A DNA stretch of 64,000 nucleotides from Patescibacteria group bacterium. GTDB lineage: Bacteria; Patescibacteriota; Patescibacteriia; 2-01-FULL-39-33. The translations under genes were made by a program, and so were the position numbers. This document shows, piece by piece, positions 1-64,000 of this stretch. The DNA lies in NCBI GenBank assembly GCA_041650895.1, contig JBAZKF010000001.1, positions 765,181 through 829,180 on the forward strand, written 5' to 3'. The notes below the pieces were generated by a model. It saw only the letters and a list, made by a program, of their open reading frames with translations, was not told the origin of the DNA and did not search any database. How positions within the stretch are numbered: the stretch's first letter is position 1; every line of letters begins with the position of its first letter.

Positions 1-363
1 GAATGTGGTTTATTCTATGGCGAATGCGATAAGCGCGAATCGCTCAGAAAAAAAATCCAACAGGATCCCGAATCCATTATGGTAGCCAAATCAGGGGGTA
101 AGATTATCGGCACGGTGGTAATTATTTTTGATTATTATATTTCCTATGTTTATCGCTTGGGAGTACTGCCGCAGTATCGTTCACAGGGGATCGGCAAGCT
201 TTTGGCGGACGAGGCTCTGAAAAGATTGAAGCGGAAAGGGGCTAATGGAGCTTGTTTTTTTGTGAATCCCGGTAATTCTTTGATGTTGAACGCCTGTCTT
301 AAACATGGCGGCTTGAAGAATTATGGCCCGTTTATTTATTTAGCCAAACCCTTAGACGACTGA
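1..363 (+). CDS. GNAT family N-acetyltransferase, 5' end truncated by window edge
   Basis: Frame 1 is open from nt 1. It carries the GNAT acetyl-CoA-binding motif 'QYRSQGIGKLLADEALKRLKRKGANGACFFVNPGN' (R/Q-x-x-G-x-G/A). Confidence 0.6.
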   Translation, partial: ECGLFYGECDKRESLRKKIQQDPESIMVAKSGGKIIGTVVIIFDYYISYVYRLGVLPQYRSQGIGKLLADEALKRLKRKGANGACFFVNPGNSLMLNACLKHGGLKNYGPFIYLAKPLDD

Positions 364-534
364 ATAGGTTTTTAGATTTCCGTTAAAAGCGGGAGTTTTT
401 GTTTTTTTGATTTGGTTGCTTCTTGACATAATCACGGTTATTTGATAAGGTATGATGATTATGTTGATTCTGGCGGGCTAGTACATTAAAACAGAGGGTA
501 ACGGATAGTTTCTTGCAACAGAAGGAGACAGATT

Positions 535-1200
535 ATGGCTATGAGTGTCAGGAAGCTGGTTGATTTGGTTGGCTTGAGGATGGCTTACAAGATTGCCGAG
601 AAGCGCTTTGTTTCAATTGAAAGTTTTTTAAATAATTTGACTTTTGCCGATTTGGAGAGATATTTGGAACATTTTTCCGGTAATTTTGGCGATTTTGATT
701 TGTTTACCGACCCACTTAAACATCGGCTAATGGAAACAGCCAGTTCTTTTTCCGATTGGCACAGGCTTTACCAGCATATTTATTCTGGTCGGGATTGGGA
801 ACGGGTCATCCTAGACTCGCTGATTGAAAAGGCTGACACTTTGGAAGAGCTGCTAATTGTTTCTGGTATCATGCTGAGTTGCGCTAATCACATTATAAAT
901 GATAAAGAGGGCGATCCCGACCTATCGGCAGTTGATCCTTATGCGTCTATTAGAAGAGACATATTAGTGAAGATAGGGCAGAAGACCCAGGAGATTATGG
1001 ACGCTACCGACTGCTCTGGCGGTTGTTTCAATGTTGATCGGCCCACTCTTCGTTTTATTTTTACAGCACTGTCTTGTATTTATGATAATGCCAGATTGGA
1101 ATTGACGTTGTCCTCTCGGCCTGATCCGCAGTTTATCTTGATGCGCGACAAGGCTTTGGAAAATCTGCGGATTTTAACTGCATTCGAGCGGTCTGCCTGA
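535..1200 (+). CDS. hypothetical protein (no recognisable domain)
   Basis: 221-aa ORF with a good SD (AAGGAG 9 nt upstream of ATG) and a clean rho-independent terminator downstream. Confidence 0.5.
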   Translation: MAMSVRKLVDLVGLRMAYKIAEKRFVSIESFLNNLTFADLERYLEHFSGNFGDFDLFTDPLKHRLMETASSFSDWHRLYQHIYSGRDWERVILDSLIEKADTLEELLIVSGIMLSCANHIINDKEGDPDLSAVDPYASIRRDILVKIGQKTQEIMDATDCSGGCFNVDRPTLRFIFTALSCIYDNARLELTLSSRPDPQFILMRDKALENLRILTAFERSA

Positions 1201-1222
1201 TCTGATCAAGGCTTGTTCAACT

Positions 1223-1250
1223 ACGTTGCCTCTAACGGCAACGTTTTTTA
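1223..1250 (+). terminator. rho-independent terminator
   Basis: Perfect 8-bp stem acgttgcc/ggcaacgt with a 6-nt loop, followed by TTTTTT. Confidence 0.6.
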
Positions 1251-1297
1251 TTACGCTAGTTTTTGTTTTTTTGCTTTCAATTTGCTAAGATAAAGCC

Positions 1298-2044
1298 ATG
1301 ACTAAATATTGTAGAGTAATTATTATTCTAGTGTGCGTGGCGCTTATCGGTCTATACCTTAATCGCGCTTATGCTTATATTTACTCCAAATTTGAATTAA
1401 TTCATCCGCCGGAAGAAAAAAATTATATGACTGAGGAAAAGGGGCAAAGGATGACTTATGTGGCTATAGGCGATTCGCTGACGGCTGGCGTAGGAGCTAC
1501 TTCCGCCGCCGCTTCTTTGCCCGGAGCTTTGGCGCAGAAAATTTCTGTCGCTTTGGGGGTGCAAGTCATTGTCAATAATTTGGGCGTGCCCGGAGCCACT
1601 AGTTTTGATATTCTGACCGGTCAAGTTATTGACGCTGGGCAGATGCAACCCCAGATGATTACTTTGTTCATCGGCACTAATGACATGCATAATTTTGTAC
1701 CGCGGGAAAAATTCAAAAGCAATCTGGAGGCCGTAGTCAGATCATTGCAACAAACCACTCAGGCGCAGATCTATCTGATTAATTTGCCTTACTTAGGCGC
1801 TCGGGATTTGGTGCTACCGCCTTACAACTGGTATTTTGAGTTAGAACTTAAGGAATATAATGCTGTTATTGCCGAAGTGGCGCGAGAGTCCGGAGTGAAA
1901 CTGATTGATTTGCATACTATTTCGGTCAAGCCGTTTTCCGCCGATCAGGGTGCTGTTTCCGGTGTGTATTCCCAAGACAGGTTCCACCCTTCGGATAAGG
2001 GTTACGCCCTGTGGGCTGATTTGATTTATGATGTTATTCAATAA
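1298..2044 (+). CDS. SGNH/GDSL-family hydrolase (esterase/lipase-like), N-terminal membrane anchor
   Basis: GDSL block 'VAIGDSLTAGVG', block III 'LFIGTNDM' and the catalytic D-x-x-H 'DRFHPSDKGYALWA'. There is an N-terminal hydrophobic segment. Confidence 0.75.
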   Translation: MTKYCRVIIILVCVALIGLYLNRAYAYIYSKFELIHPPEEKNYMTEEKGQRMTYVAIGDSLTAGVGATSAAASLPGALAQKISVALGVQVIVNNLGVPGATSFDILTGQVIDAGQMQPQMITLFIGTNDMHNFVPREKFKSNLEAVVRSLQQTTQAQIYLINLPYLGARDLVLPPYNWYFELELKEYNAVIAEVARESGVKLIDLHTISVKPFSADQGAVSGVYSQDRFHPSDKGYALWADLIYDVIQ

Positions 2045-3239
2045 TTACATCAATTACATCGCCGGCCAGACCGCTATCTTTTTAGCGCTTTTAGGCACGG
2101 CGGTTTTTATTTCCGCGCGTCGCCGAGTTACTCCCGGACTCTTGCCCAAGGAGATATCCAATGAGTTGCGCGGTTTGGCGATTTTAGGCGTGATTTTTTC
2201 TCACCTGACTTACGGTAAGTTTTACGGCACTGATTTTTTATTTCCTTTAGGGATTTGGGGCGGCGTGGCCGTTAATTTGTTTTTCTTTTTGTCCGGCTAC
2301 GGCTTAGCCGCATCGGCTATTTATCATCCTAAAACGATCGGGCAGTTTTATAAAAAACGGTTGTTAAAAATTTATTTGCCACTATGGCTGTCTTTGATTT
2401 CATTTTTGGCTTTGGACGCTTGGTTACTTAATCGTTTTTATCCGTCCTCAGAAGTTATTTTTTCTTTTGTTGGGTTTTTTCCGACCGCCAATCTTTGGTT
2501 TTCACTCAATTCGCCCCTCTGGTTTTTGACACCGTTAATTTTTTACTATTTATTATTCCCTTTGATTTTCCGGCCCAAGCATCCTTGGTTTTCTGCAGTG
2601 GCGATTACGGCCGTCAGCTTCCTGGCTTTTTGGCCGGGCTGGCCGGTATCAGGGCAAGTTTTAAAATTCTATCAGACGCATTCGCTGGCCTTTCCTCTGG
2701 GCGTTTTATTTGCTTTACTTTTGGTTTCTCCTCAAGCGGTTTGTCGGTTATGCCTTCGTCGTGACCGGTGCCGGTCTCGAGCGGTGGCGGAAAAGATTAA
2801 GTTTTGGTTTAGTAAAATGAGCCAGAGAAAGTGGCCGGCTGAATTTTTAATGCGCCTTAGATTCCAGTCTGATTATTGGCGTTGGTTTTTGGTTATTATT
2901 TTGGCTATAGCTGCCATTTATACCGCTTATTATTCCGGCGTCGGTCAAGGAATTTGGCATGAGCAACTAATTGCTTTGTTTACTATGCTGTGTCTGGTGC
3001 TGGCCTTTATTCTTAAAAAGACAAAATTTGTCCTGTTAGAGCTTTTTGGTGTTTATTCTTTTGAAGTTTATCTATTGCATTGGCCGATTATCGGCCGTTA
3101 CAGCAACTGGCTGGAATCCTGGCCGCCGGCGTTACTGGCTTTTATTTGGCTGACTGGCTTGCTGTTCTTGGGTTGGCTGTTCAGTTACTTAGTCAGGTTA
3201 CGTTTAAATAAAATTCTTAATAAAAAATCCTCTTGTTAA
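2028..3239 (+). CDS. acyltransferase family 3 (AT3, OafA/OatA-like) integral membrane O-acyltransferase
   Basis: About 10 hydrophobic helices. It has the AT3 signature 'LRGLAILGVIFSHL' (conserved R/H in TM1). It overlaps the SGNH gene by 17 nt. Confidence 0.7.
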   Translation: MMLFNNYINYIAGQTAIFLALLGTAVFISARRRVTPGLLPKEISNELRGLAILGVIFSHLTYGKFYGTDFLFPLGIWGGVAVNLFFFLSGYGLAASAIYHPKTIGQFYKKRLLKIYLPLWLSLISFLALDAWLLNRFYPSSEVIFSFVGFFPTANLWFSLNSPLWFLTPLIFYYLLFPLIFRPKHPWFSAVAITAVSFLAFWPGWPVSGQVLKFYQTHSLAFPLGVLFALLLVSPQAVCRLCLRRDRCRSRAVAEKIKFWFSKMSQRKWPAEFLMRLRFQSDYWRWFLVIILAIAAIYTAYYSGVGQGIWHEQLIALFTMLCLVLAFILKKTKFVLLELFGVYSFEVYLLHWPIIGRYSNWLESWPPALLAFIWLTGLLFLGWLFSYLVRLRLNKILNKKSSC

Positions 3240-3256
3240 CTCAAGAGGATTTTAAA
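3222..3256. terminator. bidirectional hairpin terminator overlapping the AT3 stop codon
   Basis: Perfect 12-bp stem aaaatcctcttg/caagaggatttt with loop ttaact (contains the stop), flanked by A- and T-runs. Confidence 0.55.
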
Positions 3257-3543
3257 ATCATGGCTTGTAATCCGACGCTATTCTGTTCTATCGTAAATAG
3301 TTTTCCTTTTCTTTTGGCCGACACCGGATAACCGTTGGTGTAAGTCGCGTTCCCATCGGGGTGTTTCTACTTGGCCGACTTGATCTGATGGCGGAGTGGC
3401 TTCATAAAACTCCTCGCCGTTTTTATCAGTGTAAATGTGGCGTCCTCTGTCGCAGTTTTCGGGATTTAGCATATTTTTGTCGTTATTTGTATGAATTATA
3501 ACTCTTGAGCCGAAAAAATCAAGCAGTGGCAATTCTGAGTAAA

Positions 3544-3568
3544 AATTGTTATAATCAAGATAACAATT
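3544..3568 (+). promoter_or_regulatory. extended -10 promoter (TGTTATAAT) embedded in a 9-bp perfect inverted repeat (AATTGTTAT-n7-ATAACAATT) immediately upstream of the dsbA-like start
   Basis: TGnTATAAT at 3547-3555. The palindrome arms are 3544-3552 and 3560-3568, and the ATG is at 3569. Confidence 0.45.
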
Positions 3569-4435
3569 ATGGATTATCCGTCGATTGACAACCGCCAGCG
3601 TAATTGGTGGAAAATGATATTGCTTGGTGTGGCTGTTTTGGTGGTTTTAGGTTTTTTTGCTTTGGTGGCGGTAGAGGTGGCATCACGGGAACAGAAAATG
3701 CGCGAGATATTAGATTTTGCCGGACAAGCTGAGAGTGGCCAGATTTTGGTTGGTAATCCGCTCTTAGAGCAATTATTGAACCAAATACCTAACGGTGTCA
3801 CGACTCAATCAACCGTGACTGAAGCACTGTTTCTTAACATCGTCAGTTCTACTATAAACAACTCAACTGTAGCCGCGTCTACCAGTATTAGTTCTGCTAC
3901 CATGAAAGATCCGGCTCGACAAAAAGCAGAGAAGACAGATCGTCCATACTTGGGTAATATTAATGCCCAATTAGTCATTGTGGAGTTCGCCGATTTCCAG
4001 TGCTCGGTTTGCCAAGAGGAGTTTTCTGTTATTCGCACCATTGCCAATAAGTATGAAAAGGATATTTTGTTTATTTTCCGTAATTACCCGGTCAAGGGTG
4101 ATGACTCTATGGTTTTGGCGCAGGCCGGTTATTGCGCTCAAGAGCAGGACAAGTTCTGGCCGTTTCACGATCGTTTGTTCCTGCAACAAGGAAACTTCAA
4201 TAATGAGGAAGAGTTTAATGCCATTATCAAATCCGCCGGTCTTAATCTGACGAAATTCAATAATTGCCTGAAGTCATTGAAATATCAGCCAAAGGTAACC
4301 GAGGATATTGCTGATGCTTTGGATTTGGGCGCTCGTGGCACCCCCACTTTTTATGTTAACGGCAAGAAGTTAGAGGGCGCTGTGCCCTTGGTTACCTGGG
4401 AAGAGTTGATTAAATTATATAAAGGAATCAAATGA
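3569..4435 (+). CDS. DsbA-like thioredoxin-fold thiol:disulfide oxidoreductase, membrane-anchored
   Basis: N-terminal TM helix and the CxxC active site 'FADFQCSVCQEEF' in a DsbA-like context. The stop overlaps the porG start (ATGA). Confidence 0.7.
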   Translation: MDYPSIDNRQRNWWKMILLGVAVLVVLGFFALVAVEVASREQKMREILDFAGQAESGQILVGNPLLEQLLNQIPNGVTTQSTVTEALFLNIVSSTINNSTVAASTSISSATMKDPARQKAEKTDRPYLGNINAQLVIVEFADFQCSVCQEEFSVIRTIANKYEKDILFIFRNYPVKGDDSMVLAQAGYCAQEQDKFWPFHDRLFLQQGNFNNEEEFNAIIKSAGLNLTKFNNCLKSLKYQPKVTEDIADALDLGARGTPTFYVNGKKLEGAVPLVTWEELIKLYKGIK

Positions 4436-4980
4436 CTATGATAGAAGTAAGAATACACGGCCGTGGCGGCCAGGGCTCGGTAACTTTGGCGGAACTTTTG
4501 GCGGAAGCCGCCTTTTATTCCGGCCAAGAGGCGCAGGCCTTTCCCAGTTTTGGCGTGGAGCGGCGCGGGGCGCCGGTAATGGCTTTTGTGCGTCTGGATA
4601 ATAAGCCGATTCGTTTGCGCAGTCAGGTTTACGCTCCTGATTATGCCATTGTCCAAGACGCTTCATTGCTTAACGATGAGAAACTGCTGGCTGACTTGAA
4701 GTCCGGAGCGGTAGTTTTGGTCAACACCAAAGAAGCGGAGTTGACGGCTAAATTGCCTCGCGGGATAAGAGTCAAATCGTTAGCCGCAACCGATATCGCC
4801 AAGGAAGTTTTAGGCCGGCCGATAATCAATACGATTATGCTTGGCGCCTTCGCCGGACTTATCGGCACCATTAAGATGACGGCGGTAGAGCAGGCGATCA
4901 AAAATCGTTTCAGCGGAGAGTTGGCGGACAAGAATATTCTCGCTGCCAAGAAGGGTTATGAAATAATCAGCAATAATTAG
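4432..4980 (+). CDS. porG: pyruvate/2-oxoacid:ferredoxin oxidoreductase gamma subunit
   Basis: 'IRIHGRGGQGSVTLAELLAEAAFYSGQEAQAFPSFGVERRGAPV' is the classic POR gamma signature. Confidence 0.85.
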   Translation: MTMIEVRIHGRGGQGSVTLAELLAEAAFYSGQEAQAFPSFGVERRGAPVMAFVRLDNKPIRLRSQVYAPDYAIVQDASLLNDEKLLADLKSGAVVLVNTKEAELTAKLPRGIRVKSLAATDIAKEVLGRPIINTIMLGAFAGLIGTIKMTAVEQAIKNRFSGELADKNILAAKKGYEIISNN

Positions 4981-4981
4981 T

Positions 4982-5257
4982 ATGAAGATAAAAATAACAG
5001 CCAAGCCCGGTACTACCAGTCAAGTCAAAACAGGCAATTGGCGAGAGAGCCATTATCCGGAGATTGATCACGAAAAGTGCATAGGTTGTTCGTTATGCGA
5101 ACAAGTTTGTCCGGAAGGTATTTGTTTTAAAACGGGCGAGAAGAATAAAGCCGGCAAGTTCTTTTATGAAAAGGACTTGGATTGGTGCAAGGGTTGCGGT
5201 ATTTGCGCCGAAGTCTGCCCGGTTAAAGCCATAACTATGAGGGAAGAAGAGAAATAA
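4982..5257 (+). CDS. porD: pyruvate:ferredoxin oxidoreductase delta subunit (2x[4Fe-4S] ferredoxin)
   Basis: Two CxxCxxCxxxCP motifs: 'CIGCSLCEQVCP' and 'CKGCGICAEVCP'. Confidence 0.8.
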   Translation: MKIKITAKPGTTSQVKTGNWRESHYPEIDHEKCIGCSLCEQVCPEGICFKTGEKNKAGKFFYEKDLDWCKGCGICAEVCPVKAITMREEEK

Positions 5258-5258
5258 T

Positions 5259-6395
5259 ATGAAAAAAATATTGGAAGGATCGCGAGCGATCGCGGAAACA
5301 ATCAGGAATATCGGCGTAGGTGTAGTTTCGGCTTATCCGATTACGCCTCAAACGCATATCGTTGAGGATTTGGCCAAGCTTAAGGCTGATGGCGAGGCGG
5401 ATTACGAATACGTCCGGTCGGAAAGCGAATTTGCCGCTTTATCCATACTTGTCGGCGCTTCGGCTGCCGGCGCGCGTACTTACACCGCCACCTCTTCGCA
5501 GGGCTTATTACTGATGACCGAAGTGATATTCAATGTTGCCGGTATGCGTTTGCCTATTGTTATGACTGACGCCAATCGTGCGATTTCGGCGCCGATTAAT
5601 ATTTGGAATGATCAGCAAGATGCGGTTACGATGCGCGATGCCGGCTGGATCATGTTCTATGGCGAAGATATGCAAGAAACGGTGGATTTGCATGTGTTGG
5701 CTTACAAGGTGGCCGAACAAGCGCTTATTCCGGTTATGGTTAATTTGGACGGCTTTGTTCTAACCCACGTAGTTGAACCGGTGGAAGTTCCGGAAAGCAA
5801 ACAGATCAAAAAGTATCTGCCGAATTTCAAGGCGTCAGAAAGATTAGATGTAAAGAATCCTTTAACTTTCGGCGCTTTCGCCACCCCGGCTCATTATATG
5901 GAAATTCGTCAGGAATTGCATGCTGACTTGGCGGTCAGTAAAAAGTTAATCGCCAAAGAGATGGTAGAGTTTACAAAGGTTTTTGGTCGCCGTCTTTCTT
6001 TGGTTGATTACTACGGCGATAAGAACGCCGATACTGTAGTGGTGACCATGGGTTCAGTCTTGGGGACGGTAAAAGAGGCGACGGATGAACTGAAAAAATC
6101 CGGCAAAAAAATTGGCGTGGTGAAAGTCAGTATCCTGCGGCCCTTCCCGACTGAAGAATTATCTAAATTGATCGGTAAAAAGAAAAATATTTTAGTAATT
6201 GATAAGTCAGTGTCCTTGGGCGAAGAGGGAATATTGGCTGGAGAGATCCGCCGCAACTTTTATGGTCGAAGCCAGGCCAAAATTGTCGGCGCAATCATGG
6301 GGTTGGGAGGCCGCGATATTACCAAGGAAATGATTAAGCAGACAGTTAAGTTGGCAGGGAAAACTAAGAGTCAAACAATTTTTGTCGGAAAATAA
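5259..6395 (+). CDS. porA: pyruvate:ferredoxin oxidoreductase alpha subunit
   Basis: Position in the por operon, and the N-terminal 'ILEGSRAIAETIRNIGVGVVSAYPITPQT' typical of the POR alpha domain. Confidence 0.85.
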   Translation: MKKILEGSRAIAETIRNIGVGVVSAYPITPQTHIVEDLAKLKADGEADYEYVRSESEFAALSILVGASAAGARTYTATSSQGLLLMTEVIFNVAGMRLPIVMTDANRAISAPINIWNDQQDAVTMRDAGWIMFYGEDMQETVDLHVLAYKVAEQALIPVMVNLDGFVLTHVVEPVEVPESKQIKKYLPNFKASERLDVKNPLTFGAFATPAHYMEIRQELHADLAVSKKLIAKEMVEFTKVFGRRLSLVDYYGDKNADTVVVTMGSVLGTVKEATDELKKSGKKIGVVKVSILRPFPTEELSKLIGKKKNILVIDKSVSLGEEGILAGEIRRNFYGRSQAKIVGAIMGLGGRDITKEMIKQTVKLAGKTKSQTIFVGK

Positions 6396-6399
6396 TTCT

Positions 6400-7293
6400 A
6401 TGAAAAAATACAAAGCGCCCCTATCTCATATCCTTAATCCCGGGCACTCGGCTTGCGCCGGTTGCGGTATGATTATTGCCGCTCGGTTAGTGACTGATAC
6501 GGCCGGACCCAATACTATTTTGACCAACGCTACCGGTTGCAGTGAGGTAACCACGACGCAATATCCCATGACCGCTTTTAAGGTACCGTGGATTCATTCA
6601 TTATTTGAGAATCCCTCTTGTCTGGCTTCCGGTATTTATCATGCTCTAAAGCATGAAGGAAAAGATCAGGAAGTGAACGTTATTGCCTTGGGTGGCGATG
6701 GTGCCACTTTTGATATCGGTTTGGGCCATATTTCCGGCATGTGGGAACGGGGTGATAATGTTTTGTACGTCTGCTACGACAATGAAGCGTATGAGAATAC
6801 CGGTTACCAGACATCAGGGTCTACGCCGCTTGATGCTAATACTACCACTGCGCCGGCCGGCAAAAAATCATTCGGCAATCCTACCAGAAAGAAGGATATG
6901 GTAGCCATCGCTTTGGCGCATCATGTGCCTTATGTAGCTACGGCTACCGTCGGTTATCCGGCTGATTTAGTTGCCAAAGTTAAGAAAGCGCTAAGTGTTA
7001 AGGGACCAAAATATTTACAATTGTACGTACCGTGTGTTCCGGGTTGGGGTATAAATCCTAAGGATACGATTAATGTCGCCAAGTTAGCCGTGCAAACCGG
7101 CTATTATCCGATCGTGGAATATGTTGACGGCGAGCTGACTAACAAAATGAAGATTACGCGGAAAAAGCCGGTGGAAGAATTCTTGAAGTTGCAGAAGCGC
7201 TTTAAGCATTTGTTTAAGCCGGGCGCGGAAGCCGAACTTAAAAAACTGCAAGATATTTGCGAGGAGAATATCAAGAGATTCGGATTGATGTAG
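6400..7293 (+). CDS. porB: pyruvate:ferredoxin oxidoreductase beta subunit (TPP-binding)
   Basis: TPP motif 'GGDGATFDIGLGHISGMWERGDNVLYVCYDNEAYENTGYQ'. The ATG at 6400 is preferred over the upstream in-frame TTG (6382) listed in the ORF track. Confidence 0.85.
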   Translation: MKKYKAPLSHILNPGHSACAGCGMIIAARLVTDTAGPNTILTNATGCSEVTTTQYPMTAFKVPWIHSLFENPSCLASGIYHALKHEGKDQEVNVIALGGDGATFDIGLGHISGMWERGDNVLYVCYDNEAYENTGYQTSGSTPLDANTTTAPAGKKSFGNPTRKKDMVAIALAHHVPYVATATVGYPADLVAKVKKALSVKGPKYLQLYVPCVPGWGINPKDTINVAKLAVQTGYYPIVEYVDGELTNKMKITRKKPVEEFLKLQKRFKHLFKPGAEAELKKLQDICEENIKRFGLM

Positions 7294-7376
7294 ATTATGA
7301 TATTTCCTGTTCGTTTCTGGCCGGGTAATTTATTTAGGCAAGTTAAATATAAGTTATAAAGAAAGGGGGTGATAAT

Positions 7377-7811
7377 ATGTTAGCATTAGTTTTACAAGTT
7401 GCGGGAGCGATGCCTGACGCGGCGCAACTGCAAGAATTGCAACGCCAGGCTATGGAGGCGGCTCAAGCCGGTCAAATTCCGGCCGGAGCCGGAGCCATGA
7501 TGGGTGGCGGACTGGGCGCCATGATGGGCGCTATGGCTATTTTCGGCGTTGTCTTCGTAATCGTCGGCATTGTTTTGGCTGTTTTGAGTCTGATTAATAT
7601 CTATCACTGGGGCATGGCCGATAAAGCCGCTTTTATTGCGGTTAATGAAGACAAAAAGAAATGGTTTTATATTTTGGTTTTAGTTCCGATTGTTTGCAGT
7701 TTAGTCGCCATTATTCCTATTCTTGGTTGGATTGTATCATTTATTGGAGGTATTTATTGGGTGGTAATGACACTGGTGTATTTTTTCGGCTTACGTACCA
7801 AGATTAAGTAA
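7377..7811 (+). CDS. hypothetical small membrane protein (Gly/Ala/Met-rich N-terminus, 2-3 TM helices)
   Basis: Strong SD (AAAGGGGGTGAT) 5 nt upstream of the ATG, and hydrophobic helices. Confidence 0.5.
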   Translation: MLALVLQVAGAMPDAAQLQELQRQAMEAAQAGQIPAGAGAMMGGGLGAMMGAMAIFGVVFVIVGIVLAVLSLINIYHWGMADKAAFIAVNEDKKKWFYILVLVPIVCSLVAIIPILGWIVSFIGGIYWVVMTLVYFFGLRTKIK

Positions 7812-7912
7812 ATGTAAGTTAAATTTTAAAAAATCGTCTAACTTTCTAGTTGGGCGATTTTTTATTTAAATTTAGATAAATAATCAGTTATCTGGCGGAG
7901 TGGATAAAACTA

Positions 7913-7941
7913 TTGACAAAATTATATAAATTTGCTATAAT
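7913..7941 (+). promoter_or_regulatory. consensus sigma70 promoter (TTGACA-17-TATAAT)
   Basis: TTGACA at 7913-7918, an exact 17-nt spacer and TATAAT at 7936-7941, about 65 nt upstream of the ORF at 8007. Confidence 0.55.
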
Positions 7942-8006
7942 TATATATTAATTCGGGAATCAGCCCGAGTTGAATTCGGCTGTAATGGCTGAAGGAGAAC
8001 CTTACA

Positions 8007-8444
8007 ATGAGTAAGAATTGGAAAAATCTGGCTTTAGCGACCGGCATGGCCTGGTTCATTATCATCGTTATGATTGTGGGAGCCTCGTGCTCCCGGGATC
8101 CGGAACAAGCAGATAATCAGCCGTCGCCGATCATTGATCCCATTAAGGAAGCGATTACTGTTGGTAACCATTCTTGGATTCCGTTTAATTGGGATTATGA
8201 GTACACTACTCAGGGAATCAGTGTTTCTGAAGCTAGTAGGATATTGAATGTTATCGATAATTTTGAATCGGCGAGACCCTGGCTGGAAATGACCGCTTGG
8301 AAACTAGAAGTGACTTATAAGAGTTATTTTCATTGTCAGTGTATTTACGGCGTTTGGGTTGATCACCGACTTAGGCCGGGGTATGTTGAGGAATATCAAG
8401 CCGGCGGTTATCCGACGGGGCGATATATCAAACAGGAGGAATGA
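8007..8444 (+). CDS. hypothetical lipoprotein/secreted protein
   Basis: Signal peptide followed by Cys ('IVGASCSRDPE'). SD AAGGAGA is upstream. Confidence 0.5.
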   Translation: MSKNWKNLALATGMAWFIIIVMIVGASCSRDPEQADNQPSPIIDPIKEAITVGNHSWIPFNWDYEYTTQGISVSEASRILNVIDNFESARPWLEMTAWKLEVTYKSYFHCQCIYGVWVDHRLRPGYVEEYQAGGYPTGRYIKQEE

Positions 8445-8698
8445 TGATTGTTTGGGCGGCAATTAGGAAGGACGGTAAGATATTTACCGCCTGCCGTCAC
8501 GGCAGGATTATCCAGAAATACGGTCGTTTTGCGCCACCTGGATTTTTTATTGGCGCGGAGCAGGGATTTGTGACTGAAGGTGGGGAGTTTGTTAACCGTC
8601 AGGAGGCAGCGAGAATCGCCTTTGAGTGCGGCCAAATCAAACAACCTAAAAAAAGATTGTTTTCCGAAGATGTCATACCTTACTGCCCCGATTGTTAG
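8441..8698 (+). CDS. hypothetical small protein (C-terminal CPDC)
   Basis: ATGA overlap with the preceding gene. No recognisable domain. Confidence 0.4.
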   Translation: MMIVWAAIRKDGKIFTACRHGRIIQKYGRFAPPGFFIGAEQGFVTEGGEFVNRQEAARIAFECGQIKQPKKRLFSEDVIPYCPDC

Positions 8699-8790
8699 CA
8701 TTCATCGTGTTATTACTGTCTGACAATGTGAGTCAGGCGGTTTTATCCATAATCAAGCCGGAATAATCCGGCAACCCAAGGAGATGAGAC

Positions 8791-9759
8791 ATGACGAATC
8801 AGGCTTCAGGAATTATTCCTGCAATTGGTGGAGCGGAGGTTGTGGTTTGCGCACAATTTGTAGTTGATGGGACACTCAATAATGTTCCCATGACTGGCGA
8901 AGTAACTCCATTGGAGGAGTGCCCGGATAATCCATGCCGAATGTTGCTGGATGTTACCACCTTCACTCCAGTCGAATTGACTTTCCGGCCTTGGACGGTG
9001 TTGTTGGCCGATGGCAAGGGTAACTTGGTTGAAAAACGGTCCGGCAATTGGGCTAAAGGTGATCGGGAAGTTACCGTCAATTTCAATCGGATAGTGCCGG
9101 TTAGCTGGTCGGATAAGCACGGGTGCTTCACGAGTAAATCGCAAGATAACAATCTGCATCTGGTTGGAATTGACTCGCTTGGCCGGGTTCAAATCTGGCA
9201 GGCGGCCATCGTCAGTCAGTATGGCGAATTTTTTGCCACTTTACAGAAAATTGGTGAGCATCAGGCTGTCTGGAACGGCGCCGGCGTTTATTTCCCGACT
9301 GTGGATTGGCCGCAACTGAATGACTGGTTGGCCGCTCAGTTCGTTGGTTGGCAGCAAAACGAAGACGGCATCTTGCCCGAGGAAGCACTGATGCTGAATC
9401 CGCCCCCGCCCCCGCCCTCTATCAGTTGTGTTGAGGTGGGAGAGGTAGTAAGTGACCATTCCGTGGTCTTGTTCTGGAATTTGTCTCGCGGTTTTGGCGC
9501 CATTGCAATGCCGGACGGCGAGGTGGCTCGTGTCCATTGGACACAGGTGCCGCTACGCGAGGATGGACTGGCTTATCTGAAGCGTGGGGAGTGGGTGAAG
9601 TATAATGAATTGGTTTCCGCTCAGCAGATCCAGGATACTCATGGCGAGGACCGTAAAACCAGCTTCCAATGGGAAGCGCGTGTCGTAACATTGCTTATGG
9701 AGGAGCCGAAAGAAAATATCCTTTTCCGCTATAAGTTTGCTACTGAGGCGCACGCCTGA
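8791..9759 (+). CDS. hypothetical protein with poly-Pro linker and C-terminal cold-shock-domain-like OB fold
   Basis: The C-terminus 'LFWNLSRGFGAIAMPDGEVARVHWTQV...GEWVKY' resembles CspA 'WFN..KGFGFI..DG..DVFVHFSAI'. A PPPPPPP linker precedes it. Confidence 0.45.
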   Translation: MTNQASGIIPAIGGAEVVVCAQFVVDGTLNNVPMTGEVTPLEECPDNPCRMLLDVTTFTPVELTFRPWTVLLADGKGNLVEKRSGNWAKGDREVTVNFNRIVPVSWSDKHGCFTSKSQDNNLHLVGIDSLGRVQIWQAAIVSQYGEFFATLQKIGEHQAVWNGAGVYFPTVDWPQLNDWLAAQFVGWQQNEDGILPEEALMLNPPPPPPSISCVEVGEVVSDHSVVLFWNLSRGFGAIAMPDGEVARVHWTQVPLREDGLAYLKRGEWVKYNELVSAQQIQDTHGEDRKTSFQWEARVVTLLMEEPKENILFRYKFATEAHA

Positions 9760-9794
9760 ACCACTGAATCGCATCGTTAAACCGCACATTTACC

Positions 9795-9830
9795 CCGCCG
9801 GGACTCGCAAGAGTTTCCGGCGGTTTTTTT
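9795..9830 (+). terminator. rho-independent terminator
   Basis: Stem ccgccgg/ccggcgg with an 11-nt loop, followed by TTTTTTT. Confidence 0.6.
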
Positions 9831-9914
9831 GTCCGCATTTGTCATTTTCGGCTCCATCTTGACTGCTCTGGCAGTTTGTGATATGCTTTTTGTTGACATA
9901 TCCTAAAATATTTT

Positions 9915-12797
9915 ATGCCTAAATCATTCCCTTCCAATCGCAAACAGATCAGTGTCCGTGGCGCTCGAGTCAATAACTTGAAAAACATCTCCGTGGACAT
10001 TCCCAAAGACCAATTAGTGGTTATTACCGGTTTGTCGGGATCAGGCAAATCGTCATTGGCTTTTGATACTGTTTATGCCGAAGGGCAAAGACGTTATGCC
10101 GAGTCCTTATCTTCTTATGCTAAACAGTTTTTAGATTTAATGGATAAGCCCGATGTTGATTCGATTGAGGGGCTGTCGCCGACTATTGCCATTGATCAGA
10201 AATCTTCCTCTATTAATCCTCGTTCTACTGTCGGTACAGTAACGGAGATTTACGATTATTTGCGTTTGCTTTACGCCAAGGTCGGCGTGGTGCATTGCCA
10301 TAAGTGCGGCGAACCCTTAACCCGTCAAACCCCTGGCCAGATTTTGGAACGTTTATCCAAATTGCCGGAAGGCAATCGCATTTCCCTATTGTCGCCAGTG
10401 GTAATCAATAAGAAAGGTAATCATACCAAAATTATTGATAACCTTCTGCGCGTCAATCATGAAATTTTTCGTATTGACGGCAGTTTTTACCAAGCGCATG
10501 AAATCTCCGGCGGTAAGCTGTCTTTAGACAAGGATTTATCGCATACTATTGAGGTACAACTTGATAATTTGCCTATCACTAAAGAGATTAAAGCCCAGGA
10601 TGATAAGGATGTATCATTCCAGCGCCTGAACAAGGCCTTGCTTTTGGCTTTGGATTTAAGTAACGGCTTTGTAAATATTATCGTTTCTTCCGCTCAGGCC
10701 TCCGGTGAAAATCAAGAGATTCCTTTTAATCTTTATTATTTTTGCGCTAAATGCCAATTGAGCATTCCTGAGGTAGAACCAAGATCTTTTTCTTTTAATT
10801 CGCCTTTTGGCGCTTGTCCGTCTTGCCGCGGCTTGGGGGTTAAGTTGAATCCTGATCGCGATTTGATCATACCCAACAAGCGTTTGACTTTAGCCGAAGG
10901 CGCCATTAAGCCCTGGTCGCGTAATTTTGCCAGCCAGAATTCCAATATGAAATTATTGGAGGCGGTCGCTGAAGCCCACGATTTTTCTTTGAATGTGCCG
11001 GTGGCAGAGTTGCCGGAAAAAATTGTTGATTTGATTTTTGGAGGCGACGGCCGGGAATATTCCATTGACGGCAAACCATTATTGTTTGACGGTGTCTTGA
11101 AATTTTTGGATGATAAATATAATGACACTAAATCGGAATACCTGCAGAAAACGCTGGAAGATTATATGCGCGTATCTACTTGTCCCACTTGTCATGGCAC
11201 CAGGCTTCGGCCGGAAAGCCTAGCTGTTAAAGTGGAAGGCAAGAATATTTCCCAGGTGACTAATTTATCTTTGACTGATTTGGAAGAATTTTTTTCTGGT
11301 TTCACTAAGAGATGGGAGGATAGGCGCGAAGGCAAGATAGCCAAGCAATTGATTCGCGAGGCGTTGAAAAAATTGTCATTCCTAAAAAACGTCGGTTTGG
11401 AATATTTGACTTTATCGCGCGCCGCCAATACCTTGGCCGGCGGTGAAGCTCAGCGTATTCGTCTGGCCGTGCAAATCGGTTCCGGTTTGGAATCAGTGAC
11501 TTACGTGCTGGATGAGCCGTCTATCGGCTTGCATCCGCGCAATACGGAAAAGTTGATCAATACTTTAAAGACCTTGCGTGATAAAGGTAATTCGGTGATT
11601 GTCGTAGAACATGATGAACAGATTATGGAGGCTTCCGATTGGCTGATTGACATCGGCCCGGGCGCTGGCGCTTTAGGTGGGGAAGTGGTGGCCGAAGGCA
11701 CGATTAGTCAAGTGAAGAAAAATAAAAAATCATTAACCGGGCAGTATTTGGCTGGTGTCAGGCGTATTGAAGCCAAGAGCCAGTTGCGCGAAGGCAATGG
11801 CAAGTTTATTGAAATCATCGGCGCCAAAGAATTTAATTTGAAGAATATTACCGCTAAGATACCGCTGGGTAAATTAGTGGTGATTACCGGCGTATCCGGC
11901 AGCGGCAAATCAACTTTAATGAATGAGATTCTGGCTAAAGCCTTATCTAACAGATTTTATCGCACCAAAGATTTACCAGGTCAGCATAAAGAAATCAAAG
12001 GATTGGAGAATCTGGATAAAGTGATTGACATTAATCAGTCGCCTATCGGCCGGACGCCACGTTCCAATCCCGCGACTTATACCGGCGTGTTCACTTATAT
12101 TCGCGATTTATTTTCTGAATTGCCTGAAGCTAAGATGCGCGGATTTAAACAGGGCCACTTTTCTTTTAATGTTAAAGGCGGAGGTCGCTGTGAGACTTGC
12201 GGCGGGGATGGCATGGTTAAGATTGAAATGCAATTTTTACCTGATGTCTATGTGGAGTGTGAGGAATGCCACGGCCAGCGCTACAATCATGACGCCTTGG
12301 AAATTTATTATAAAGGTAAGAATATTGCCGATGTTTTAGCTATGTCAGTGACCGAGGCTAAGAAATTTTTCTCCGGCCATGATCAGATTATTGATAAACT
12401 TGATATCCTTGATCAAGTCGGTTTGGGTTACCTCAAGTTGGGGCAGCCTGCCACCACTTTGTCCGGTGGTGAAGCGCAACGTGTTAAGTTGGCGACGGAA
12501 TTATCCCGCCGTCCGACCGGTAAGACCCTGTATATCCTGGATGAGCCGACCACGGGTTTGCATTTTGAGGATATTAAACGCTTATTGCATGTTTTGAATC
12601 GTTTGGCCGACAAGGATAATTCAGTGCTGATCATTGAACATAATCTTGAGGTGATAAAGTCAGCTGATTGGGTAATTGATTTGGGTCCGGAAGGCGGGGA
12701 AAAAGGCGGTTATGTGGTAGCTAGTGGCACACCTTATGAGGTGGCGAAAGTCAAGGAGAGTTATACCGGCCAATACTTGAAAAAAATATTGAAATAA
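9915..12797 (+). CDS. uvrA: excinuclease ABC subunit A
   Basis: 960 aa. It starts '[56 protein letters not shown]', with tandem ABC Walker/signature motifs and Zn-finger cysteines. Confidence 0.95.
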
Positions 12798-12888
12798 TTC
12801 GATTATAAATCAGTTTTTAGTTTTAGGAACTTCGGGAAGATGAGTTATGATTCCGTTTGGCACGGTTGTAAAAGAAGAGTCCACTGGA

Positions 12889-12913
12889 ACCGTCCCCTTT
12901 GGGGCGGTTTTTG
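12889..12913 (+). terminator. rho-independent terminator of uvrA
   Basis: Stem ccgtcccc/ggggcgg followed by TTTTT. Confidence 0.5.
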
Positions 12914-12952
12914 TAAAATAAAAAATCCTCGTGAGTTAATGATTCGCGAGGA
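12914..12952 (-). terminator. rho-independent terminator for the minus-strand ankyrin gene
   Basis: On the minus strand the stem tcctcgtg/cgcgagga is followed by a U-run (A-run 12914-12925 on the plus strand). Confidence 0.5.
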
Positions 12953-12996
12953 CGGAAAAAGTACTAAGGTAAAATAGTTGTGCCGGTTATTAATAA

Positions 12997-13749
12997 TCAG
13001 CCGGGCAGTGGATAGGTATTCTGGGTGATTGTCGGGCTACCCGTTTTAACGTTAGCTGTCCGAAAAACGCTTTTTTCAATCAGTCTTAGTTCGTCAGGAG
13101 TAATACCCTGATTTTTCATTAAAATTCTGATTACCGGGATGTGGGCTCGAGCTACTGCGCAGTGGATGGCCGACATGCCGTTGGCATTGATTATTTCGGC
13201 ATCGGCGTTGTCGTCAAGCAGTTGTTGAACAATTTTGGCATGGCCTTTGGAAGCGGCGAAAATCAAGGCGGTGGAATTATTGCGGTCTGTAAAATTAACA
13301 TTGGCTTTGTGTCGCAGTAACAGTTCGGTTATTTTTTCGTAGCCAATCCAAGACGCGATCATCAGCGGTGACGTCCAGAAATCGTCAGTCGGTTGAAAGT
13401 TGGGGTCGGCGTTAAGCTGTAGCAATTCCTTGACGATTTCTAACCGCTCGTCTTCCTCGCTCCGCTTGGCGAAGTTGCTGGTCAACATTAAGCCGCAAGC
13501 AGCGGTAAGCGGGGTTAAGGCTTTAAGATCTGTTGTCGGATGTTCTTTGACACTGTAAGCGTTAAAATCAAGTCGGAGCGGATATTGGCGAGTGGAACAG
13601 TAATCCGCTAAGTGTTTTAGACTGTCCCTGCTAATGCCCCAAGCGCAAAGTTCTAATAATGCATAGCGAGTAGCCTTTTCGTGTTTATGTAAGTGGCCAG
13701 ATTCCTGCCCATCAGCACTACCGTTTGTCTTATCAGTACTGTTAGTCAT
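12997..13749 (-). CDS. ankyrin-repeat protein
   Basis: Several 33-aa ANK repeats, e.g. 'TALIFAASKGHAKIVQQLLDDNADAEIINANGMSAIHCAVARAHIPVIRILM'. A perfect SD (AAGGAGTG) precedes the ATG. Confidence 0.8.
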   Translation of the reverse strand: MTNSTDKTNGSADGQESGHLHKHEKATRYALLELCAWGISRDSLKHLADYCSTRQYPLRLDFNAYSVKEHPTTDLKALTPLTAACGLMLTSNFAKRSEEDERLEIVKELLQLNADPNFQPTDDFWTSPLMIASWIGYEKITELLLRHKANVNFTDRNNSTALIFAASKGHAKIVQQLLDDNADAEIINANGMSAIHCAVARAHIPVIRILMKNQGITPDELRLIEKSVFRTANVKTGSPTITQNTYPLPG

Positions 13750-13984
13750 TTGTCACTCCTTCTTGGTTGGTTTTTTATTTTCGGATAATGTTATGGAATT
13801 ACGATGTTTCTAACTTAAAACAATCTTCTATTTGGTTTTTTATCAAAATGTCAACGTTCTATCGTTAATAAATCATTATAGCAAAGTTTGGCCAGAATGT
13901 CAATATCTCTGATTGGTAAAGATGGCTGTTGAAAAAGGCCTTAGTTTATGGTAATCTTTAAATATCTAAATTAAAGCGTTTTTT

Positions 13985-16849
13985 ATGGCTTCATACAAAG
14001 AATTCGTCGTTTCAGGCGGAGAAAAAAAATGGCAAGACAAGTGGTTGAACACCAAAATTGATCAAGCCGAAGACTTCAGCGTCAAGCCTAAAAAGTATGT
14101 TTTGGATATGTTTCCTTATCCGTCGGGAGCCGGACTCCATGTCGGTCATCCCGAGGGGTACACGGCAACTGACATTTATTCCCGTTACTTGCGTTTAAGG
14201 GGTTTTAATGTTTTACATCCTATGGGTTGGGATGCTTTCGGTTTGCCGGCGGAAAATTACGCCATAAAGACGGGTACTCATCCGCGCATTACTACTGAAG
14301 CCAACGTAACTACTTTTAGGCGTCAGATTCGGAGTTTGGGTTTTTCTTATGATTGGGACAGGGAAGTGGATACGACTGATCCTAAATATTATAAATGGAC
14401 ACAGTGGATATTTTTGCAATTATTTAAAAAGGGTTTGGCTTATGAGGCTACGGTGCCGATTAATTTTTGTCCGTCCTGCAAGACCGGCTTGGCCAATGAA
14501 GAAGTTAAAGACGGCAAATGTGACCGTTGCGGCACAACAGTGGAGAAAAAAGATTTACGTCAATGGATGTTGAAGATTACCGCCTACGCCGATAGATTAT
14601 TGGAAGGGATTAATGAATTGGATTGGCCGGAGTCAATCAAAGCCTTGCAGAGAAATTGGATTGGCCGAAGCGAGGGTGCGGAAGTTGATTTTAAAATTAG
14701 TAATAGTGAAGAACAAATTAGAGTTTATACTACGCGTCCCGATACTTTATTTGGTGCTACCTATATGGTTTTAGCGCCAGAGCATAAATTAGTTCAAGAG
14801 TTGAAAGACAAAATTAGTAATTTCTCTGAGGTTGAAGATTATATTAAGGAAGCGAAAAATAAATCAGATTTGGAAAGAACAGAATTAAATAAAAACAAAA
14901 CTGGTGTGGAATTAAGGGGGGTGAAGGCGGTTAATCCAGTCAATAACACTGAAATTCCGATTTGGATTTCTGATTATGTTTTGGCGACCTATGGCACCGG
15001 TGCGATCATGGCTGTGCCGGCGCACGATGAACGTGACTTTGAGTTTGCTAAAAAGTTTGATTTGCCGATTATTGAAGTGATTGTCCCGGAAAGAGTTGAC
15101 AAAAGGAATCCACCGGTAGACGGCAAGGAAAAGATAGAACGAAAAAATGTCCAAGTCGTTGTTCGCAATCCCAAGACAGGCAAAATCCTTTGCCTTCACT
15201 CAAAAAAATATAATTGGGTTACTTTTCCCATGGGAGGGATCGGTGAAAATGAAGGGTTGCTTGAAGCCGCTAAGCGGGAAGTGCTGGAGGAAACCGGTTA
15301 TAAGCATTTGACCAACGGTAAGGTCTTGGGCGGGCAGGTGCGCGCTGAGTATTTTGCTAATCATAAAAATGTTAATCGTGTTTCTTTCACTAATTTGGTG
15401 CAGTTTGATTTGGTTGATGACAAACAAGATGAGATAGCGGAAGAAGAAAAAGAAGCGCAGAATGAAATCTTATGGTTGGAACCGGAAAAACTGACTAATG
15501 AATTCATGGTGCATGCGGAAATGGATATTTGGCAGGAACGTATCAGAAAAGGCGATATGGCCTATACCGATGTTGACAACGGTATCATGATTAATTCCGG
15601 ATTTCTTAATGGCTTAGTGCCGGCAGAAGCTATTGGTAAGATGGCTGATTGGTTGGAAAAACAGGGTGTTGGTAAAAAAGCGGTTAATTATAAATTACGC
15701 GATTGGGTGTTCTCGCGTCAGCGTTATTGGGGTGAGCCGATTCCTTTAGTGCACTGCGGGAAATGCGGAATTGTACCTATGGCTGAGAAAGATCTACCTT
15801 TGGTTTTGCCGGAAGTGGAGAAATACGAGCCGACGGGAACTGGTGAGTCGCCACTGGCAACTATTGATGAATGGGTGAATACGATTTGCCCGAAATGCGG
15901 CGGTCCGGCTAAACGCGAAACCAATACAATGCCACAATGGGCTGGTTCATCTTGGTATTGGCTCAGGTACATTGATCCGCATAATAATAAAGTTTTTGCC
16001 GACCAGAAGAAATTAAAATATTGGTTGCCAGTCGATCTATATTTGGGCGGAGCCGAGCATGCGGTTTTGCATTTGCTTTATGCCAGATTTTGGAATATGG
16101 CTTTATTTGATATTGGCGTGATGCCTTTTGAAGAGCCATTTACCAAACTAATTAATCAAGGTTTGATTTTGGGCGAGGACGGTGAGAAAATGTCTAAATC
16201 CCGAGGCAATGTGGTTAACCCCGATGACATCTTAAAAGAATATGGCGCTGATACCTTCCGTCTGTATGAAATGTTCATAGGTCCTTTGGAAGATACGAAG
16301 CCCTGGAGCACTAAGAATATTCTAGGCGTACATCGGTTTTTAAATAAAGTGTGGGATATCGGTCAGCAAACTTTAGGTAGGGAAGAAAATAGCGAGGTAG
16401 AGATTTTGCTTAATAAAACCATTAAGAAAGTCGGCGATGATATTGAGGTGATGAGTTATAATACCGCCATCTCGTCCATGATGGTGCTAATAAATAAGGT
16501 TCAAGAAGTAAAAACTGCCAGTCAGGAACAGTGGGAGAAATTTCTAATTATTCTTTCTCCTTTTGCACCGCACTTGACGGAGGAATTGTGGGAAAAACTT
16601 GGCCATACAGCTAGTATTTTTAAAGAGTCGTGGCCGCAGTATGATCCGGCCAAAGTTATTGACACCGAAAAGGAAATCCCAGTTCAGGTTAATGGTAAGG
16701 TTAGAGCCAAATTGGTTTTGCCGACAAATGTAACAGAAGAGACGGCCAAAGCCGCGGCCTTAGCCGATGATAATGTAAAGAAATATTTGACCGGCGAGCC
16801 GAAGAAAGTAATCTTCGTTAAAGGTAGAATGATCAGTATCGTGGTTTAA
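13985..16849 (+). CDS. leuS: leucyl-tRNA synthetase with an inserted Nudix hydrolase domain
   Basis: HIGH motif 'HVGHPEGY', KMSKS 'KMSKSRGN', editing-domain end '[19 protein letters not shown]' and Zn knuckles. The Nudix box '[23 protein letters not shown]' lies inside an insert of about 150 aa (nt ~15100-15560). Confidence 0.95.
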
Positions 16850-16865
16850 ATTTTAAATAAATTAT

Positions 16866-16897
16866 AAAAGACGAGGTTTTGATGCCTCGTCTTTTTA
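16866..16897. terminator. bidirectional rho-independent terminator (leuS / convergent minus-strand gene)
   Basis: Stem aaaagacgagg/cctcgtctttt with an 8-nt loop. U-runs are present on both strands. Confidence 0.65.
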
Positions 16898-16899
16898 AT

Positions 16900-18627
16900 T
16901 TAAAAAGTTACGATTTCAACCGTATCGCCTGATTTCAGTTTAACTTTTTCAAAGTCAGCTGAATCTACGACTTGGCCATGGAAAACAACTGTAATATCTT
17001 CTGGCTGGTTGTTCTCCCTAGCTAACAATTCTTTGATTGTTATTTCGCTAAAGACTATCCGTTTATATCCCTGGCGCGGAATAATAGTTACTGAATGAGT
17101 TTCAAAGAGTTGCTTGACCAGTTCAAATAATTCAGTTACGGCTTGGCAAGCTTCCTCTCGGATAAATTCCTGTTTTCGGGATAGCGTACCGATTCCAGTG
17201 ATCAATTTGGAAAACTTAAGAGCCATTTCGTCCTTGGTTTTATCCGGATGGACTAATTGTTGCCACTTTCGATAGCCGGCAGTAAGTTCTTCAGGTAGAG
17301 GATTCTTTTTGCCGCAGAGTATCAGCGACAAGACACCGCGCGCGTAAGGGTCATAATCAGCGAGTTGACGAAAATCAATAGAGTTAGAAAGATAGATCTT
17401 TTCTAAGCGGTCAAGTGGTTCTAGAGTTGAAAAGTCTTCTTCCCTCGCGATTAACTCAACTGGTTTGCTGGGTTTTGTATTAGTTATGTTTGGCTTACCA
17501 GCTTGAGGTTTAGGAATATTATCAGCCTGAGTTTCTTTCTTAAACCTCTGCTCAAAGAAAAATTCTATTTCCAAACTTTCAAATATTTTACTGTTGGCTT
17601 GGGCTAGTTTATTGACTCCATTAGTAATTGTCTTTTTTAATTCAGGATGTTTTTTTATACAAGCCATTAAAATGTTGCCAAATATGTTTAACCGCTCATC
17701 CTTAACTCGTTGCGGAGTCTTGAATGGTTTGAGTGATTTTTTTGCCTCTTTGCTGTCAGTAATGGCATAGAGCGGTATTTTATCATCTATAATATGACAG
17801 AGAGCAGTAAAAAGTTGGCCTAAAGCCTCAACCTCTTTGTTGTTTTTCTGAGAAGTTGATAAACCCTCAAAAATATCGAAACCACTTTTTACCAAATGAT
17901 CAATATTGGTAGCAATTGATTCTGGGTTAGAGATATGTCCAGGATACTGTGGCTTAAAAATCTGTTTGGTGATTTTAGCATCTGGCTGAGTCGGACCGGT
18001 CAAAAGCAATTGTCCGGATTGGTGTTCCAATTGTAATTGCAATCTTCCTGTTTCTTCATTGTGGCCGATAAGCGTAACGGTTTTTCCGGTTATGACTTGA
18101 GCAATTTTTATTAATCCGGCCGGCTGGGTTGTCTGATCGATTTTTTGCGCTAAAAGCTTGTCAAAATCAAACAAGACAATAACTAGCTTTTCTCGAATAT
18201 TGGGATATTCCCTTAAACACAATTCAAATAATAGCGATTCCAGAATTTTAATAATTATTTGTTGTCCGTGTATTTCTGATTGGGTAATCAAGAAAAAATT
18301 ATTACGCAGGCGTCGGAATAAGTCTAGAGCTTGTTGCTGGTTTTCTTGATGCAATGACCAATTGATGTTTTCTAGTAGATATGAAACATAGCCATCTCGA
18401 GTCAGGCGAGAAAATTTACTCGCTAAACTAGTTTGCTTTTTTTTGACACGAGCAATATTAATACTTTCAATTGTCATTTCGAAAAAGTTTTTTTGCGCTT
18501 TACACAATAATTCTTGATTATTAAATCTAGCCTCATCTTCGTCGTTAATTGTTCGTAAGGGGTCAGTCCGATTATTATTAGCGATCGGATTTTTCCCAAT
18601 GAATAAGCCGTCTCCGCGGTTGTTCAT
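16900..18627 (-). CDS. J-domain (DnaJ-like, HPD motif) protein with a large unknown N-terminal region and a beta-grasp-like C-terminus
   Basis: 'DYDPYARGVLSL...ELTAGYRKWQQLVHPDKTKDEMALKFSKL' fits the J-domain helices II-III with HPD. SD GGAGGATT is upstream. Confidence 0.55.
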   Translation of the reverse strand: MNNRGDGLFIGKNPIANNNRTDPLRTINDEDEARFNNQELLCKAQKNFFEMTIESINIARVKKKQTSLASKFSRLTRDGYVSYLLENINWSLHQENQQQALDLFRRLRNNFFLITQSEIHGQQIIIKILESLLFELCLREYPNIREKLVIVLFDFDKLLAQKIDQTTQPAGLIKIAQVITGKTVTLIGHNEETGRLQLQLEHQSGQLLLTGPTQPDAKITKQIFKPQYPGHISNPESIATNIDHLVKSGFDIFEGLSTSQKNNKEVEALGQLFTALCHIIDDKIPLYAITDSKEAKKSLKPFKTPQRVKDERLNIFGNILMACIKKHPELKKTITNGVNKLAQANSKIFESLEIEFFFEQRFKKETQADNIPKPQAGKPNITNTKPSKPVELIAREEDFSTLEPLDRLEKIYLSNSIDFRQLADYDPYARGVLSLILCGKKNPLPEELTAGYRKWQQLVHPDKTKDEMALKFSKLITGIGTLSRKQEFIREEACQAVTELFELVKQLFETHSVTIIPRQGYKRIVFSEITIKELLARENNQPEDITVVFHGQVVDSADFEKVKLKSGDTVEIVTF

Positions 18628-18868
18628 TACGTAATCCTCCGTTTTTTTGTAAAGAACTAATCATTTGACCCTATCATTTTTCATTATTTTTGTCAAATAA
18701 TTATTATCAATAAAAAGAGTACTCATTTTGAGCGCTATTAAAGTTGATGGTAGTAGTTGTTACAGATTAAATCCTATCGAATGTAACAGATTTTTATCGG
18801 CGGATGGTAATTTTTTTTAAATTCTTACTTAGTTAAATTTTCGTACGGCTTTGTTTTTTTGTACCAAT

Positions 18869-18900
18869 TGTCGGCATTTTTAACTGTCGGCATTTTTGAC
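18869..18900. repeat. tandem 16-nt direct repeat TGTCGGCATTTTT(A/G)AC x2 in divergent promoter region
   Basis: The two copies are 18869-18884 and 18885-18900, 15/16 identical. Confidence 0.5.
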
Positions 18901-19155
18901 GTTCTTCAATCTTTTTTGTTTTTCTGATTCGAGGAGTATAGATCTTAAAAAATAAAGAATGAATTCTAATTAAAATCATCGCCACCATTGGTTGTCATTT
19001 TTTTCAGATTTAGTGATCCCAACTTACAAAACCTGATAGTTTGATTATTTAGAATATAACGGAAAACCGCTTTTCTTCTAAAAAAGGCGGTTTTTTAAAA
19101 ATAAGTTTTGATTATTAATAAGATTAAACAATATTTGGAGTAATTATTGTTTTTA

Positions 19156-19164
19156 TGTTATAAT
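19156..19164 (+). promoter_or_regulatory. extended -10 promoter element TGTTATAAT upstream of the giant LVIVD gene
   Basis: TGnTATAAT lies about 40 nt upstream of the ATG at 19202. Confidence 0.4.
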
Positions 19165-19201
19165 AATAATAATTAAGAGTTAATAAAGTTGTCTTATTTC
19201 A

Positions 19202-22200
19202 ATGAAATTGTTTGTTGGAAAGTTGTTAGATTTTTTTTCTTTCATAATCGCCGTGATTGTAATGTTTTTTTTGTGTTATTTTTTGGGTTATTGGGGGTTA
19301 TTCTTGTCGTTATTGGGGGTATTTAATTTTTTTGTTTTTTACTTGCGTAAAACCGATAAGATTTTTCCGGTATTAGACGATTTTTTTATCCGCAAATGTC
19401 TTAAAGCCAAGGATAAACTTAATCTAAAAAGCAGTAATCATTTAGCCAAAGCTTCTTTTAGATTTTGGCATTTTTTATTTTTGCTTTTAACCAGCACTGA
19501 TAGGGGATTTAATAGTCTAGTCGACGCCGGTCAGCCGTTGGGTATCAAATTTCCTCTCAAGAGGACCAAAAAACATCAAGTGGTCGCCGAGTTATATTTG
19601 CAAGAGTATTACTTAATTCATCAGCAGAAAAAACAAAAAGCTTTTTATCAATCTTTTGTCGGTTCTTTTTTTGTTTTCGTTATTTCTATCGGGTCAGGGC
19701 TATTCGTTTCTTTACTTCTACCGTTTATTTTCTCCACTTCCGCCGCTACTTATACTTTTATTCAAACTGATTGGTCGGGAGGAGCCGATACTAACGCCAC
19801 TTCTAGCCACAGTAACGATAGAACCGGTTGGAATAAATTTTATAGTAAAGATGAATACATTTATGCCGGTACCAGTCTAAGCTTGGTTCAGCAGATGACT
19901 ACCTCCACTGATGATAGCGACTCTGATTTTTCAACCGGAACTTTTGATAGCACGCAGACTAATGGTAGCGGTTCATCAGCCGATCTTTCTTTGGCTACTC
20001 AATTTTTACCAACAGATTGGTCAACAAAATTAAAGAGTCATTTATCTTCTCCAACCATAACTCAACCTTTAGATGTTTTTGTGTCTGGTATATATGCTTA
20101 TGTGGCCGATGCTGCGAGCGGACTTAGGGTTGTTAATATATCAGATCCAACTAATCCAACTATTGTCGGAACTTACAATAGTCCGGGAGCAGCTTATGGG
20201 GTGATTGTAATCGGTTCTACTGCCTATGTTGCAGATGGGGGAAGTGGGTTAGCTATTGTAGATATTACTAATCCTGCCAGCCCTAGCTTGATTGGAGCAT
20301 ATACGACTGGGTTTTATAATGCTTATAAGGTTGCCATCTCAGGTAGTTATGCTTATGTGGCTGATGGCGATAATGGACTGAAAATAATTGATATTTCTAA
20401 TCCAGCTTCCCCGTCTTTGGTGGGGACTTACAATACTCCAGGGAGAGCTTACGACGTTGTTGTTTCTGGAAGCTATGCTTATGTGGCTGATAATAATGGT
20501 GGTTTACAAATAATTGATATCTCCAGTTCCACCAACCCAACATTAACTAAAGCGGTCACAACTTCACTAAACAAGGCTCGTGGCGTGTACCTTTCTGGCA
20601 GCTACGCCTATGTAGCTGATGACGACAATGGTTTAAAGGTGGTAAATATTACTGTTTTGGCCAGTGCTTCGGTGGTTGGTATCTATAATACTCCAAACCA
20701 GTCTTTTGGTGTAATGCTATCTGGAAATTATGCTTATGTGGCTGATAATACTGCTGGATTACAGATAATTGATGTTTCTTCTTCTACGGCCCCAACTTTA
20801 GCCAGCAATGCCAATATTAATTATGGTGGTGAAGCCCAGAGAGTTTTTGTCTCTGGTAATTATGCTTATGTAGCAGAACGTAATTCGGGATTTACAATTT
20901 ATGATATTAGCAGTACTCCCTATGTTCCAGTCAGTCAAACAGGAGTATATAATAGTAGCGGCAACGCTAGAGGGGTTTATGTATCTGGTGATTATGCTTA
21001 TGTAGCTGATGATGGATCTGGATTGCAAATTGTTGATATTTCTAATTCGGCATCCCCAAGCTTAGTCGGCACTCTTGGTTCTATTGGAAATGGTTATGGC
21101 GTTTATGCTTCTGGCACTTATGCCTATCTTGCTGCTTATGGTTCTGGTTTGCAGATTATCAATGTTTCTAATCCAGCTAGTCCTGTCGTCGCCGGTAACT
21201 ACGACACTACCGGAAATTCTTGGGCAGTAGATGTAAATGGTAACTATGCCTATGTGGCCGATAATACTGCCGGTTTACAGATAATTGATGTCTCTAATGT
21301 TGCTAGTCCGTCACTGACCGCTACTTATGTTCACACTGCTGGCAAGGCTGTTTATGACGTTAAAATTTCTGGTTCCTACGCTTATATAGCTTATAATGAC
21401 TTAGGCTTGGTGATTATTGATATTAGTAATCCAGCCTCTCCAGCTTATAAGGGAATTTATAATACTTCCGGCGCAGCTCGTGGAATTTCAATAGTTGGTA
21501 ATTATGCTTACGTGGCTGATAGCGCGTCTGGCTTACAGATAATTGACATCTCTAGTTCCACCAACCCGATCCTTATAGGGACTTTCAATACTTTTGGTTC
21601 ATCTGCCAGAGTTGATATCTCTGGCAATTATGCTTACGTGGCTGATACAAATGGTGGTTTACAAATTATAGATGTAGAAGATCCTGCTAATCCACGCTTA
21701 GTCAACTCTTATTTCTCAGTTACTAACATTGAAGATGTTAAAGTTGTAGGAAATAATGTATATCTTGCTTCAGTAGCTACGGGTTTAGAAATTCTTAATG
21801 TTTCTGGTTATGTCTCCTCGGGTACTTTTGAGTCTAGTATTATTGATACTACTTTTAATAAAGAATTTACTAATATTTATTTTGATTCTGCTGTTCCTGG
21901 TAGCACATCCTTATCAGTAAAGGCAAGGTCATCAGCTAATTCCGATATGTCCGGAGCAACTGACTGGGTTAGTTGTAACGCCTTAACCAGTAATCATGAT
22001 CCATCCTCTAATAATTGCATTACCGACGGTGAGCGTTATTTGCAGTATTATCTTTCTTTTGCTTCATCAGATCCGGATGTTTCGCCGGTTGTAGAGTCGG
22101 TAGCCGTGGCCTATTCCTCTTATCCCACTAGTCAGACTTTGGTTTCTTCCCCCTTTAACACGGAAGATGTCAGCGTGATCCTGGGCGATTTATCTTGGAC

Positions 22201-25200
22201 TGAGGATTTGCCCACCGGTACTAATGTTAAATTTCAGCTTCGCACTGCCTCTAGTTCCGATGGCGTCTGGACTGATTGGTTGGGGCCGACCGGAACTTCC
22301 ACTTATTATTCCTCGGCCGACGGCGATAATGAAATTAACTCTTTGCATAATGATCGCAGTGACGATCAATGGATTCAATATAAAGTTTATCTCACTTCTG
22401 CCGGCGATGAGACGCCGACTCTAAGTGATTTTAATTTAGTTTATGTGGTTAATGCGGCACCGGAATTTGAGAACGATCCCACTGTCTCACAGCGAGAAAG
22501 CGACGGATTAGTGGGAATAGCTTATTCAGTAAAAGATCGCGATACTGCTTCTACTGGGGTAGCTTGTCCCAATTGCGTGGTGCCGTCTTTTGAATATTCT
22601 ATTGATGGCGGGGCGAATTGGAATCCGATTACAGCTGGATTATCGGCTGGCGCCACTTCTTCCCTAACTGTTGCCTCTTCAACTTATACAACCTCAACAG
22701 TCACCTGGAATGCCAAGGAACAAATTGATGGCACTTATTCCGAGGAATTCAGAGTTAGAGTTACTATTAGCGATTTGGAAGGAGCCAATAGCACTGCTAC
22801 GGGAATTTCTGAAATTTTTACTTTGGATGTTAAAGATCCGACACTGGGTGATCCGTCAATTATAGTTGATGCTTCCCAGTCTCCAGCCGTTTTGACTTTG
22901 AACGCTTCTGATGATACTTTATCCGGGTTGCAGATGTGTATTAGTTTGGACAACTCTCTAACCAACTGCAAGGATTATGCTACCAGCGACACTATAGATG
23001 GGTTAAGTTCTCCGGATACGGTTTATGTAAAGTTCCGAGATAAATTTGGCAATGTTTCTTCCGATAACGCAGTAACTCCGGAGAAGCCGATTAATATGAT
23101 TATTCGCGATGTGTCCAATTTGGACACGAGTGAATATCAGGAATTCATCGTTTGGAAAGCAGTTTCTCTGCCTTTCCATGATTATAAAATCTATTATTCG
23201 ACTGACGGAGAAAATTATTCTTTACTACCCCTCATTGAGGATCGAGCCATTAACTATTACTTTCATAAAAACTTGAGCGTTGGTGCTACTTATTACTATA
23301 AGGTGGCAACGGCTGATGGCGATGGTAATGTTTCCGCTTTTTCTAGTGTTATATCCGATGAGCCTAACGGCCAAGGTGGAACAGATACTACTCCCCCGAC
23401 AATTTCTAATGTGGCCACTTCTACTGTCAGCACACAATCAGTAGTTATCACTTGGGATACGGACGAACTATCTAAGTCTTATGTTGATTATTCAACAAGC
23501 CCATTAGATCTAAATACTACTGTCGGCTCGGTTAGTATGGTGGATAATGCCACCGGTATCGGCGCGCATCAAGTAGTATTAAGCGGGCTTAGTCCCGGTA
23601 CTCACTATTATTTTAGGGTTCGTTCCACTGATATCGGCGACATTGAAGCAATTGACGATAATGATGGCGGCAATTATGATTTTACCACTTTGTCTGGTCC
23701 GGCTATCTCTGATGTGGCAGTGAGCCAAGTCAGTAATTCCGGAGCGACTATTGTTTGGACCACTAATGACACCGCCGATTCCTATGTTTATTATTCCACT
23801 TCTTCCGATTTGACCAACTCCAGTTACTCTGGTTCAGCCACAGCCGTTACCAATCATGAAGTTGTTGTTACTGGTCTTTCAGCCGGCACTACTTATTATT
23901 ATTATGTTAAATCCGGTGTTGGTGTAGCTAATAATGCAGGGGATTATTATTCGTTTATTACCACTAATGACGGCGTACCCCCGGTTATCAGTAATATTAC
24001 AGAATCGATTATTACCGACGTGGCTGTTTTAATTAATTGGAGCACTAATGAGTTATCCGATTCGGCGGTTTATTTTGGCACCTCCACCGGTTCTTACTCT
24101 TCTTCCAGCGCCGATACCGCGCAAACTACAAATCATGCCGTGGCATTGTTTGGCTTGACCACTAGTACCGAATATTTTTATATCGTGGTATCGGTTGATG
24201 CTAGCGGTAATATTTCTACCAGCACCACCGAATATGATTTTACTACTTTAGAAACTTTATCCGAGGAATCTATCGTGATTACTCGCGAAGAGCTAGCTCG
24301 TTTGGAAGGAGCTGCCGAAGCTGCTGAGTGTCCAGTTTGCCCGACCTGCGGTGGAGGCGGTGGTTCTTCAAACGATACCACAAAACCCATTATAACTGAC
24401 GTTTCCGCCATTAAAGAGACGGAGGGAAAAATAAAAGTTACTTGGAAAACTAATGAAAATAGCAACAGTTTTGTGGAATATAGCGTGGATGAATCTTTTA
24501 ATTTAATCGCCGGGCAATTTGATGCTGTTTCCAATCATACGGTCAGTATTAATAATTTACAGTCAGGCAGTATTTATAATTATCGGGTGGTTAGTCAGGA
24601 TCAATACGGTAATTTGTCGCGGTCAGACAACAAAACATTTGCTTTAGATAGTGGCTTGAATGAAATCAGTTCTTTGGCGCAAACCATCGGGGGAGATAGT
24701 AACCAACTGTTAATGTCGGTCGTCAATAAAGCCGGAGAAATCATCAGTCAGTTGGCTTTAAATGTTTCTATTGGGGCACTGGAAGACGCATTGAGTGCGC
24801 AATACAATTTAATCAGGCAATTATCTAATGCCATCCCGGCACCATTATTGTCCGGCGAACCGAAAGTTTTGGTTACTGCTAATACCGCCACTATCACTTG
24901 GCGAACCGACAAGGAATCAAACTCCCTCGTAGCGATTTCTCCGGCAGATAGTTATGATAGCACCAAAAAAGACGATGCCTATTTGCAGGTGATCGGCAAA
25001 TCCAATGAATTGACTCAACTCCATATAATTACGATTTCCGATCTGGAACCGGAAACTATCTACTATTATCAGGTTAGGAGTCGTACTCAATTGGGCTCAG
25101 ACAGCCGTTCGGAAAATTTTAGCTTTAAGACTTTAAGGAAGGAATTGGAAATAAACACTTATGCTGTGGAAAATATCAGTACGGAGAGAGCTATTTTCCG

Positions 25201-25822
25201 CTGGGTTACTAATATTGAGACCGATTCCCAAGTTAAATATGTGCCGTATCGCGGAGGTAAGCTAGCGGTTGAAGAAATGAAAACCGTAAAAAGTAAAGCC
25301 TTTTCCACAATTCACGAGATAACTGTAAGTGATTTTGAATCAGGTGTGGTTTATGAAATTGAATTATCCGGCAAAGATCCGGCCGGCCAGATAATCAGCA
25401 AGAAAATTGAGACATTTTCTACCGGCCAAGACGATCTACCGCCGGTAATCTATCAAGTGCAAACTGACTCTGCTTTGTCGGTGGGCAAGGAATCAAATGT
25501 GCAGACAATTATTTCTTGGCTGACTAACGAATTATCAACTGGTAAAGTCTATTATCAAAAAGGCGTTGGTCCGGTTGATGAACAGGCTTGGGAGGAAACG
25601 GCTTTAGACAGTAATTATACTAAAAAACATATCGCCGTAATCACCAAATTCGAGTCCGGAATGATTTATCGTTTTAAAATAGTAAGCGCTGATTCGGGCG
25701 GCAATGAAGCTACTTCTAATGTTTTTACTGTTTTAACGCCCAAACAAAAAGAGTCGGTATTCCAGGTGATTATGAATAATGCCGAAGATATTTTCGGTTG
25801 GACTAAGCAGTTAGGAATTTAA
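19202..25822 (+). CDS. giant (2206 aa) cell-surface protein: N-terminal membrane segments, LVIVD-repeat beta-propeller array, multiple Fn3/PKD-like domains
   Basis: Tens of repeats of the form 'GSYAYVADGDNGLKIIDISNPASPSLVGTYNT' (LVIVD repeat). The later blocks '...VITWTTDE..S.VYY...HEVVVTGLSAGTTYYYRV' are Fn3-like. The start (19202 vs M21) is uncertain. Confidence 0.8.
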   Translation: MKLFVGKLLDFFSFIIAVIVMFFLCYFLGYWGLFLSLLGVFNFFVFYLRKTDKIFPVLDDFFIRKCLKAKDKLNLKSSNHLAKASFRFWHFLFLLLTSTDRGFNSLVDAGQPLGIKFPLKRTKKHQVVAELYLQEYYLIHQQKKQKAFYQSFVGSFFVFVISIGSGLFVSLLLPFIFSTSAATYTFIQTDWSGGADTNATSSHSNDRTGWNKFYSKDEYIYAGTSLSLVQQMTTSTDDSDSDFSTGTFDSTQTNGSGSSADLSLATQFLPTDWSTKLKSHLSSPTITQPLDVFVSGIYAYVADAASGLRVVNISDPTNPTIVGTYNSPGAAYGVIVIGSTAYVADGGSGLAIVDITNPASPSLIGAYTTGFYNAYKVAISGSYAYVADGDNGLKIIDISNPASPSLVGTYNTPGRAYDVVVSGSYAYVADNNGGLQIIDISSSTNPTLTKAVTTSLNKARGVYLSGSYAYVADDDNGLKVVNITVLASASVVGIYNTPNQSFGVMLSGNYAYVADNTAGLQIIDVSSSTAPTLASNANINYGGEAQRVFVSGNYAYVAERNSGFTIYDISSTPYVPVSQTGVYNSSGNARGVYVSGDYAYVADDGSGLQIVDISNSASPSLVGTLGSIGNGYGVYASGTYAYLAAYGSGLQIINVSNPASPVVAGNYDTTGNSWAVDVNGNYAYVADNTAGLQIIDVSNVASPSLTATYVHTAGKAVYDVKISGSYAYIAYNDLGLVIIDISNPASPAYKGIYNTSGAARGISIVGNYAYVADSASGLQIIDISSSTNPILIGTFNTFGSSARVDISGNYAYVADTNGGLQIIDVEDPANPRLVNSYFSVTNIEDVKVVGNNVYLASVATGLEILNVSGYVSSGTFESSIIDTTFNKEFTNIYFDSAVPGSTSLSVKARSSANSDMSGATDWVSCNALTSNHDPSSNNCITDGERYLQYYLSFASSDPDVSPVVESVAVAYSSYPTSQTLVSSPFNTEDVSVILGDLSWTEDLPTGTNVKFQLRTASSSDGVWTDWLGPTGTSTYYSSADGDNEINSLHNDRSDDQWIQYKVYLTSAGDETPTLSDFNLVYVVNAAPEFENDPTVSQRESDGLVGIAYSVKDRDTASTGVACPNCVVPSFEYSIDGGANWNPITAGLSAGATSSLTVASSTYTTSTVTWNAKEQIDGTYSEEFRVRVTISDLEGANSTATGISEIFTLDVKDPTLGDPSIIVDASQSPAVLTLNASDDTLSGLQMCISLDNSLTNCKDYATSDTIDGLSSPDTVYVKFRDKFGNVSSDNAVTPEKPINMIIRDVSNLDTSEYQEFIVWKAVSLPFHDYKIYYSTDGENYSLLPLIEDRAINYYFHKNLSVGATYYYKVATADGDGNVSAFSSVISDEPNGQGGTDTTPPTISNVATSTVSTQSVVITWDTDELSKSYVDYSTSPLDLNTTVGSVSMVDNATGIGAHQVVLSGLSPGTHYYFRVRSTDIGDIEAIDDNDGGNYDFTTLSGPAISDVAVSQVSNSGATIVWTTNDTADSYVYYSTSSDLTNSSYSGSATAVTNHEVVVTGLSAGTTYYYYVKSGVGVANNAGDYYSFITTNDGVPPVISNITESIITDVAVLINWSTNELSDSAVYFGTSTGSYSSSSADTAQTTNHAVALFGLTTSTEYFYIVVSVDASGNISTSTTEYDFTTLETLSEESIVITREELARLEGAAEAAECPVCPTCGGGGGSSNDTTKPIITDVSAIKETEGKIKVTWKTNENSNSFVEYSVDESFNLIAGQFDAVSNHTVSINNLQSGSIYNYRVVSQDQYGNLSRSDNKTFALDSGLNEISSLAQTIGGDSNQLLMSVVNKAGEIISQLALNVSIGALEDALSAQYNLIRQLSNAIPAPLLSGEPKVLVTANTATITWRTDKESNSLVAISPADSYDSTKKDDAYLQVIGKSNELTQLHIITISDLEPETIYYYQVRSRTQLGSDSRSENFSFKTLRKELEINTYAVENISTERAIFRWVTNIETDSQVKYVPYRGGKLAVEEMKTVKSKAFSTIHEITVSDFESGVVYEIELSGKDPAGQIISKKIETFSTGQDDLPPVIYQVQTDSALSVGKESNVQTIISWLTNELSTGKVYYQKGVGPVDEQAWEETALDSNYTKKHIAVITKFESGMIYRFKIVSADSGGNEATSNVFTVLTPKQKESVFQVIMNNAEDIFGWTKQLGI

Positions 25823-25825
25823 TTT

Positions 25826-27169
25826 ATGTCTAAGCCGATAATTAAGACTAAAGACCTAAATGTTACTTATTTCCTGGGTAAAAGCAACCAGGTTAATGCT
25901 TTAATTGGCATTAACTTGGAAATTTATCCGGGCGAGTTCATAATTTTTTTCGGGCCATCCGGTTGTGGTAAATCCACGTTGCTTTATTCCATTGCCGGTT
26001 TGGAAAAAAATATTACCGGTGATGTCTTTATTGCCGATAAAAATTTATCTCAGCTTAGGGAGAAAGAGATTGATAAGCATCGGCAAAAGGTCATCGGTAT
26101 GATTTTCCAGGCTTATTATTTAATTCCTTCTTTGAGTGTAGTCAATAATATAGTTTTACCGCAGCTGCCTTTAGGCATCAACATTAAAGACCGGGAAACA
26201 AAAGCGTTGGAATTAATGAAATATTTCGGCGTTGAGGTTCAAGCCCGGAAATTGCCTAATGAGTTATCTGGTGGTCAGCAACAACGGGTAGCAATTTGTC
26301 GCGCCCTGATTAATGATCCGGAAATAATCTTAGCTGATGAACCGACCGGTAATTTGGATTCCAAGTCGGTTCAAGATGTAATGAAGTTGCTGGTCAAACT
26401 TAATGAGGAAAAAAAGAAGACTATTATTTTAGTCACCCATAACCCGGCAACTTTGGACTACGCCCATCGGGTTTTTTATATGCGAGATGGCAAATTGACT
26501 GACATCAAGAATAACCGCGAGGTTGGTACGATTCTGGATCAGGATAAATTTGTTGCCCCCGGTACTCCGGCTGAGAATCTGGAAAAACTGACGAAAACTC
26601 AAGCAGATTTGGCACTATTGGGGGGAGATAGCTTACTACTGGATATTAAGGCCAAAGCGATAGTCGCCGAAGCTCTTTCCGGACTTTCAACCGAAGAGAT
26701 AGGGGAGATTGAATACAAAGTTAAGGGCTTATTGGTCAAAGGAGTTAGACAGAGCGGGAAGTTGAAATCATTTTTACAGGAAAGGGTTAACCCTTTTGGT
26801 CCGGCTTGGTCCAAAAAAAGGTCAGTGATTTTAGCCGATAAGATTTCTGCTATTGTTAAGGAAATCAGGAGCTTATCTTTAGTTGAGCGGGAAGCTAAAG
26901 GGTTAGTGGAGAGTAATATACATGGCTTATCCCAAGCCAAGGAATTAAGGAAGTATTTATTTGATTATTTTGATTTCACCGCTTCCGGAATCAATTCACT
27001 CAAGAGAATTGATGATTTATTAAAGGATTTTATTTTGGATAAGATAGACGAAACTGAATTAGCTAGGCTTTTGGATGAGTCGGTGGCGACCGGGGGAGCC
27101 GGTTTAAATCGTCGATTAGTCAGAAAAATAATCAAGCATTTGAGACTTTTAAAACTGGGAAAAATATAA
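25826..27169 (+). CDS. ABC transporter ATP-binding protein (MacB/FtsE/LolD-like) with ~220-aa C-terminal helical extension
   Basis: Walker A 'GPSGCGKST', signature 'LSGGQQQRVAICRAL' and Walker B 'ILADEPTGNLD'. It starts 4 nt after the giant gene stop. Confidence 0.85.
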   Translation: MSKPIIKTKDLNVTYFLGKSNQVNALIGINLEIYPGEFIIFFGPSGCGKSTLLYSIAGLEKNITGDVFIADKNLSQLREKEIDKHRQKVIGMIFQAYYLIPSLSVVNNIVLPQLPLGINIKDRETKALELMKYFGVEVQARKLPNELSGGQQQRVAICRALINDPEIILADEPTGNLDSKSVQDVMKLLVKLNEEKKKTIILVTHNPATLDYAHRVFYMRDGKLTDIKNNREVGTILDQDKFVAPGTPAENLEKLTKTQADLALLGGDSLLLDIKAKAIVAEALSGLSTEEIGEIEYKVKGLLVKGVRQSGKLKSFLQERVNPFGPAWSKKRSVILADKISAIVKEIRSLSLVEREAKGLVESNIHGLSQAKELRKYLFDYFDFTASGINSLKRIDDLLKDFILDKIDETELARLLDESVATGGAGLNRRLVRKIIKHLRLLKLGKI

Positions 27170-27172
27170 GTT

Positions 27173-28372
27173 ATGAATTTTTTTGATGCCCTAAATCTTT
27201 CATTAAGAATGTTTAAAAATCGTCCGCTTAGGACTTTGTTGACTATTCTAGGCGTCGGTGTCGGTATCGGCACAGTTTTATTTTTAGTGTCTTTTGGTTA
27301 TGGCATCCAGCGGGCGATTTTGAGCCGCATTACCACTGCCGATTCTTTGTTGAGCTTAGATGTCAATCCTGGCGTATCCGGCTTAGTGGAAATAAATAAG
27401 GAAAATATCAGTAGCATGGCGACAATTCCCGGCGTAGTTGAGACCAGCCGTATGGCTAATATTTACTCGCAGATAAATTTTAACGGCAATTCTTCAGACG
27501 GTTTGTCATACATTATTGATCCGTCCTTTTTTCGTTTAGGCGGCATTAAGGTTTCAATTGGGCAAGAATTTTCAGAGACGGAAGAGGATAGCGCGGTTAT
27601 TTCCACTGCTGTGGCCTCGTTGTTTAATGTTTTACCGGAGGAGATAATAGATCAGGAGATTGGCTTAACTTTTTATATTAATAAAGTTGATGAAAATGGC
27701 AATGAAGATATCCAAGCGATTCAAGCCAGCAGGAAATACAGAGTTGTCGGGGTAGTGGATGATGAGAATACCAGCTATGTTTTCGTACCTTTTGATGATA
27801 TAACAGAGAGCCAAATAAATAAATTTGACCAGCTAAAGGTCAAAGTATCATCAGTGGAGGAGATGGGAGCAGTGCGCGATGGCATTATTGAAAAAGGTTT
27901 TTTAGTTTCTTCATTGTCTGACACGATTGATCAAGCTAATAAAATTTTTGGTGTAATCCAGATTATTTTGTCGTTATTCGGCTTAGTGGCGCTTTTGGTT
28001 TCCGCGATCGGCATGTTTAATACGATGACGATTGCTTTATTGGAACGGACTAACGAAATCGGTATTATGAGGTCAATTGGCATTACCGGCAAGGATATCA
28101 GAAAAATATTTTTATTGGAATCTGGCATCATGGGACTTATGGGCGGGTTGGGCGGAATCATAATCGGTTTTATAGGCGGATTATCGGTCAATTTGGCGAT
28201 TAATATGTTAGCTAGGAATTTTGGCGGCAAAGCGCTCAATCTTTTTTATACGCCCTGGGAATTTATTTTTTTCATTGTTGTTTTTTCCATTATTGTCGGT
28301 GTTCTCACTGGTATTTATCCTTCGTTTAGGGCTTCCAAACTTAATCCGCTGGACGCTCTAAGATATAAATAA
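27173..28372 (+). CDS. ABC transporter permease, FtsX/MacB-type (4 TM, large extracytoplasmic loop)
   Basis: TM1, then a ~230-aa loop, then three C-terminal TMs with the FtsX-like 'ERTNEIGIMRSIGITGKDIRKIF'. Confidence 0.85.
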   Translation: MNFFDALNLSLRMFKNRPLRTLLTILGVGVGIGTVLFLVSFGYGIQRAILSRITTADSLLSLDVNPGVSGLVEINKENISSMATIPGVVETSRMANIYSQINFNGNSSDGLSYIIDPSFFRLGGIKVSIGQEFSETEEDSAVISTAVASLFNVLPEEIIDQEIGLTFYINKVDENGNEDIQAIQASRKYRVVGVVDDENTSYVFVPFDDITESQINKFDQLKVKVSSVEEMGAVRDGIIEKGFLVSSLSDTIDQANKIFGVIQIILSLFGLVALLVSAIGMFNTMTIALLERTNEIGIMRSIGITGKDIRKIFLLESGIMGLMGGLGGIIIGFIGGLSVNLAINMLARNFGGKALNLFYTPWEFIFFIVVFSIIVGVLTGIYPSFRASKLNPLDALRYK

Positions 28373-28480
28373 GTTCTGGTGATTACAACAGCCACAAACC
28401 TTTTAATCGGCCTTGCTGGACAATAAGGGCGGTATTTGGTAATTTATAGAAGGCAATGATTATTATTAGTAATATAGTTT

Positions 28481-29554
28481 ATGTCTACTCACAAAGCGCA
28501 TGGCGATTTTTCTGATTTTTTAGACTCTCGTGGCGTTATTACCTATGCCACCGGCAATGAGGTCTATGATGGTAAATTACTTAAGGCCATTATGGCTCAA
28601 CAACCTAAAGAAGGAACCTTTATCGATTTTTATCCCGCGACTGAAATTCAGTCCGACCTAGATCTACTGGAACAAATAAAAGGAGATCCCAAGTATCGTC
28701 GAGAGCGCAGTTCGGCCGAAGTTTTGGGCGAAGCGGAGGTTTTTCGTTCTATTGCCAGGCGCGATTGGTTTGTTGGGGCTATAGCTAAAAAAGCCAGTGA
28801 GTATGATGATTTGGTCCATGGCACTGATGTCGTAGCTTACATACCAGATATTGATGATCCGGACAATGAAGAAGCCATGATTCCCTTAGCGATTGATGCA
28901 ACAGTAACAACAGAAGAAGAAGTGATTGATAAAAAGATAACGACTTCTTTGGCGCGCGTCCGTTATCAAAAAAGAAGCCCGGGAAATAGAGGCGGAAGAT
29001 TAACTAAATTGAAATATATCCGTGATGATGATGGACAGCCATTAAAACGGACGATGAATCATTGTATTTTGGCTCTAACCCCGGATAAGGCTAAGGTTTT
29101 AGGGCAAGAGAGTTTAGGCCAAGATATTTCTCCAGACATTAAATTGGAGACGGAATTGCAAAGCTTGTTGGCCGTTAGGCGGCAAGCCTTAGTCCACATA
29201 ATTATCATACTTTCCGATTTTCATCTATGGGGCATAAATGAAAAGATTAAAAATGAACTAAGACTTGCCTTCCAGCAGGATGGCGGTCGGCAATTAGAAG
29301 TTGATATTATAACAGAATATTTGTCAAAGAATATAGAGTCGCTTAGGCAGAATTTGAAGCGGAAAAAACAAGCTCCGGAAATAGCAATAAGCTTAGAAGA
29401 GGATTGGAAAATTATGCGCTATTTTGATCAATTGATTAAGAATAAGAAAGCGTTGGAAAAAAATCAGGGGTGGTTTAATGCTGTTTATGAGGACTGTTTC
29501 AATGCATCAGAGCGTGTTACTGATTTGATATTATTAAATCCATATAAAAGCTAA
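28481..29554 (+). CDS. hypothetical protein
   Basis: 357-aa ORF with no recognisable motif. Confidence 0.5.
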   Translation: MSTHKAHGDFSDFLDSRGVITYATGNEVYDGKLLKAIMAQQPKEGTFIDFYPATEIQSDLDLLEQIKGDPKYRRERSSAEVLGEAEVFRSIARRDWFVGAIAKKASEYDDLVHGTDVVAYIPDIDDPDNEEAMIPLAIDATVTTEEEVIDKKITTSLARVRYQKRSPGNRGGRLTKLKYIRDDDGQPLKRTMNHCILALTPDKAKVLGQESLGQDISPDIKLETELQSLLAVRRQALVHIIIILSDFHLWGINEKIKNELRLAFQQDGGRQLEVDIITEYLSKNIESLRQNLKRKKQAPEIAISLEEDWKIMRYFDQLIKNKKALEKNQGWFNAVYEDCFNASERVTDLILLNPYKS

Positions 29555-29565
29555 ATTTAAATAAC

Positions 29566-29599
29566 AAAAAATAATCAGTCGCGGCTGATTATTTTTTTT
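29566..29599. terminator. bidirectional rho-independent terminator
   Basis: Stem ataatcag/ctgattat flanked by AAAAA and TTTTTTTT. It lies between convergent genes. Confidence 0.6.
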
Positions 29600-29618
29600 G
29601 CCTATTTATTTAAGATAA

Positions 29619-31265
29619 TTAGGATTTGCCTAAGATGATCGCAATGTCGGCGGAAGATTTTAAGCTAGCTGGCGCGGCAGTAGCGTCTACGCCGTAAATA
29701 ATTTGCAATTCTGAAGTGGTTAACTGGTATTTGCCGCCGCTTAAATCATAAATTTTTATCGTCGTATATCCCTTGGTGGCGGCGTTGCCGCTATTTATTA
29801 CATTAAATCCCTTGGTTTTCAAACGAGTCGCTTCTTGGCCGGCCCAGCCAGTTATCATTGTGCCGTTTAGCACTTCAATGCGTGCCCGTTCTTTTTGGTA
29901 AGTCGGCTCCCCTTGAATTGTCGGATCATCAGGGTATAGCTTGGTTGTATCAGCTGTAGTGATAATCGGTTTTGTTGCGGGGGTGTTGGCTGTGTCGTTC
30001 GTTTTTATGGTAGCAACGGTGGATGAGGCGGTGGTGGCTTTAGTGGAGGTAGTATCTTTGAACTCCGCCCATTTAGTCTTATTAATCAATAGGTCTTTGC
30101 CGATCTCCGGCAGGTAAATATTTTGCCAGATGAATTTAATTTTGTCGTAGTTTCCGCCATAGGGCAAAAGCACATAGGCACCGTTAACTATCTGATCGTA
30201 TAGAAATTGCTCAGTCCCATCAACTAAACTGTAGGTGATGACACCTTGACTGAAATCGATATCGCGTCCGAATTGTAAAAGACGCATCATTTCCCAAACC
30301 TGCAAATTAGTATGGACGTTTTCATTATACATCTCGAGTAGCCCGTTGATTTTTTGTGGATTAAAGAAAGTGCCGGGAGCGAGAATTTTGTCTTTTAGGG
30401 CCAAAAGGATTTTTTGCTGGCGTTTGGATCGGGCAAAGTCCGAACCTTCCACACCCAGGGCGTGGCGGCTACGGGCGTATTTGAGAGCCAAAGAGCCATC
30501 CATATGTTGCTGTCCTTTTTTGATTACCAGTTTTTCATAGCGGCTTTCAATTGGGTAAGAATCTTCACGTCCGCGGACGGGGTAGGAATAATCCACTAGA
30601 TCACGCTCTACATCAACATCTACGCCACCGAAATTATCAATCAGTTTTTCAAAACCGTCAAAATCAACCGTAGCGTAATACTGGATGTCAATATCTAATA
30701 GGTCAGATAAGGTCTGACGCATAGTTTCATCGCCACTGCCCGCTTTCTTTTTGTCGGCAATAGCGCGGATGCCATTGATTTTTACCCAACCATAGCCAGG
30801 ACTTTTGACGTATAGATCTCGAGGAATAGACATTAGGGCGATTTGTCTGGTTGATGGTTTATAACTGGCTAGAATGATTGTGTCGGCTAATTCTGCTCCT
30901 TCATGATCGCCGCCGCCAATACCCATAATTATGAAATTAATGCGATCTTCGCTTTCGCCCTTAAGCTCGCGATCGGCTGAAGTGATTAAGCTACCGACTT
31001 GGCTTAGCCAATTGAACTGGGACAGGTTTTTTATTAAATTTTCATTAGAGAAGGCGATGGAGGAAGAAAAAACGATAAAAGCCACAATGGAAGCTATAGC
31101 CAGGCTAATAATCAGTTTTTTAAAACTAAAACGCCGCCTGCGGGGTGCAGACACGGCTGGTCCGGCAGTTTCGGAATATGGCATAGTCTGCTGTTTGGCA
31201 GTAAAAGCCGGTTTTTCTTGGATTATTGGATCATTGATAAAGTTGACTCTGATGGGGTCAGACAT
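29619..31265 (-). CDS. LytR-CpsA-Psr (LCP) family cell-envelope phosphotransferase
   Basis: N-terminal TM anchor and the LCP core 'GGGDHEGAELADTIILASYKPSTRQIALMSIPRDLYV'. Confidence 0.85.
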   Translation of the reverse strand: MSDPIRVNFINDPIIQEKPAFTAKQQTMPYSETAGPAVSAPRRRRFSFKKLIISLAIASIVAFIVFSSSIAFSNENLIKNLSQFNWLSQVGSLITSADRELKGESEDRINFIIMGIGGGDHEGAELADTIILASYKPSTRQIALMSIPRDLYVKSPGYGWVKINGIRAIADKKKAGSGDETMRQTLSDLLDIDIQYYATVDFDGFEKLIDNFGGVDVDVERDLVDYSYPVRGREDSYPIESRYEKLVIKKGQQHMDGSLALKYARSRHALGVEGSDFARSKRQQKILLALKDKILAPGTFFNPQKINGLLEMYNENVHTNLQVWEMMRLLQFGRDIDFSQGVITYSLVDGTEQFLYDQIVNGAYVLLPYGGNYDKIKFIWQNIYLPEIGKDLLINKTKWAEFKDTTSTKATTASSTVATIKTNDTANTPATKPIITTADTTKLYPDDPTIQGEPTYQKERARIEVLNGTMITGWAGQEATRLKTKGFNVINSGNAATKGYTTIKIYDLSGGKYQLTTSELQIIYGVDATAAPASLKSSADIAIILGKS

Positions 31266-31525
31266 AGTATCGGTCGGTTCTGGTTTTTTTAAAAATAAAA
31301 GCAGTTAATCTGTTTGAAAGAGGCCAAATATAGTTGTTTATTTACTTTTTTAAAAATAGAATATCTTCATATATCATAACATATTGCTTTGATTTGATCA
31401 ATTGTGGAAAAAAAGCCTTTTTAGACCTTGATTTTTTCTGATGTTTTATGTTATTATTAGAATATAATAATTAAATAGTTGGGGATAACTCAATTGTTTT
31501 ATCTCTAATTGATTTTTAGTGTTTT

Positions 31526-32119
31526 ATGGATAATTATCAGGTTTCCGACGGTTTTAGTCCTAATCATTCACGGTGGCAGGCCATTTCCGAATTTATTTGG
31601 GAAATGGTCAGGGTGGCCATTATTTCTTTGGCTATTATTTTACCAGTCAGGTATTTTCTGATTCAGCCTTTTTATGTCAAGGGTGCATCCATGGAGCCTA
31701 ATTTTTATGATCATGAGTATTTGATTATTGATGAGATAAGCTATAGATTTAATGAGCCGCAACGTGGCGATATCGTAGTTTTTAAATATCCCAAAGACAT
31801 CAAACAATATTTTATTAAACGCGTCATTGGCTTACCTGGCGATAAGGTGAAGATTCAAGATAATGCTGTATATGTTAACGGCAACAAACTAGAGGAAACT
31901 TATTTATTGACTGGTACGGAAACGGTTTTGCCGGTACGCGGCTATGGCGAAGTGATCCTGGGTGAAGATGAATATTTTCTACTAGGTGATAATCGCGGGC
32001 AGTCGTTGGATTCTCGTATTTTTGGATTAGTCAGAAAGGATCTGATTGTCGGGCGGACCTGGATTCGTGGTTGGCCATTCAGTCGTTTTACTATTTTTAG
32101 CACGCCGGAATACAAATAG
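31526..32119 (+). CDS. lepB: signal peptidase I
   Basis: Box B 'VKGASMEPNF', box C 'GDIVVFKYP', box D 'IKRVIGLPGDKV' and box E 'LLGDNRGQSLDSR'. Confidence 0.85.
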   Translation: MDNYQVSDGFSPNHSRWQAISEFIWEMVRVAIISLAIILPVRYFLIQPFYVKGASMEPNFYDHEYLIIDEISYRFNEPQRGDIVVFKYPKDIKQYFIKRVIGLPGDKVKIQDNAVYVNGNKLEETYLLTGTETVLPVRGYGEVILGEDEYFLLGDNRGQSLDSRIFGLVRKDLIVGRTWIRGWPFSRFTIFSTPEYK

Positions 32120-32186
32120 TAACAGATAAGAAGTAAAAGTGAAACTATAAGATTTTTAATGATCAGTAATTGAAAATTTTTAAACT

Positions 32187-33692
32187 ATGCATAGAACTAA
32201 AAAAGTAGATAAGGAATTAGCCGATAAACCGAGAAAAAAACGTAGCCGTGAGTTTATCACGGTTACCGGCATGCGTGATGTTTTGCCGCAGGATCACAAA
32301 TATTGGCAACTGGCGGAGAATGTTGCTGTCAAAATTGCTAATGATTACGGTTATGGCATGATTGAGACGCCGATTTTGGAATATACCGATGTTTTCGCTA
32401 GGGGTATCGGTAAGCAAACTGACATTGTAGAGAAGGAGATGTTTTCTTTTATTGATCAGGGCGGGGATAATCTGGTGTTGCGCCCCGAAGGCACGGCCAG
32501 CGTTGCTCGTGCTTTTATTCAACATGGCCTATTGAATCAACCTCAGCCCGTGAAGTTTTTTTATTACGGCCCGATGTTTCGTCACGAAAAGCCTCAATCC
32601 GGACGTTTCCGTCAATTTTATCAAGCCGGTTACGAAGCGATTGGTGAAGACGGTCCAGCCTTAGATTCTCAGTTGATTTTGATGGGTTATAATTTACTTA
32701 ATGATTTGGGCATTGAGGCTGTTATTCAGGTTAATTCCATTGGTTGTCCAGATTGTCGTGAAGAATATAAGAAGGCCTTGGTGAAATATTATCGCCAACA
32801 TGCTAAGGATTTGTGCGAGAATTGCGAATCGCGTTTAGTTAAAAACCCCTTGCGCTTGCTTGACTGCAAAGAGCCGGGTTGCCAAGAGCTTAAGGCTGAC
32901 GTGCCTCAAATATTGGATTATCTGGACGATGGATGCAAGAAGCATTTTATGAAGGTTTTGGAATATTTGGATGAACTCGATTTGCCTTATACCCTTAATC
33001 CCTGGATCGTGCGCGGTTTGGATTATTATAATCGGACGATTTTTGAATATTGGTCAGTTGATGATCCTGAAGGTAAGAACGCTTTGGGTGGCGGCGGGCG
33101 TTATGATGGCTTAGTGGAATTGATGGGCGGACGAGAAAACACCCCGGCTTGCGGTTTATCGATCGGCATGGATCGCGTGATAGCAAAATTGCGCGAGAAG
33201 AATCTAGATGTGGCCGAATCTTACCAGCCCGATGTGTTTATTGCCCAATTAGGAGAAAATGCCAAGAAAAAAGCTATTGTTTTGTATGAATCTTTACGCC
33301 ATAAATTTAAACTGTCCCAGGCTTTCTATAAAGACGGCTTAAAAGCTCAACTTGAACAAGCCGGCAGATTGAAAATCAAGTATTGCTTGATTTTAGGGCA
33401 GAAAGAAGTTAGTGACGGCACGATTATGTTTCGCGATATGAATGGCGGTGTGCAAGAGATTGTTGATTTTAATAAAATCGAAACTGAATTGACTAAGCGA
33501 TTGGAGAAATATAGTGGTGATGAAGGAGTAGCAGTAATTGATACAGAAGAGACCAAGGCCGCCCTATCTCATAAGCGTTTCAAACATGATTATGGCGAAA
33601 GAGAAGCGGAAAATGATTTAAACGCGATGGATGAACCGGCCGAAGCCGCTGTTGAAGAGAGTACGGCAGACTCAAGCGGGGAGGATTACTAG
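32187..33692 (+). CDS. hisS: histidyl-tRNA synthetase (with acidic C-terminal tail)
   Basis: Motif 1 region 'GMRDVLPQD', motif 2 'FRHEKPQSGRFRQFYQ', and the class II core with an anticodon-binding domain. Confidence 0.9.
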   Translation: MHRTKKVDKELADKPRKKRSREFITVTGMRDVLPQDHKYWQLAENVAVKIANDYGYGMIETPILEYTDVFARGIGKQTDIVEKEMFSFIDQGGDNLVLRPEGTASVARAFIQHGLLNQPQPVKFFYYGPMFRHEKPQSGRFRQFYQAGYEAIGEDGPALDSQLILMGYNLLNDLGIEAVIQVNSIGCPDCREEYKKALVKYYRQHAKDLCENCESRLVKNPLRLLDCKEPGCQELKADVPQILDYLDDGCKKHFMKVLEYLDELDLPYTLNPWIVRGLDYYNRTIFEYWSVDDPEGKNALGGGGRYDGLVELMGGRENTPACGLSIGMDRVIAKLREKNLDVAESYQPDVFIAQLGENAKKKAIVLYESLRHKFKLSQAFYKDGLKAQLEQAGRLKIKYCLILGQKEVSDGTIMFRDMNGGVQEIVDFNKIETELTKRLEKYSGDEGVAVIDTEETKAALSHKRFKHDYGEREAENDLNAMDEPAEAAVEESTADSSGEDY

Positions 33693-33788
33693 GATAAGCT
33701 AAAATTGAAAAGCATTAAATGAAAATTTTCATTTTGAGCTTTCAACTTTTATATAATAATTAACCAAAAGAAAGAGAGGTGAAAAATT

Positions 33789-34034
33789 GTGGCAGAAGTA
33801 AAAAGAAAGAAGGGCGAGAGTTTTGAGGCGTTAGTGCGCCGATTTTCCAAAAAAGTTCAGCAGAGCGGCCGGATTTTGCAAGCCAAAAAAATTCGTTTTC
33901 ATAAACCGAAAAAGAATAAAACCGCCGTCAGATCAGCCGCTGCCCGCCGAGAAGAGATTACCGTCAAGCGCGAATATTTGAAAAAAATAGGCAAGCTGGT
34001 GGAAGAACCGACTCGTGGCGGATATAAGAGATAA
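33789..34034 (+). CDS. rpsU: 30S ribosomal protein S21
   Basis: GTG start with SD AGAGAGGTGA. The basic 81-aa protein 'VKRKKGESFEALVRRFSKKVQQSGRILQAKKIRFHKP' is S21-like. Confidence 0.8.
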   Translation: MAEVKRKKGESFEALVRRFSKKVQQSGRILQAKKIRFHKPKKNKTAVRSAAARREEITVKREYLKKIGKLVEEPTRGGYKR

Positions 34035-34188
34035 TTGTTTAAGGCCTTTAGGCCGCTTTCCAAGCTGTTTGATCAGGTTGGAAAGAGCGTGAAGGAACTT
34101 ATTTATAAGTTAAAATCCACAAAGTCCCAAACTGATAATTTCTAAATTTATAGGTTTTAAACTTTATAGATCTCAGGACTAAAATTAT

Positions 34189-34644
34189 ATGTTAGATCAA
34201 CAAATCAGCGAGGCGTTTATGACTGCCTACAAAGCTAAGGATGAAGCCGTTGTCTCCACTTTACGTTTGCTTAAATCCGCTATTGCCAATAAAAAAATAG
34301 AAAAACTGATGCCTAAGGAAGAATTACTTCCTGATGAAGATGTTCTGGCGGTTTTAAAATCGGAAGTTAAAAAGCGCCTGGATTCCATTGTTTCTTATAA
34401 ACAAGCGAATCGTGAGGAGTTGGCCGCCAAAGAACAGGTAGAGATTGATTTAATAGCGAAATTTCTGCCGGAACAAATGTCAGAGGAAAAAGTCAGAGAA
34501 TTGGCGGTTAAGATTGTAACTGAGCAAGGCCATCCAGGCATGGCCGGTTTTGGCAAGGTTATGGGATTGGTCATGGCCGCTACTAAAGGCGCCGCTGACG
34601 GTACCGTAGTTAGTAAAATTGTTAAGGAAGAGTTAGGTAAATAG
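34189..34644 (+). CDS. GatB/YqeY domain protein
   Basis: 'ISEAFMTAYKAKDEAVVSTLRLLKSAIANKKIE' matches the YqeY N-terminal consensus. Confidence 0.75.
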   Translation: MLDQQISEAFMTAYKAKDEAVVSTLRLLKSAIANKKIEKLMPKEELLPDEDVLAVLKSEVKKRLDSIVSYKQANREELAAKEQVEIDLIAKFLPEQMSEEKVRELAVKIVTEQGHPGMAGFGKVMGLVMAATKGAADGTVVSKIVKEELGK

Positions 34645-34702
34645 TTTGATCATTTTGGAAGGTGATAAATAATCGGACTTGATCCGAGTATAAATAGTAA
34701 CT

Positions 34703-37700
34703 ATGTCAAAAGCTTTTGTCCCCATGCAAAAGTTCTCTCGATCAAATTCCGCCTGGGGCGGAAATTTAAAGTCGTTTTTGATCGTGACCGGAAACACCAA
34801 ACGAGCGTTGGCGCTGATTTTGGTGTTTTTTATTTCTTTTTTCGGTTTTGTTTTCGCCAGCTCAGTCTTAGCGCAAGATGCTAATCTGCAAGCCGTTGGC
34901 CAAGCTGCCGGAATCGCTACCGAAACTTCACTCGCCACTTATATTGGTCGGGTTCTACAAGTCATTTTCGGATTATTAGGCGTGATCGTGTTGTTGCTTA
35001 TTATTTATGGTGGCTTCATCTGGATGACTGCCGGCGGTGATCCGGATAAGGTCAATAAAGCCAAGAAAATTATTTATAATGCCATTATCGGCTTAATAAT
35101 AATTTTCGCTGCTTTTGCCATCACCACTTGGTTGATGGGGTTATTTGGTCCAAGAGGCGGCGGTGCGGGTGGTGGCGGAGGCATACCCGGTGGACCGGAT
35201 GATTGGGGTCGTGGCGGTGTTGGCAATGGGCCGATTGAAAGCGTCTATCCTGCGGCCAATCAAACGAATGTGCCGATTAACACCAGAGTGGTTGTAACCT
35301 TTAAATCAAATATTAAATCCGACAGTATTTGCGTTCCTAATGCCGAGGGTTATTGTTCTAATAGTGCCAGTAAAAATATTGAAATTTGTGAGGCCGATAC
35401 AACGGCTATCCCGCGCAAATGCTTGGAAACCGGTGATTTTACCGCTCAAGCTTTTGATGGCGCCAATACAATTGTCACACAAACGCCGAATAATGCTAAA
35501 ACCTTTGTCTTTATGACCACCGGATCCTTCTTGGGAAAGGAAGATAATACCAACCGGGAATTCATGGTAACTCTAAAGAACGGCATTATTGCTTCTTCCA
35601 CCGGCGAATCTATTTTCAAGCTATGGAAAATGGATTATTACAGTTGGTCATTCAAGACTAACGGTAAATTGGACTTAGACCCGCCGCAAATAGTAAAATA
35701 CGAGATTTATCCTTATCCGGATACTGATAAGGATTTGTATTCGGTTTCTTCTCAGTCCACCTTAGGCAGGTCTACCACTACTATCTTGTCTCTGGCCGGA
35801 TTGAAGGCGGAAAAACCAATCAGATTGCAGGGTGAATATTTTCTAGGTCGGCCGCTAAAAAAGGAGTTGACTAACACTAGTGGTAATGCCCCTTCCGGGT
35901 TTAAGGCTTACGTCAGTACGCAAAGCGGTTTTGATCTTGGTGCGGGGACTGCCTCTTTTACCGTTTCCAGTGACGGCAGGACGGCTACTTTCTCCTCTGA
36001 TTCTCCGGCCCCGCTTATCAGCAAGGCTTTTACCATAGTTAATGGCGTAAGTTTTGATTTGGGTAATGGCCTGACTATTGCTGCTGAAGGTGGAACTTTT
36101 TCCCAGGGCAGTCGATGGATGTTCACCGCTGAAACGGCTGTTGCCGGCGATACCTATGCTATTAATAATGGCAGTAATAAAATTAACTTCATTTTTTCTT
36201 CCGATGCTTACAGTAATGGCGCAAATATTTCTAAGACTCAGGTTGGAGCCGATGGCCAACCAGTGACTGTTAATTATGTCGCCGCAGTCAAGGCAAATAA
36301 TATTGGTGATACGTTGGAAAATTTACGGAGTGCGATTGCTGGTTCTGAAGCCAAAAATTCAGTTAATGCTTTCATTGCGCCGATTGGTTTACTTAGATAT
36401 TTGATTATTGAGCCTAAAGGGTCCGGGGCTAATGCCTTAAGCATTGAAAAATCTGCGGCTAATGACACGATGACTGTCAGCGGTGATTTGTCCGGAAAAG
36501 ACAAAGCGCAGCTTAAGACTCCGCAAGGCGCGGCGCCCGATCCTTATAATAATTCCATTTTTTTTGTGACTTTCAATAAAGCGATTAACCCGCTGAATTT
36601 GTCCGATACTATCAGGGTTCAAAATCAAGTCGGTACCGTTTGGACTGATATTGCCGCAGAGAGAATCAAATATGAAATCTCCAACCAATACAGAACAGTG
36701 CAGATGACTGGCATTTATGCTTGCGGTAAGAATGCCTGTGGCAAAGAAAGGTATTGCTGGATTGACCCGTCGGCTGGAATTGCCGCTAAATCAGAGCCAT
36801 TTAGAGTGGCTGTTTCCGCGGCTGTTTTGCAGTCTTGTAAAGGCAAAAGTATAGATGATGTTGATAATGCTTGGTGTAAACGCTGGGGAGGGCAATGCGA
36901 GGGTGATGCTTATGATCGTTGCCGGAAGAATGATATTTATTATCCGCAAGCCGCCTTAGAAAGTACTACCGGTATTACGGATATGGCCGGTAACTCCTTA
37001 AATGGCAATTATACCAGTGCCGTTGATGATAAAGGTAAGGTAGTTGGTGCAGCTGATGGCCGTACAGGTCAAGCTACTGCCGGTACGTTTTACGGTTATT
37101 CCGGTAAAGCCAACCCCTACTTAGTCAACGATACTTTTATGGTTGAAAATGGCGTTGAGAAGCCGACTTATGATGCTAACCCCGCCAAAGGCGATGATTT
37201 TTCTTGGTCATTTTTTATCTCAACTGTTATTGATGATAAGTCACCATTATTATTTTCAATTCAACCAAAGGGTGACCAGCGTTGGGGGCAGGATATTAGT
37301 GAAACTTTCGGTGATCCGATTATTTTTGCCTTTGATCGTTTAATGAATCCTGCAACCCTGAAACCAGGATTTGGTTACGGCGAAGGATTGGCTGATAGAG
37401 ATTTTTATATTCGTTTTCTAATGTTGAATACGGTAACGCAGAATGCTAATCCTGTCGGTTATTGGGGCAGTGTAAAAAATTTGGACGAAGGCGATGTTTA
37501 TGGCCAGGGTTCGGGCGATGGCTTGATTGATTACAGTGCAGCTTTACTTGATCATAACCCCTACGATCAGGCGGTAACTTATGCGCCCGGAGCCGGTTCT
37601 GGTCTGGAGTCAATTACACAGAATTGTTATTTGCCCGGCGCCGGACCGCGGAACGCGGCCGCTGATTCTTCAGTGTTGCCCTCGGGTTGGGGTTATCAGG

Positions 37701-38023
37701 CCAATATCGAGTTCAATAAATGCCGTTATAAAATAGATGATGAATATAATACTGTAGGTTGTGTTACTGATTTAGATTTGACCATGCCGTCTCCCGTTAA
37801 TAAAGTCAACCCAGTTTCTTTTGGTTATATGAACTGCAAGGATATTGTCAGCGCTAAGCCGAATTGTACTAAAACTTGTATGGAACCAATTGCCACCTCC
37901 GCCGATGCAACTCAATTCAAATATGGCAGTTGGGTGATAACTAAGGATTTCCCTACCGCCGACGCTAGTGGAGTTACTCGGTGTTGTTTGGGAAAATGCT
38001 GCGATGGCGCCAGTTGTAATTAA
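34703..38023 (+). CDS. giant (1106 aa) secreted/anchored protein with N-terminal VirB2/TrbC-like (T4SS-pilin-type) helical hairpin and Gly-rich linker
   Basis: The order is signal-like segment, then 'VIFGLLGVIVLLLIIYGGFIWMTAGGDPDKVNKAKKIIYNAIIGLIIIFAAFAITTWLMGLF', then GGGAGGGGG, then a large Cys-containing extracellular region. The N-terminal module is paralogous to that of the next gene. Confidence 0.7.
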   Translation: MSKAFVPMQKFSRSNSAWGGNLKSFLIVTGNTKRALALILVFFISFFGFVFASSVLAQDANLQAVGQAAGIATETSLATYIGRVLQVIFGLLGVIVLLLIIYGGFIWMTAGGDPDKVNKAKKIIYNAIIGLIIIFAAFAITTWLMGLFGPRGGGAGGGGGIPGGPDDWGRGGVGNGPIESVYPAANQTNVPINTRVVVTFKSNIKSDSICVPNAEGYCSNSASKNIEICEADTTAIPRKCLETGDFTAQAFDGANTIVTQTPNNAKTFVFMTTGSFLGKEDNTNREFMVTLKNGIIASSTGESIFKLWKMDYYSWSFKTNGKLDLDPPQIVKYEIYPYPDTDKDLYSVSSQSTLGRSTTTILSLAGLKAEKPIRLQGEYFLGRPLKKELTNTSGNAPSGFKAYVSTQSGFDLGAGTASFTVSSDGRTATFSSDSPAPLISKAFTIVNGVSFDLGNGLTIAAEGGTFSQGSRWMFTAETAVAGDTYAINNGSNKINFIFSSDAYSNGANISKTQVGADGQPVTVNYVAAVKANNIGDTLENLRSAIAGSEAKNSVNAFIAPIGLLRYLIIEPKGSGANALSIEKSAANDTMTVSGDLSGKDKAQLKTPQGAAPDPYNNSIFFVTFNKAINPLNLSDTIRVQNQVGTVWTDIAAERIKYEISNQYRTVQMTGIYACGKNACGKERYCWIDPSAGIAAKSEPFRVAVSAAVLQSCKGKSIDDVDNAWCKRWGGQCEGDAYDRCRKNDIYYPQAALESTTGITDMAGNSLNGNYTSAVDDKGKVVGAADGRTGQATAGTFYGYSGKANPYLVNDTFMVENGVEKPTYDANPAKGDDFSWSFFISTVIDDKSPLLFSIQPKGDQRWGQDISETFGDPIIFAFDRLMNPATLKPGFGYGEGLADRDFYIRFLMLNTVTQNANPVGYWGSVKNLDEGDVYGQGSGDGLIDYSAALLDHNPYDQAVTYAPGAGSGLESITQNCYLPGAGPRNAAADSSVLPSGWGYQANIEFNKCRYKIDDEYNTVGCVTDLDLTMPSPVNKVNPVSFGYMNCKDIVSAKPNCTKTCMEPIATSADATQFKYGSWVITKDFPTADASGVTRCCLGKCCDGASCN

Positions 38024-38043
38024 AATTAAGTTAATAGGCGATC

Positions 38044-41000
38044 ATGCCTTTAAAACGTAAAGTACAACTTAAGATTGTTTTGTCTCTGCTAACTCTAGCA
38101 GTGGTTTTTGCCGTTGGTAATTTTGCATTGGCGCAAGCGCCTTCTGCTCCGACACTGGAAAGCTTGTCAGGAGTTTTTGGCACAGCCAGTTTGGGTGTAA
38201 TTATTGGGCGGATTTTACAGGTACTTTTTGGCTTGCTTGGGGTCGTTGTAGTGTTATTGATTATTTATGGCGGATTTATTTGGATGACCGCCGGCGGTGA
38301 TCCCGATAAAGTTAACAAAGCCAAAAAAACCATTTATAACGCCATTATCGGATTAGTGATTATTTTTTCCGCTTTTGCCATTACCTCTTTCTTGATGTAT
38401 TGGTTTAATCCGCAAAGCCAAGCGTGTAATCCCGACGATATCAGGTCTTGCAGTAGTGGCGGTTGTAGTGGTCAGCAAATTTGCGGTGATGATAGAATCT
38501 GGGGCAGTTGCGCCCAGACTGATCCAAATTGCGTGCCGAATTGTATCGGTGTTGATTGCTTGTTTGATGCTACTAAGAAAAGAGCAACTATCTGCGAGTT
38601 TTCTGATCCCGCTTTTCCCAATTGGCTGCCACAACGGCGCAGCCGTGAATGCTCAATTGGTTTTTTCGGCAGTGTGCAGGTTCCTAAAAGTCCGACCCTG
38701 CAGGTGAGAGTTTATTCGTATAATTCCGAAGATACGATCAGTGACTTATCGTTGTTTGATTTAAAAAATTCTACTGAAACGCAAATTGGCGCGGTTAATG
38801 TCTCCTCGCAGACAGTCACCATAAACGGCCAGCAGTATAATGCCGCCTCCACTACCTTCCCCTGGGATACTTTCTCGGTTGAATATAGAGATTTAACTTC
38901 CACAACTTTAAGGTCTTTTGCCAACAGTAAGTCATACTATTCCAATAAAGTTCAAATAAAATTTTCTCCCGACCATTGCTTTAACGGTAAAAAGGATGCC
39001 GATGAGCAAGGTATTGATTGCGGTGGCGGTTGCACTCAGAATTGTCCGGATTTTCCCTGTACTCGCCCTGAAAATTTAGTATGTGATGATGTTAACTGCA
39101 CTAATTATTGCGGTGCTAACTGCTATTGTGTCGGAAATCCGACGATTAGTTGGGTGGATCCTTCTTTTGATATTAATAGTGACAGCGATCTGAGCAGTAT
39201 CAGTACCTTGGATGATGATATTGGCTATGGCGCTAGTGGCAACTATTTAACCATTTATGGTCGCGGTTTTGGCCAGATCGTCGGTGAAGTAAGATTTGTC
39301 GCCAAAGGAGATGGTGTTGTAATTTTAGCCAGGCTGGCCGATTGCGTCACGGCGTGGCAAGACAATAAAATCATTATTGAGGTGCCGGCAGGGTTGAATT
39401 CAGTTAATGATCTACCGGCTAATTATGATATTGAGGTAATCAATAAAACTAAACCGCAAATGCCACTGACGAGCAATACTTGGTCGTTTTTAGCAAATAA
39501 TATCAAGTTACCTGGCTTATGTTTGATCGATCCGACTAGCGGGATTTTTCCGACAGCCGTCGACTTGAATGGCCGCGGCTTTACTGCCGACGGCGCGAGT
39601 AAGGTGATTTGGTATATTAGAAATGTTGGTGTTAATTTTGGTAATCTAATTGGTATAACTTCCACCGCCGCCACTTCTTGGACTAGTACCGCAGTCAAAG
39701 ACATAGTGCCGGAAAATAAACGTGGCAGTTCAGCAGTAAAAGTTTATAATAAGGGTTATAGCAATTCGGTCTTATTTAATATTGGCAACGGCTCGGAGGG
39801 CGATCCGTGTGGCGAAAATATCGGTAGTGATCCGGCGGTATGTTTGGCTTCAAGTGAAGATTGTAAGAATAATTTATCTTGTCAGGGTTGCAGTAATAGA
39901 GTGGAAGATATTGGTAAATGGTTTTATCGCGCTGACTGTGATATGGGTAAGAACTGCACTTGCCAGAAGTCAGTTGGTCAAGAGTGTGTTTATAATTCTG
40001 ATCCGGAGCAAAATGCTATTACTGGTTGCGACCTGGGAGGATGCCTGGGAAAAAGAACTTGCCGAGCGGATAATACGTGGGGTACTTGTGTTAAGGAAGA
40101 TCCTAATTGCGTTTCTTATTTAGGGGTCACACCGGCTTCGTTGGGTCTGTATTCTTGGTCGTTTTTGGCTTCGCTTGCTCCACAATCCGGCCGTCGTTGT
40201 TTGTCTGATTTATGGCACGACGGTACCTGTGATCCGCAAAATTGTGGCAGTAATTTGGGTTGCGATACTACAAAGTCTGATGAGGAATGGGTGGAAATTT
40301 ATAATCCTACTGCTTCCGATATCAGTTTGGATAATTGGCGTATCGTCTATTCCGGCAAGCAAGAGAGTGTTGACGATTTATTAAACGACGGCAGTGCCGT
40401 AACTTACTATATACCGAGAGGCGTTACTTTGAAAGTTGGAGATTATTTTGTTGTTAGTACTTCAACTCTCAGCCCTAGCAACAATTTTAAACTCAATAAG
40501 AATCAAGGTACTATTGCTTTTGTCAAGGATCAGGAAGATGAGGTTGCTGATGTGGTTGTTTATGGTTCTTCTACAGTAGCTTTTTCACCCGGTTCTTGGG
40601 GCAGGAAGGTTGACGGTTTAGATACTGGTTCAGTCAGTGATTTTATTTATTTTTCTAATTCTTCAGCTGGCCAAGAAAATGCGGTTGGTAAATCGTCTTC
40701 TACTGATCACTTAGTTATTAATGAGATTTCTCTTGCTCATGACGCTTGCACTTGCGTGCCAAAAACCCAGCTGTGCACACCCAACCAAGTGGATTTGAAG
40801 AGTTGTCCGGTTTTGGGTAATTGCAAGCAGCAGCGTGTTTGCCAGACCAGTGGCCATTGGGGTGGTTGCGAACCATTGCCTAACCAAGTTTGTTATCCGA
40901 CGGGACAACAGGCTTCTTTGTCGTTATATTCTTGGACGTTTTTAGCGACTCACGAGTTGGGTCCCAAAAAGTTTTATGTTGTAGTAGATTGTTCTCGCAA

Positions 41001-44000
41001 TCAGAGCTGTAAAGATGAGGACAATCTGCCTTCACCGACCCCTTCGGACAAATGGACGATAGTTATTCCCGGAGTAACTAACTCAGACGCCTGTTTAAAC
41101 GCCGCAATTTCAGCTAGGTTCAATCGACCAATGGATAAAAGGTCATTAACTGAAATAGATTCAGTGGCGCCGGGTTGGAAAAATTTGAAGATTTATAAAA
41201 AAGATAGTGCCGGAGATTGGCAGTCGGTAGTGCCCAATGGTTCTTTTGGTTCTTATGCCAGTCGCGATTTTGGCAGTCCTGATTTGTTTGATTATTTTGA
41301 ATTCATGCCTCAAAGCTTGGAGCCTGATGCCGATTATAAAATAATGCTTACTAACGGGGTTGTCAGTTATGAAGGATTTCCTCTATATATAGATAATCAG
41401 GCGTTGCAGTCATCAGGTTGCGATGATCCGGTAAGATTTCCCAATGCTGCTTTCTGTTGGAACTTCCATACTCGCAGTCAAAGTGATAATGATAAATATT
41501 GTCGCGTTGGTTGTGTGCACTGCTCGCCGCAGAATTTTGTTAATCGTTATTATGGCCAAGAGCGGCCACATAAATCCGATATTGTTAGCGAGGATAATGT
41601 TTGTATCATACTCAATGCCGACACCTATAATTGGAGCTGGCAGGAAGAGGAGCAGACTAATGATGCTTGGAGTAGGGGGACGATTAATTATTCCATCGTT
41701 AATGATTTTGTCAGATCAAAAGCCACCTCTACGGCGCAAAAAGAAACTGATTGGCGGACTTATCAGGATGCCCTATTTACTTCTTCCGATAAGAGTTATT
41801 TTAGGATTGCCAGTATAGAGTTGACCACCAGCAATCAAGGCTCTTGCCCGGGTCATAATAATTTTACCGATCCGATCGTTGTAGAGAATCCTATTTGTAG
41901 CGTGGGTGATAATGGCCTGGTTGGAAAGTTACAAAGCCCCTCGCCGTTTAGGGGTACCACCACCCCGGCTTGCATTAATGCTTCATTGATGGCGTTATTT
42001 AGCCGTAACATGGTAAACGCTACCTTAGACAAGTCACGTATCAAAGTGCAAAAATGCACCGGAACAGATGCCGCCGGCAATGTGTTGTCCACTAACCTAA
42101 ACGCCTGCGCCGATGTTGATTTTAGTAAATGGCAATTGGACATGTTTAATTATAGCCATAATGATTTGTCTTGGCAGGAGACTTTCAGCGCATCAGCCGA
42201 AGAATACGATTCTCTCGCAGCCGAAGGCATTCGCTTGAGTCCATTTAATGCTAACGGGCCCACCCGGCTTGATCCCAATACTTTTTATCGTGTTATAATT
42301 TTAGGTGGTGATAATGGTGTCAGGGGAGCTAAAAGCCAACAGGGCACTAATGAAATAAAAGAAGGCATTTTGCAAACGCCGTCCTTGGGTGATAATTATT
42401 TTAGCGACGGGCAAAATGATTATTTTTGGTATTTTTTGACGGGCGCGGTTGATTGTCCGATTGATTTTGTCGGTGTTTTGCCCCAGAGAAAACTAATGAG
42501 GTACGCCGATGAGAGTCAGATTTATATTGCTGATCCGCAGCATAACTGTCAGCACTTGAATCCTTACTTGTATGCCTGGCAATGGAGTTCACTGCTCAAT
42601 TTGAGTGATGAGAATACGACTTGCAATGCCACTACCGGTAATACGGTGGCGCAGATTTGTCCTTCCACCAGTGTCAGCGCTTGCGCTACGTACGCCGGTA
42701 CTGCTCCAACAGTGAAAGTATTTGGAAAAAGCGAGGGTTTTGTTAATGTCAAAGTCAGGGCCGTGGGATCGGCTCCAGCCGGAGGAACTTGTTCTTCCGA
42801 TAAATGGGGTCGAGGCGAACTACAAATCGGTTATGGCGGATTTAAAGTAGTTAATCCGACTAATGATGCTTGTTTGAATACCGAGATTAGGTTTAAATTT
42901 ACTACTGATGCCATCAGTGCCAGCTTAAGAGGGAATGATAATATACTTCTGTATAAATGTGCTGTCGGCGATGCGGCCTGCGCTATCAGCGACGCTTATC
43001 AACCTATTAGTTTACTTTATCCCATTTCGACTGAACAACAGTTCACTAATGAAGTCGTATTGCAAGCCAATGATCTGTTAACCGCGGCCACTCCTTATCG
43101 TGTCGTGGTTCGGGGCGGGCCACAGGGGCCGGTATCTTTTGCCAACTCCCAATTAGGTGGCCTGAATTACGCCACTAGTCAAGGTAAGGGTAGCGAGCAA
43201 TGCGATCCTACAGTTTATCCTTTCCGTTTAGGTGATCCTTATAACGGTCTTTGCGATGCTACTACCTGTTTAATCAAAAAAGGTGAAAATTTGTGCGATA
43301 CGTCTTTGGCCGAGTGTTCGGCTCAAGATGCGGCTTTAGTCGCTTATTATAAATTTACTGCCGGGAGTAGTTTAAGTGACAGCTCTGGCCATAATTATGT
43401 TTTGCGATCGGCTGGCACTACCGCTGTTTCTTTTGTTGGTAGTCCCTTCGGTCAAGCGCCCAAATTTGTTGGCACGGCTGGGCAGACTGCTTTGGAAGCG
43501 GTGAGTTCAGCTGGTTTAATCAGCCAATTGGAAAACAGTAGTCCTTTGACGGTTTCAGCTTGGGTCAGATTGGATAACGGAGTTTTGGGCAGATCTGACA
43601 CCGATGATTCTCGCGGCTTGGGCGTAATCGCTTCAACTTACAAATATGGCGGCGATATTTCTTCACAGTTCAGGGGTTGGACCTTGGGCGATGACTGGGG
43701 TTGTTCCTTGCGTTGGGGATGTCCGGCGCCTGATGAAATATTTTTCCAGATTTTTGATAATAACGGTCAGCGTGCCGTTGTAACTTATCGCGATTTTTTC
43801 CGCAATTACGGCAGTAAGTGGACGCTAGTTACGGGTGTCTTTGTCCCGGGAGATAGTGTTAAGTTATATATTAATGGCCAGGAAGCGGGGAGTGTAAAAA
43901 CTTCAATTTCTGCCGTCGCTTACGATTCTGCTACGCCATTAAGAATCGGCCAGCGCGCTGATTATTTGGACCAGGGACAATGGGATGGTTTGGTTGATGA

Positions 44001-47000
44001 GTTAAAAGTTTATAATCGTGTTTTATCGGCGGAGGAAATCAACAAACTGTATTCGTCCGGCGATTATTGCGATCAACTTTGCCGCGCTAAAGGTAATTCC
44101 AATTTAGCATCTTGTGGCAATAAATCAGTTGAGCCGGGCGAAGATTGCGATGATGGTAATATTAAAAATAATGACGGATGTTCCTCAGTCTGTTTGTGGG
44201 AAGGCGCCAATGCACGTTGGAATTCCCGCTGTGGCAATGGCCGAATTGAATATGGCGAACAGTGCGATGACGGCAATATTAATTCTGGCGACGGTTGCGA
44301 TTCCAAATGCTTGTATGAAACTGGTTATGCTGCCGGAACCAGTAAATATAGCGCTCTTAATTGTTCTGATAATAATATTAGTACAACTACAGTGACAGTC
44401 AGTGAACGCCCCGTCGTTGCTTCCAAGATTTGTTTTAAGAATTCCGCGGGCTGTACTGAGAATTGTTTGCATACTGGCTCTGCGCCGAACGCACCAGTGT
44501 GCGGTAATGGCCAAATAGAAATCGGGGAAGAATGCGATGATGGTTTAGGAAGAAACGGAATCGGTCAGCGTTGCGGTCCTATTTGTTTACTTAACTCGGC
44601 CGAAGGAAGCGGTACTTGTCAGAATAATAAATTAGATAGCGCTTCCCTAGACAGTTATTCTTGGACCTTCCAACTAGATCAGAACGTCCAATATTGCGAA
44701 CCATTTGCTATTGGTTTGAATCCGTGTCCCAACGGTATTTGGCAATTCCATCCGGCTAAGGATGTTAGTGCATTCACTATAACTTTATACAAAGGATATA
44801 ACGGCAGCGCCAAACCAAGCGTTGACTGTGTTGCCGCTAATAGTTTAGGCTTTTGGCAACGCACTATTAAACAATTAGTGTCGTTTGTTAAACACATGTT
44901 TGGTTTGCGTTCAGTTATGGCTGCTGATTATTGGTGCAAGCTTTCAGAAAAGTCCTTTGATTCCATTGACCTACAGCAAATGCGCTGGGGTAATTTTCAG
45001 GATAGCGCCAGTTTTACCACCAAGGAGGGAATCACGAATAATCTGGAAATAATCGGTTACTCCGTTGATAATGACAGTTATGAGTTAAATTATATTAACA
45101 AGGACAATAATTGGGAAGCTAATACCGAGTATCGCGCTGTGGCTAGTTACGTCAAGTCTAAAGTTAATGCTACTACTTCGGCTACGGTTTTGACTTTTGC
45201 CGCCGCTTGCCCGATAAAAAGAGTTACTGCTAATGTTTGGCCGAAAGGCAGTGAAAAATCGGTTGACTCCTTTTTGTGCAATTCTGATTCAGATAATGGC
45301 CAACCCGATAATTGCGGCCGTTATTCCGACGATCCTTACGATGATGATATGTCGGCAGCTTGGACCGGCGATCCCAGTCAAAGTGGCTACAATTTAGATG
45401 CTAATGGCGCTCCGAGCGCGAGCAACCAAGATTATAAATCAGGCAACCAGCATTTATATCGCGCTTGGGCCAGGGATACCCATGATTATCCCTTACGCGC
45501 GACTTTTTATTGGGATTTGGTCAACTTCAATACAGACATGGCTTTTTCCAATATTGATTATACCAGTAATAACAGCTTTGATATCTGGATGACCGCTGGA
45601 AAAATAATGGGTAAGAGCGTTTTATCCATCGGCGCAATCGATAGAAGTGCGGCCAATAACCGTAGCGTAGGCGCGGCGACTGGCACTATGTCTATCATGA
45701 ATGTAGAATGCGGTAATCCTTGGCCGTCACCACAATATTTCCCCTTTGAGGATACTAATGTCAATTGTAAAGATACTGATAGCGGCAGTTGCATTAATAC
45801 TAATTTCTGGACTTGGTATTGCCGAGACAGGGGAATTATTAATGTTTGCGTGATGGGTGATAATACCGGTAAAGTCTGTCGAACACAAAGCGATTGTTTT
45901 GCCAATGGCCAATATGTGGAGGGTAGTTGCCGTTTGTATCAAGACGATGATTTACCGTCGATCGGTGATTTTACCTATGATAGCGCTACTAGTATTATTA
46001 AGCCGAAGACGGCAGTGGTGATAGGCAGTCAGGATAATACCTGCGCTAATTTGCCCAATGCTTTTGTACCTAAATTCGGTTATTTCAATAATGAAGATAG
46101 TAAACTTTATTTATGGAACAGTAAGGCCGAGGTTTATGCCAGAGAAAGCATTACCGGCGGAGAGAGTTGGCAAAAGATTGATAAAGCGTCCTGGCAAACG
46201 TCCGGTTTGCCTGCTAACTTTAAACCAATCTTGGGCTACTACTATAAAGATAGTAATAGTAATTGTACTGCAGAGCCAGTCCAATTATGGGATGCCGTTG
46301 GAAAATATTTAGTATTAAAGAACGGCCAATGGATAGAAGGCAGTAAATATGTTGGACCAAAAGACAGTCTGCCGGCTAGTTTTCATCCTATTGCCGCTTA
46401 CACTTATACCTTAACGATAAGTGGCAGCAGAAAGACTTATTTAGAAGTGATGGATGTGAATGGCAGTTATGCCTATTGGCAACAGCCCAACTCATGCAAT
46501 AATGCTAATGATTTTGCGCGTTGGTCGGAAATAAAGAAAAAAGAGACCCGTGGCTTACCGGCTGATTTCAAGTTAGCGACCGCTTATAGTTCTGGTAATG
46601 TTTTGCATATTTGGAGTGTCCGAGGCGATCATTATAGAGCAGATGCCACGGGTAGCGGATTTATCTTTAATAAAGACGACTCAGTCAAACCGGGTTTAAT
46701 TTCTGATTTTAAACCGGTTATTGCTTATTATGATAACGCTTACGCCGGTCTGAGTAATCCGGCTGAAGTCATTTCGGACGGCCAGTTTTATTATTATAAA
46801 ACTGGTAGCACCTGGGATCGGTTTACTTTGCAAGAAAAAGATTGCGACTCTAAAGTCAAGGAGTTTCTCTTTACCCGCAGTACTACTGCCTCTGCCGCCG
46901 CTGAAGCGCAAATTTATTTGATGGCCAAAGATGCTGATTTTAGCGACGTTAATTCCGTTTGTGGCGCTGATATTAATTGCCAGCCGCAAGTTTGGACCGA

Positions 47001-50000
47001 CGGCAGTACGGTGCAAATGAACGCTAATTACAGCGGTTTGAAATTCAATTTTGATGTTAAATCGAAAGGCAAATATTATGTTTTCATTCAAACCTCTGAC
47101 AGTGTCAGAGATTTACCCAATATAGTACAAAATGTTGATTTAAAAGTGGATAATAACCCAACTTCAACCAATAGTATTGAAGCCAGCGCTCCCAGTGATC
47201 AGCAAACAACTCGTTTTGGCACGACCGCAGGTGATGCCTATGAATTGGAACGCGGTTTCCATAGCGTGTTGGTTCGTTGGACTAATGATACTCCGGCTGG
47301 ATCAGCTGATGATTCCAACTTCCGTTTGTATAACGTCCGGTTAGTTAAACAGGAATCGGCCGATTTATTGGATGCCATCGGTATTAGGGTGTATGACAAT
47401 AACAGTCATTATTCCCCGATTCGCTGGTATGCCGATCGTTTTGGCGGCAAAGATGCTAATCCGAAGTCTTTGTTGGTTGACGGTTATCAGGCGATTTCTG
47501 ACGGCCGAACGGTTTATGTAGCGGCGGCTGATTTGAATGATGGCGCCAATAAGGCTTACAGCAGTGTCTATTTGATGTCTTATAATTTGAATGCCAACCA
47601 GTCAACAGTAAATATTTTTAACCAGTTGGTGGGTAATTGGGAATTCAATGTCGGCGATAATACGACAGTAGGACATGAAGGTGGTTTGTATTATAACGAT
47701 GCGAGCAGTAACTTGCAAAGTTGTGATAACAATCCGTCTGGTTCGGATTATTGCTTGACTGACATTGACTGTTTAAAGCGCGGCCAGAATTATTGTCTGT
47801 CACAAAAAGCAAAATTGATTCGTGACACCAATCGCTTAGCCGATGTACAAGAGATAAACGTTAAATTGAAGAGCTACTACGATCAAACTCGTTGCAGTAA
47901 TGATTCAACCAAAGCATGTAAGACTACGGCCGATTGTTTTGGTAGCGGTGTTTGCGGAAATTATTACCCCAATTTGAAATCAGGCACTTATATTGCGAGT
48001 AAATCTTACAGTGCTTGGCCGTCTTGGCAACAAACTTTAGCCGCGGCCTTAGGCGGTAATCTTCCGGTTGATCCGATTAATAAATTTTTCGGCTGTAGTA
48101 GCCCCGCTTCCTCAGGAACTTGCTGGAATGAGGATGCCAAGGCTATGACTTGCCCCTCACCTGCTTCCGCAGTCTATTCTTACGCAGTAGCGGATTCCGG
48201 CAATTCGATTATTTTATCAGTCAAACAAGAGTTCAGTAATAATCCTAATATTTGGCAGCCATCATGGCGTTTAGTGCCGGGACTGATGTATTACAATAAT
48301 GCCTCAGGATTAAGGCAGAATCCCTTTGAGTCTTATTTAGTTTCTGGTATGTGCGAGGTATTGCTTCCAACTTGTGGCAACGGTCGAACGGATACAGGAG
48401 AGAATTGCTCCAATTGTTATTTAGATAACGCTTGCTCAATTCTTAAGTCCTGCCAGAATCAAGGTGGTAATTGGGGTTGTTATGATATAACCAACTGCGG
48501 AAATGGCATTAAGGATCCAGGCGAGGATTGCGATGGCGGGGTTGGTTGCACTAGCTGCCGATGTGATAACGGTTATAATTGTTCCGGTCAAACGCCATTT
48601 CCTGTTTGCGGTGATGGCTTAATCAGGGGTGATGAAACTTGCGAATTTGATCCGGCTACAGGTAAGGCGTTTTGCGAAGCGACGGCTGGTTCTGGTTGTT
48701 GCTGTCGTTATCCTACCGACCCTGGCTGTAGCGGCTTTTGCCAATGCAAACCTGGTTATAATTGTTCCAGTCAGACAGCGGTGACAAATTGCGGCAATGG
48801 CATTAAGGAGCCGGGTGAAAGTTGCGATTGCGGTAACACCGGCTATACGCCTTTGCCGAAGCCGGCGTTTAATATTTTTGAGTGTTTGACAAACAATGGC
48901 GATAATAATCAACTCTATTCCAATTCAAGAAAAGGCGACAGCTATCAATCATGTTCAATTGATTGCCAGGCAGTAGCCAGCGTAAAGTTCGCTTATTGCG
49001 GTGATGGTATAATTAACGGCAGCGAGCAATGTGATTCTAGCCAATGTTGCGATAGGTCCTGTAATTGGATTATAGAAAATAAACCAGATGATGATCAGCC
49101 GGGAATAACCACTAAATGCAATGGTGATATTTCTCAGAATATCGGCGAGTGCGCTATCGGTTACCAGTGGATATCAAGAATTGGTTGCGAACCTCGAGTG
49201 GGGCAAATTTGCAATGAAGCGGGCAACTGCCAATGCGATACAGCTAATAATTTTATTGATCAAAACCCCGATCCTAATTTGGCCGTGTGCGTTTGTAAAA
49301 CCGGTTATGTGTTGCAAGGCAATATTTGCAAAGCCATACCGCTAGGCCAGAAATGCCAAGATTTGGAGAATTCCGTGTCCCTGGGCAATGGTACTTGCAC
49401 TACTTGTCAAGAATGGTGTAATTTAAGCGAAAACCCTGGCGGTAGTGTTGTTCATCCGAATTATTATTTTTATTTAGAGCATCCTGGGTTTATCTGGCCG
49501 GTAAATGTTGACCCCTGCCAACAGAGCATAGTTAAAGGTGATGCTTGTTCCGTCCCGAGTACTTGGTCTTGCGAACGTTCCCTGGCTAATTCTTGTTCAG
49601 ACTATTCTGCTTGCAAAACAGAAATAAAATACGGTCCCTATTGTGGCAATAATATTTGGGATAGCCAATGGGAGACTAATAAAATTAACGACGAATCGGC
49701 CGATCCTACGGTCGATGGCAGTAATACTTATCCTAAGATTTCCAATTTAAGTTTCTGTTCTGATGCGCCAACTGGAAACCTATCTGATCCTAATTCTCCT
49801 TTAGATTGGAATTTGCCGGCTCAAACTGTCACTGATAATGTTAATGATTACATATTATGGAAGAGTAATGTTCCGCCCCAAGCCACGCAAAGCAGTTGGG
49901 AGGTGCATCTGTTGCCTTATCGTGGTGAATGTGTTTTGGGCAATTCTCTTTCGTTTGATAATGAGTTTTTGGGTTCTGTTACAGAAGAAGGTCCGTATCA

Positions 50001-50625
50001 AATAAGCGCCAAAGAAAAATATAGCAATAGCACTGAATCTTTACTTTTATTGTTTTTAAAGCCTTCAGGAATAGCTTGTTTTATGGCCAATTGGGATACG
50101 GATCGGGATTATAATTGTTGGTGGGGATGCCCGGGTGTACATTATCGAGCGGGTGAAACCATTTATAGTCCTGTAGGACGCAGCGATGGCAACGCCAGTA
50201 CGTTCACTATGAGTAACTCTTCCGGTTTCGCCTGCACTAATAACGGCGTGGTTACTAGCAATAATCAATTTTTGCTTTATGATAAAGATTGTAAGTTGAT
50301 TTCCGGCCAAACTCTTTCTAACGGGGCTTATACTAGTAACTTAAAATATCATCAGCCGGTTAAGATTAGATTTTTACGTGCTTATCAAGATGGTCAGAAT
50401 TATGTTATAGAAGACAAATGGTTGAGTATGGACAACGCGAGCAATCTAGTTACGGGAATGGCTGCTTCCACTGAGGATACCCAGGGATATACCGGCGCCA
50501 CTTTGTCTTCTTACAGTAGTTTTGCGGCTAAGCCATTAATCAACTGTACTAGCACTTGCAGTTCTATCGCTGGTTCCGCTAATTATTGTTTTGAATTCAG
50601 AAATCGCTGGGGTAATATTGAATAA
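38044..50625 (+). CDS. mega-protein (4193 aa): VirB2/TrbC-like pilin anchor + lamin-tail domain + LamG/ConA-like lectin + Myxococcus-type Cys-rich repeats + many Cys-rich/beta modules
   Basis: One uninterrupted 12.6-kb ORF. The LTD is 'EEWVEIYNPTASDISLDNWRIVYSG'. The LamG domain is 'LTVSAWVRLDN...LYINGQEAG...WDGLVDELKVYNRVLSAEEINKLY'. The Cys-rich repeats are of the form 'CGNGRIEYGEQCDDGNINSGDGC'. Confidence 0.8.
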   Translation: MPLKRKVQLKIVLSLLTLAVVFAVGNFALAQAPSAPTLESLSGVFGTASLGVIIGRILQVLFGLLGVVVVLLIIYGGFIWMTAGGDPDKVNKAKKTIYNAIIGLVIIFSAFAITSFLMYWFNPQSQACNPDDIRSCSSGGCSGQQICGDDRIWGSCAQTDPNCVPNCIGVDCLFDATKKRATICEFSDPAFPNWLPQRRSRECSIGFFGSVQVPKSPTLQVRVYSYNSEDTISDLSLFDLKNSTETQIGAVNVSSQTVTINGQQYNAASTTFPWDTFSVEYRDLTSTTLRSFANSKSYYSNKVQIKFSPDHCFNGKKDADEQGIDCGGGCTQNCPDFPCTRPENLVCDDVNCTNYCGANCYCVGNPTISWVDPSFDINSDSDLSSISTLDDDIGYGASGNYLTIYGRGFGQIVGEVRFVAKGDGVVILARLADCVTAWQDNKIIIEVPAGLNSVNDLPANYDIEVINKTKPQMPLTSNTWSFLANNIKLPGLCLIDPTSGIFPTAVDLNGRGFTADGASKVIWYIRNVGVNFGNLIGITSTAATSWTSTAVKDIVPENKRGSSAVKVYNKGYSNSVLFNIGNGSEGDPCGENIGSDPAVCLASSEDCKNNLSCQGCSNRVEDIGKWFYRADCDMGKNCTCQKSVGQECVYNSDPEQNAITGCDLGGCLGKRTCRADNTWGTCVKEDPNCVSYLGVTPASLGLYSWSFLASLAPQSGRRCLSDLWHDGTCDPQNCGSNLGCDTTKSDEEWVEIYNPTASDISLDNWRIVYSGKQESVDDLLNDGSAVTYYIPRGVTLKVGDYFVVSTSTLSPSNNFKLNKNQGTIAFVKDQEDEVADVVVYGSSTVAFSPGSWGRKVDGLDTGSVSDFIYFSNSSAGQENAVGKSSSTDHLVINEISLAHDACTCVPKTQLCTPNQVDLKSCPVLGNCKQQRVCQTSGHWGGCEPLPNQVCYPTGQQASLSLYSWTFLATHELGPKKFYVVVDCSRNQSCKDEDNLPSPTPSDKWTIVIPGVTNSDACLNAAISARFNRPMDKRSLTEIDSVAPGWKNLKIYKKDSAGDWQSVVPNGSFGSYASRDFGSPDLFDYFEFMPQSLEPDADYKIMLTNGVVSYEGFPLYIDNQALQSSGCDDPVRFPNAAFCWNFHTRSQSDNDKYCRVGCVHCSPQNFVNRYYGQERPHKSDIVSEDNVCIILNADTYNWSWQEEEQTNDAWSRGTINYSIVNDFVRSKATSTAQKETDWRTYQDALFTSSDKSYFRIASIELTTSNQGSCPGHNNFTDPIVVENPICSVGDNGLVGKLQSPSPFRGTTTPACINASLMALFSRNMVNATLDKSRIKVQKCTGTDAAGNVLSTNLNACADVDFSKWQLDMFNYSHNDLSWQETFSASAEEYDSLAAEGIRLSPFNANGPTRLDPNTFYRVIILGGDNGVRGAKSQQGTNEIKEGILQTPSLGDNYFSDGQNDYFWYFLTGAVDCPIDFVGVLPQRKLMRYADESQIYIADPQHNCQHLNPYLYAWQWSSLLNLSDENTTCNATTGNTVAQICPSTSVSACATYAGTAPTVKVFGKSEGFVNVKVRAVGSAPAGGTCSSDKWGRGELQIGYGGFKVVNPTNDACLNTEIRFKFTTDAISASLRGNDNILLYKCAVGDAACAISDAYQPISLLYPISTEQQFTNEVVLQANDLLTAATPYRVVVRGGPQGPVSFANSQLGGLNYATSQGKGSEQCDPTVYPFRLGDPYNGLCDATTCLIKKGENLCDTSLAECSAQDAALVAYYKFTAGSSLSDSSGHNYVLRSAGTTAVSFVGSPFGQAPKFVGTAGQTALEAVSSAGLISQLENSSPLTVSAWVRLDNGVLGRSDTDDSRGLGVIASTYKYGGDISSQFRGWTLGDDWGCSLRWGCPAPDEIFFQIFDNNGQRAVVTYRDFFRNYGSKWTLVTGVFVPGDSVKLYINGQEAGSVKTSISAVAYDSATPLRIGQRADYLDQGQWDGLVDELKVYNRVLSAEEINKLYSSGDYCDQLCRAKGNSNLASCGNKSVEPGEDCDDGNIKNNDGCSSVCLWEGANARWNSRCGNGRIEYGEQCDDGNINSGDGCDSKCLYETGYAAGTSKYSALNCSDNNISTTTVTVSERPVVASKICFKNSAGCTENCLHTGSAPNAPVCGNGQIEIGEECDDGLGRNGIGQRCGPICLLNSAEGSGTCQNNKLDSASLDSYSWTFQLDQNVQYCEPFAIGLNPCPNGIWQFHPAKDVSAFTITLYKGYNGSAKPSVDCVAANSLGFWQRTIKQLVSFVKHMFGLRSVMAADYWCKLSEKSFDSIDLQQMRWGNFQDSASFTTKEGITNNLEIIGYSVDNDSYELNYINKDNNWEANTEYRAVASYVKSKVNATTSATVLTFAAACPIKRVTANVWPKGSEKSVDSFLCNSDSDNGQPDNCGRYSDDPYDDDMSAAWTGDPSQSGYNLDANGAPSASNQDYKSGNQHLYRAWARDTHDYPLRATFYWDLVNFNTDMAFSNIDYTSNNSFDIWMTAGKIMGKSVLSIGAIDRSAANNRSVGAATGTMSIMNVECGNPWPSPQYFPFEDTNVNCKDTDSGSCINTNFWTWYCRDRGIINVCVMGDNTGKVCRTQSDCFANGQYVEGSCRLYQDDDLPSIGDFTYDSATSIIKPKTAVVIGSQDNTCANLPNAFVPKFGYFNNEDSKLYLWNSKAEVYARESITGGESWQKIDKASWQTSGLPANFKPILGYYYKDSNSNCTAEPVQLWDAVGKYLVLKNGQWIEGSKYVGPKDSLPASFHPIAAYTYTLTISGSRKTYLEVMDVNGSYAYWQQPNSCNNANDFARWSEIKKKETRGLPADFKLATAYSSGNVLHIWSVRGDHYRADATGSGFIFNKDDSVKPGLISDFKPVIAYYDNAYAGLSNPAEVISDGQFYYYKTGSTWDRFTLQEKDCDSKVKEFLFTRSTTASAAAEAQIYLMAKDADFSDVNSVCGADINCQPQVWTDGSTVQMNANYSGLKFNFDVKSKGKYYVFIQTSDSVRDLPNIVQNVDLKVDNNPTSTNSIEASAPSDQQTTRFGTTAGDAYELERGFHSVLVRWTNDTPAGSADDSNFRLYNVRLVKQESADLLDAIGIRVYDNNSHYSPIRWYADRFGGKDANPKSLLVDGYQAISDGRTVYVAAADLNDGANKAYSSVYLMSYNLNANQSTVNIFNQLVGNWEFNVGDNTTVGHEGGLYYNDASSNLQSCDNNPSGSDYCLTDIDCLKRGQNYCLSQKAKLIRDTNRLADVQEINVKLKSYYDQTRCSNDSTKACKTTADCFGSGVCGNYYPNLKSGTYIASKSYSAWPSWQQTLAAALGGNLPVDPINKFFGCSSPASSGTCWNEDAKAMTCPSPASAVYSYAVADSGNSIILSVKQEFSNNPNIWQPSWRLVPGLMYYNNASGLRQNPFESYLVSGMCEVLLPTCGNGRTDTGENCSNCYLDNACSILKSCQNQGGNWGCYDITNCGNGIKDPGEDCDGGVGCTSCRCDNGYNCSGQTPFPVCGDGLIRGDETCEFDPATGKAFCEATAGSGCCCRYPTDPGCSGFCQCKPGYNCSSQTAVTNCGNGIKEPGESCDCGNTGYTPLPKPAFNIFECLTNNGDNNQLYSNSRKGDSYQSCSIDCQAVASVKFAYCGDGIINGSEQCDSSQCCDRSCNWIIENKPDDDQPGITTKCNGDISQNIGECAIGYQWISRIGCEPRVGQICNEAGNCQCDTANNFIDQNPDPNLAVCVCKTGYVLQGNICKAIPLGQKCQDLENSVSLGNGTCTTCQEWCNLSENPGGSVVHPNYYFYLEHPGFIWPVNVDPCQQSIVKGDACSVPSTWSCERSLANSCSDYSACKTEIKYGPYCGNNIWDSQWETNKINDESADPTVDGSNTYPKISNLSFCSDAPTGNLSDPNSPLDWNLPAQTVTDNVNDYILWKSNVPPQATQSSWEVHLLPYRGECVLGNSLSFDNEFLGSVTEEGPYQISAKEKYSNSTESLLLLFLKPSGIACFMANWDTDRDYNCWWGCPGVHYRAGETIYSPVGRSDGNASTFTMSNSSGFACTNNGVVTSNNQFLLYDKDCKLISGQTLSNGAYTSNLKYHQPVKIRFLRAYQDGQNYVIEDKWLSMDNASNLVTGMAASTEDTQGYTGATLSSYSSFAAKPLINCTSTCSSIAGSANYCFEFRNRWGNIE

Positions 50626-50636
50626 TAATACTTTTT

Positions 50637-51512
50637 ATGTTTGACAACACAACTAACCAAGGTAATCAAACGGGGGTCGGCAGTACCGGTCAGATGCCGC
50701 CACGGGCACCGCAATTCGGTCCTAGCCCCTTCAACCAACCACAACCCCTGAATCAGCAACCAGCTCAGCCGGTTCTAGCTCCTGCGCCAACCACTCCCGG
50801 CAATCTGCCGGTTGATGATATTTTTTCTAATACTGATCAATCTTCTCGTTCAAGCGGTTCAGCTTTTGTCCGCCAGGCCCTCGGTTCTCCGGTTTCACCG
50901 TTTACTCCGCCTCAACCAGCTGATGCTCGGACGCAACCATCCGCTGCTTATCAGTCACCGGCAGGGCCAGTGTCTCGGTCCACAACCTATATTCCATCAA
51001 ATGAGGAACTTTTTGGCGGTCGATCTTTTCCTTGGGGCAAAGTGATTTCTATCATTGTGATTTTGGCTGTTATTGCTGGAGCCGCCGCCGCGGCTTATTG
51101 GGGCTATTCATATTTTTTCACTATAAAAAAGAGTGCCGTTACAACTCAGGTTCCAATGGTAACCGAGCAACCTCAGGTAGCTATTCCCGCCGTCACAACT
51201 ACTGTGCCGGAAGCTATTCCCGCTACTACTGCGCCAGCCGTCGTTACTATTCCAGCAACAACCGAGTCTTCTCCTGATTCCGATGGTGATGGCTTAACTG
51301 ATAGCGAAGAACGGGCTTTAGGTACTGACCCGCTTAAGGCGGATACTGATGATGATGGGTTGACTGATTGGGCGGAAATAAAGATTTATCACACCGAACC
51401 GCTCAATCCCGATACTGATAGTGACGGTTATAAAGACGGCCAGGAGGTCATTAATGGTTATGACCCGCTCAAACCAGGCAATGCTAAATTATTTGAGGTG
51501 CCGAAGCAGTAA
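50637..51512 (+). CDS. membrane-anchored protein with Pro/Gln-rich N-terminus and thrombospondin type-3-like Ca-binding repeats
   Basis: TM 'VISIIVILAVIAGAAAAAYWGY' followed by 'DSDGDGLTDSEE...DTDDDGLTDWAE...DTDSDGYKDGQE'. Confidence 0.6.
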   Translation: MFDNTTNQGNQTGVGSTGQMPPRAPQFGPSPFNQPQPLNQQPAQPVLAPAPTTPGNLPVDDIFSNTDQSSRSSGSAFVRQALGSPVSPFTPPQPADARTQPSAAYQSPAGPVSRSTTYIPSNEELFGGRSFPWGKVISIIVILAVIAGAAAAAYWGYSYFFTIKKSAVTTQVPMVTEQPQVAIPAVTTTVPEAIPATTAPAVVTIPATTESSPDSDGDGLTDSEERALGTDPLKADTDDDGLTDWAEIKIYHTEPLNPDTDSDGYKDGQEVINGYDPLKPGNAKLFEVPKQ

Positions 51513-51605
51513 AGTAATGAATTAAAATAACCGGAAAAACAATAATATGATAGTTATATTTTTGTTTTATTATTTTTTTGATTAGTTGATTATTTATTTT
51601 AATAT

Positions 51606-52619
51606 ATGCCCGATCAACAAAATTTAACACCGCCATCCAACAAACCGGCGTTGTCGCCGGACATCTCTGGGGAGGTTTATGTAATGCCGGAAAAATTCAG
51701 GCCGGAAGCAGCTAAGTCGGGAAGTTTAGGTTTGATTATCGCTTTAGTAATTTTATTCGGAGTGATTGCTGTCAGTGCCGGCTATTTTGGTTATGATTAT
51801 TATGTTAAATCCAAAGTCCAGCCACAACCACAGTCCCAGCCACCAGTGATAGAGTTATTGGAGACCCCATTGATTATTCCGGAGGAAGTATTATCGACTG
51901 AGGTTATGCCGGAAGCAACGTCTACTGCAGTTGAATCGGTAGCCACTTCTCCCGCCGTTATTTCTACTGAAGAGACAGCGGAGGCAGTTGCAGTAATTAC
52001 TATCAGTCTAGATACTGACAATGATAACTTGACTGACGTGGAAGAAATAATTTTTGGCACTCTACCAACTAACCCCGATACTGACAACGATGGCTATCAT
52101 GACGGAACGGAGTTAATGAACGGTTATGATCCGGCCAAGTCTGGCAATGCCATGATATTTGATTCACCGTTTATAACTAGCTTTACCTCTGATTTCAACA
52201 GCGATAATTTTCGGCTTTATTATCCTAAAGAATGGCAGATTGCTCAGATTAAAGATAGTAAGCAAGCGCTAATCACCGCCGGTACGGGTGAGGTGATCAA
52301 GCTTACGGTAAAAGACAACCAAGCCAAGCAGGCAGCCATGGCTTGGTATCTGGAAAACCATCCTCAGGTTAGTGTTAGTAGCTTGCGTTTGGTTGATTAT
52401 GGCGATTTATCAGGTATTTTTGCACCTGACGGGCTAACGGCGTATTTGACCGGATCGGACAAAAACAAGCTGTATGTGTTTGAATACTTATCGGGGCGTG
52501 GCAGTGAATTCCGTTATCCCAATATCTTTAGTTTTATCATTAAATTTTTCAAATTAACGGCAACTTCATTGAGTGAGCCGACTGTTAATACTTTAGATAC
52601 GGCTACCACTACAAATTAG
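51606..52619 (+). CDS. membrane-anchored TSP3-repeat protein (paralog of the preceding gene) with extra C-terminal domain
   Basis: TM 'LGLIIALVILFGVIAVSAGYF' and repeats 'DTDNDNLTDVEE...DTDNDGYHDGTE'. Confidence 0.6.
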   Translation: MPDQQNLTPPSNKPALSPDISGEVYVMPEKFRPEAAKSGSLGLIIALVILFGVIAVSAGYFGYDYYVKSKVQPQPQSQPPVIELLETPLIIPEEVLSTEVMPEATSTAVESVATSPAVISTEETAEAVAVITISLDTDNDNLTDVEEIIFGTLPTNPDTDNDGYHDGTELMNGYDPAKSGNAMIFDSPFITSFTSDFNSDNFRLYYPKEWQIAQIKDSKQALITAGTGEVIKLTVKDNQAKQAAMAWYLENHPQVSVSSLRLVDYGDLSGIFAPDGLTAYLTGSDKNKLYVFEYLSGRGSEFRYPNIFSFIIKFFKLTATSLSEPTVNTLDTATTTN

Positions 52620-52627
52620 ACCAGCTT

Positions 52628-53059
52628 ATGATAAGTTTTGATTTGACTAATGAAACCAAGTTTCGTCCGGATTCCGACTTAATTAAAAGGGCAGTCAAGA
52701 ATTTTTCTCAAGCAGCAAAAATTAAATCAGGGGAATTTTCTTTAGTCTTAGTTAAGTCATCAACGATTAAGAAATGGAATCGTTTGTACCGAGGCCAAGA
52801 TAAAATTACTGATGTTTTAAGTTTTGCGGAAGCGGAAGCGGAGTTTATTGAAGAAAAAAATAATTTGGGCGAGATATTGATTTGCGTTAGTCGGGCTAAA
52901 GAGCAGGCGAAATCTTACGGCTGGGATCTGAACCAAGAGGTTATTAGACTATTGATCCACGGATTAGCCCATTTGATCGGCTATGAACATGAAGGCGTCT
53001 CAGTCGTTACTCGTCAGCAGATGGAAAAATTTGAGTCCAAAGTGTTAAAGGAAATTTAA
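52628..53059 (+). CDS. ybeY: rRNA maturation endoribonuclease YbeY
   Basis: Zn-binding H-x3-H-x5-H 'HGLAHLIGYEHE'. Confidence 0.85.
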   Translation: MISFDLTNETKFRPDSDLIKRAVKNFSQAAKIKSGEFSLVLVKSSTIKKWNRLYRGQDKITDVLSFAEAEAEFIEEKNNLGEILICVSRAKEQAKSYGWDLNQEVIRLLIHGLAHLIGYEHEGVSVVTRQQMEKFESKVLKEI

Positions 53060-53077
53060 TGATAGCGTTCAAGAAAC

Positions 53078-53100
53078 ACTGAACACAAATTGTGTTCAGT
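53078..53100. promoter_or_regulatory. perfect 11-bp inverted repeat ACTGAACACAA-a-TTGTGTTCAGT upstream of ftsA promoter
   Basis: The arms are 53078-53088 and 53090-53100. A TTGccc-17-TGTTATAAT promoter follows at 53107-53135. Confidence 0.45.
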
Positions 53101-53155
53101 CTGTTCTTGCCCTTAGAACCAGTATTTGTTATAATTAACCAAGTTAAAAACACCC

Positions 53156-54406
53156 ATGCCCAAAAGCCATTTGATCACCGGATTGGATATCGGCTCGACC
53201 GCCATTAGGATCGCGGTGGGAGAACGTTCCAAAAACGACACTAAGATAAGAATTATCGGCGCGGTTGAAGGACCATCTGCTGGGATTTCTAAAGGAGTTA
53301 TTGTCGGTTCCGAGGACGCCATTTCTTCTATCTCTGCTGTCATTGAAAGAGCTGAACGTATGATCGGTCAGCCGATTGAACGTGCTTGGGTGGGAATTAA
53401 TGGCAGTCATATTGTAACCACTGAATCACATGGCGTTGTAGCTGTCTCTAAAAGCAATGGCGAGATAACTTATTCAGATGTTGATCGGGTGATTGAGGCG
53501 GCTAAGGCCGTGGCTTCACCACCGAATTATGAGATTTTGCATGTCATTCCGAAAAGTTTCACTGTTGATCAACAAGTCGGTATTAAAGATCCGGTTGGCA
53601 TGACTGGTATCCGTTTGGAGGTTGATGCACAGATTATTCAAGGCCAGTCCGCTCAAATAAAAAATTTAAGCAATTGCGTTTATCGTACCAAGTTAAATAT
53701 CGACGATTTAGTTTTGTCTATTTTAGCAGCCGCTGAATGCGTTTTGACCACTAAGCAGAAAGAGATGGGAGTGGTCGTGGTGAATTTAGGAGGCAAGACC
53801 ACTTCTTTGGCTGTTTTTGAAGAGGGCGATTTGTTGCATACCTCCGTCATTTCCTTGGGCTCAGATTATATTACTTCAGATATTGCTTTATACTCTCAAA
53901 TTTCCGCTGAAACTGCAGAAAAAATAAAAGTTCGCGAGGGCAGTTGTTCTTATAAGGAATTCAAGCGTCAGGAAGAAGTGAAATTTGCCGCGGTTGGCGG
54001 TATGGAAGAAGGAACCTTTAACAAGCGGGAAATAGCTCAAGTTATCGGTATGCGCGTGGAGGAGATTTTCGAACAAGTTGACCGCGAACTGAAGAAAATT
54101 GGCAAATCAGGTATGTTGCCGGCAGGAGCTGTTATTACCGGTGGCGGAGCTAAAATTGATGGTATTATTGAAGCGGCTAAGCGATCATTGCGTTTGCCCG
54201 CATCCGTTGGCTACCCACATGATTTGGTTTCGGCTTTGGACCGCGCTTCCGATCCGGCCTTTACCGCGGCTATCGGTTTGGTGCTTTGGGGGGATCATTT
54301 AGCTGGAGGTAATTTCAGTCACGCCAGTAGCTTTTCTTGGAACGGTTCGGCCGTTGGCGGATTAATCGGGAAGATTAAGAACATTTTTAAAACTCTTTTA
54401 CCATAA
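53156..54406 (+). CDS. ftsA: cell division protein FtsA
   Basis: Actin-like ATPase with 'ITGLDIGSTAIRIAVGE' and the conserved 'VVNLGGKTTSLAVFEEG'. Confidence 0.9.
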   Translation: MPKSHLITGLDIGSTAIRIAVGERSKNDTKIRIIGAVEGPSAGISKGVIVGSEDAISSISAVIERAERMIGQPIERAWVGINGSHIVTTESHGVVAVSKSNGEITYSDVDRVIEAAKAVASPPNYEILHVIPKSFTVDQQVGIKDPVGMTGIRLEVDAQIIQGQSAQIKNLSNCVYRTKLNIDDLVLSILAAAECVLTTKQKEMGVVVVNLGGKTTSLAVFEEGDLLHTSVISLGSDYITSDIALYSQISAETAEKIKVREGSCSYKEFKRQEEVKFAAVGGMEEGTFNKREIAQVIGMRVEEIFEQVDRELKKIGKSGMLPAGAVITGGGAKIDGIIEAAKRSLRLPASVGYPHDLVSALDRASDPAFTAAIGLVLWGDHLAGGNFSHASSFSWNGSAVGGLIGKIKNIFKTLLP

Positions 54407-54421
54407 TTTAATAGCAAACAT

Positions 54422-55183
54422 ATGCCTAAAAGTATGCCTAAAAAACGTACATCCAGAAAAAAGATAAGCAGTGTCGTCGATCCTTACGAGGTGCCACAGA
54501 ATATTCCAGCCGCCTATCGCCGGCCAGAACCATTAGTATCAGGAGGAATTGGCCCAGTGGTTACAGTATTTATTATTATTATTATTATTATCGGAGCCTT
54601 GGCCACCAGTTATTACTTTATAAATCATCAGCCACTTGATTTCAGTGATACAGAAGCTGGCGTTGTAGTAGATACTCAGGATTCTACCGCTCAGTCGGAT
54701 CAGACAGCAGCTCAAATCGATCCGGCAGCCGATTGGAAGACTTATGATTTTTTAGTTAAATCCAGCTCGACTGCAGCCACTTCAACTTTGTTTTCCTTTC
54801 GTTATCCTGATGGCTTGACTATAGAACGCAACGGCGAAGTATTGAGGATCTATGGTTCCACTGCCACTGATACGCAAATGTTTGTTTATTATGAGCCGGT
54901 TACTGTCGGTTTGGATAAATATTTAAGTGATTTGGACAAAGTTTCAGCCAAGTCCTGGGAAGGTAAGCCTTCAATAGAAGTAGTTACTTCTACTTCTGGC
55001 ACTTTAGGTGGCCAACCTTTGGTTATTCGTGAGCAGAAACTCTTGGCCGCCGATCTTAGTGCTTATACTGCTTACATATTTAATGGCAATAATGTTTTTA
55101 CCGTGTCTCTAACCACGTCGGCCTTAAATCAGCAGTTAGCTCAGTTTTTCGTGATATTTTTGAATAATTTTAAACTAGAATAA
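54422..55183 (+). CDS. hypothetical bitopic membrane protein between ftsA and ftsZ (basic cytoplasmic N-terminus, poly-Ile TM, extracytoplasmic domain)
   Basis: 'MPKSMPKKRTSRKK' followed by the TM 'VVTVFIIIIIIIGALATSYYF', encoded partly by (ATT)n at 54568-54590. Confidence 0.5.
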   Translation: MPKSMPKKRTSRKKISSVVDPYEVPQNIPAAYRRPEPLVSGGIGPVVTVFIIIIIIIGALATSYYFINHQPLDFSDTEAGVVVDTQDSTAQSDQTAAQIDPAADWKTYDFLVKSSSTAATSTLFSFRYPDGLTIERNGEVLRIYGSTATDTQMFVYYEPVTVGLDKYLSDLDKVSAKSWEGKPSIEVVTSTSGTLGGQPLVIREQKLLAADLSAYTAYIFNGNNVFTVSLTTSALNQQLAQFFVIFLNNFKLE

Positions 55184-55204
55184 TAATAGTCTTACCAAAT
55201 AACT

Positions 55205-56551
55205 ATGCCTGAAATTAAACCGGAAATTGAAACCATCGCTAAGATTCGGGTGGTGGGTGTAGGAGGATCAGGAGGGTCGGCGATCAATCGAATGGTCACA
55301 GCCAAAATCAGAGGCGTTGATTTTATAGCTATCAACACTGATTTGCAGGCTTTGCATCATAATTTAGCCGATCGTAAACATAAGTTGCCTATTGGGCAAA
55401 AATTGACCCGTGGTTTAGGCGCGGGAATGAACCCGGAGGTTGGTTTGTCGGCCGCCCAAGAAAATGCTGCTGAAATTCGCGAACTTTTGCGCGGTTCCGA
55501 TATGGTATTCATTACCTGTGGTTTGGGTGGGGGTACCGGCACTGGAGCTTCACCGGTAGTCGCACAAATCGCCAAGGAGCTGGGAGCATTAGTAGTGGCT
55601 GTTGTGACTAAACCATTTACTTTTGAAGGCAAGAAGCGTCAACAGATAGCCGAAGATGGCCTGGAGGTATTGTCGCAAAACGTTGATGCCATTATTACTA
55701 TACCCAACGACAAAGTCAGTCAAATCATCGATCAAAAAACTTCCATGGTTGATGCCTTTAAGGCGATAGATGATATTTTGCGTCAGGGTATCCAGGGCAT
55801 TTCGGAAATCATTACCGTGCCTGCTTTGATAAATGTTGATTTTGCCGACGTTAAAGCAATTATGAAAGAAGCTGGCTCAGCTTTAATGTCCATTGGAGAG
55901 AGCAGTGGTGAAACCAGATCGCAGATGGCCGCTCGTATGGCTATATCCTCCCCCCTATTAGATCTTTCCATTGAAGGAGCTAAAGGCATTTTGTTTGTAA
56001 TTACCGGCGGATCCAGTTTGACCATGTCAGAAGTTGGAGAAATAGCCGATGTTATTACTAAGGGGGCAGATGAAAACGCTAAGATTATTTTTGGTGCCAA
56101 TATTGACGAGGGAATGAAGGATAAGATTCGGGTCACCTTATTAGCCACCGGCTTTGGTGACGGGATTAGGAGTGATAATAATAGAAACAATCCTTTGAAA
56201 AATAAGCTAAACTCCATTTTTGTTGATAAAAGTCCAAAAAATGTCGACGAAGAGATAAAAATAACTAAAAACTCCTTCGGTCGATCCAATCAAGAGACCG
56301 TAGTGAAGGTTAAATCACTGACAGATGATGAGGCAAGAGCGGAGAAACATGGTTTTTGGGGGGCAAAACCTCTAACTAAGGATAAAGTTGCTGTTGAAAT
56401 GGAAGAAACATTATCAGATATAGAAGAAATTGAATCGGAAGGTCAGGAAATCATGCCGGTTTCTTCTCCGGACAGGGTGAATAGGATTCTGGATGAGGGG
56501 GAAGATGAGGACTTAGAAATCCCTACTTTCCTGCGGAAAAAAATGAAATAA
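55205..56551 (+). CDS. ftsZ: cell division GTPase FtsZ
   Basis: 'VVGVGGSGGSAINRM' and the tubulin signature 'FITCGLGGGTGTGASPVVAQIAKELGALVVAVVTKPFTFEGKKR'. Confidence 0.95.
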   Translation: MPEIKPEIETIAKIRVVGVGGSGGSAINRMVTAKIRGVDFIAINTDLQALHHNLADRKHKLPIGQKLTRGLGAGMNPEVGLSAAQENAAEIRELLRGSDMVFITCGLGGGTGTGASPVVAQIAKELGALVVAVVTKPFTFEGKKRQQIAEDGLEVLSQNVDAIITIPNDKVSQIIDQKTSMVDAFKAIDDILRQGIQGISEIITVPALINVDFADVKAIMKEAGSALMSIGESSGETRSQMAARMAISSPLLDLSIEGAKGILFVITGGSSLTMSEVGEIADVITKGADENAKIIFGANIDEGMKDKIRVTLLATGFGDGIRSDNNRNNPLKNKLNSIFVDKSPKNVDEEIKITKNSFGRSNQETVVKVKSLTDDEARAEKHGFWGAKPLTKDKVAVEMEETLSDIEEIESEGQEIMPVSSPDRVNRILDEGEDEDLEIPTFLRKKMK

Positions 56552-56616
56552 TCGCCTAAATTTAGGCAACATTTGAGGAGCCAAAAAACAGATTTAAAAT
56601 TAAAAATATTTTTTAT

Positions 56617-56650
56617 AAATCCGGCCTGTGGATAAGGCCGGATTTTTTTA
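56617..56650 (+). terminator. rho-independent terminator after ftsZ
   Basis: Perfect 8-bp stem atccggcc/ggccggat with a 9-nt loop, followed by TTTTTTT. Confidence 0.7.
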
Positions 56651-56683
56651 AAAATTTTAAAAAAACCCTTTAAAATTAACGTT

Positions 56684-56712
56684 TTGACACACCCACTGAC
56701 TGAGGGTATAAT
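56684..56712 (+). promoter_or_regulatory. perfect consensus sigma70 promoter TTGACA-17-TATAAT for nrdD
   Basis: TTGACA at 56684-56689, a 17-nt spacer and TATAAT at 56707-56712. The ORF-track start (TTG 56684) is actually the -35 box. Confidence 0.6.
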
Positions 56713-56806
56713 TATAGCAACGACAGGTTTTGCAAGACCAAAAACAACCCATGCTTTTTTGGCTTCGTGCCTGTGTTTTTTATTAATTTATAGGATTAAA
56801 GAATAC

Positions 56807-58855
56807 ATGGAAACTCAGATTAAACAGGTAAGGAAGCGCAATGGCGACATTGCTGACTTTGACCAGAAAAAAGTTACCGCTGCTTTATATAAGGCTTTGG
56901 TAGCAGTGGGGCGCGATGACCAGGATTTGACTCAGGTCCTGTCTGAAAAGGTGGTGCATATAATTAATAGTAAATTCCACCCGCGGTCTATTCCGGCCAT
57001 TGAGGAAATTCAAGATGTTGTTGAAGAGGTTTTGATTAAAGATGATTTAGTTAAGGCGGCTAAGGCTTACATCATTTACCGCGAGCAGCATTCCCGTTTA
57101 CGTGAACTCAAGAAGTTGCTTAATTCCAATGACATTATTGAAGGGTATCTGAATAAAATCGACTGGCGCGTCAAAGAAAATGCCAATATGGCCTATTCTT
57201 TGCAAGGCTTGAATAATCATGTGGCCTCGGCAGTATCTTCTCATTATTGGCTCAACAAGATTTATCCTCCGGAGATCAGGAATGCTCATAACGACGGTAC
57301 GATGCATATTCACGATCTCCAGCTTTTGGCCGTTTACTGTTGTGGCTGGGACCTTCAGACTTTGTTACGATTGGGTTTTGGCGGCGTGGAAGGAAAGGTG
57401 CAGAGCAAGCCGCCTAAACGTTTCCGCGTGGCTTTAGGCCAGATTGTTAATTTTTTCTATACTTTGCAAGGCGAAGCGGCCGGCGCTCAGGCCTTCGCTA
57501 ATTTTGACACTTTGTTGGCCCCATTTATCAGATATGAGGGATTAGAGTATAATCAAGTTAAGCAGTCCATGCAGGAATTTGTGTTTAACATGAATGTGCC
57601 GACCAGGGTAGGGTTCCAGACGCCCTTTACCAACTTAACCTTTGACCTGGTTTGTCCCTCAACCTTAGCCAATGAGCCGGTTCTAATCGGTGGCATTCCA
57701 CAACGCGAAACCTACAAAGAATTTCAGCGAGAGATGGACTTGATCAATCGCGCTTTTGCCGAAGTAATGATGGAAGGCGATGCTAGGGGGCGTGTTTTTA
57801 CTTTTCCTATCCCGACTTACAATATTTCTAAGGATTTTAATTGGCAAAATGAGGTACTTAATCCGATTTGGGAGATGACCGCCAAATATGGCATACCGTA
57901 TTTTGCCAATTTTATTAATTCGGACATGAAAGCAGAAGATGCCCGGTCCATGTGTTGTCGTTTGCGTTTGGATAATCGGGAATTGCGCAAACGCGGCGGA
58001 GGTATGTTTGCCGCCAATCCTTTGACCGGCTCAGTAGGCGTGGTAACGATTAATTTGCCCCGCATTGGTTATCTGTCTAAAGGCAATGAAGAAATGCTTT
58101 TTTCTCGTTTGGCCCAGGTAATGGATTTAGCCCGCCAGTCATTGAAATTGAAGCGTGGAATTCTGGAGAATTTTACCGAGATGGGCCTATATCCCTACTC
58201 CCGTTATTTCTTGAATGACATTAAAGAGCGGTTTGGACAATATTGGCGCAATCATTTCAATACGGTCGGCATTAATGGCATGAATGAGGCAGTTTTAAAC
58301 TTTTTAGACAAACCACTTAGCTCCAAAGAGGGCGGGGAGTTAGCCAGTAAAATGATGGATTTCATGTTGCAACGTCTGGTGACTTTTCAGGAAGAGGACG
58401 ACCAATTGTATAATTTAGAAGCTACACCGGCCGAAGGAGCGACTTATCGTTTTGCTAAAAGGGATAAAGAGCTTCACCCTGATATTTTAGTCGCTAATGA
58501 AGGGCAGTATAAAGAACGGGGAGCTGCCCCTTACTATACAAACTCCACTCATTTTCCAGTTAATTATTCAACCGATATTTTTGATGTTTTAGAGAAGCAG
58601 GATAATCTGCAAATAAAGTATACCGGCGGTACCGTAGTCCATATTTTCCTAGGCGAAAAGATGCCAGATATTGAGAGTACTAAAAACCTAGTGAAGAAGG
58701 TCGCCGAAAGCTTTCATTTGCCTTACTATACTTTGACCCCGACTTTTTCCATCTGTCCTAAGCATGGTTACTTGCCAGGCGAGCATCGTTATTGTCCGAT
58801 ATGCGATGACGAAATCGGTTATATCAGAGAACAAAAGGAGAAATTACCATTGTAA
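56807..58855 (+). CDS. nrdD: anaerobic ribonucleoside-triphosphate reductase (class III), ATP-cone + catalytic barrel + Zn ribbon, lacking the canonical C-terminal glycyl-radical tail
   Basis: ATP-cone 'VRKRNGDIADFDQKKVTAALYKAL', the NrdD-like core, and a C-terminal 'CPKHGYLPGEHRYCPICDDE'. The ATG at 56807 is preferred over the TTG at 56684. Confidence 0.85.
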   Translation: METQIKQVRKRNGDIADFDQKKVTAALYKALVAVGRDDQDLTQVLSEKVVHIINSKFHPRSIPAIEEIQDVVEEVLIKDDLVKAAKAYIIYREQHSRLRELKKLLNSNDIIEGYLNKIDWRVKENANMAYSLQGLNNHVASAVSSHYWLNKIYPPEIRNAHNDGTMHIHDLQLLAVYCCGWDLQTLLRLGFGGVEGKVQSKPPKRFRVALGQIVNFFYTLQGEAAGAQAFANFDTLLAPFIRYEGLEYNQVKQSMQEFVFNMNVPTRVGFQTPFTNLTFDLVCPSTLANEPVLIGGIPQRETYKEFQREMDLINRAFAEVMMEGDARGRVFTFPIPTYNISKDFNWQNEVLNPIWEMTAKYGIPYFANFINSDMKAEDARSMCCRLRLDNRELRKRGGGMFAANPLTGSVGVVTINLPRIGYLSKGNEEMLFSRLAQVMDLARQSLKLKRGILENFTEMGLYPYSRYFLNDIKERFGQYWRNHFNTVGINGMNEAVLNFLDKPLSSKEGGELASKMMDFMLQRLVTFQEEDDQLYNLEATPAEGATYRFAKRDKELHPDILVANEGQYKERGAAPYYTNSTHFPVNYSTDIFDVLEKQDNLQIKYTGGTVVHIFLGEKMPDIESTKNLVKKVAESFHLPYYTLTPTFSICPKHGYLPGEHRYCPICDDEIGYIREQKEKLPL

Positions 58856-58917
58856 ACATAAGATAGGAATCGGAATCTGAATCGTTAATTTTAAATTATT
58901 AACTAATTTAAAATAAT

Positions 58918-59088
58918 ATGGAAGGTGACAACAAAGAAATTTTAAGGCAGCCCTGCGAAGTTTATTCGCGGGTTGTTGGTTACATTAGGCCGGTAGATCA
59001 ATGGAATCCAGGCAAGCAGTCGGAATTCACTGATCGCAAGACCTTTGATAACTGTCGGACTTGTTCCGTGGAAGAACTGCCGGTTTAA
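58918..59088 (+). CDS. 56-aa standalone ORF encoding an NrdD-type glycyl-radical loop (RVVGY...WNPGKQSE...R) plus CxxC
   Basis: 'MEGDNKEILRQPCEVYSRVVGYIRPVDQWNPGKQSEFTDRKTFDNCRTCSVEELPV'. It is in a different frame from nrdD. A 62-nt AT-rich gap with in-frame stops separates it from nrdD. Confidence 0.5.
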   Translation: MEGDNKEILRQPCEVYSRVVGYIRPVDQWNPGKQSEFTDRKTFDNCRTCSVEELPV

Positions 59089-59106
59089 GGGTATTTTACT
59101 TTTACT

Positions 59107-59793
59107 ATGAGAATAGGTGGTCTTCAGCCGGTTACATTATTGGATTATCCGCAAAAAATGGCAGCAATCGTATTTACCTACGGGTGTAATATGCGCTGTC
59201 CTTTTTGTTATAATCCGCAATTGGTTTTGCCTGGCCTGCCAGCTGATAGGCTGTACGATGAAGATCAAGTGATTAATTTTTTAAAGCGACGAAAAAAATA
59301 TCTTGATGGTTTGGTTATTACCGGTGGCGAGCCGACATTACAAAAAGGACTAATAGGATTTCTTGCTAAAATGAAGAAAATCGGTTACTCTGTTAAATTA
59401 GATACTAATGGCTTATTGCCGGAGTCGCTTAAAGATTTATTGGATCGAGAATTGGTTGATTATATTGCTATGGATATTAAGGGGCCACTCGAAGAATATG
59501 AAAAATATGCCGGTGTTACGCCTGAAGGCGTTGAGAAAAGTATTGCTTTAGTGATGTCCAGTGGTTTGCCTTATGAGTTCAGAAGCACTTTAGTTAAAGG
59601 ATGGCATAACCGGACGGATATTGCGATTATGGCGGAAACAATCAAAAATGCCGATTTATATTATTTGCAGAATTTTCAGGACAGTGAGTGTTTGGCTGGT
59701 AAAGATTTTTCCGGTAAGCCGTTTTTTAAAAAAGAATTGGAGGGATTTCGTCAATTAGCGGAAGACTGGGTGAAGAAATGTGTTATAAGATAA
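59107..59793 (+). CDS. nrdG: anaerobic ribonucleotide reductase activating protein (radical SAM)
   Basis: 'FTYGCNMRCPFCYNPQ' is the CxxxCxxC radical-SAM cluster. It sits next to nrdD. Confidence 0.8.
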   Translation: MRIGGLQPVTLLDYPQKMAAIVFTYGCNMRCPFCYNPQLVLPGLPADRLYDEDQVINFLKRRKKYLDGLVITGGEPTLQKGLIGFLAKMKKIGYSVKLDTNGLLPESLKDLLDRELVDYIAMDIKGPLEEYEKYAGVTPEGVEKSIALVMSSGLPYEFRSTLVKGWHNRTDIAIMAETIKNADLYYLQNFQDSECLAGKDFSGKPFFKKELEGFRQLAEDWVKKCVIR

Positions 59794-59842
59794 TAAATCA
59801 TTGTTAGATTCTAATTGCCCTTAAGTCATAAAAAATAATAAT

Positions 59843-60082
59843 ATGACCGAAGAAAAACCTAAAGATTTAGTATTGGAATTATTACAACAAAACCTGGCGG
59901 CGACTCTAGAGTTGCGTGAAGATATTAAAAAGGTCCGCCGCTATATGATGTGGCGAACACTTTGGTCAATTATTTGGATTACTATGGTAATCGCTCCAGC
60001 TCTTTGGGCTGCTTTATATCTGCCGACGATTATGAAAGATTATGAAAACTATTTTAAGGTTTTAGAAATGGTCATATCTTAA
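59843..60082 (+). CDS. hypothetical small membrane protein
   Basis: 79-aa ORF with one hydrophobic helix. There is no other support. Confidence 0.35.
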   Translation: MTEEKPKDLVLELLQQNLAATLELREDIKKVRRYMMWRTLWSIIWITMVIAPALWAALYLPTIMKDYENYFKVLEMVIS

Positions 60083-60086
60083 TTAT

Positions 60087-61188
60087 ATGAATGATTTATT
60101 AATAAAAATTAAAGAGCTGCAAGATAAAGTAGCCGCCACTTGGAGGTTACTTTGACCCCGATCAAGCTGAAAAAGAACTGAAGCAATTGGAAGTCAAGAT
60201 GTCTAAGCCGGAATTTTGGTCTGATTCCGAAACCGCCAAGGCCGTGAGCAAACAGTATGATGATTTAAAAAAAGAGGCGGCGACTTGGCAAAAGTTAACC
60301 GATAGTTTGGTAGAACTTTTGGAATTGTCGAAAATTTTCGACAGTAGCGGAGAGTTGGATGGTCATCAGTCCGAGTTAACGGATAAATTACAGCAACTGC
60401 AAGCAGAATATGACCGCTTGGAATTTGCTGTTTTATTTTCTGGTAAATATGATAAAGAAAATGCGGTATTTTCGATTCATGCCGGCACTGGCGGCGTAGA
60501 TGCGATGGATTGGGCGCAAATATTAGTCAGAATGTATTTGCGTTTTTGTGAACGTCACGGTTTTGAAGCTAAGATTATTGATGAAACAGCGGGTGGCGAG
60601 GCCGGAATCAAATCAGCAACTATTGAGGTGACTGGGCGTTACGCTTATGGCTGGTTGAAGGCCGAGGGAGGTGTGCACAGATTGGTGCGTATTTCACCGT
60701 TTGACGCGGAGAAAATGCGCCATACTTCCTTTGCTTTGGTGGAGGTGTTGCCAGAATTAGAGGAAGTGGAGTCTATAGAAATTAAAGATGAAGATATTAA
60801 AGTGGAGGCTTTCCGCGCTGGCGGTCATGGTGGCCAATCGGTCAATACCACTGACTCCGCTGTCCGCCTGACTCATTTGCCGACCGGTATCGCCGTTAAG
60901 TGTCAAAATGAAAGATCACAGTTGCAAAATAAGACTAAAGCGCTGAAAATTTTAAAGTCAAGGCTATTACAGTATTATCAGGAAGAGGCTGGACAGAAGA
61001 AAGAAAAAATCAAAGGCGAATATCGCCAGGCTCAGTGGGGCAATCAGGCTCGCTCCTATGTCTTGCAGCCTTATCGCTTAGTTAAAGATCATCGCACTGG
61101 TTATGAGACGGCCGATACTGATCGAGTACTTGACGGAGAAATTGATGATTTTGTCGGCGCTTACCTTAAACAACAAGCCGGAAAGTAA
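60087..61188 (+). CDS. prfB: peptide chain release factor 2, with programmed +1 ribosomal frameshift (CUU UGA C) at 60150-60156
   Basis: The frame-0 leader 'MNDLLIKIKELQDKVAATWRLL' ends at UGA. SD-like GGAGG lies 3 nt upstream of CUU. The +1 frame continues 'DPDQAEKELKQLEVKMSKPEFWSD...'. The SPF motif 'RISPFDA' and GGQ 'AGGHGGQSVN' are present. Confidence 0.85.
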
Positions 61189-62711
61189 TGTCATTAAGCC
61201 GTGCTCAGTTGTTATTTTTTTCTTGCCTCGCTTTTATTGCCGGAGTGTTCTTCGGTAATTTTTTTAATTTGCCAGCTTTTGGACTTTTTTGCTTAGGATT
61301 GATTCTATTGTTTTCGACTGTCGTTTCCAGTTTTAAGATTAAAGATAAGGCTAAAAATAATAACCGATTATTTATTATTTTTTTGCTTTTTAGTTTTTTT
61401 GTTTTTGGCTGGTGGCGTTACGTCTTAGCTTTGCCCGATTACAGCCAGCCGGATAGATTAAGCGGCCATACTTCATCCACAGTAGAGTTCATCGGCCGGG
61501 TCGCCAGTATTGATAGGACGATTGACAACCAGAAGTTGATGATCAAAGCTGATTATTTAGTCCGGGCAGTCCCAGATTTTTCTCCAACATTAGAAATAAG
61601 AAATCAGCCGGTGGCCGGTCGAGCAGCAGTTAAGACTGGTTTATATCCGGAGTGGCGATTGGCGGAAAAAGTTACGGTTGATTGCCACTTAGTCCGCCCG
61701 GGAATGATTGAAGATTTTGATTATGCCAGGTATCTAAGAAAAGACAAAGTTTTTGTTTCTTGTATTCTGGCTGAAGTGAGTTCATTATCTTTGCCGGATA
61801 ACTTTTCAGTTTTGGGGAATATTGGCCGTCTAAAGTCTTGGTTGGCCCAGGGCATTAATAACTCCTTGTCTGAGCCCCAAGCTTCAATTATCAGGGGTAT
61901 TATTTTAGGTGATAGCCGTGGCATTCCTGAATCTTACAGTACGATCTTTGCCAATTTAGGTTTGACGCATATCATTGCCGTGTCCGGTTCACACTTGGTT
62001 GTTGTTTTTGCTATTATTTTGAGTTTGCTTATCGCTCTGGGTATCAGAAGACAGAAAACTTTTTGGCCTTCGGTTTTTATTATTGCTGGTTATGTGCTTT
62101 TAGTCGGCACTCCGGCTTCGGCCGTAAGATCGGCTATTATGGCGTTAGCAGCGCTTTATGCAGTAACCTTGGGCCGATTGACCGGAATAAAAAATATTCT
62201 AGCTTGTACTGCCGCAATCATGCTTTTATTTAATCCTTTTATTTTGCTTGATGATGTTGGTTTTCAATTGTCCTTTTCCTCGGTTTTGGGGTTAGGTTAT
62301 TTGTTGCCGATTTTCAGACAACGTTTCAGGAATTGGCCGGAATTATGGCAATTAAAGGAAATGTTTTTGACTACCGTTAGCGCTCAACTTTCCACCCTGC
62401 CATTAGTCGTGTATTATTTCGGGCGTTTGTCTTTATTGTCTTTGCCGGCCAATTTGTTGATTCTGCCGATTATTCCGCCACTGATGATTCTGGGGTTGAT
62501 TAATGCGATAGTCGGGGTAGTTTTCCCATTCCTCGGTCAAATAATCGGCTGGTTGACTTGGTTGGCGGTTCAATATTGGCTAATAGTTTCTAGTTTAATT
62601 GATTCTTTGCCATTAAGTTCTGTCGGTTTTTCCGGCTTTGGCGTACCGGCGTTAATTCTTTCTTATATTTTGCTAGGCTGGTTTGTCCGGCATCAGGAGA
62701 AAAAAACGTAG
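61188..62711 (+). CDS. comEC: ComEC/Rec2-family DNA-uptake channel protein (DUF4131 + competence domain, no MBL domain)
   Basis: Polytopic membrane protein with the competence-domain motif 'LGLTHIIAVSGSHLVVV'. It overlaps the prfB stop (TAATG). Confidence 0.75.
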   Translation: MSLSRAQLLFFSCLAFIAGVFFGNFFNLPAFGLFCLGLILLFSTVVSSFKIKDKAKNNNRLFIIFLLFSFFVFGWWRYVLALPDYSQPDRLSGHTSSTVEFIGRVASIDRTIDNQKLMIKADYLVRAVPDFSPTLEIRNQPVAGRAAVKTGLYPEWRLAEKVTVDCHLVRPGMIEDFDYARYLRKDKVFVSCILAEVSSLSLPDNFSVLGNIGRLKSWLAQGINNSLSEPQASIIRGIILGDSRGIPESYSTIFANLGLTHIIAVSGSHLVVVFAIILSLLIALGIRRQKTFWPSVFIIAGYVLLVGTPASAVRSAIMALAALYAVTLGRLTGIKNILACTAAIMLLFNPFILLDDVGFQLSFSSVLGLGYLLPIFRQRFRNWPELWQLKEMFLTTVSAQLSTLPLVVYYFGRLSLLSLPANLLILPIIPPLMILGLINAIVGVVFPFLGQIIGWLTWLAVQYWLIVSSLIDSLPLSSVGFSGFGVPALILSYILLGWFVRHQEKKT

Positions 62712-62812
62712 TATATTGTAGCTTTTTTCTTATAACTGTAGCTTGACAAGATTAAATTAATAGTCTAATATCGACTTAGGCACTTTACAACCTCAACCGC
62801 CGATGCCAAATT

Positions 62813-63487
62813 TTGGCTAAGCATATAAGGAGATTAGCTATGACACGAGCCATGCAATATCGGATGTTTTGGTTTGATTTGGCTGCTTTATTGGATTTGG
62901 GCTTACCGCTGATGCGATCCCTGAATATCATTTGTCAACAATTATCCAATACTGATAGTTTTGGCTGTGGTATCAAAAAAATTATTGAAGACGCTCAAGG
63001 CGGTTTGACTTTTTCGGAGGCTCTGGCCGCTTCTTCAATGTTTTCATCAACCGAGATATGCGCTATTAGGGCTGGAGAAGTAGGTGAAATGTTGTGTTTG
63101 GCAGTGAATTGTATTGCTGATGGTAGGATTCCTTCCCGCGCCGATCAATATGAGTCTTTTTATCAGATTTTAAGCAGTCTGCTTGCATGCGGGGTTCCTA
63201 TTCTGCAAGCGCTGAAAGAAAGTGAAAGAGGGTTGGATCCGCCCTTGAGGGAGGCGGTGGAAAAAATTCATGACTCTATTAGGGATGGTGGCACTATCGT
63301 CGATGCTATGACGGAGACAGGACAATTTTCCTTTATGGAAGCCAACCTGGTAGACGTTAGTGAGAATAGGTATTCACCATCCGATTCTTTGGATATACCC
63401 ACTGTTGATATTTGCAGTGATGGATGCAACCTTGATTTTCTACTGTCCCGTTTGGCTATGTTGAGTCGACGACCTAACAATGGATGA
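62813..63487 (+). CDS. soluble protein with two tandem T2SSF (GspF/PilC cytoplasmic) domains
   Basis: Repeat 1 is 'FDLAALLDLGLPLMRSLNIICQQ...GGLTFSEALAAS.MFS..EICAIRAGEVGEM'. Repeat 2 is 'FYQILSSLLACGVPILQALKESERG...'. No TM helices are evident. Confidence 0.55.
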   Translation: MAKHIRRLAMTRAMQYRMFWFDLAALLDLGLPLMRSLNIICQQLSNTDSFGCGIKKIIEDAQGGLTFSEALAASSMFSSTEICAIRAGEVGEMLCLAVNCIADGRIPSRADQYESFYQILSSLLACGVPILQALKESERGLDPPLREAVEKIHDSIRDGGTIVDAMTETGQFSFMEANLVDVSENRYSPSDSLDIPTVDICSDGCNLDFLLSRLAMLSRRPNNG

Positions 63488-63501
63488 ACTTTAAACTTAA
63501 T

Positions 63502-63531
63502 GCCAAGCCCGCCGGGTTTGGCATTTTTTTT
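63502..63531 (+). terminator. rho-independent terminator
   Basis: Stem gccaagccc/gggtttggc (one G-U pair) with a 3-nt loop, followed by TTTTTTTT. Confidence 0.7.
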
Positions 63532-63567
63532 GTCAAATGTTATAATGTTAGTAGTTAAATCGGTATT

Positions 63568-64000
63568 ATGAAAAAAATATTTCTAATTTTAGTTGTTATC
63601 TTGATTGCTGGCAGTATCAGCGGTAAGCCGGCTCAAGCCGCTTATTTGCCGATGTCAGGAGATTTAGTCAAGACTGCCGCCAGTCCGGCAGTTTATATTA
63701 TTGATGACGACCTCAAACGCCACCTGTTCTCCAACCAAGCCACTTTTTTTACTTGGTACAGTGGCAGCTGGTCGGATCAAAAAATCAAGATTGTCACCCA
63801 AGATGAATTTGATCAGATAGATAACGGCAAAAATGTCATAGTCAGGCCGGGGAGCAATCTGGTGCAGTTTGACAACAGCAATAAAGTTTTTGCCGTTACT
63901 CCCGGCGGCGTATTATGCGAGGTCCGCGCCCTGTACGGTGATAATTGGCAGTCGCGCGTTATTATTATTCAAAGTTCATTTGAGACGGATTATATCAGGG
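63568..64000 (+). CDS. secreted hypothetical protein, 3' end truncated by window
   Basis: ATG after the extended -10 TGTTATAAT (63543-63551). Signal peptide 'MKKIFLILVVILIAGSISGKPAQA'. The ORF is open to the window end. Confidence 0.5.
   Translation, partial: MKKIFLILVVILIAGSISGKPAQAAYLPMSGDLVKTAASPAVYIIDDDLKRHLFSNQATFFTWYSGSWSDQKIKIVTQDEFDQIDNGKNVIVRPGSNLVQFDNSNKVFAVTPGGVLCEVRALYGDNWQSRVIIIQSSFETDYIR

What the first reader, a model, noticed from the sequence alone, without database searches (positions are those of the whole stretch)
15100..15560. Whole Nudix hydrolase domain inserted inside leucyl-tRNA synthetase
Seen in sequence: LeuS (13985-16849) has HIGH, KMSKS and the editing-domain end '[30 protein letters not shown]'. 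About 150 extra residues follow before the conserved '[23 protein letters not shown]' block. The insert carries an exact Nudix box G-x5-E-x7-REUxEExGU, '[23 protein letters not shown]' (nt 15233-15301). Strand-like '[16 protein letters not shown]' and '[10 protein letters not shown]' flank it, so the whole Nudix fold appears to be present rather than a stray motif. Established knowledge: E. coli LeuS has only about 60 aa at this junction. Nudix enzymes hydrolyse NDP-X compounds, including Ap4A, which aminoacyl-tRNA synthetases make as a side product. Inference: an essential synthetase carrying its own Ap4A/NDP-X cleaning or signalling module. I do not know of a described LeuS-Nudix architecture.
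Basis: partly seen in the sequence, partly recalled or inferred. Interest (0 to 1): 0.72.

Follow-up and report, generated by a model that had tools for sequence, protein, structure and literature searches.

The report
Nudix hydrolase cassette inside leucyl-tRNA synthetase
An essential protein-synthesis enzyme (leucyl-tRNA synthetase) of an uncultivated Patescibacteria bacterium carries a complete second enzyme, a Nudix hydrolase, spliced in-frame into its proofreading domain; the design recurs in well over 100 related lineages, and no paper in the searched library describes it.

The parts
13985..16849 (+). leuS ORF, 954 aa, bacterial-type leucyl-tRNA synthetase hosting the insert
   Evidence: TIGR00396 leuS_bact 1075.6 bits against a cut-off of 548. 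T. thermophilus LeuRS 1h3n matches at E 3e-229 in three blocks. AF2 model: mean pLDDT 90.6, pTM 0.79. The identical protein is in NCBI as 'MAG: leucine--tRNA ligase [Patescibacteria group bacterium]' on a 957,791-bp contig.
14138..14149 (+). HIGH-type signature (HVGH, aa 52-55) of the synthetic site
   Evidence: Sequence. H52, V53, G54 and H55 are invariant in the 72-sequence alignment A1.
14651..15082 (+). CP1 editing domain, N-terminal 4/5 (aa 223-366), including TTRPDT (nt 14729-14746) and AVPAHDERD (nt 15011-15037)
   Evidence: PF13603 218.9 bits, profile positions 1-147 of 185. T254, H347, D348, R350 and D351 are invariant in A1. The assignment of T254 and D348 as counterparts of E. coli T252 and D345 is from my own knowledge.
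15083..15559 (+). Inserted Nudix cassette, aa 367-525 (159 aa)
15233..15301 (+). Nudix box G417-x5-E423-x7-R431-E432-V-L-E435-E436-T-G-Y439 (metal-binding catalytic helix)
   Evidence: Exact match to GX5EX7REUXEEXGU. The strict box is kept in 46 of 52 insert-bearing LeuRS among the close hits and in 136 of 166 LeuRS-embedded domain copies overall. G52, G53, E67, E70 and E71 (insert numbering) are invariant in A2.
15350..15379 (+). X-loop motif Y456-F-A-N-H-K461-N-V-N-R465, the putative substrate-specificity element
   Evidence: An aromatic residue lies 17 aa after the box, and K and R are at least 90% conserved. The motif aligns with 'YWYTLKGER' of A. aeolicus Ap4A hydrolase 3i7u. A conserved tyrosine in this loop correlates with ApnA hydrolase activity (PMC5389931).
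15560..15676 (+). Remainder of the CP1 editing domain after the insert (aa 526-564, '[19 protein letters not shown]...GVGK')
   Evidence: Aligns with T. thermophilus LeuRS from residue 379 onward. It is contiguous with 'LPIIEVI' in insert-less relatives. PF13603 matches 1-185 without a break in the insert-less LeuS of L087.
16172..16201 (+). GEDGE + KMSKS: catalytic loop with the leucine-specific domain missing
   Evidence: Query 731-735 aligns across T. thermophilus residues 580-637. Compare the GKDG tetrapeptide of Mycoplasma mobile LeuRS (PMC3643597 abstract).

Best explanation
The region encodes a complete, folded and probably catalytically active Nudix pyrophosphohydrolase domain. It is inserted in-frame into a surface loop of the CP1 editing domain of a functional bacterial LeuRS from a Patescibacteria (CPR) bacterium. 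It belongs to a distinct Nudix family whose members are physically tied to aminoacyl-tRNA synthetases. Most copies are embedded in LeuRS, at one main site and several minor ones and sometimes in 2-3 copies. A few are embedded in an archaeal-type ProRS. The free-standing copies are often encoded immediately beside leuS, argS or proS. Within LeuRS the module behaves as an exchangeable cassette: it is gained, lost and swapped between lineages at exactly the same loop, independently of the descent of the synthetase core. Proposed mechanism (inferred, not shown): the domain hydrolyses a pyrophosphate-linked nucleotide that synthetases themselves generate. The most likely substrates are dinucleoside polyphosphates (Ap4A/Ap3A/Np4N, made when the enzyme-bound aminoacyl-adenylate is attacked by ATP or another NTP), cleaved asymmetrically to ATP + AMP. 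This would place the clean-up and nucleotide-recovery activity at the source in organisms with tiny genomes and limited nucleotide synthesis. Shown here: domain identity, fold, insertion point, conservation of catalytic residues, distribution, cassette behaviour and linkage to synthetase genes. Inferred: catalytic activity, substrate and physiological role.
Against: No enzymatic data exist. No curated Nudix subfamily model comes near its cut-off: the best NCBIfam hits are RppH models at 22-25 bits against cut-offs of 116-259. The closest structure, 2azw, has undetermined function. RppH, DIPP, ADP-ribose pyrophosphatases and MutT-like proteins score only slightly below or equal to the ApnA hydrolases. 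The X-loop position is Tyr or Phe, not always Tyr. About 18% of LeuRS-embedded copies, and the ProRS copies, have a degenerate box, so catalysis is dispensable in some lineages. Four of the ten free-standing homologues examined are not near a synthetase, and one is in an apparent operon with Fpg, which suggests oxidised-nucleotide sanitation. The position of the Nudix active site relative to the synthetic site, the editing site and the tRNA could not be measured, because model coordinates are not exported. The core/insert correlation is affected by how the hit list was selected; the quartets and breakpoints are not.
Confidence: 0.6

Rival explanations
1. RNA-end enzyme: the Nudix domain acts on RNA rather than on free nucleotides. 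It could be an RppH-like 5'-pyrophosphohydrolase or decapping enzyme (pppRNA, or Np4N/NAD caps). Alternatively it could repair a pyrophosphorylated or otherwise nucleotide-modified tRNA end delivered to the CP1 domain, which normally receives the 3'-CCA end.
Against: RppH models reach only 18-25 bits against cut-offs of 116-259. In ProRS the same family sits between the anticodon-binding and C-terminal domains, not near the acceptor end. Free-standing copies also occur in nucleotide-metabolism neighbourhoods (dTMP kinase, dUTPase, HD nucleotidase). No tRNA gene or toxin gene is nearby in the window.
Confidence: 0.13
2. Generic nucleotide-pool 'house-cleaning' enzyme (MutT-like oxidised or non-canonical NTP sanitation, or ADP-sugar hydrolysis). 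On this view the fusion to LeuRS only ensures constitutive co-expression in a reduced genome, with no mechanistic coupling to aminoacylation.
Against: This does not explain why the same family is repeatedly associated with four or five different synthetases: fusion to LeuRS at several sites, fusion to ProRS, and adjacency to leuS, argS and proS. Five of ten directly adjacent is far above the roughly 5% expected for a random gene in a genome of about 800 genes (own estimate). No MutT, NudF or NudE model approaches its cut-off.
Confidence: 0.14
3. Non-catalytic module: the Nudix fold serves as a ligand sensor, a tRNA- or protein-binding surface or a structural brace of CP1, like NrtR or the mitoribosomal MRP-L46 Nudix folds. 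Alternatively it is a nearly neutral passenger that spreads by recombination between conserved leuS flanks.
Against: 82% of embedded copies retain every catalytic residue across lineages whose inserts are only 25-35% identical overall. That is hard to explain without selection for catalysis. Among close relatives the insert evolves about as slowly as the essential core. There are no mobile-element hallmarks: no flanking repeats, no compositional anomaly, and only generic Nudix similarity to phage proteins, with no match in viral contigs.
Confidence: 0.12
4. Assembly or gene-calling artefact: a chimeric contig joining leuS to an unrelated Nudix gene.
For: None was found. Read mapping could not be done.
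Against: A single uninterrupted frame runs through both junctions. The same architecture is found at 53-85% identity in dozens of assemblies from NCBI, JGI, ENA and Logan. Two independent ENA fragments span the upstream junction. 75 of 80 GTDB loci have it. AF2 folds both parts confidently as one chain.
Confidence: 0.01

Closest known systems
Asymmetric Nudix ApnA hydrolases (A. aeolicus Ap4A hydrolase 3I7U/3I7V; T. thermophilus Ndx1 Ap6A hydrolase 1VC8; lupin 1F3Y/1JKN; human NUDT2)
   Different: Those are free-standing proteins of 126-165 aa; this one is embedded in a loop of LeuRS. Sequence identity is only about 20%. There is no curated family membership. This family has its own N-terminal extension ('NPP..GK..ER') and an 'HK..NR' motif. 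Activity is untested.
Enterococcus faecalis MutT/Nudix family protein, PDB 2AZW (UniProt Q836H1)
   Different: It is free-standing, from a Firmicute, and its function is listed as undetermined (PMC5389931), so it offers no functional transfer.
E. coli RppH (RNA pyrophosphohydrolase / Ap5A hydrolase, NudH)
   Different: Scores are 18-25 bits against cut-offs of 116-259, so this is not an RppH orthologue. RppH is free-standing.
Canonical bacterial LeuRS (T. thermophilus 1H3N/2BYT, E. coli 4AQ7/4ARC) and the minimal LeuRS of Mycoplasma mobile
   Same: The host protein aligns end to end with T. thermophilus LeuRS (E 3e-229) with all signatures. Like M. mobile LeuRS it has a short peptide (GEDGE) in place of the leucine-specific domain (PMC3643597).
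   Different: No solved or described LeuRS has an enzyme domain inside CP1. T. thermophilus has a 15-residue loop (364-378) where this protein has 163 residues. Unlike M. mobile LeuRS (own knowledge: it lacks CP1), CP1 is present here with an intact editing site.
Other synthetases carrying an extra enzyme domain, e.g. 'isoleucine--tRNA ligase, N-acetyltransferase domain-containing' (NCBIfam NF040702)
   Same: It is a precedent for a class I synthetase with an accessory catalytic domain that is recognised as a separate curated architecture (listed).
   Different: It has a different host (IleRS), a different accessory fold (GNAT) and different chemistry. No corresponding curated model or name exists for LeuRS-Nudix; NCBI simply calls these proteins 'leucine--tRNA ligase'.

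Membership tests
Bacterial leucyl-tRNA synthetase (TIGR00396 leuS_bact) | Whole-protein score above the curated equivalog cut-off | tested here: met
   1075.6 bits against a cut-off of 548.4. E 3e-229 to T. thermophilus LeuRS.
Bacterial leucyl-tRNA synthetase (TIGR00396 leuS_bact) | Class I signatures HIGH and KMSKS | tested here: met
   HVGH at aa 52-55 and KMSKS at aa 735-739. Both are invariant or nearly invariant in A1.
Bacterial leucyl-tRNA synthetase (TIGR00396 leuS_bact) | CP1 editing domain with the Thr-rich motif and the conserved Asp | tested here: met
   PF13603 at 218.9 bits. TTRPDT at aa 249-254 and D348 in AVPAHDERD. T254 and D348 are invariant in A1. The domain is interrupted by the insert at profile position about 147 of 185.
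Bacterial leucyl-tRNA synthetase (TIGR00396 leuS_bact) | Leucine-specific domain before KMSKS (present in most but not all LeuRS) | tested here: not met
   Query 731-735 spans T. thermophilus residues 580-637 and is replaced by GEDGE. This is a known variation (M. mobile, PMC3643597), so it does not exclude membership.
Bacterial leucyl-tRNA synthetase (TIGR00396 leuS_bact) | Leucylation of tRNALeu and editing activity | not testable with these tools
   Requires biochemistry or complementation.
Nudix hydrolase superfamily (Pfam PF00293) | Score above the Pfam gathering threshold | tested here: met
   48.9 bits in context and 53.4 bits excised, against a cut-off of 21.1.
Nudix hydrolase superfamily (Pfam PF00293) | Nudix box GX5EX7REUXEEXGU | tested here: met
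   G417..E423..R431 E432 V L E435 E436 T G Y439. The strict box is kept in 46 of 52 close hits and in 136 of 166 LeuRS-embedded homologous copies.
Nudix hydrolase superfamily (Pfam PF00293) | Alpha/beta/alpha sandwich fold with the box on a loop-helix-loop | tested here: met
Nudix hydrolase superfamily (Pfam PF00293) | Divalent-cation-dependent pyrophosphohydrolase activity | not testable with these tools
   Requires an enzyme assay.
Nudix ApnA (dinucleoside polyphosphate) hydrolases | Conserved tyrosine in the X-loop about 17 residues downstream of the Nudix box (Dunn et al. 1999, as summarised in PMC5389931) | tested here: met
   Y456 is 17 residues after Y439. The column is Tyr or Phe across the family. 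It aligns with the Tyr-rich X-loop of 3i7u. The criterion itself is cited. It is a correlate, not proof.
Nudix ApnA (dinucleoside polyphosphate) hydrolases | Closer by sequence or structure to characterised ApnA hydrolases than to other Nudix subfamilies | tested here: inconclusive
Nudix ApnA (dinucleoside polyphosphate) hydrolases | Asymmetric cleavage of Ap4A to ATP + AMP | not testable with these tools
   Requires an enzyme assay.
RppH / NudH RNA pyrophosphohydrolase (NCBIfam PRK00714 models) | Score above the equivalog cut-off | tested here: not met
   15.9-25.5 bits against cut-offs of 116-259.
Intein, homing element or transposon-type mobile insertion | Self-splicing (Hint) or endonuclease domain, target-site duplication or terminal repeats, or a compositional anomaly | tested here: not met
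   Only NUDIX was found in the insert. There are no junction-flanking repeats. GC and GC3 equal those of the host gene. No relatives were found in viral contigs.
Known anti-phage defence proteins (PADLOC-DB) | Significant match to a defence-system model | tested here: not met
   The only match is an 18-bit, E 3.5e-4 generic Nudix similarity to candidate PDC-S07.

The most novel reading that the evidence does not exclude
The Nudix cassette may be a rapidly exchanged counter-measure in a molecular conflict that targets the aminoacylation machinery. Mounted on the domain that handles the tRNA 3' end, it would remove a nucleotide-type lesion or inhibitor. Candidates are a pyrophosphorylated or ADP-ribosylated tRNA end produced by toxins, or an adenylate-mimicking antibiotic. 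This would make LeuRS, and in some archaea ProRS, self-repairing or self-immune. The turnover of cassette types, the multiple copies and the companion alpha/beta-hydrolase and GIY-YIG inserts in relatives would reflect an arms race rather than housekeeping.
Probability: 0.08. Interest if true: 0.9.

Novelty: new variant of a known kind. Interest (0 to 1): 0.66.

Why it matters
Aminoacyl-tRNA synthetases are among the most conserved enzymes known. Accessory catalytic domains inside their cores are rare, and to my knowledge they are discussed mainly as eukaryotic additions.

Here a second enzyme sits inside the proofreading domain of an essential synthetase, across a large part of the Patescibacteria. 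It is swapped like a cassette. The same Nudix family is fused or adjacent to other synthetases, including a ProRS whose nearest relatives are labelled as nano-sized archaea.

If the domain degrades Ap4A or Np4N, this would be the first case, as far as I could find, of the maker and the breaker of these alarmone and RNA-cap precursors joined in one polypeptide. That would give a direct handle on the long-debated question of whether synthetase-made Ap4A is a signal or a waste product.

If the domain does something else, such as tRNA-end repair or inhibitor hydrolysis, it would reveal a new layer of translation quality control or defence in ultra-small symbionts.

It also offers a natural, well-tolerated insertion site in LeuRS for protein engineering.

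Tried and rejected
1. Mis-assembly or chimera. Rejected: many independent assemblies share both junctions.

4. Mobile-element hallmarks. There are no flanking direct or inverted repeats of note and no GC or GC3 anomaly.

5. Viral origin. The viral-contig scan found no relatives, and BFVD and PHROGs gave only generic Nudix matches.

6. Defence-system membership. There are no meaningful PADLOC hits for the insert or for the 575-aa neighbour. The ankyrin neighbour matches PADLOC candidate PDC-M72A (E 3e-16, probably via its ankyrin repeats); this was not followed up.

7. Recent transfer. Codon-level comparison shows synonymous sites are equally saturated in core and insert (window against L002). 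The cassette exchanges are real but old, and I do not claim recency.

8. The global lack of correlation between core and insert distance (Spearman -0.03). I do not rely on it, because the hit list was selected by total score to the query, which biases it. I rely instead on quartets and breakpoints.

9. Technical dead ends. Alignment A2 was too diverse for the search for related loci and was replaced by A3. The afdb50 fold library was unavailable. Model coordinates are not exported, so the distance from the Nudix site to the synthetic site, the editing site and the tRNA path could not be measured.

10. Literature. Eight full-text searches found no description of a LeuRS-Nudix or aaRS-Nudix fusion. 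Subscription-only papers are not covered.
Full report
**Observation.** The ORF at 13985-16849 (+) encodes 954 aa. It is a bacterial leucyl-tRNA synthetase. TIGR00396 scores 1075.6 bits against a cut-off of 548. T. thermophilus LeuRS aligns at E 3e-229 in three blocks. HVGH is at aa 52-55 and KMSKS at aa 735-739. The editing-domain stretch ends at I366. The Nudix box [23 protein letters not shown] is at aa 417-439, nt 15233-15301. Pfam's NUDIX model matches aa 386-507 at 48.9 bits (E 8.5e-13, gathering cut-off 21.1), and the excised segment scores 53.4 bits.

**Exact anatomy.** The closest insert-less relative is P0014 (803 aa, about 83% identical in the core). It reads '...[11 protein letters not shown]|AYTDIDNGEMVNS...', whereas the window protein reads '...[11 protein letters not shown]|[11 protein letters not shown]...IRKGDM|[13 protein letters not shown]...'. 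The insert is thus aa 367-525, nt 15083-15559, or 159 residues.
- Against T. thermophilus LeuRS, query residue 367 pairs with residue 363 and query 531 with residue 379. About 163 residues therefore replace a 15-residue loop.
- The Pfam editing-domain model PF13603 is matched only over positions 1-147 of 185 before the insert. In an insert-less LeuRS (L087) it is matched 1-185 without a break.
- The host looks functional. The HIGH and KMSKS signatures, the Thr-rich editing motif (TTRPDT, T254) and the editing Asp (D348) are invariant or nearly so across 72 aligned homologues.
- The leucine-specific domain is absent and replaced by GEDGE. This is a known variation, as in M. mobile (PMC3643597).

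**Fold.** AlphaFold2 on the full-length alignment gives a mean pLDDT of 90.6 and pTM of 0.79, with the insert region at about 90-94. The insert alone gives pLDDT 93.0 and pTM 0.86, with the expected strand-rich sandwich and the box on helix 60-72.
- The function of 2azw is listed as undetermined (PMC5389931).
- A profile of 37 inserts searched against PDB sequences gives 2azw, the decapping effectors AvrM14-A/B and Ap4A hydrolases, all at E of about 1e-8 to 1e-9.
- No curated NCBIfam Nudix subfamily is approached. The best are RppH models at 22-25 bits against cut-offs of 116-259.
- Superfamily membership is secure. Subfamily membership is not.

**Not an artefact, and not rare.** The identical protein is in NCBI as a 'leucine--tRNA ligase' of a Patescibacteria MAG, on a 957,791-bp contig.
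- Among the 120 best LeuRS homologues, 52 carry 107-169 residues at exactly this loop (128 or more in all but P0045). The rest have 12-47, and nearly all of those have 12-25.
- Two independent ENA fragments span the upstream junction.
- A scan of one genome per GTDB species found 168 relatives. Of the 80 kept, 75 were verified as long ORFs with LeuRS motifs. They come from MAGs labelled Paceibacterota, Buchanan-, Taylor-, Yonath-, Kaiser-, Wolfe-, Wildermuth-, Yanofsky- and Kerfeldbacteria and similar. A few carry contradictory labels, such as Gammaproteobacteria or Thermodesulfobacteriota.
- An exhaustive profile search of 1.84 billion cluster representatives found 174 clusters at E of 1e-30 or better and 700 at 1e-10 or better. 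Among the 149 best new entries, about 110 are LeuRS or LeuRS fragments.

**Conservation.** The strict box G-x5-E-x7-RE-x2-EE-x-G is kept in 46 of the 52 close insert-bearing LeuRS. It is kept in 136 of 166 LeuRS-embedded domain copies overall.
- Beyond the box, several positions are at least 90% conserved: an Arg before the first strand, an 'HK..NR' motif (K461, R465) and a Trp (W498).
- Among the nearest relatives (P0004-P0007) the insert is 78-85% identical against 82-86% for the core. It is therefore under purifying selection of similar strength.
- Some lineages have a degenerate box. P0067 and P0076 have E to Q and R to A, P0029 and P0034 lost the G, and the motif is absent in P0045.

**The domain behaves as a cassette.** Identity to the window protein along the sequence drops from 85-100% to 10-45% exactly at the loop for P0008, P0009 and P0010, and recovers right after it. 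For P0046 and P0060 the insert (70-100%) is more similar than the flanks (25-65%).
- Three quartets show reciprocal incongruence:

| Pair | Core identity | Insert identity |
|---|---|---|
| P0003/P0009 | 84% | 25% |
| P0003/P0046 | 59% | 85% |
| P0009/P0051 | 67% | 55% |

  The other two quartets use P0008/P0060/P0042 and P0010/P0080/P0094.
- One cluster of LeuRS cores at least 70% identical to each other carries six insert types that are under 45% identical to each other, plus insert-less forms. The window's insert type occurs in 12 core clusters.
- The overall lack of correlation is partly a selection effect of the hit list, so I rely on the breakpoints and quartets instead.
- The exchanges are old. 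Synonymous positions are equally saturated in core and insert. There are no flanking repeats and no compositional anomaly.
- Some LeuRS carry two or three copies of the family at further sites, before CP1 and elsewhere.

**Link to synthetases in general.** Free-standing homologues of 160-185 aa with their own start codon exist. Their nearest relatives are mostly LeuRS-embedded copies of various types, at 41-63% identity. I looked up the genomic context of ten.
- P0145 lies 2 nt upstream of a leuS that itself carries an insert.
- P0197 lies 3 nt upstream of an insert-less leuS.
- P0204 lies 13 nt downstream of argS and about 600 nt upstream of an IleRS-like gene.
- P0232 lies 16 nt downstream of an archaeal-type proS.
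- P0231 lies 40 nt upstream of a MetRS-like fragment.
- P0207 lies in a cluster with metS, and a second Nudix gene in that cluster abuts an insert-less leuS.
- Four are elsewhere, including one 4 nt downstream of fpg.
- P0251 is an archaeal-type ProRS with the same family (E 4e-35 to the LeuRS-insert profile) inserted between the anticodon-binding and C-terminal domains. Five clusters share this architecture. The nearest insert-less ProRS are named Nano- or Woesearchaeota. Its box is degenerate.

Five of ten directly adjacent is far above what a random gene would show. My own rough estimate is about 5% for a genome of about 800 genes.

**Mechanism.** What LeuRS, ProRS, ArgRS, MetRS and IleRS share is ATP-dependent aminoacyl-adenylate chemistry and tRNA. 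Established knowledge is that synthetases form Ap4A and related Np4N when the adenylate is attacked by ATP or another NTP. Nudix enzymes are the universal asymmetric ApnA hydrolases (PMC10148737).
- The family has an aromatic residue (Y456; Tyr or Phe across the family) 17 residues after the box, followed by conserved Lys and Arg.
- This aligns with 'YWYTLKGER' of A. aeolicus Ap4A hydrolase.
- It also corresponds to the X-loop tyrosine that correlates with ApnA hydrolase activity (PMC5389931).

I therefore favour an embedded ApnN-hydrolysing 'self-cleaning' and nucleotide-recovery module. I put about 0.35-0.4 on that substrate class, within an overall 0.6 for the composite statement that this is an active, synthetase-coupled Nudix hydrolase cassette. 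The rivals are an RNA or tRNA-end pyrophosphohydrolase, generic pool sanitation fused only for co-expression, and a non-catalytic or passenger module. They are set out in the Rival explanations section with their refuting tests.

**Comparison with what is known, and novelty.** Eight full-text searches found no paper describing a LeuRS-Nudix or any aaRS-Nudix fusion. The Ap4A review and the Nudix clan survey do not mention one.
- The proteins are in public databases with Pfam NUDIX already flagged, but they are named only 'leucine--tRNA ligase'.
- NCBI does curate one analogous architecture, IleRS with a GNAT domain (NF040702).

I therefore rate this a new variant of a known kind: a canonical LeuRS plus a canonical Nudix fold, in an undescribed, widespread and unusually dynamic arrangement.

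**Limits.**
- There is no enzymology.
- Model coordinates could not be exported, so the geometry relative to the active sites and the tRNA is unknown.
- Single-copy status of leuS in the source genome was not checked.
- Subscription-only literature was not searched.
- Taxon labels are those of the MAG depositors, and several are generic or contradictory.

Noticed in passing
window 16172-16201: The LeuRS lacks the leucine-specific domain. 'GEDGE' directly precedes KMSKS where T. thermophilus LeuRS has residues 580-637. This resembles the GKDG tetrapeptide of Mycoplasma mobile LeuRS (PMC3643597).
   Followed up: partly
relatives P0027, P0030, P0032, P0038, P0045, P0058, P0104 (backbone position ~444 of P0014): Related LeuRS carry a ~195-aa alpha/beta-hydrolase (PF06821/PF00561/PF12697) inserted at a second site. 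This is often in addition to the Nudix cassette, giving proteins of 1100-1367 aa. Its function is unknown. An esterase next to a tRNA-editing enzyme deserves a look.
   Followed up: partly
relatives P0028, P0031, P0036, P0068, P0073 (position ~444); P0052 (position ~387); P0046, P0054, P0104 (position ~238); P0069/P0070 (position ~304): There are further in-frame inserts in Patescibacteria LeuRS. One is a ~130-aa module with no Pfam hit, and there are ~143-163-aa modules at two other sites. A 94-aa GIY-YIG nuclease domain sits inside CP1. LeuRS is an insertion hot-spot in this group.
   Followed up: no
P0123, P0124, P0125, P0126, P0128, P0129, P0132, P0135, P0259: Some LeuRS carry two or three copies of the same Nudix family, placed before as well as after the CP1 core. 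P0130 and P0179 are Nudix-only proteins with tandem copies.
   Followed up: partly
P0251, P0272-P0275; locus L096 3-896: An archaeal-type ProRS carries the same Nudix family inserted between the anticodon-binding and C-terminal domains, in five clusters. The nearest insert-less relatives are labelled Nano- or Woesearchaeota. A free-standing homologue lies 16 nt downstream of such a proS. This suggests exchange of the module between CPR bacteria and DPANN-like archaea.
   Followed up: partly
L089 6094-9648: A 1184-aa IleRS-like class I synthetase has a histidine-phosphatase (PF00300) domain inserted. It is flanked by two Nudix genes and preceded by argS, dUTPase, dTMP kinase and a zeta-toxin-like gene.
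   Followed up: no
window 34703-38023 and 38044-50625: Two adjacent giant ORFs (1106 and 4193 aa) each begin with a type IV secretion pilin-like domain (PF18895). The larger also has Laminin_G_3 and lamin-tail domains. They look like typical CPR surface or attachment giants.
   Followed up: no
window 19202-25822: A 2206-aa protein has 13 LVIVD repeats, five purple-acid-phosphatase N-terminal (fn3-like) domains and fn3 domains.
   Followed up: no
window 12997-13749 (-) and 16900-18627 (-): The genes flanking leuS on the opposite strand are a 250-aa ankyrin-repeat protein and a 575-aa ORF. The ankyrin protein matches PADLOC candidate PDC-M72A at E 3e-16, probably through its repeats. The 575-aa ORF has no Pfam or PADLOC match.
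   Followed up: partly
window 32187-33692: A second synthetase lies in the window: HisRS, 501 aa, with no Nudix or other extra Pfam domain detected. The Nudix family profile hits nothing else in the window.
   Followed up: yes

Follow-up and report, generated by a model that had tools for sequence, protein, structure and literature searches.

Type VII ABC machines act mechanically on partners outside the cytoplasm instead of moving proteins through the membrane. FtsEX acts in this way on EnvC, PcsB, CwlO and RipC, and LolCDE on lipoproteins, both through an extracytoplasmic domain. A transmembrane (TM) substrate channel is present in the ABC_membrane-type exporters that serve type 1 secretion but absent from permeases of the FtsX/MacB type. 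BceB-type permeases have 10 TM helices. Patescibacteria, which account for much of bacterial diversity, have one membrane, and many are thought to be attached to host cells; to our knowledge, the molecules of this attachment are largely unknown.

The locus described here lies in a 64,000-nt stretch of a Patescibacteria contig (hereafter the window) and consists of three directly consecutive genes on the + strand, in the order giant surface protein, ABC ATPase, permease. Literature searches found no description of a cassette combining such a giant with an ABC pair, and the module is real and apparently undescribed. The initial annotation had proposed that the ABC pair may "anchor, process or actuate" the giant. 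Gene neighbourhoods suggest that the pair probably handles giants of this family on the outer side of the membrane. The complete reading, a Patescibacteria-specific surface module in which a type VII ABC machine acts on this family from outside, is drawn from those neighbourhoods and is in our estimate an even call. The features of the locus are the following:

18628..19201, no strand: AT-rich intergenic region, 574 nt, 5' of the giant (sequence reading)
19202..25822, + strand: giant surface protein, 2206 aa (ORF, translation, Pfam)
19202..19744, + strand: N-terminal pre-region of the giant, residues 1-181 (hydropathy, comparison with locus L001)
20069..21886, + strand: variable head of the giant, 14 LVIVD repeats, residues ~290-895 (Pfam LVIVD, repeat register)
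22130..25153, + strand: conserved stalk of the giant, residues 977-1984 (BLASTP against L001 and L003, Pfam on segments, tblastn against 80+ loci)
25154..25819, + strand: most conserved C-terminal module of the giant, residues 1985-2206 (alignment, terminal-domain HMM)
25826..27169, + strand: ABC ATPase, 447 aa (ORF, Pfam ABC_tran)
25826-26506, + strand: nucleotide-binding domain (NBD) of the ATPase, residues 1-227 (Pfam ABC_tran)
26507-27166, + strand: C-terminal extension of the ATPase, residues 228-447 (no Pfam match, AF2 models)
27173..28372, + strand: type VII ABC permease, 399 aa, 4 TM helices (Pfam MacB_PCD and FtsX, hydropathy)
27311-27934, + strand: predicted extracytoplasmic MacB_PCD domain of the permease, residues ~47-254

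The three ORFs of the initial annotation agree exactly with the ORF list in coordinates and length, and so do its two 3-nt junctions, which read TAA-ttt-ATG between giant and ATPase and TAA-gtt-ATG between ATPase and permease. The three-gene block is not due to chance, because the model matches are strong and orthologous three-gene blocks exist elsewhere. The spacer 5' of the giant is probably its promoter region. Only short ORFs (≤51 aa) start inside it, it holds a hairpin followed by a T-run on the + strand (~19064-19098), and GC content is 0.335 across the surrounding interval 18001-20000. A promoter and terminator scan of 18500-29700 gave the same output as shuffled sequence, and so speaks neither for nor against transcription signals inside the block. 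No other gene of the window is conserved with the block in related loci. The downstream 357-aa ORF (28481-29554; soluble, no Pfam match), the upstream 575-aa ORF and the LytR-CpsA-Psr gene have no counterparts there and were rejected as members. A second giant of the window (38044-50625) was rejected as a paralogue: its only similarity to the related loci is a short match of ~39 aa to unrelated parts of two of them, and its architecture is different, with a T4SS_pilin N-terminus.

The pre-region of the giant opens with a hydrophobic hairpin (~1-48), continues with a loop of ~100 aa and closes with a signal-peptide-like helix (~150-181) ending in TSA, with ATY following; cleavage would fall between the two. 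Residues 7-184 are 33% identical to the L001 orthologue, and the succession of a hydrophobic helix, small residues and ATYTFxQTDWSGG was found again in 11 full-length long-form relatives. The initial annotation had counted dozens of LVIVD repeats. Their identity is confirmed (PF08309, E 4e-151, 490.5 bits versus a gathering score of 20.2, 13 stretches), but their number is lower: 14 repeats in register, with a period of 42-44 aa, occupy residues ~290-895. With tandem ~42-aa repeats above the Pfam gathering score, the giant is an LVIVD repeat protein, and 14 repeats would suffice for two 7-bladed beta-propellers. The same part matches the NCBIfam model TIGR04312 'choice-of-anchor B', below cutoff. 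The Fn3-like modules annotated after the array are present as well: both Pur_ac_phosph_N (PF16656, Fn3-like; E 1e-44, 151 bits) and fn3 (PF00041; E 4e-20, 72.4 bits) exceed their gathering scores of 30 and 25, and segment scans together with the family HMM indicate about eight modules within residues ~1300-2210. In the stalk these modules are accompanied by two conserved helical or Cys/Gly-rich inserts, one at residues ~1680-1725 with CPVCPTCGGGGG, the other at ~1815-1880. Two Fn3-like domains make up the C-terminal module together with the tail PKQKESVFQVIMxNxEDxFGW, which is only moderately amphipathic (hydrophobic moment ~0.4). No known sorting motif or TM segment was recognised at this C-terminus; the modest amphipathicity and the missing motif count against the surface-module reading.

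Comparison with relatives divides the giant into a C-terminal half that is conserved (residues 977-2206) and a head that can be replaced. The L001 and L003 orthologues are 42-46% identical to the giant across their C-terminal ~1100-1270 aa (BLASTP), and at the position of the LVIVD repeats the L001 orthologue has Fib_succ_major and F5_F8_type_C domains instead. The best-conserved part among these head-swapped orthologues is the C-terminal module, which is 63% identical to a 215-aa ORF of L003 and has 347 relatives in metagenome contigs. We defined the giant family by a terminal Fn3-like domain ending in the tail motif given above; the corresponding HMM matches the window giant at residues 2084-2210 (E 2e-65). 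In one metagenome sample, four paralogue-like loci with unrelated flanks share C-terminal 350-400 aa at 96-100% identity, and the ABC pair adjoins only one of them.

The permease matches MacB_PCD at residues 21-238 (E 4e-20, 73 bits versus 27) and FtsX at residues 268-392 (E 1e-19, 71 bits versus 25.5), the two Pfam assignments that the initial annotation had anticipated. Hydropathy places its TM helices at 18-46, 255-291, 312-347 and 355-387, so that the extracytoplasmic loop between TM1 and TM2 is there as annotated, at ~210 aa and not ~230. Four TM helices, a large TM1-TM2 domain and an FtsX C-terminal domain make the protein a type VII ABC permease. Its best PDB relative is B. subtilis YtrF (9o9x_C, E 3e-33); MacB and LolC/E/F come next. 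The label "MacB-type" holds at superfamily level only, since as an equivalog of MacB, LolD, LolC/E, FtsE or FtsX the pair scores far below cutoffs: 185 and 83 bits versus 966 for MacB (PRK10535), 198 versus 307.75 for LolD (TIGR02211), 81 versus 362 for lolCE (TIGR02212), 173 versus 264.85 for FtsE (TIGR02673), and 37-49 versus 225-255 for the FtsX models on the permease, whose extracytoplasmic domain matches MacB_PCD instead. MacB proper is an NBD-permease fusion, whereas ATPase and permease are separate ORFs here, and neither a MacA nor a TolC gene adjoins them in the window or in the loci with gene tables listed.

On the ATPase, ABC_tran covers residues 28-174 only. The NBD is closest to the LolD/MacB/DevA group and also resembles MJ0796, BceA, MacB and PsdA; the NCBIfam matches (LolD, DevA, MacB, FtsE) are all below cutoff. 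As annotated, a helical extension of ~220 aa (residues 228-447) follows; it has no Pfam match, is all-helical in AF2 models, and is duplicated internally (hhalign probability 97%, E 7e-11), a helical repeat of ~55 aa (…LD…GGxGLDKRTAxK…) occurring twice. More than 100 homologues keep it at full length, at ~50% whole-protein identity, and their named sources are Patescibacteria, Falkowbacteria, Parcubacteria or just "bacterium". No fold match was found among PDB structures. A single-sequence search of 1.84 billion representatives gave only 58 matches, all of them at C-termini of ABC-like proteins or in fragments, and none at the C-terminus of another kind of protein. The tail was found only in one ATPase family, the named members of which are all Patescibacteria. 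We define this family, to which the window ATPase belongs, by an NBD, a duplicated ~220-aa extension and a MacB_PCD/FtsX permease that always follows. The permease adjoins the extended ATPase in all nine loci examined gene by gene (the window and eight others), and also lies 3' of it in the linked loci that reach far enough downstream. A genome-collection scan for the full-length ATPase gave 80 further loci (L008-L087), rejected as ordinary MacB-type ATPases of other phyla that match residues ~1-230 only; the scan patterns FFGPSGCGK and LSGGQQQR[VI] were too generic.

Conservation of the synteny in relatives had been set as the result on which the proposed link would stand or fall. Two samples were inspected. 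The giant-first sample comprised 87 related loci found through the conserved C-terminal module, of which 78 were informative; the ATPase-first sample comprised eight homologues. The link withstood both. The ATPase-permease pair directly adjoins a member of the giant family in 40 of the 87 loci (40/78 informative), 37 times downstream and three times upstream, in the order ATPase-permease-giant. After clustering at 70% identity, half of the clusters (25/50) include a linked member; such loci are spread over the entire C-terminal tree and reach its deepest clade, where the giant C-terminus is 37-41% identical. Similarly, five of the eight ATPase homologues adjoin a family member, in three gene arrangements. 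Loci L001, L003 and L172 carry orthologous three-gene blocks in otherwise unrelated contexts, L173 has a 731-aa short-form member downstream of the pair, and at L007 a divergently oriented 363-aa member has the same tail (hhalign probability 95%, hmmsearch E 2e-12).

The result is mixed but clearly non-random, far above chance. Genes other than the pair, for example DNA pol III alpha, Pol I or FtsZ, lie downstream in about half of the giant-family loci, and at least eight of these loci are unlinked on both sides. In three of the eight ATPase-first loci no family member was found within +/-10 kb of the pair. The giant-to-ATPase gap ranges from -2 to several hundred nt, so that the 3-nt spacing of the window is not conserved. 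The link is not obligatory, and the conserved adjacency could be partly inherited rather than selected. Adjacency in about half of the loci, in three arrangements and down to ~38% identity in the giant C-terminus, supports a functional link.

Part of this evidence fits a different explanation, which we regard as possible though improbable: the ABC pair would be a general housekeeping type VII system, an FtsEX- or YtrEF-like controller of wall remodelling, and the giant a frequent neighbour with no direct coupling, kept nearby through co-regulation of envelope genes or as a slowly decaying ancestral arrangement. The pair was met with far more often than the giant, with over 100 full-length ATPase homologues among the matches listed versus 15 protein matches for the giant C-terminus; the three unlinked pairs lie among housekeeping genes (ribosomal, tRNA, division), and the ATPase architecture is identical in linked and unlinked loci. 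Moreover, YtrF, the closest solved permease, belongs to the FtsX family and is implicated in cell-wall phenotypes (PMC12772383, PMC8060467). However, adjacency to the giant has been kept in 25 clusters at <70% identity, in three orders or orientations and despite the reshuffling of every other flank, neither a peptidoglycan hydrolase nor any other partner recurs beside the pair in the ATPase-first loci, and the low scores of the FtsX-specific models given above argue against such a controller.

An efflux or antimicrobial-peptide resistance pump of the MacB/BceAB kind, unrelated to the giant, is unlikely. The resemblance of the NBD to MJ0796, BceA, MacB and PsdA would agree with it, as would one database source that calls a homologue [quoted passage not shown], but the permease has four TM helices versus 10 in the BceB type, no membrane-fusion protein, TolC-like gene or two-component system adjoins the pair in the loci with gene tables listed, and its sole recurrent neighbour is the giant family. 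A dedicated type-1-secretion-like exporter of the giant is highly improbable: giant adhesins such as LapA are reported (bioRxiv 10.1101/198937) to be encoded near their ABC secretion system and held by it, but the permease is here of the FtsX/MacB 4-TM type, without a substrate channel, the giant and its relatives begin with signal-peptide-like helices and small-residue sites typical of Sec export, and the C-terminus of the giant carries no secretion signal of the RTX or GG type.

We return to the reading of a type VII machine acting on the giants by mechanotransmission. The established action of FtsEX and LolCDE on their extracytoplasmic partners supports this analogy. The giant would be exported through Sec, by its signal-peptide-like helix and small-residue site, with a mature N-terminus ATYTFxQTDWSGG, and would present a replaceable binding head (here 14 LVIVD blades) on the conserved Fn3-rich stalk and C-terminal module. 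ATPase and permease would form a MacB/FtsX/Lol-like machine that transmits ATP-driven movement through the ~210-aa MacB_PCD domain. Its partner may be the C-terminal part of the giant family, either the helical inserts, the terminal Fn3 and tail module, or both, and the machine would retain, release or reshape giants at the cell surface. Several paralogous giants with a common C-terminal module might be served by one machine, and the duplicated helical tail of the ATPase may be a cytoplasmic regulatory or dimerisation element.

A more specific version is speculative, and we hold it to be doubtful. The C-terminal Fn3 and tail would be a new sorting or anchoring signal carried by several head-variable giants per genome, recognised by a MacB-like machine with a CPR-specific regulatory tail that uses ATP to mount, hold or release them. 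If so, the system would be an energised attachment apparatus, with which episymbiotic Patescibacteria might engage host cells or let them go. More generally, if the machine does act on the giants, giant Fn3 surface proteins would be a new class of partner for mechanotransmission of the FtsEX/LolCDE/MacB kind. The giant family, with its exchangeable heads and its tie to a type VII ABC machine powered by ATP, is a recurrent candidate for attachment. Two uncharacterised conserved elements are now defined: in the ATPase the duplicated helical tail, and in the giants the C-terminal module.

Compared with known systems, the locus resembles FtsEX in that the ATPase is separate from a 4-TM permease of the FtsX fold, in the proposed mechanical action on a protein outside the membrane, and in a partner that has conserved helical segments and a gene not always adjacent. 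It differs in the ~210-aa MacB_PCD domain of the permease versus a ~100-aa extracytoplasmic domain in FtsX, in the extra 220-aa helical tail of the ATPase, and in the candidate partners, which are Fn3 surface proteins of 0.36-3 kaa and not peptidoglycan hydrolases or activators. YtrEF (PDB 9o9x), from a single-membrane bacterium, likewise has separate NBD and MacB-like permease subunits; YtrF is the closest solved permease sequence, with its match extending over TM2-TM4, and the ATPase matches too. In contrast, this permease match does not include the extracytoplasmic domain, YtrE (251 aa) has no C-terminal extension, and the ytr operon, whose function is unresolved (PMC12772383), has no giant surface protein.

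MacB and LolCDE share with the pair the combination of MacB_PCD and FtsX, the four TM helices and the most similar NBDs (LolD/MacB/DevA). Unlike in MacAB-TolC, NBD and permease are separate proteins and no MacA or TolC gene was seen at the loci, and the release of lipoproteins to the outer membrane by LolCDE requires a two-membrane cell. LapA-type adhesins (bioRxiv 10.1101/198937) are also giant repeat-rich surface proteins, and their genes lie next to an ABC system that may retain them. The Lap system, however, belongs to diderms and pairs a type 1 secretion ABC exporter with a TolC-like pore, and LapA lacks a Sec signal, whereas the ABC system of the window is of type VII and its giant has a Sec-type N-terminus. 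Finally, sorting-domain systems (sortase/LPXTG, exosortase/PEP-CTERM, T9SS CTD) differ from the giant family, for which the candidate machine is an ABC system and not a peptidase, and in which the C-terminus has no TM segment or recognised sorting motif; they resemble it in their logic, in that variable passengers have a conserved C-terminal module in common across paralogues, with the gene for the candidate handling machine lying next to only some of these passengers.

The three open reading frames called at the locus have the coordinates first assigned to them:

19202-25822, + strand, giant surface protein, 2206-aa ORF
25826-27169, + strand, ABC ATPase, 447-aa ORF
27173-28372, + strand, permease, 399-aa ORF

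As also described initially, both junctions consist of a 3-nt spacer (giant/ATPase, GGA ATT TAA ttt ATG; ATPase/permease, AAA ATA TAA gtt ATG), and this tight spacing is peculiar to the window genome. A 357-aa soluble ORF (28481-29554, + strand) starts 108 nt 3' of the permease. The scan found no terminator-like site between the two, so that they may share a transcript; neither Pfam nor NCBIfam matches the ORF, and the related loci have no counterpart of it. About 100 nt 5' of the giant start, inside the intergenic segment 18628-19201, lies a clean hairpin followed by a T-run (aaaaccgc...gcggtttttt; 19064-19098, + strand). There is no + strand gene upstream for it to terminate, an Rfam search of the window gave no match, and it could be a leader, an attenuator or a small RNA.

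The giant matched the Pfam families LVIVD (E 4e-151), Pur_ac_phosph_N, an Fn3-like sandwich (E 1e-44), and fn3 (E 4e-20). The LVIVD repeats of the initial annotation are thus present, but their number is 14, and not dozens; they follow a strict period of 42-44 aa over residues ~290-895, and would be enough for two seven-bladed propellers. Likewise, the proposed Fn3-like modules were recovered, about eight of them, between residues ~1300 and 2210. The pre-region (residues 1-183) is weakly conserved, with 33% identity to the orthologue at locus L001, and the head (residues ~185-976) is unconserved among orthologues, the LVIVD array of the window giant being exchanged in L001 for Fib_succ_major and F5_F8_type_C domains. 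The C-terminal half (residues 977-2206) shares 42-46% identity with orthologues, 63% over the last 213 residues, and its tail, PKQKESVFQVIMxNxEDxFGW, is near-invariant in the alignment of the C-terminal module (A2). In some relatives, L003 (5801-9997 and 2620-5699) and L172 (1-4824), the giant is seemingly split, in L003 into pieces of 1174 aa and 215 aa, and separate Fib_succ_major proteins are found directly upstream. A separately encoded head or a disrupted gene would account for this, and an assembly artefact may do so too.

The pre-region consists of a hydrophobic hairpin, a loop of ~100 aa and a third hydrophobic helix ending TSA|ATY. The succession of helix, small residues and ATYTFxQTDWSGG is common to 11 full-length long-form relatives, and in short forms (650-740 aa) an ordinary signal peptide takes its place. 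Because of these N-terminal patterns, we infer that the giant is exported via Sec, possibly with signal-peptidase cleavage; if cleaved, the mature protein would be without a membrane anchor of its own.

In the ATPase, the Pfam match to ABC_tran is limited to residues 28-174, and the nucleotide-binding domain is nearest to the LolD/DevA/MacB/FtsE group of NCBIfam. The permease carries MacB_PCD (residues 21-238) and FtsX (residues 268-392) and is nearest to MacB and LolC/E, all equivalog models being far under cutoff for both proteins. Hydropathy gives it four transmembrane helices and confirms the extracytoplasmic loop, of ~210 aa instead of the ~230 aa first estimated. Among solved permeases, B. 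subtilis YtrF (9o9x_C, E 3e-33) is the nearest by sequence, and MacB and LolC/E/F come behind it; YtrF has no settled function (PMC12772383).

The 220-aa C-terminal extension attributed to the ATPase is real, and all close homologues retain it (alignments A1 and A3). The models predict a helical structure, at high confidence over the final ~80 residues, and a ~55-aa unit bearing LD...GGxGLDKRTAxK is duplicated within it (hhalign probability 97%, E 7e-11). Comparison of this tail with the PDB gave no significant fold match, and in a sequence search every hit lay either at the C-terminal end of an ABC-like protein or in a fragment. Full-length ATPase homologues share about 46-53% identity, and the protein collection searched contained none above ~53%, except one same-sequence fragment (P0001). 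Named homologues are labelled Patescibacteria group, Candidatus Falkowbacteria, Parcubacteria group or plain "bacterium". Together with its GC and gene content, these labels place the window in the Patescibacteria (CPR).

Eight ATPase homologues, chosen solely for lying on long contigs, were inspected for their neighbours. An orthologous giant was directly 5' of the ATPase in three (L001, L003, L172), a 731-aa short form directly 3' of the permease in one (L173), and in another (L007) a divergently oriented 363-aa member, with the same terminal domain and tail as the giant family (hhalign probability 95%, hmmsearch E 2e-12), was located ~850 nt upstream. The remaining three pairs (L004-L006) had no giant-family member within 10 kb, and were surrounded by ribosomal, tRNA and division genes. 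These three speak for the main rival reading, rather unlikely in our view, which gives the pair a general housekeeping role in the envelope and makes the giant no more than a frequent neighbour.

A metagenome scan with the giant C-terminal alignment detected 347 relatives, of which 80 loci were retrieved, giving 87 with the earlier ones. ATPase and permease lay directly 3' of the giant in 37, with gaps of -2 to several hundred nt, and the order was ATPase-permease-giant in 3. Other genes were 3' of the giant in 38, only about 8 of them with more than 2.3 kb of upstream sequence known; many loci are counted as "unlinked" from their downstream side only. A further 9 loci were uninformative. In the tree of C-terminal modules, linked loci occur throughout and reach the deepest clade (37-41% identity), and clustering at 70% identity left a linked member in 25 of 50 clusters, although the phylogenetic independence of these loci is incomplete. 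In a genome of this group (~1000 genes), two specified genes would be adjacent by chance in ~0.2% of cases by our estimate, versus ~50% observed. Therefore, the adjacency, in three arrangements, is a real conserved neighbourhood. The proposed gene linkage holds in about half of the loci; it is not obligatory and the 3-nt spacing is not kept. None of the other neighbour genes of the window is conserved with the block in related loci.

A short-form clade (~650-710 aa; L142, L145, L146, L148, L150, L151, L155, L159) is without the ABC pair; what recurs downstream of these genes instead is a large ORF that lacks Pfam domains and reaches at least ~3300 aa in L150. At four loci of one metagenome (Ga0307992; L114, L116, L117, L118), the C-terminal 350-400 residues of the giants are 96-100% identical, while downstream DNA is unrelated and upstream protein sequence divergent; the pair adjoins only L116. 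The simplest reading would be that one genome, or a few closely related ones, encode a set of paralogous giants whose C-terminal module was homogenised by gene conversion or recent duplication.

The window has a GC content of about 42%, and its other genes are housekeeping genes and genes for further giant surface proteins. A leucyl-tRNA synthetase (13985-16849, + strand, 954 aa) has a NUDIX hydrolase insert (PF00293, E 8.5e-13, residues 386-507) right behind its CP1 editing domain (residues 223-373); at the related locus L005, a synthetase of the isoleucyl type has a His_Phos_1 domain inserted. The sole recognisable feature of a 575-aa ORF (16900-18627, - strand), not kept beside the giant in related loci, is a C-terminal ThiS/ubiquitin-like domain (residues 527-575; TIGR01683, E 1.5e-7, under cutoff). 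A second surface-protein cluster proved unrelated to the giant on sequence comparison:

34703-38023, + strand, 1106-aa protein, N-terminal T4SS_pilin (PF18895)
38044-50625, + strand, 4193-aa protein, N-terminal T4SS_pilin (PF18895), Lamin-tail, Laminin_G_3
50637-51512, + strand, 291-aa TSP3-repeat protein, third member

Type VII ABC systems (FtsEX, LolCDE, MacB) act mechanically on extracytoplasmic partners and do not transport proteins across the membrane. Since the giant brings a Sec-type N-terminus of its own, the pair would act on it outside the membrane, where ATPase and permease would contact the C-terminal part conserved across the giant family and ATP would be used to retain, release or reshape the protein. 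The swappable head would be the source of binding specificity, and the ATPase tail may be a cytoplasmic regulatory or dimerisation element. Of this model, neighbourhood and architecture are observed; we infer contact, direction of action and cleavage. We hold the chances evenly balanced for a direct action of the pair on the giant family; any particular contact site is more tentative. A further reading, in which the pair uses ATP to sort or anchor surface proteins by recognising a C-terminal module, seems unlikely. An efflux or peptide-resistance role fits the data poorly and is improbable; a secretion system, also a poor fit, is very improbable.

We found no description of the giant and ABC cassette in the literature. 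The window pair falls outside FtsEX, LolCDE and MacB at the equivalog level, and constitutes an unnamed, CPR-restricted subfamily of the type VII ABC superfamily. By analogy, the module may work as FtsEX does with its partner proteins.

What the first reader, a model, noticed from the sequence alone, without database searches (positions are those of the whole stretch)
58780..59106. NrdD glycyl-radical loop encoded as a separate 56-aa ORF between nrdD and nrdG
Seen in sequence: the class III RNR ORF ends '...FSICPKHGYLPGEHRYCPICDDEIGYIREQKEKLPL*' at 58855. It has a Zn ribbon but lacks the canonical C-terminal 'RVCGY....N.GKQ.E...R' glycyl-radical tail. After a 62-nt AT-rich gap with in-frame stops, a new ATG (58918) opens a 56-aa ORF in another frame: 'MEGDNKEILRQPCEVYSRVVGYIRPVDQWNPGKQSEFTDRKTF DNCRTCSVEELPV'. 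That ORF contains exactly the motif the large ORF lacks (RVVGY / WNPGKQ). The large ORF's own tail also carries a 'GYIR' (DEIGYIRE) that is not a nucleotide-level duplicate of the small ORF. Established knowledge: E. coli GrcA/YfiD is a standalone glycyl-radical 'spare part' that rescues oxygen-cleaved pyruvate formate-lyase. Inference: this is either a true two-piece NrdD or a detachable or replaceable radical module, analogous to GrcA for RNR. Alternatively the gene is disrupted or a pseudogene.
Basis: partly seen in the sequence, partly recalled or inferred. Interest (0 to 1): 0.65.

Follow-up and report, generated by a model that had tools for sequence, protein, structure and literature searches.

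The report
Two-gene anaerobic ribonucleotide reductase
In this ultra-small (Patescibacteria/CPR) bacterium, the oxygen-sensitive enzyme that makes DNA building blocks is encoded in two genes, with the 56-residue piece that carries the catalytic glycyl radical made as a separate small protein; the split is conserved and under selection in hundreds of relatives, and related stand-alone radical pieces also occur in phages.

Summary
nrdD-large (56807-58855, 682 aa) has an ATP-cone, the barrel and a complete C-x2-H-x9-C-x2-C zinc ribbon, and stops 16 residues after the ribbon. After a 62-nt gap, a 56-aa ORF (58918-59088) in another frame supplies the missing RVVGY/WNPGKQ glycyl-radical hairpin. nrdG follows at 59107. 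The two ORFs tile the NrdD profiles without loss.

The best 120 homologues of the small ORF are all 44-65 aa. The best 120 homologues of the large ORF all lack the radical domain and share a new tail motif, C-D-x-E-I-G-[YF]. Window versus its nearest relative shows dS about 1 and dN/dS about 0.01-0.02 for both pieces.

Gap length (-29 to +146 nt) and relative frame vary among lineages. In a Synergistota type, nrdG sits between the two pieces. The net charges of the large-subunit tail and the small-subunit head are anticorrelated (rho -0.77, 42 pairs).

Best reading: an obligate two-subunit class III RNR whose radical domain docks in trans. The GrcA analogy is mechanistic only. In this window the small protein is the sole radical carrier, not a spare. 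I found no description in the searched literature. Phage contigs carry many stand-alone NrdD-type radical modules. AlphaFold runs were uninformative on docking.

The parts
56684..56712 (+). Sigma-70-type promoter of the nrdD-large / small / nrdG operon (TTGACA-17-TATAAT, 12 of 12).
   Evidence: sequence. A hairpin followed by a T-run, read by eye as the ftsZ terminator, lies just upstream (about 56620-56651). No notable terminator or promoter lies between the three genes.
56807..58855 (+). nrdD-large: class III RNR catalytic body (682 aa) with ATP-cone, NxN flap, alpha/beta barrel with finger-loop SMCCR, and zinc ribbon. It lacks the glycyl-radical hairpin.
   Evidence: NF006126 1015.6 bits against cut-off 548; profile 2-653 of 684. 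120 of 120 best homologues also lack the radical motif. dN/dS about 0.009 versus L004.
58754..58804 (+). Zinc-ribbon ligands C650-x2-H653-x9-C663-x2-C666, all in the large subunit.
   Evidence: Invariant in alignment A3. Aligns to the TmNrdD CxxxHx6CxxC Zn site.
58805..58852 (+). New C-terminal tail of the large subunit, DDEIGYIREQKEKLPL. The clade-wide motif is D-x-E-I-G-[YF], followed by a variable charged stretch.
   Evidence: The motif is absent from intact NrdDs, which read CxxC-x3/5/8-CEVYSR. The charge of the variable part anticorrelates with the charge of the small-subunit head.
58856..58917 (+). 62-nt AT-rich intergenic spacer. Its last 35 nt (58883-58917) are 34/35 identical to the nearest relative, although synonymous sites are saturated.
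   Evidence: No Rfam match. No Shine-Dalgarno, as for about two thirds of long ORFs in this window.
58918..59088 (+). nrdD-small: 56-aa glycyl-radical subunit. It has a head MEGDNKEILRQP, a hairpin CEVYSRVVG21YIRPV, WNPGKQSEFTDR, and a tail with C-R-T-C.
   Evidence: Versus L004: 14 synonymous and 0 nonsynonymous changes in the first 44 codons; 20 and 3 over all 56 codons. Named 'anaerobic ribonucleoside-triphosphate reductase' (MFA5124963.1) in NCBI.
58978..58980 (+). Codon of Gly21, the predicted radical glycine (RVVG*Y).
   Evidence: Invariant in A1, A3 and A5. Aligns to Gly621 of TmNrdD (RIVGY).
59107..59793 (+). nrdG: radical-SAM activase (228 aa).
   Evidence: TIGR02495 NrdG2, 198.2 bits against cut-off 131. 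Found next to the split pair in related loci.

Best explanation
This is a functional class III (anaerobic, glycyl-radical) ribonucleotide reductase that has undergone gene fission into two subunits.

The 682-aa large subunit keeps the ATP-cone, the NxN flap, the ten-stranded barrel with the thiyl-radical finger loop, and the complete zinc ribbon. The 56-aa small subunit is the beta-hairpin that carries the radical glycine (Gly21), plus the short helix that follows it.

The cut lies in the 3-5-residue linker that joins the zinc ribbon to the strand leading into the glycine loop in one-piece enzymes. All three genes are transcribed from one promoter, and the small ORF is translated from its own ATG.

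Inferred steps:
- The small subunit inserts its hairpin into the barrel opposite the finger-loop cysteine, as the covalently attached domain does in T4, T. maritima and P. copri NrdD.
- NrdG abstracts the Gly21 hydrogen, either on the free peptide or while it is swung out.
- The two termini created by the fission hold the pieces together. These are the large-subunit tail (D-x-E-I-G-Y plus a charged stretch) and the small-subunit head, and the contact is partly electrostatic.

Because oxygen cleaves glycyl-radical proteins at the glycine, damage in this architecture destroys only a 6-kDa peptide. That may be the selective advantage, but it is not shown.
For: Shown:
- The two ORFs tile the NrdD profiles exactly.
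- The zinc ligands C-x2-H-x9-C-x2-C are all in the large piece, and the split maps between CPVC609 and Gly621 of TmNrdD.
- The top 120 hits of the small ORF among 5.8 billion proteins are all 44-65 aa. 149 of the best 150 cluster representatives among 1.84 billion are no longer than 166 aa.
- 120 of 120 best large-subunit homologues (64-98% identity) lack the radical motif and carry C-D-x-E-I-G-[YF].
- The large-small-nrdG synteny is seen in Dojkabacteria, Buchananbacteria, CPR2 and many other Patescibacteria. Across 166 related loci, 46 are split with both pieces in view and 102 are intact.
- The CPR split forms make one clade in a neighbour-joining tree.
- Versus the nearest relative, dS is about 1-1.6 with dN/dS 0.009 for the large piece and 0.02 for the small piece.
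- Gaps range from -29 to +146 nt in all three relative frames. Clear GGAGG sites precede the small ORF in several lineages. A Synergistota type has the order large-nrdG-small on a 2.95-Mb contig and in independent assemblies.
- Tail and head net charges are anticorrelated: Spearman -0.77, n = 42 unique pairs, with no (-,-) pair.

From the literature:
- The Gly is buried and the whole C-terminal domain must move for activation (PMC4493059).
- The radical domain of P. copri NrdD is mobile and invisible in inactive states (PMC11226230).
Against: - There is no biochemical or proteomic evidence that the peptide is made, binds, or carries a radical.
- Both AlphaFold2 runs gave pLDDT below 50 for the glycine hairpin, so there is no structural support for docking or for the tail-head contact. 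One run used the fused large+small sequence and one a 'healed' one-piece control.
- The charge correlation is not corrected for phylogeny.
- The function of the invariant I-G-Y in the large-subunit tail is unexplained.
- The neighbour-joining tree is crude.
Confidence: 0.82

Rival explanations
1. Exchangeable 'radical cartridge' (strong GrcA-like reading). The small protein is a freely dissociating, replaceable cofactor-like subunit. It is activated off-enzyme by NrdG and swapped after oxygen cleavage or radical loss. That turnover is the reason for the fission. This reading extends the best explanation and does not exclude it.
For: - GrcA/YfiD does exactly this for oxygen-cleaved PFL (review PMC13450708).
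- The radical domain of one-piece NrdD already undocks as a unit.
- 65 of the 80 best viral loci carry a stand-alone NrdD-type radical ORF, with no NrdD-body-like or NrdG-like ORF within 4 kb. Seven of these loci were checked against phage protein families, and six have phage structural, lysis or replication genes. This implies these modules can work with a partner encoded elsewhere.
- The Synergistota gene order separates the two pieces.
Against: - The conserved tail motif and the charge-matched tail/head suggest a stable, co-evolved complex rather than promiscuous exchange.
- There are no data on stoichiometry, exchange or oxygen response.
- Only 4 kb on each side of the phage modules was inspected.
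Confidence: 0.3
2. Frameshift artefact or decaying pseudogene. On this reading the real gene is one ORF, or the gene is dead.
For: A single window with a stop and a frame change near the 3' end of a gene is what an indel error would look like. One related locus (L051, Saccharicrinis) does look like a simple frameshift with overlapping frames.
Against: - The same architecture occurs in hundreds of independent assemblies and species.
- dN/dS is about 0.01-0.02 for both pieces at dS of about 1.
- Tail and head sequences specific to the split forms are conserved.
- Gaps and frames differ among lineages, so no single indel restores one ORF.
Confidence: 0.01
3. One polypeptide is still made, by recoding (frameshift, read-through or bypass), RNA splicing (a group I intron as in T4 nrdD), or protein trans-splicing (a split intein).
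For: RNR genes are famous targets of introns, inteins and homing endonucleases (PMC3653736). Inteins are present elsewhere in relatives' large subunits (1004-1333 aa forms).
Against: - The gap is 62 nt here (range -29 to 146 nt elsewhere), not conserved between lineages, and has several stops. Relative frames vary.
- There is no Rfam match.
- The tail (8-30 aa) and head (8-25 aa) are far too short for split-intein halves. They also lack the required N-terminal Cys/Ser and C-terminal His-Asn (intein requirements from general knowledge).
- In Synergistota, nrdG lies between the pieces.
Confidence: 0.02
4. The small ORF product does not complete the large subunit. Instead it regulates or titrates NrdG, or it serves another glycyl-radical enzyme, and the truncated large subunit has a different, radical-independent role.
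For: None directly. It is considered because phage copies occur without a visible partner.
Against: - The large subunit keeps all catalytic hallmarks under strong constraint: NxN flap, SMCCR finger loop, ATP-cone.
- It always co-occurs with the small ORF and nrdG.
- The small ORF is most similar to the NrdD C-terminus and not to PFL-type radical domains.
Confidence: 0.03

Closest known systems
One-piece class III RNR NrdD of the T. maritima type (NCBIfam NF006126/PRK08270; structures 4COI, 4U3E) with activase NrdG
   Same: Same family by sequence: ATP-cone, NxN flap, barrel, SMCCR finger loop, a Cys/His/Cys/Cys zinc ribbon, an RVVGY radical hairpin, and an adjacent nrdG.
   Different: The radical hairpin is a separate 56-aa polypeptide. 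The large subunit ends in a new conserved tail (D-x-E-I-G-Y...), and the small subunit has a new N-terminal head. Intact relatives have only 3, 5 or 8 residues between the ribbon and CEVYSR.
GrcA/YfiD, the autonomous glycyl radical cofactor ('spare part') of pyruvate formate-lyase
   Same: A small stand-alone protein that is homologous to the C-terminal radical domain of a glycyl-radical enzyme and works in trans with a body lacking that domain.
   Different: - GrcA is PFL-type; this protein is NrdD-type, with no Gly_radical Pfam hit.
- GrcA coexists with a full-length PFL and rescues it after oxygen cleavage. Here the body never has its own radical domain.
- The 2026 review states that formate lyases are the only GRE class with known spare-part proteins.
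Split class II RNR NrdJa/NrdJb (Pseudomonas aeruginosa) and the genes-in-pieces NrdA-a/NrdA-b of Aeromonas phage Aeh1
   Same: An RNR catalytic subunit encoded by two adjacent genes that reassemble. In Aeh1, extra interaction segments at the new termini mediate assembly.
   Different: The RNR class is different. The cut here removes precisely the radical-bearing element. No homing endonuclease or other ORF lies at the split site in this window.
Intron- or intein-interrupted nrdD of phages (T4 nrdD group I intron, Lactococcus phage 949, Aeromonas phage phiAS4)
   Same: nrdD appears as more than one coding segment.
   Different: Those are interruptions by mobile elements or recent fragmentation at other positions. 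Here there is no intron or intein at the junction, and the split is ancient, conserved and under selection.

Membership tests
Class III RNR catalytic subunit (NrdD) | NRDD barrel domain scoring above curated family cut-offs | tested here: met
   PF13597 at 604 bits; NF006126 at 1015.6 bits against cut-off 548.
Class III RNR catalytic subunit (NrdD) | Finger loop with the thiyl-radical cysteine, and the NxN flap | tested here: met
   S381-M-C-C-R385 and N125/N127 are invariant in 37 split and intact sequences. Motif definitions come from PMC4493059 and PMC11226230.
Class III RNR catalytic subunit (NrdD) | Zinc ribbon between the last barrel strand and the glycine loop | tested here: met
   C650-x2-H653-x9-C663-x2-C666 aligns to the TmNrdD Zn site.
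Class III RNR catalytic subunit (NrdD) | C-terminal RVxGY glycyl-radical hairpin on the same polypeptide | tested here: not met
   It is absent from the 682-aa ORF and from all 120 best homologues. It is supplied by the separate 56-aa ORF.
Class III RNR catalytic subunit (NrdD) | Dedicated radical-SAM activase NrdG encoded alongside | tested here: met
   TIGR02495 at 198 bits against cut-off 131, at 59107-59793.
Class III RNR catalytic subunit (NrdD) | NTP reduction dependent on a glycyl radical | not testable with these tools
   Needs enzymology and EPR.
GrcA/YfiD spare-part proteins | Small stand-alone protein consisting of a GRE radical domain | tested here: met
   56 aa; matches NRDD profile positions 531-562 only.
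GrcA/YfiD spare-part proteins | Homology to the PFL C-terminus (Pfam Gly_radical) | tested here: not met
   The only Pfam hit is NRDD.
GrcA/YfiD spare-part proteins | Coexists with a full-length parent enzyme that has its own radical domain and is rescued after oxygen cleavage | tested here: not met
   The adjacent parent lacks the domain. Whether an intact NrdD exists elsewhere in the genome could not be checked.
Split RNRs assembled from two gene products (NrdJa/b, Aeh1 NrdA-a/b) | Two adjacent ORFs that together cover the full-length family profile | tested here: met
Split RNRs assembled from two gene products (NrdJa/b, Aeh1 NrdA-a/b) | Physical reassembly into an active enzyme | not testable with these tools
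   There is only indirect support: conserved tail motif and tail/head charge complementarity. AlphaFold2 was uninformative.
Intron/intein-interrupted nrdD | Self-splicing RNA or intein at the junction | tested here: not met
   62-nt gap, no Rfam hit, and no intein-sized or intein-like termini.

The most novel reading that the evidence does not exclude
NrdD-type glycyl-radical domains form a family of free-standing, exchangeable 'radical cartridges'. In a large Patescibacteria clade, and in some Synergistota, DPANN and Hippea, the cartridge is the only radical carrier of the RNR and can be replaced after oxygen damage. Phages encode their own cartridges, either short or with a zinc ribbon, to load or rescue the host's RNR body during infection. 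This would be the first spare-part or trans-acting radical-domain system outside the formate lyases.
Probability: 0.3. Interest if true: 0.85.

Novelty: new variant of a known kind. Interest (0 to 1): 0.7.

Why it matters
All characterised class III RNRs carry the radical glycine on the same chain as the active site. A central unsolved problem for all glycyl-radical enzymes is how the buried glycine loop leaves the barrel to meet its activase.

A natural enzyme whose radical loop is a separate 6-kDa peptide gives a direct handle on that problem. Three questions become testable:
- Can the loop be activated off-enzyme?
- Does it exchange?
- What holds it in place?

It would also extend the 'spare part' idea beyond pyruvate formate-lyase.

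It matters for annotation too. Pipelines name both pieces 'anaerobic ribonucleoside-triphosphate reductase'. Completeness or pseudogene filters may misjudge the only RNR of many CPR genomes.

The phage-borne stand-alone modules suggest a previously unnoticed kind of auxiliary gene for nucleotide supply.

Tried and rejected
- **AlphaFold2, fused large+small.** I used a custom alignment of intact homologues and small-only rows. Mean pLDDT was 72, but residues 648-705 (ribbon, tail, head, glycine loop) were below 50.
- **AlphaFold2, 'healed' one-piece control.** It was equally poor for the hairpin (677-715 below 50). The failure therefore reflects the shallow alignment, and nothing can be concluded about docking.
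- **MAFFT misalignment.** With many large-only rows, MAFFT scattered the small-only rows across the large sequence (A2) or aligned the intact radical hairpin (VVGY) onto the large-subunit tail (IGY) (A4, A6). I treat this as a lead that the tail may be a degenerate duplicated hairpin, not as evidence. Only three residues are shared clade-wide.
- **Intron, intein or recoding.** Rejected on gap size, variability, absence of an Rfam hit, and termini that are not intein-like.
- **Internal promoter or terminator.** Only a weak 9/12 promoter-like match lies at 58890-58917.
- **Zinc shared between subunits.** I considered whether Cys13 of the small ORF is a zinc ligand. This is not needed, because C/H/C/C are all in the large piece and Cys13 is equally conserved in intact enzymes.
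- **Literature.** Seven full-text searches found no description of a split NrdD or an NrdD-type spare part. The library holds open-access papers only, so absence is not proof.
Full report
**1. What is in the sequence**

The region reads as the first-stage reader described. A long ORF ends ...FSICPKHGYLPGEHRYCPICDDEIGYIREQKEKLPL with TAA at 58853-58855. A 62-nt AT-rich spacer follows, with several stops in that frame. ATG at 58918, in a different frame, opens a 56-aa ORF: MEGDNKEILRQPCEVYSRVVGYIRPVDQWNPGKQSEFTDRKTFDNCRTCSVEELPV (stop at 59086-59088). A 228-aa ORF starts at 59107.

The profile searches give a clean tiling.
- Pfam NRDD is matched at positions 1-533 by the large ORF and 531-562 by the small ORF.
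- NCBIfam NF006126 (ribonucleoside triphosphate reductase) is matched at 2-653 (1015.6 bits, cut-off 548) and 649-682 of 684.
- The third ORF is NrdG2 (TIGR02495, 198 bits).
- Nothing of the family model is missing or duplicated.

The mechanically listed TTG start at 56684 is actually the -35 box of a perfect TTGACA-17-TATAAT promoter. The real start is ATG 56807. This gives 682 aa, the length of more than 100 homologues. No convincing promoter or terminator separates the three genes, so they look like one operon.

TGA is a true stop in this organism. The neighbouring prfB carries the canonical GGAGG-N3-CTT TGA C +1 frameshift site.

**2. The split is not an artefact or a pseudogene**

Searching 5.8 billion proteins with the small ORF gave 262 hits, and the best 120 are all 44-65 aa. 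Where sources name an organism, it is Patescibacteria, Parcubacteria, Dojkabacteria or Buchananbacteria. An exhaustive HMMER scan of 1.84 billion cluster representatives gave 3238 hits. Of the best 150, only one is a full-length NrdD.

Searching with the large ORF gave the converse result. All 120 best hits (64-98% identity; 676-705 aa, or about 1004 aa with an intein) lack any R[VI]xGY motif.

Related loci show the same three-gene arrangement.
- On a 729-kb Dojkabacteria contig the order is nrdR, nrdD-large (1333 aa with inteins), a 46-aa ORF after a 19-nt gap, then nrdG.
- In 166 loci fetched from GTDB species representatives and JGI metagenomes, I counted 46 split with both pieces in view, 12 split with the large piece outside the fetched stretch, and 102 intact.

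Comparison with the nearest relative (L004) shows strong purifying selection.
- Synonymous sites are near saturation (dS about 1.0-1.6).
- dN/dS is 0.009 for the large ORF and 0.02 for the small ORF. The first 44 codons of the small ORF have 14 synonymous and 0 nonsynonymous changes.

No single indel could restore one ORF across the clade.
- The distance from the large-ORF stop to the small-ORF start ranges from -29 to +146 nt, in all three relative frames.
- Strong GGAGG sites precede the small ORF in several lineages.
- This window's AT-rich leader lacks a Shine-Dalgarno, but so do about two thirds of its long ORFs.
- In a Synergistota type (Acetomicrobium-labelled MAG; also a 2.95-Mb contig and independent assemblies) nrdG lies between the two pieces.

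These facts rule out sequencing error, recent decay, recoding and splicing. Rfam finds nothing in the region. The termini are far too short and of the wrong chemistry for a split intein.

**3. Where the cut is**

The T. maritima NrdD paper describes the relevant anatomy (PMC4493059).
- A zinc ribbon sits between the last barrel strand and the C-terminal loop that carries the radical glycine.
- In that enzyme the zinc is bound by CxxxHx6CxxC.
- The buried glycine must undergo a large movement, probably together with the whole C-terminal domain, to reach the activase.

Here the ligands are C650-x2-H653-x9-C663-x2-C666. They are all in the large subunit and invariant in split and intact relatives.

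Alignment to TmNrdD places PCEVYSRVVG21Y of the small ORF on KVDEYMRIVG621Y, directly after CPVC609-GKA. Intact relatives have only 3, 5 or 8 residues between CxxC and CEVYSR. Examples are GAN, TIKQP and AIEQP.

The fission therefore falls exactly in the short linker between the zinc ribbon and the first strand of the glycine hairpin. The small protein contains the whole hairpin plus the following helix.

In P. copri NrdD the entire radical domain is ordered only in the active monomer and invisible in inactive or dATP-bound states (PMC11226230). Undocking of this element is thus already part of the normal enzyme cycle.

**4. Features specific to the split form**

Every split large subunit of the CPR clade, and the Synergistota one, continues after the ribbon with C-D-x-E-I-G-[YF]. 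The commonest variants are DEEIGY (54 of 120), DEEIGF (18) and DDEIGY (11). Some proteins stop two residues after the motif. Intact enzymes have nothing like it.

After this motif comes a variable stretch. The small subunit begins with a variable 8-15-residue head before the conserved R-Q-x-C-E-V-Y.

Across 42 unique pairs, the net charge of the variable tail and the net charge of the head are anticorrelated.
- Spearman rho is -0.77.
- The sign combinations are (-,+) 19, (+,-) 10, (+,+) 3 and (-,-) 0.
- Several lineages differ in pattern: acidic tail with basic head in Dojkabacteria, and basic tail with acidic head in CPR2.

The statistic is not phylogenetically corrected. It is nonetheless what one expects if the two new termini contact each other.

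Two split forms lack the motif and look like independent fissions.
- A Hippea locus has coiled-coil-like extensions on both pieces (...KLEEIESEIQRLKRQLELEMEN... and MMTRDEILKRIEELEKAKKEIKG...).
- A DPANN (Iainarchaeum) locus nests among intact archaeal enzymes in the tree.

In a neighbour-joining tree of the large subunits, the CPR split forms are one clade. They are separate from the intact NrdDs of Paceibacterota and relatives (a crude method).

The role of the invariant I-G-Y is unexplained. MAFFT repeatedly aligns it with the VVGY of intact hairpins. This could mean a degenerate duplicated hairpin, or it could be chance.

**5. How it most likely works**

Shown: two co-transcribed, separately translated, co-conserved genes together make up a complete NrdD, and an activase gene sits beside them.

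Inferred:
- The peptide inserts its hairpin into the barrel as the tethered domain does.
- NrdG makes the Gly21 radical.
- The tail and head act as the tether.
- Oxygen damage would be confined to the small peptide.

I could not obtain structural support. AlphaFold2 on a fused sequence gave pLDDT below 50 for residues 648-705. A healed one-piece control was just as poor in the hairpin. The runs are therefore uninformative, not negative.

**6. Comparison with what is known**

By sequence the pair belongs to the T. maritima-type class III RNR family. One defining feature, a radical hairpin on the catalytic chain, was tested and is not met by the large subunit alone.

It works like GrcA/YfiD in that a radical domain acts in trans. 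It is not a member of that family for two reasons: there is no PFL-type Gly_radical domain, and the parent enzyme has no radical domain of its own.

Split RNRs are known in other classes, namely NrdJa/NrdJb and Aeh1 NrdA-a/NrdA-b. Phage nrdD genes interrupted by introns, inteins or fragmentation are also known. I found no description of a conserved NrdD whose radical hairpin is a separate subunit. The library is open-access only.

Databases already hold these proteins, and both pieces are named 'anaerobic ribonucleoside-triphosphate reductase'.

**7. An unexpected extension: phage-borne modules**

Scanning IMG/VR with the small-subunit alignment gave 187 relatives. Of the best 80 loci, 15 contain an NrdD body. 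The other 65 carry a stand-alone radical-domain ORF, with no NrdD-body-like or NrdG-like ORF within 4 kb on either side.

The stand-alone ORFs come in two kinds.
- Short ones (45-70 aa) have CPR-like heads and match NRDD profile positions 531-562.
- Longer ones (80-150 aa) have their own CxxC...CxxC ribbon and match from profile position 511 or 521 to 562.

I checked seven of these loci against phage protein families.
- Six have phage hallmark genes: minor head protein, baseplate, tail fibre, endolysin, HNH endonuclease or a DnaD-like loader.
- The seventh (L188) matched only glycosyltransferase families.
- In four of them (L172, L177, L178, L182) a phrog_7339 exonuclease gene lies immediately or closely upstream of the module.

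This suggests that NrdD-type radical modules can function with a body encoded elsewhere. It is the best support, still indirect, for the exchangeable-cartridge reading.

**8. Verdict**

The 'two-piece NrdD' interpretation is supported, and the pseudogene alternative is refuted.

This is a new variant of a known enzyme: a naturally two-subunit class III RNR. It is widespread in Patescibacteria, arose more than once, and has phage-borne relatives of the small subunit. Biochemistry is needed for every mechanistic step.

Noticed in passing
L172-L251 (IMG/VR loci), e.g. L172 about 4001-4126, L177 about 4001-4114, L176, L178, L182: 65 of the 80 best viral loci carry a stand-alone NrdD-type glycyl-radical ORF, with no NrdD-body-like or NrdG-like ORF within 4 kb. 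Six of the seven loci checked have phage hallmark genes. A phrog_7339 exonuclease gene lies immediately or closely upstream in four of them. This may be a phage auxiliary 'radical cartridge'.
   Followed up: partly
P0128, P0151, P0159; L086/L179 6001-6441; L205, L216, L221, L222, L251: A second kind of stand-alone module of 80-160 aa. It includes its own CxxC...CxxC zinc ribbon plus the radical hairpin (NRDD profile from position 511 or 521 to 562), so it is cut before the ribbon and not after it. P0151 lies on a 90.8-kb phage-like contig next to a Phage_lysozyme2 protein.
   Followed up: partly
L040 (Hippea sp. MAG), large tail ends at 332, small ORF about 457-636: An independent-looking split at the same place but without the D-x-E-I-G-Y motif. 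Both new termini are heptad-like and charged (KLEEIESEIQRLKRQLELEMEN / TRDEILKRIEELEKAKKEIKG), suggesting a coiled-coil tether.
   Followed up: no
L081, L167 (2.95-Mb contig), L168: Synergistota-type split NrdD with gene order large (679 aa, tail DQEIGYSAKEIIS), nrdG, then small (50 aa). It occurs in a lineage with cultured relatives, which makes it a candidate for experiments.
   Followed up: partly
window 59053-59064 (C-R-T-C in the small ORF); P0001-P0120: 37 of the 120 closest small subunits have a cysteine pair (mostly C-x-C) in the C-terminal tail, often followed by acidic residues. 0 of 118 intact Paceibacterota NrdDs have this. It recalls the redox-active C-terminal cysteine pairs of class I/II RNRs. 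The function is unknown.
   Followed up: partly
window 58883-58917: The 35 nt before the small-ORF ATG are 34/35 identical to L004 although dS is about 1 in the flanking genes, whereas the first 27 nt of the spacer are unalignable. The stretch contains the inverted repeat GTTAAT-N8-ATTAAC. It is not conserved in more distant relatives, whose leaders are simply AT-rich.
   Followed up: partly
window 58805-58822 and homologues: The invariant I-G-[YF] in the large-subunit tail resembles the V-G-Y of the radical hairpin, and MAFFT aligns the two. It could be a remnant of a duplicated hairpin, a docking strand, or chance.
   Followed up: partly
L001 980-4981; P0276, P0280, P0317, P0320 and others: Many split large subunits are 1003-1333 aa because of intein insertions (LAGLIDADG / Intein_splicing hits) elsewhere in the barrel. 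Mobile elements are therefore active in these genes although none sits at the split site.
   Followed up: no
L249 (viral contig), small ORF about 3232-3336, NrdD body from about 3375: A viral contig with the order small ORF then NrdD body (with intein), the reverse of the bacterial arrangement.
   Followed up: no
window 60088-61188: prfB with the canonical programmed +1 frameshift site (GGAGG TTA CTT TGA C at about 60144-60157). This confirms that TGA is a stop codon in this organism.
   Followed up: yes
window 19202-25822 and 38044-50625: Two giant ORFs (2206 and 4193 aa). Almost all long ORFs of the window are on the + strand, and about two thirds lack a Shine-Dalgarno.
   Followed up: no
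L051 (Saccharicrinis MAG) about 3854-4138: Here the 'split' is a plain frameshift with overlapping frames and no new tail or head. It is probably a sequencing error or a pseudogene, and it is a useful contrast to the genuine split forms.
   Followed up: no
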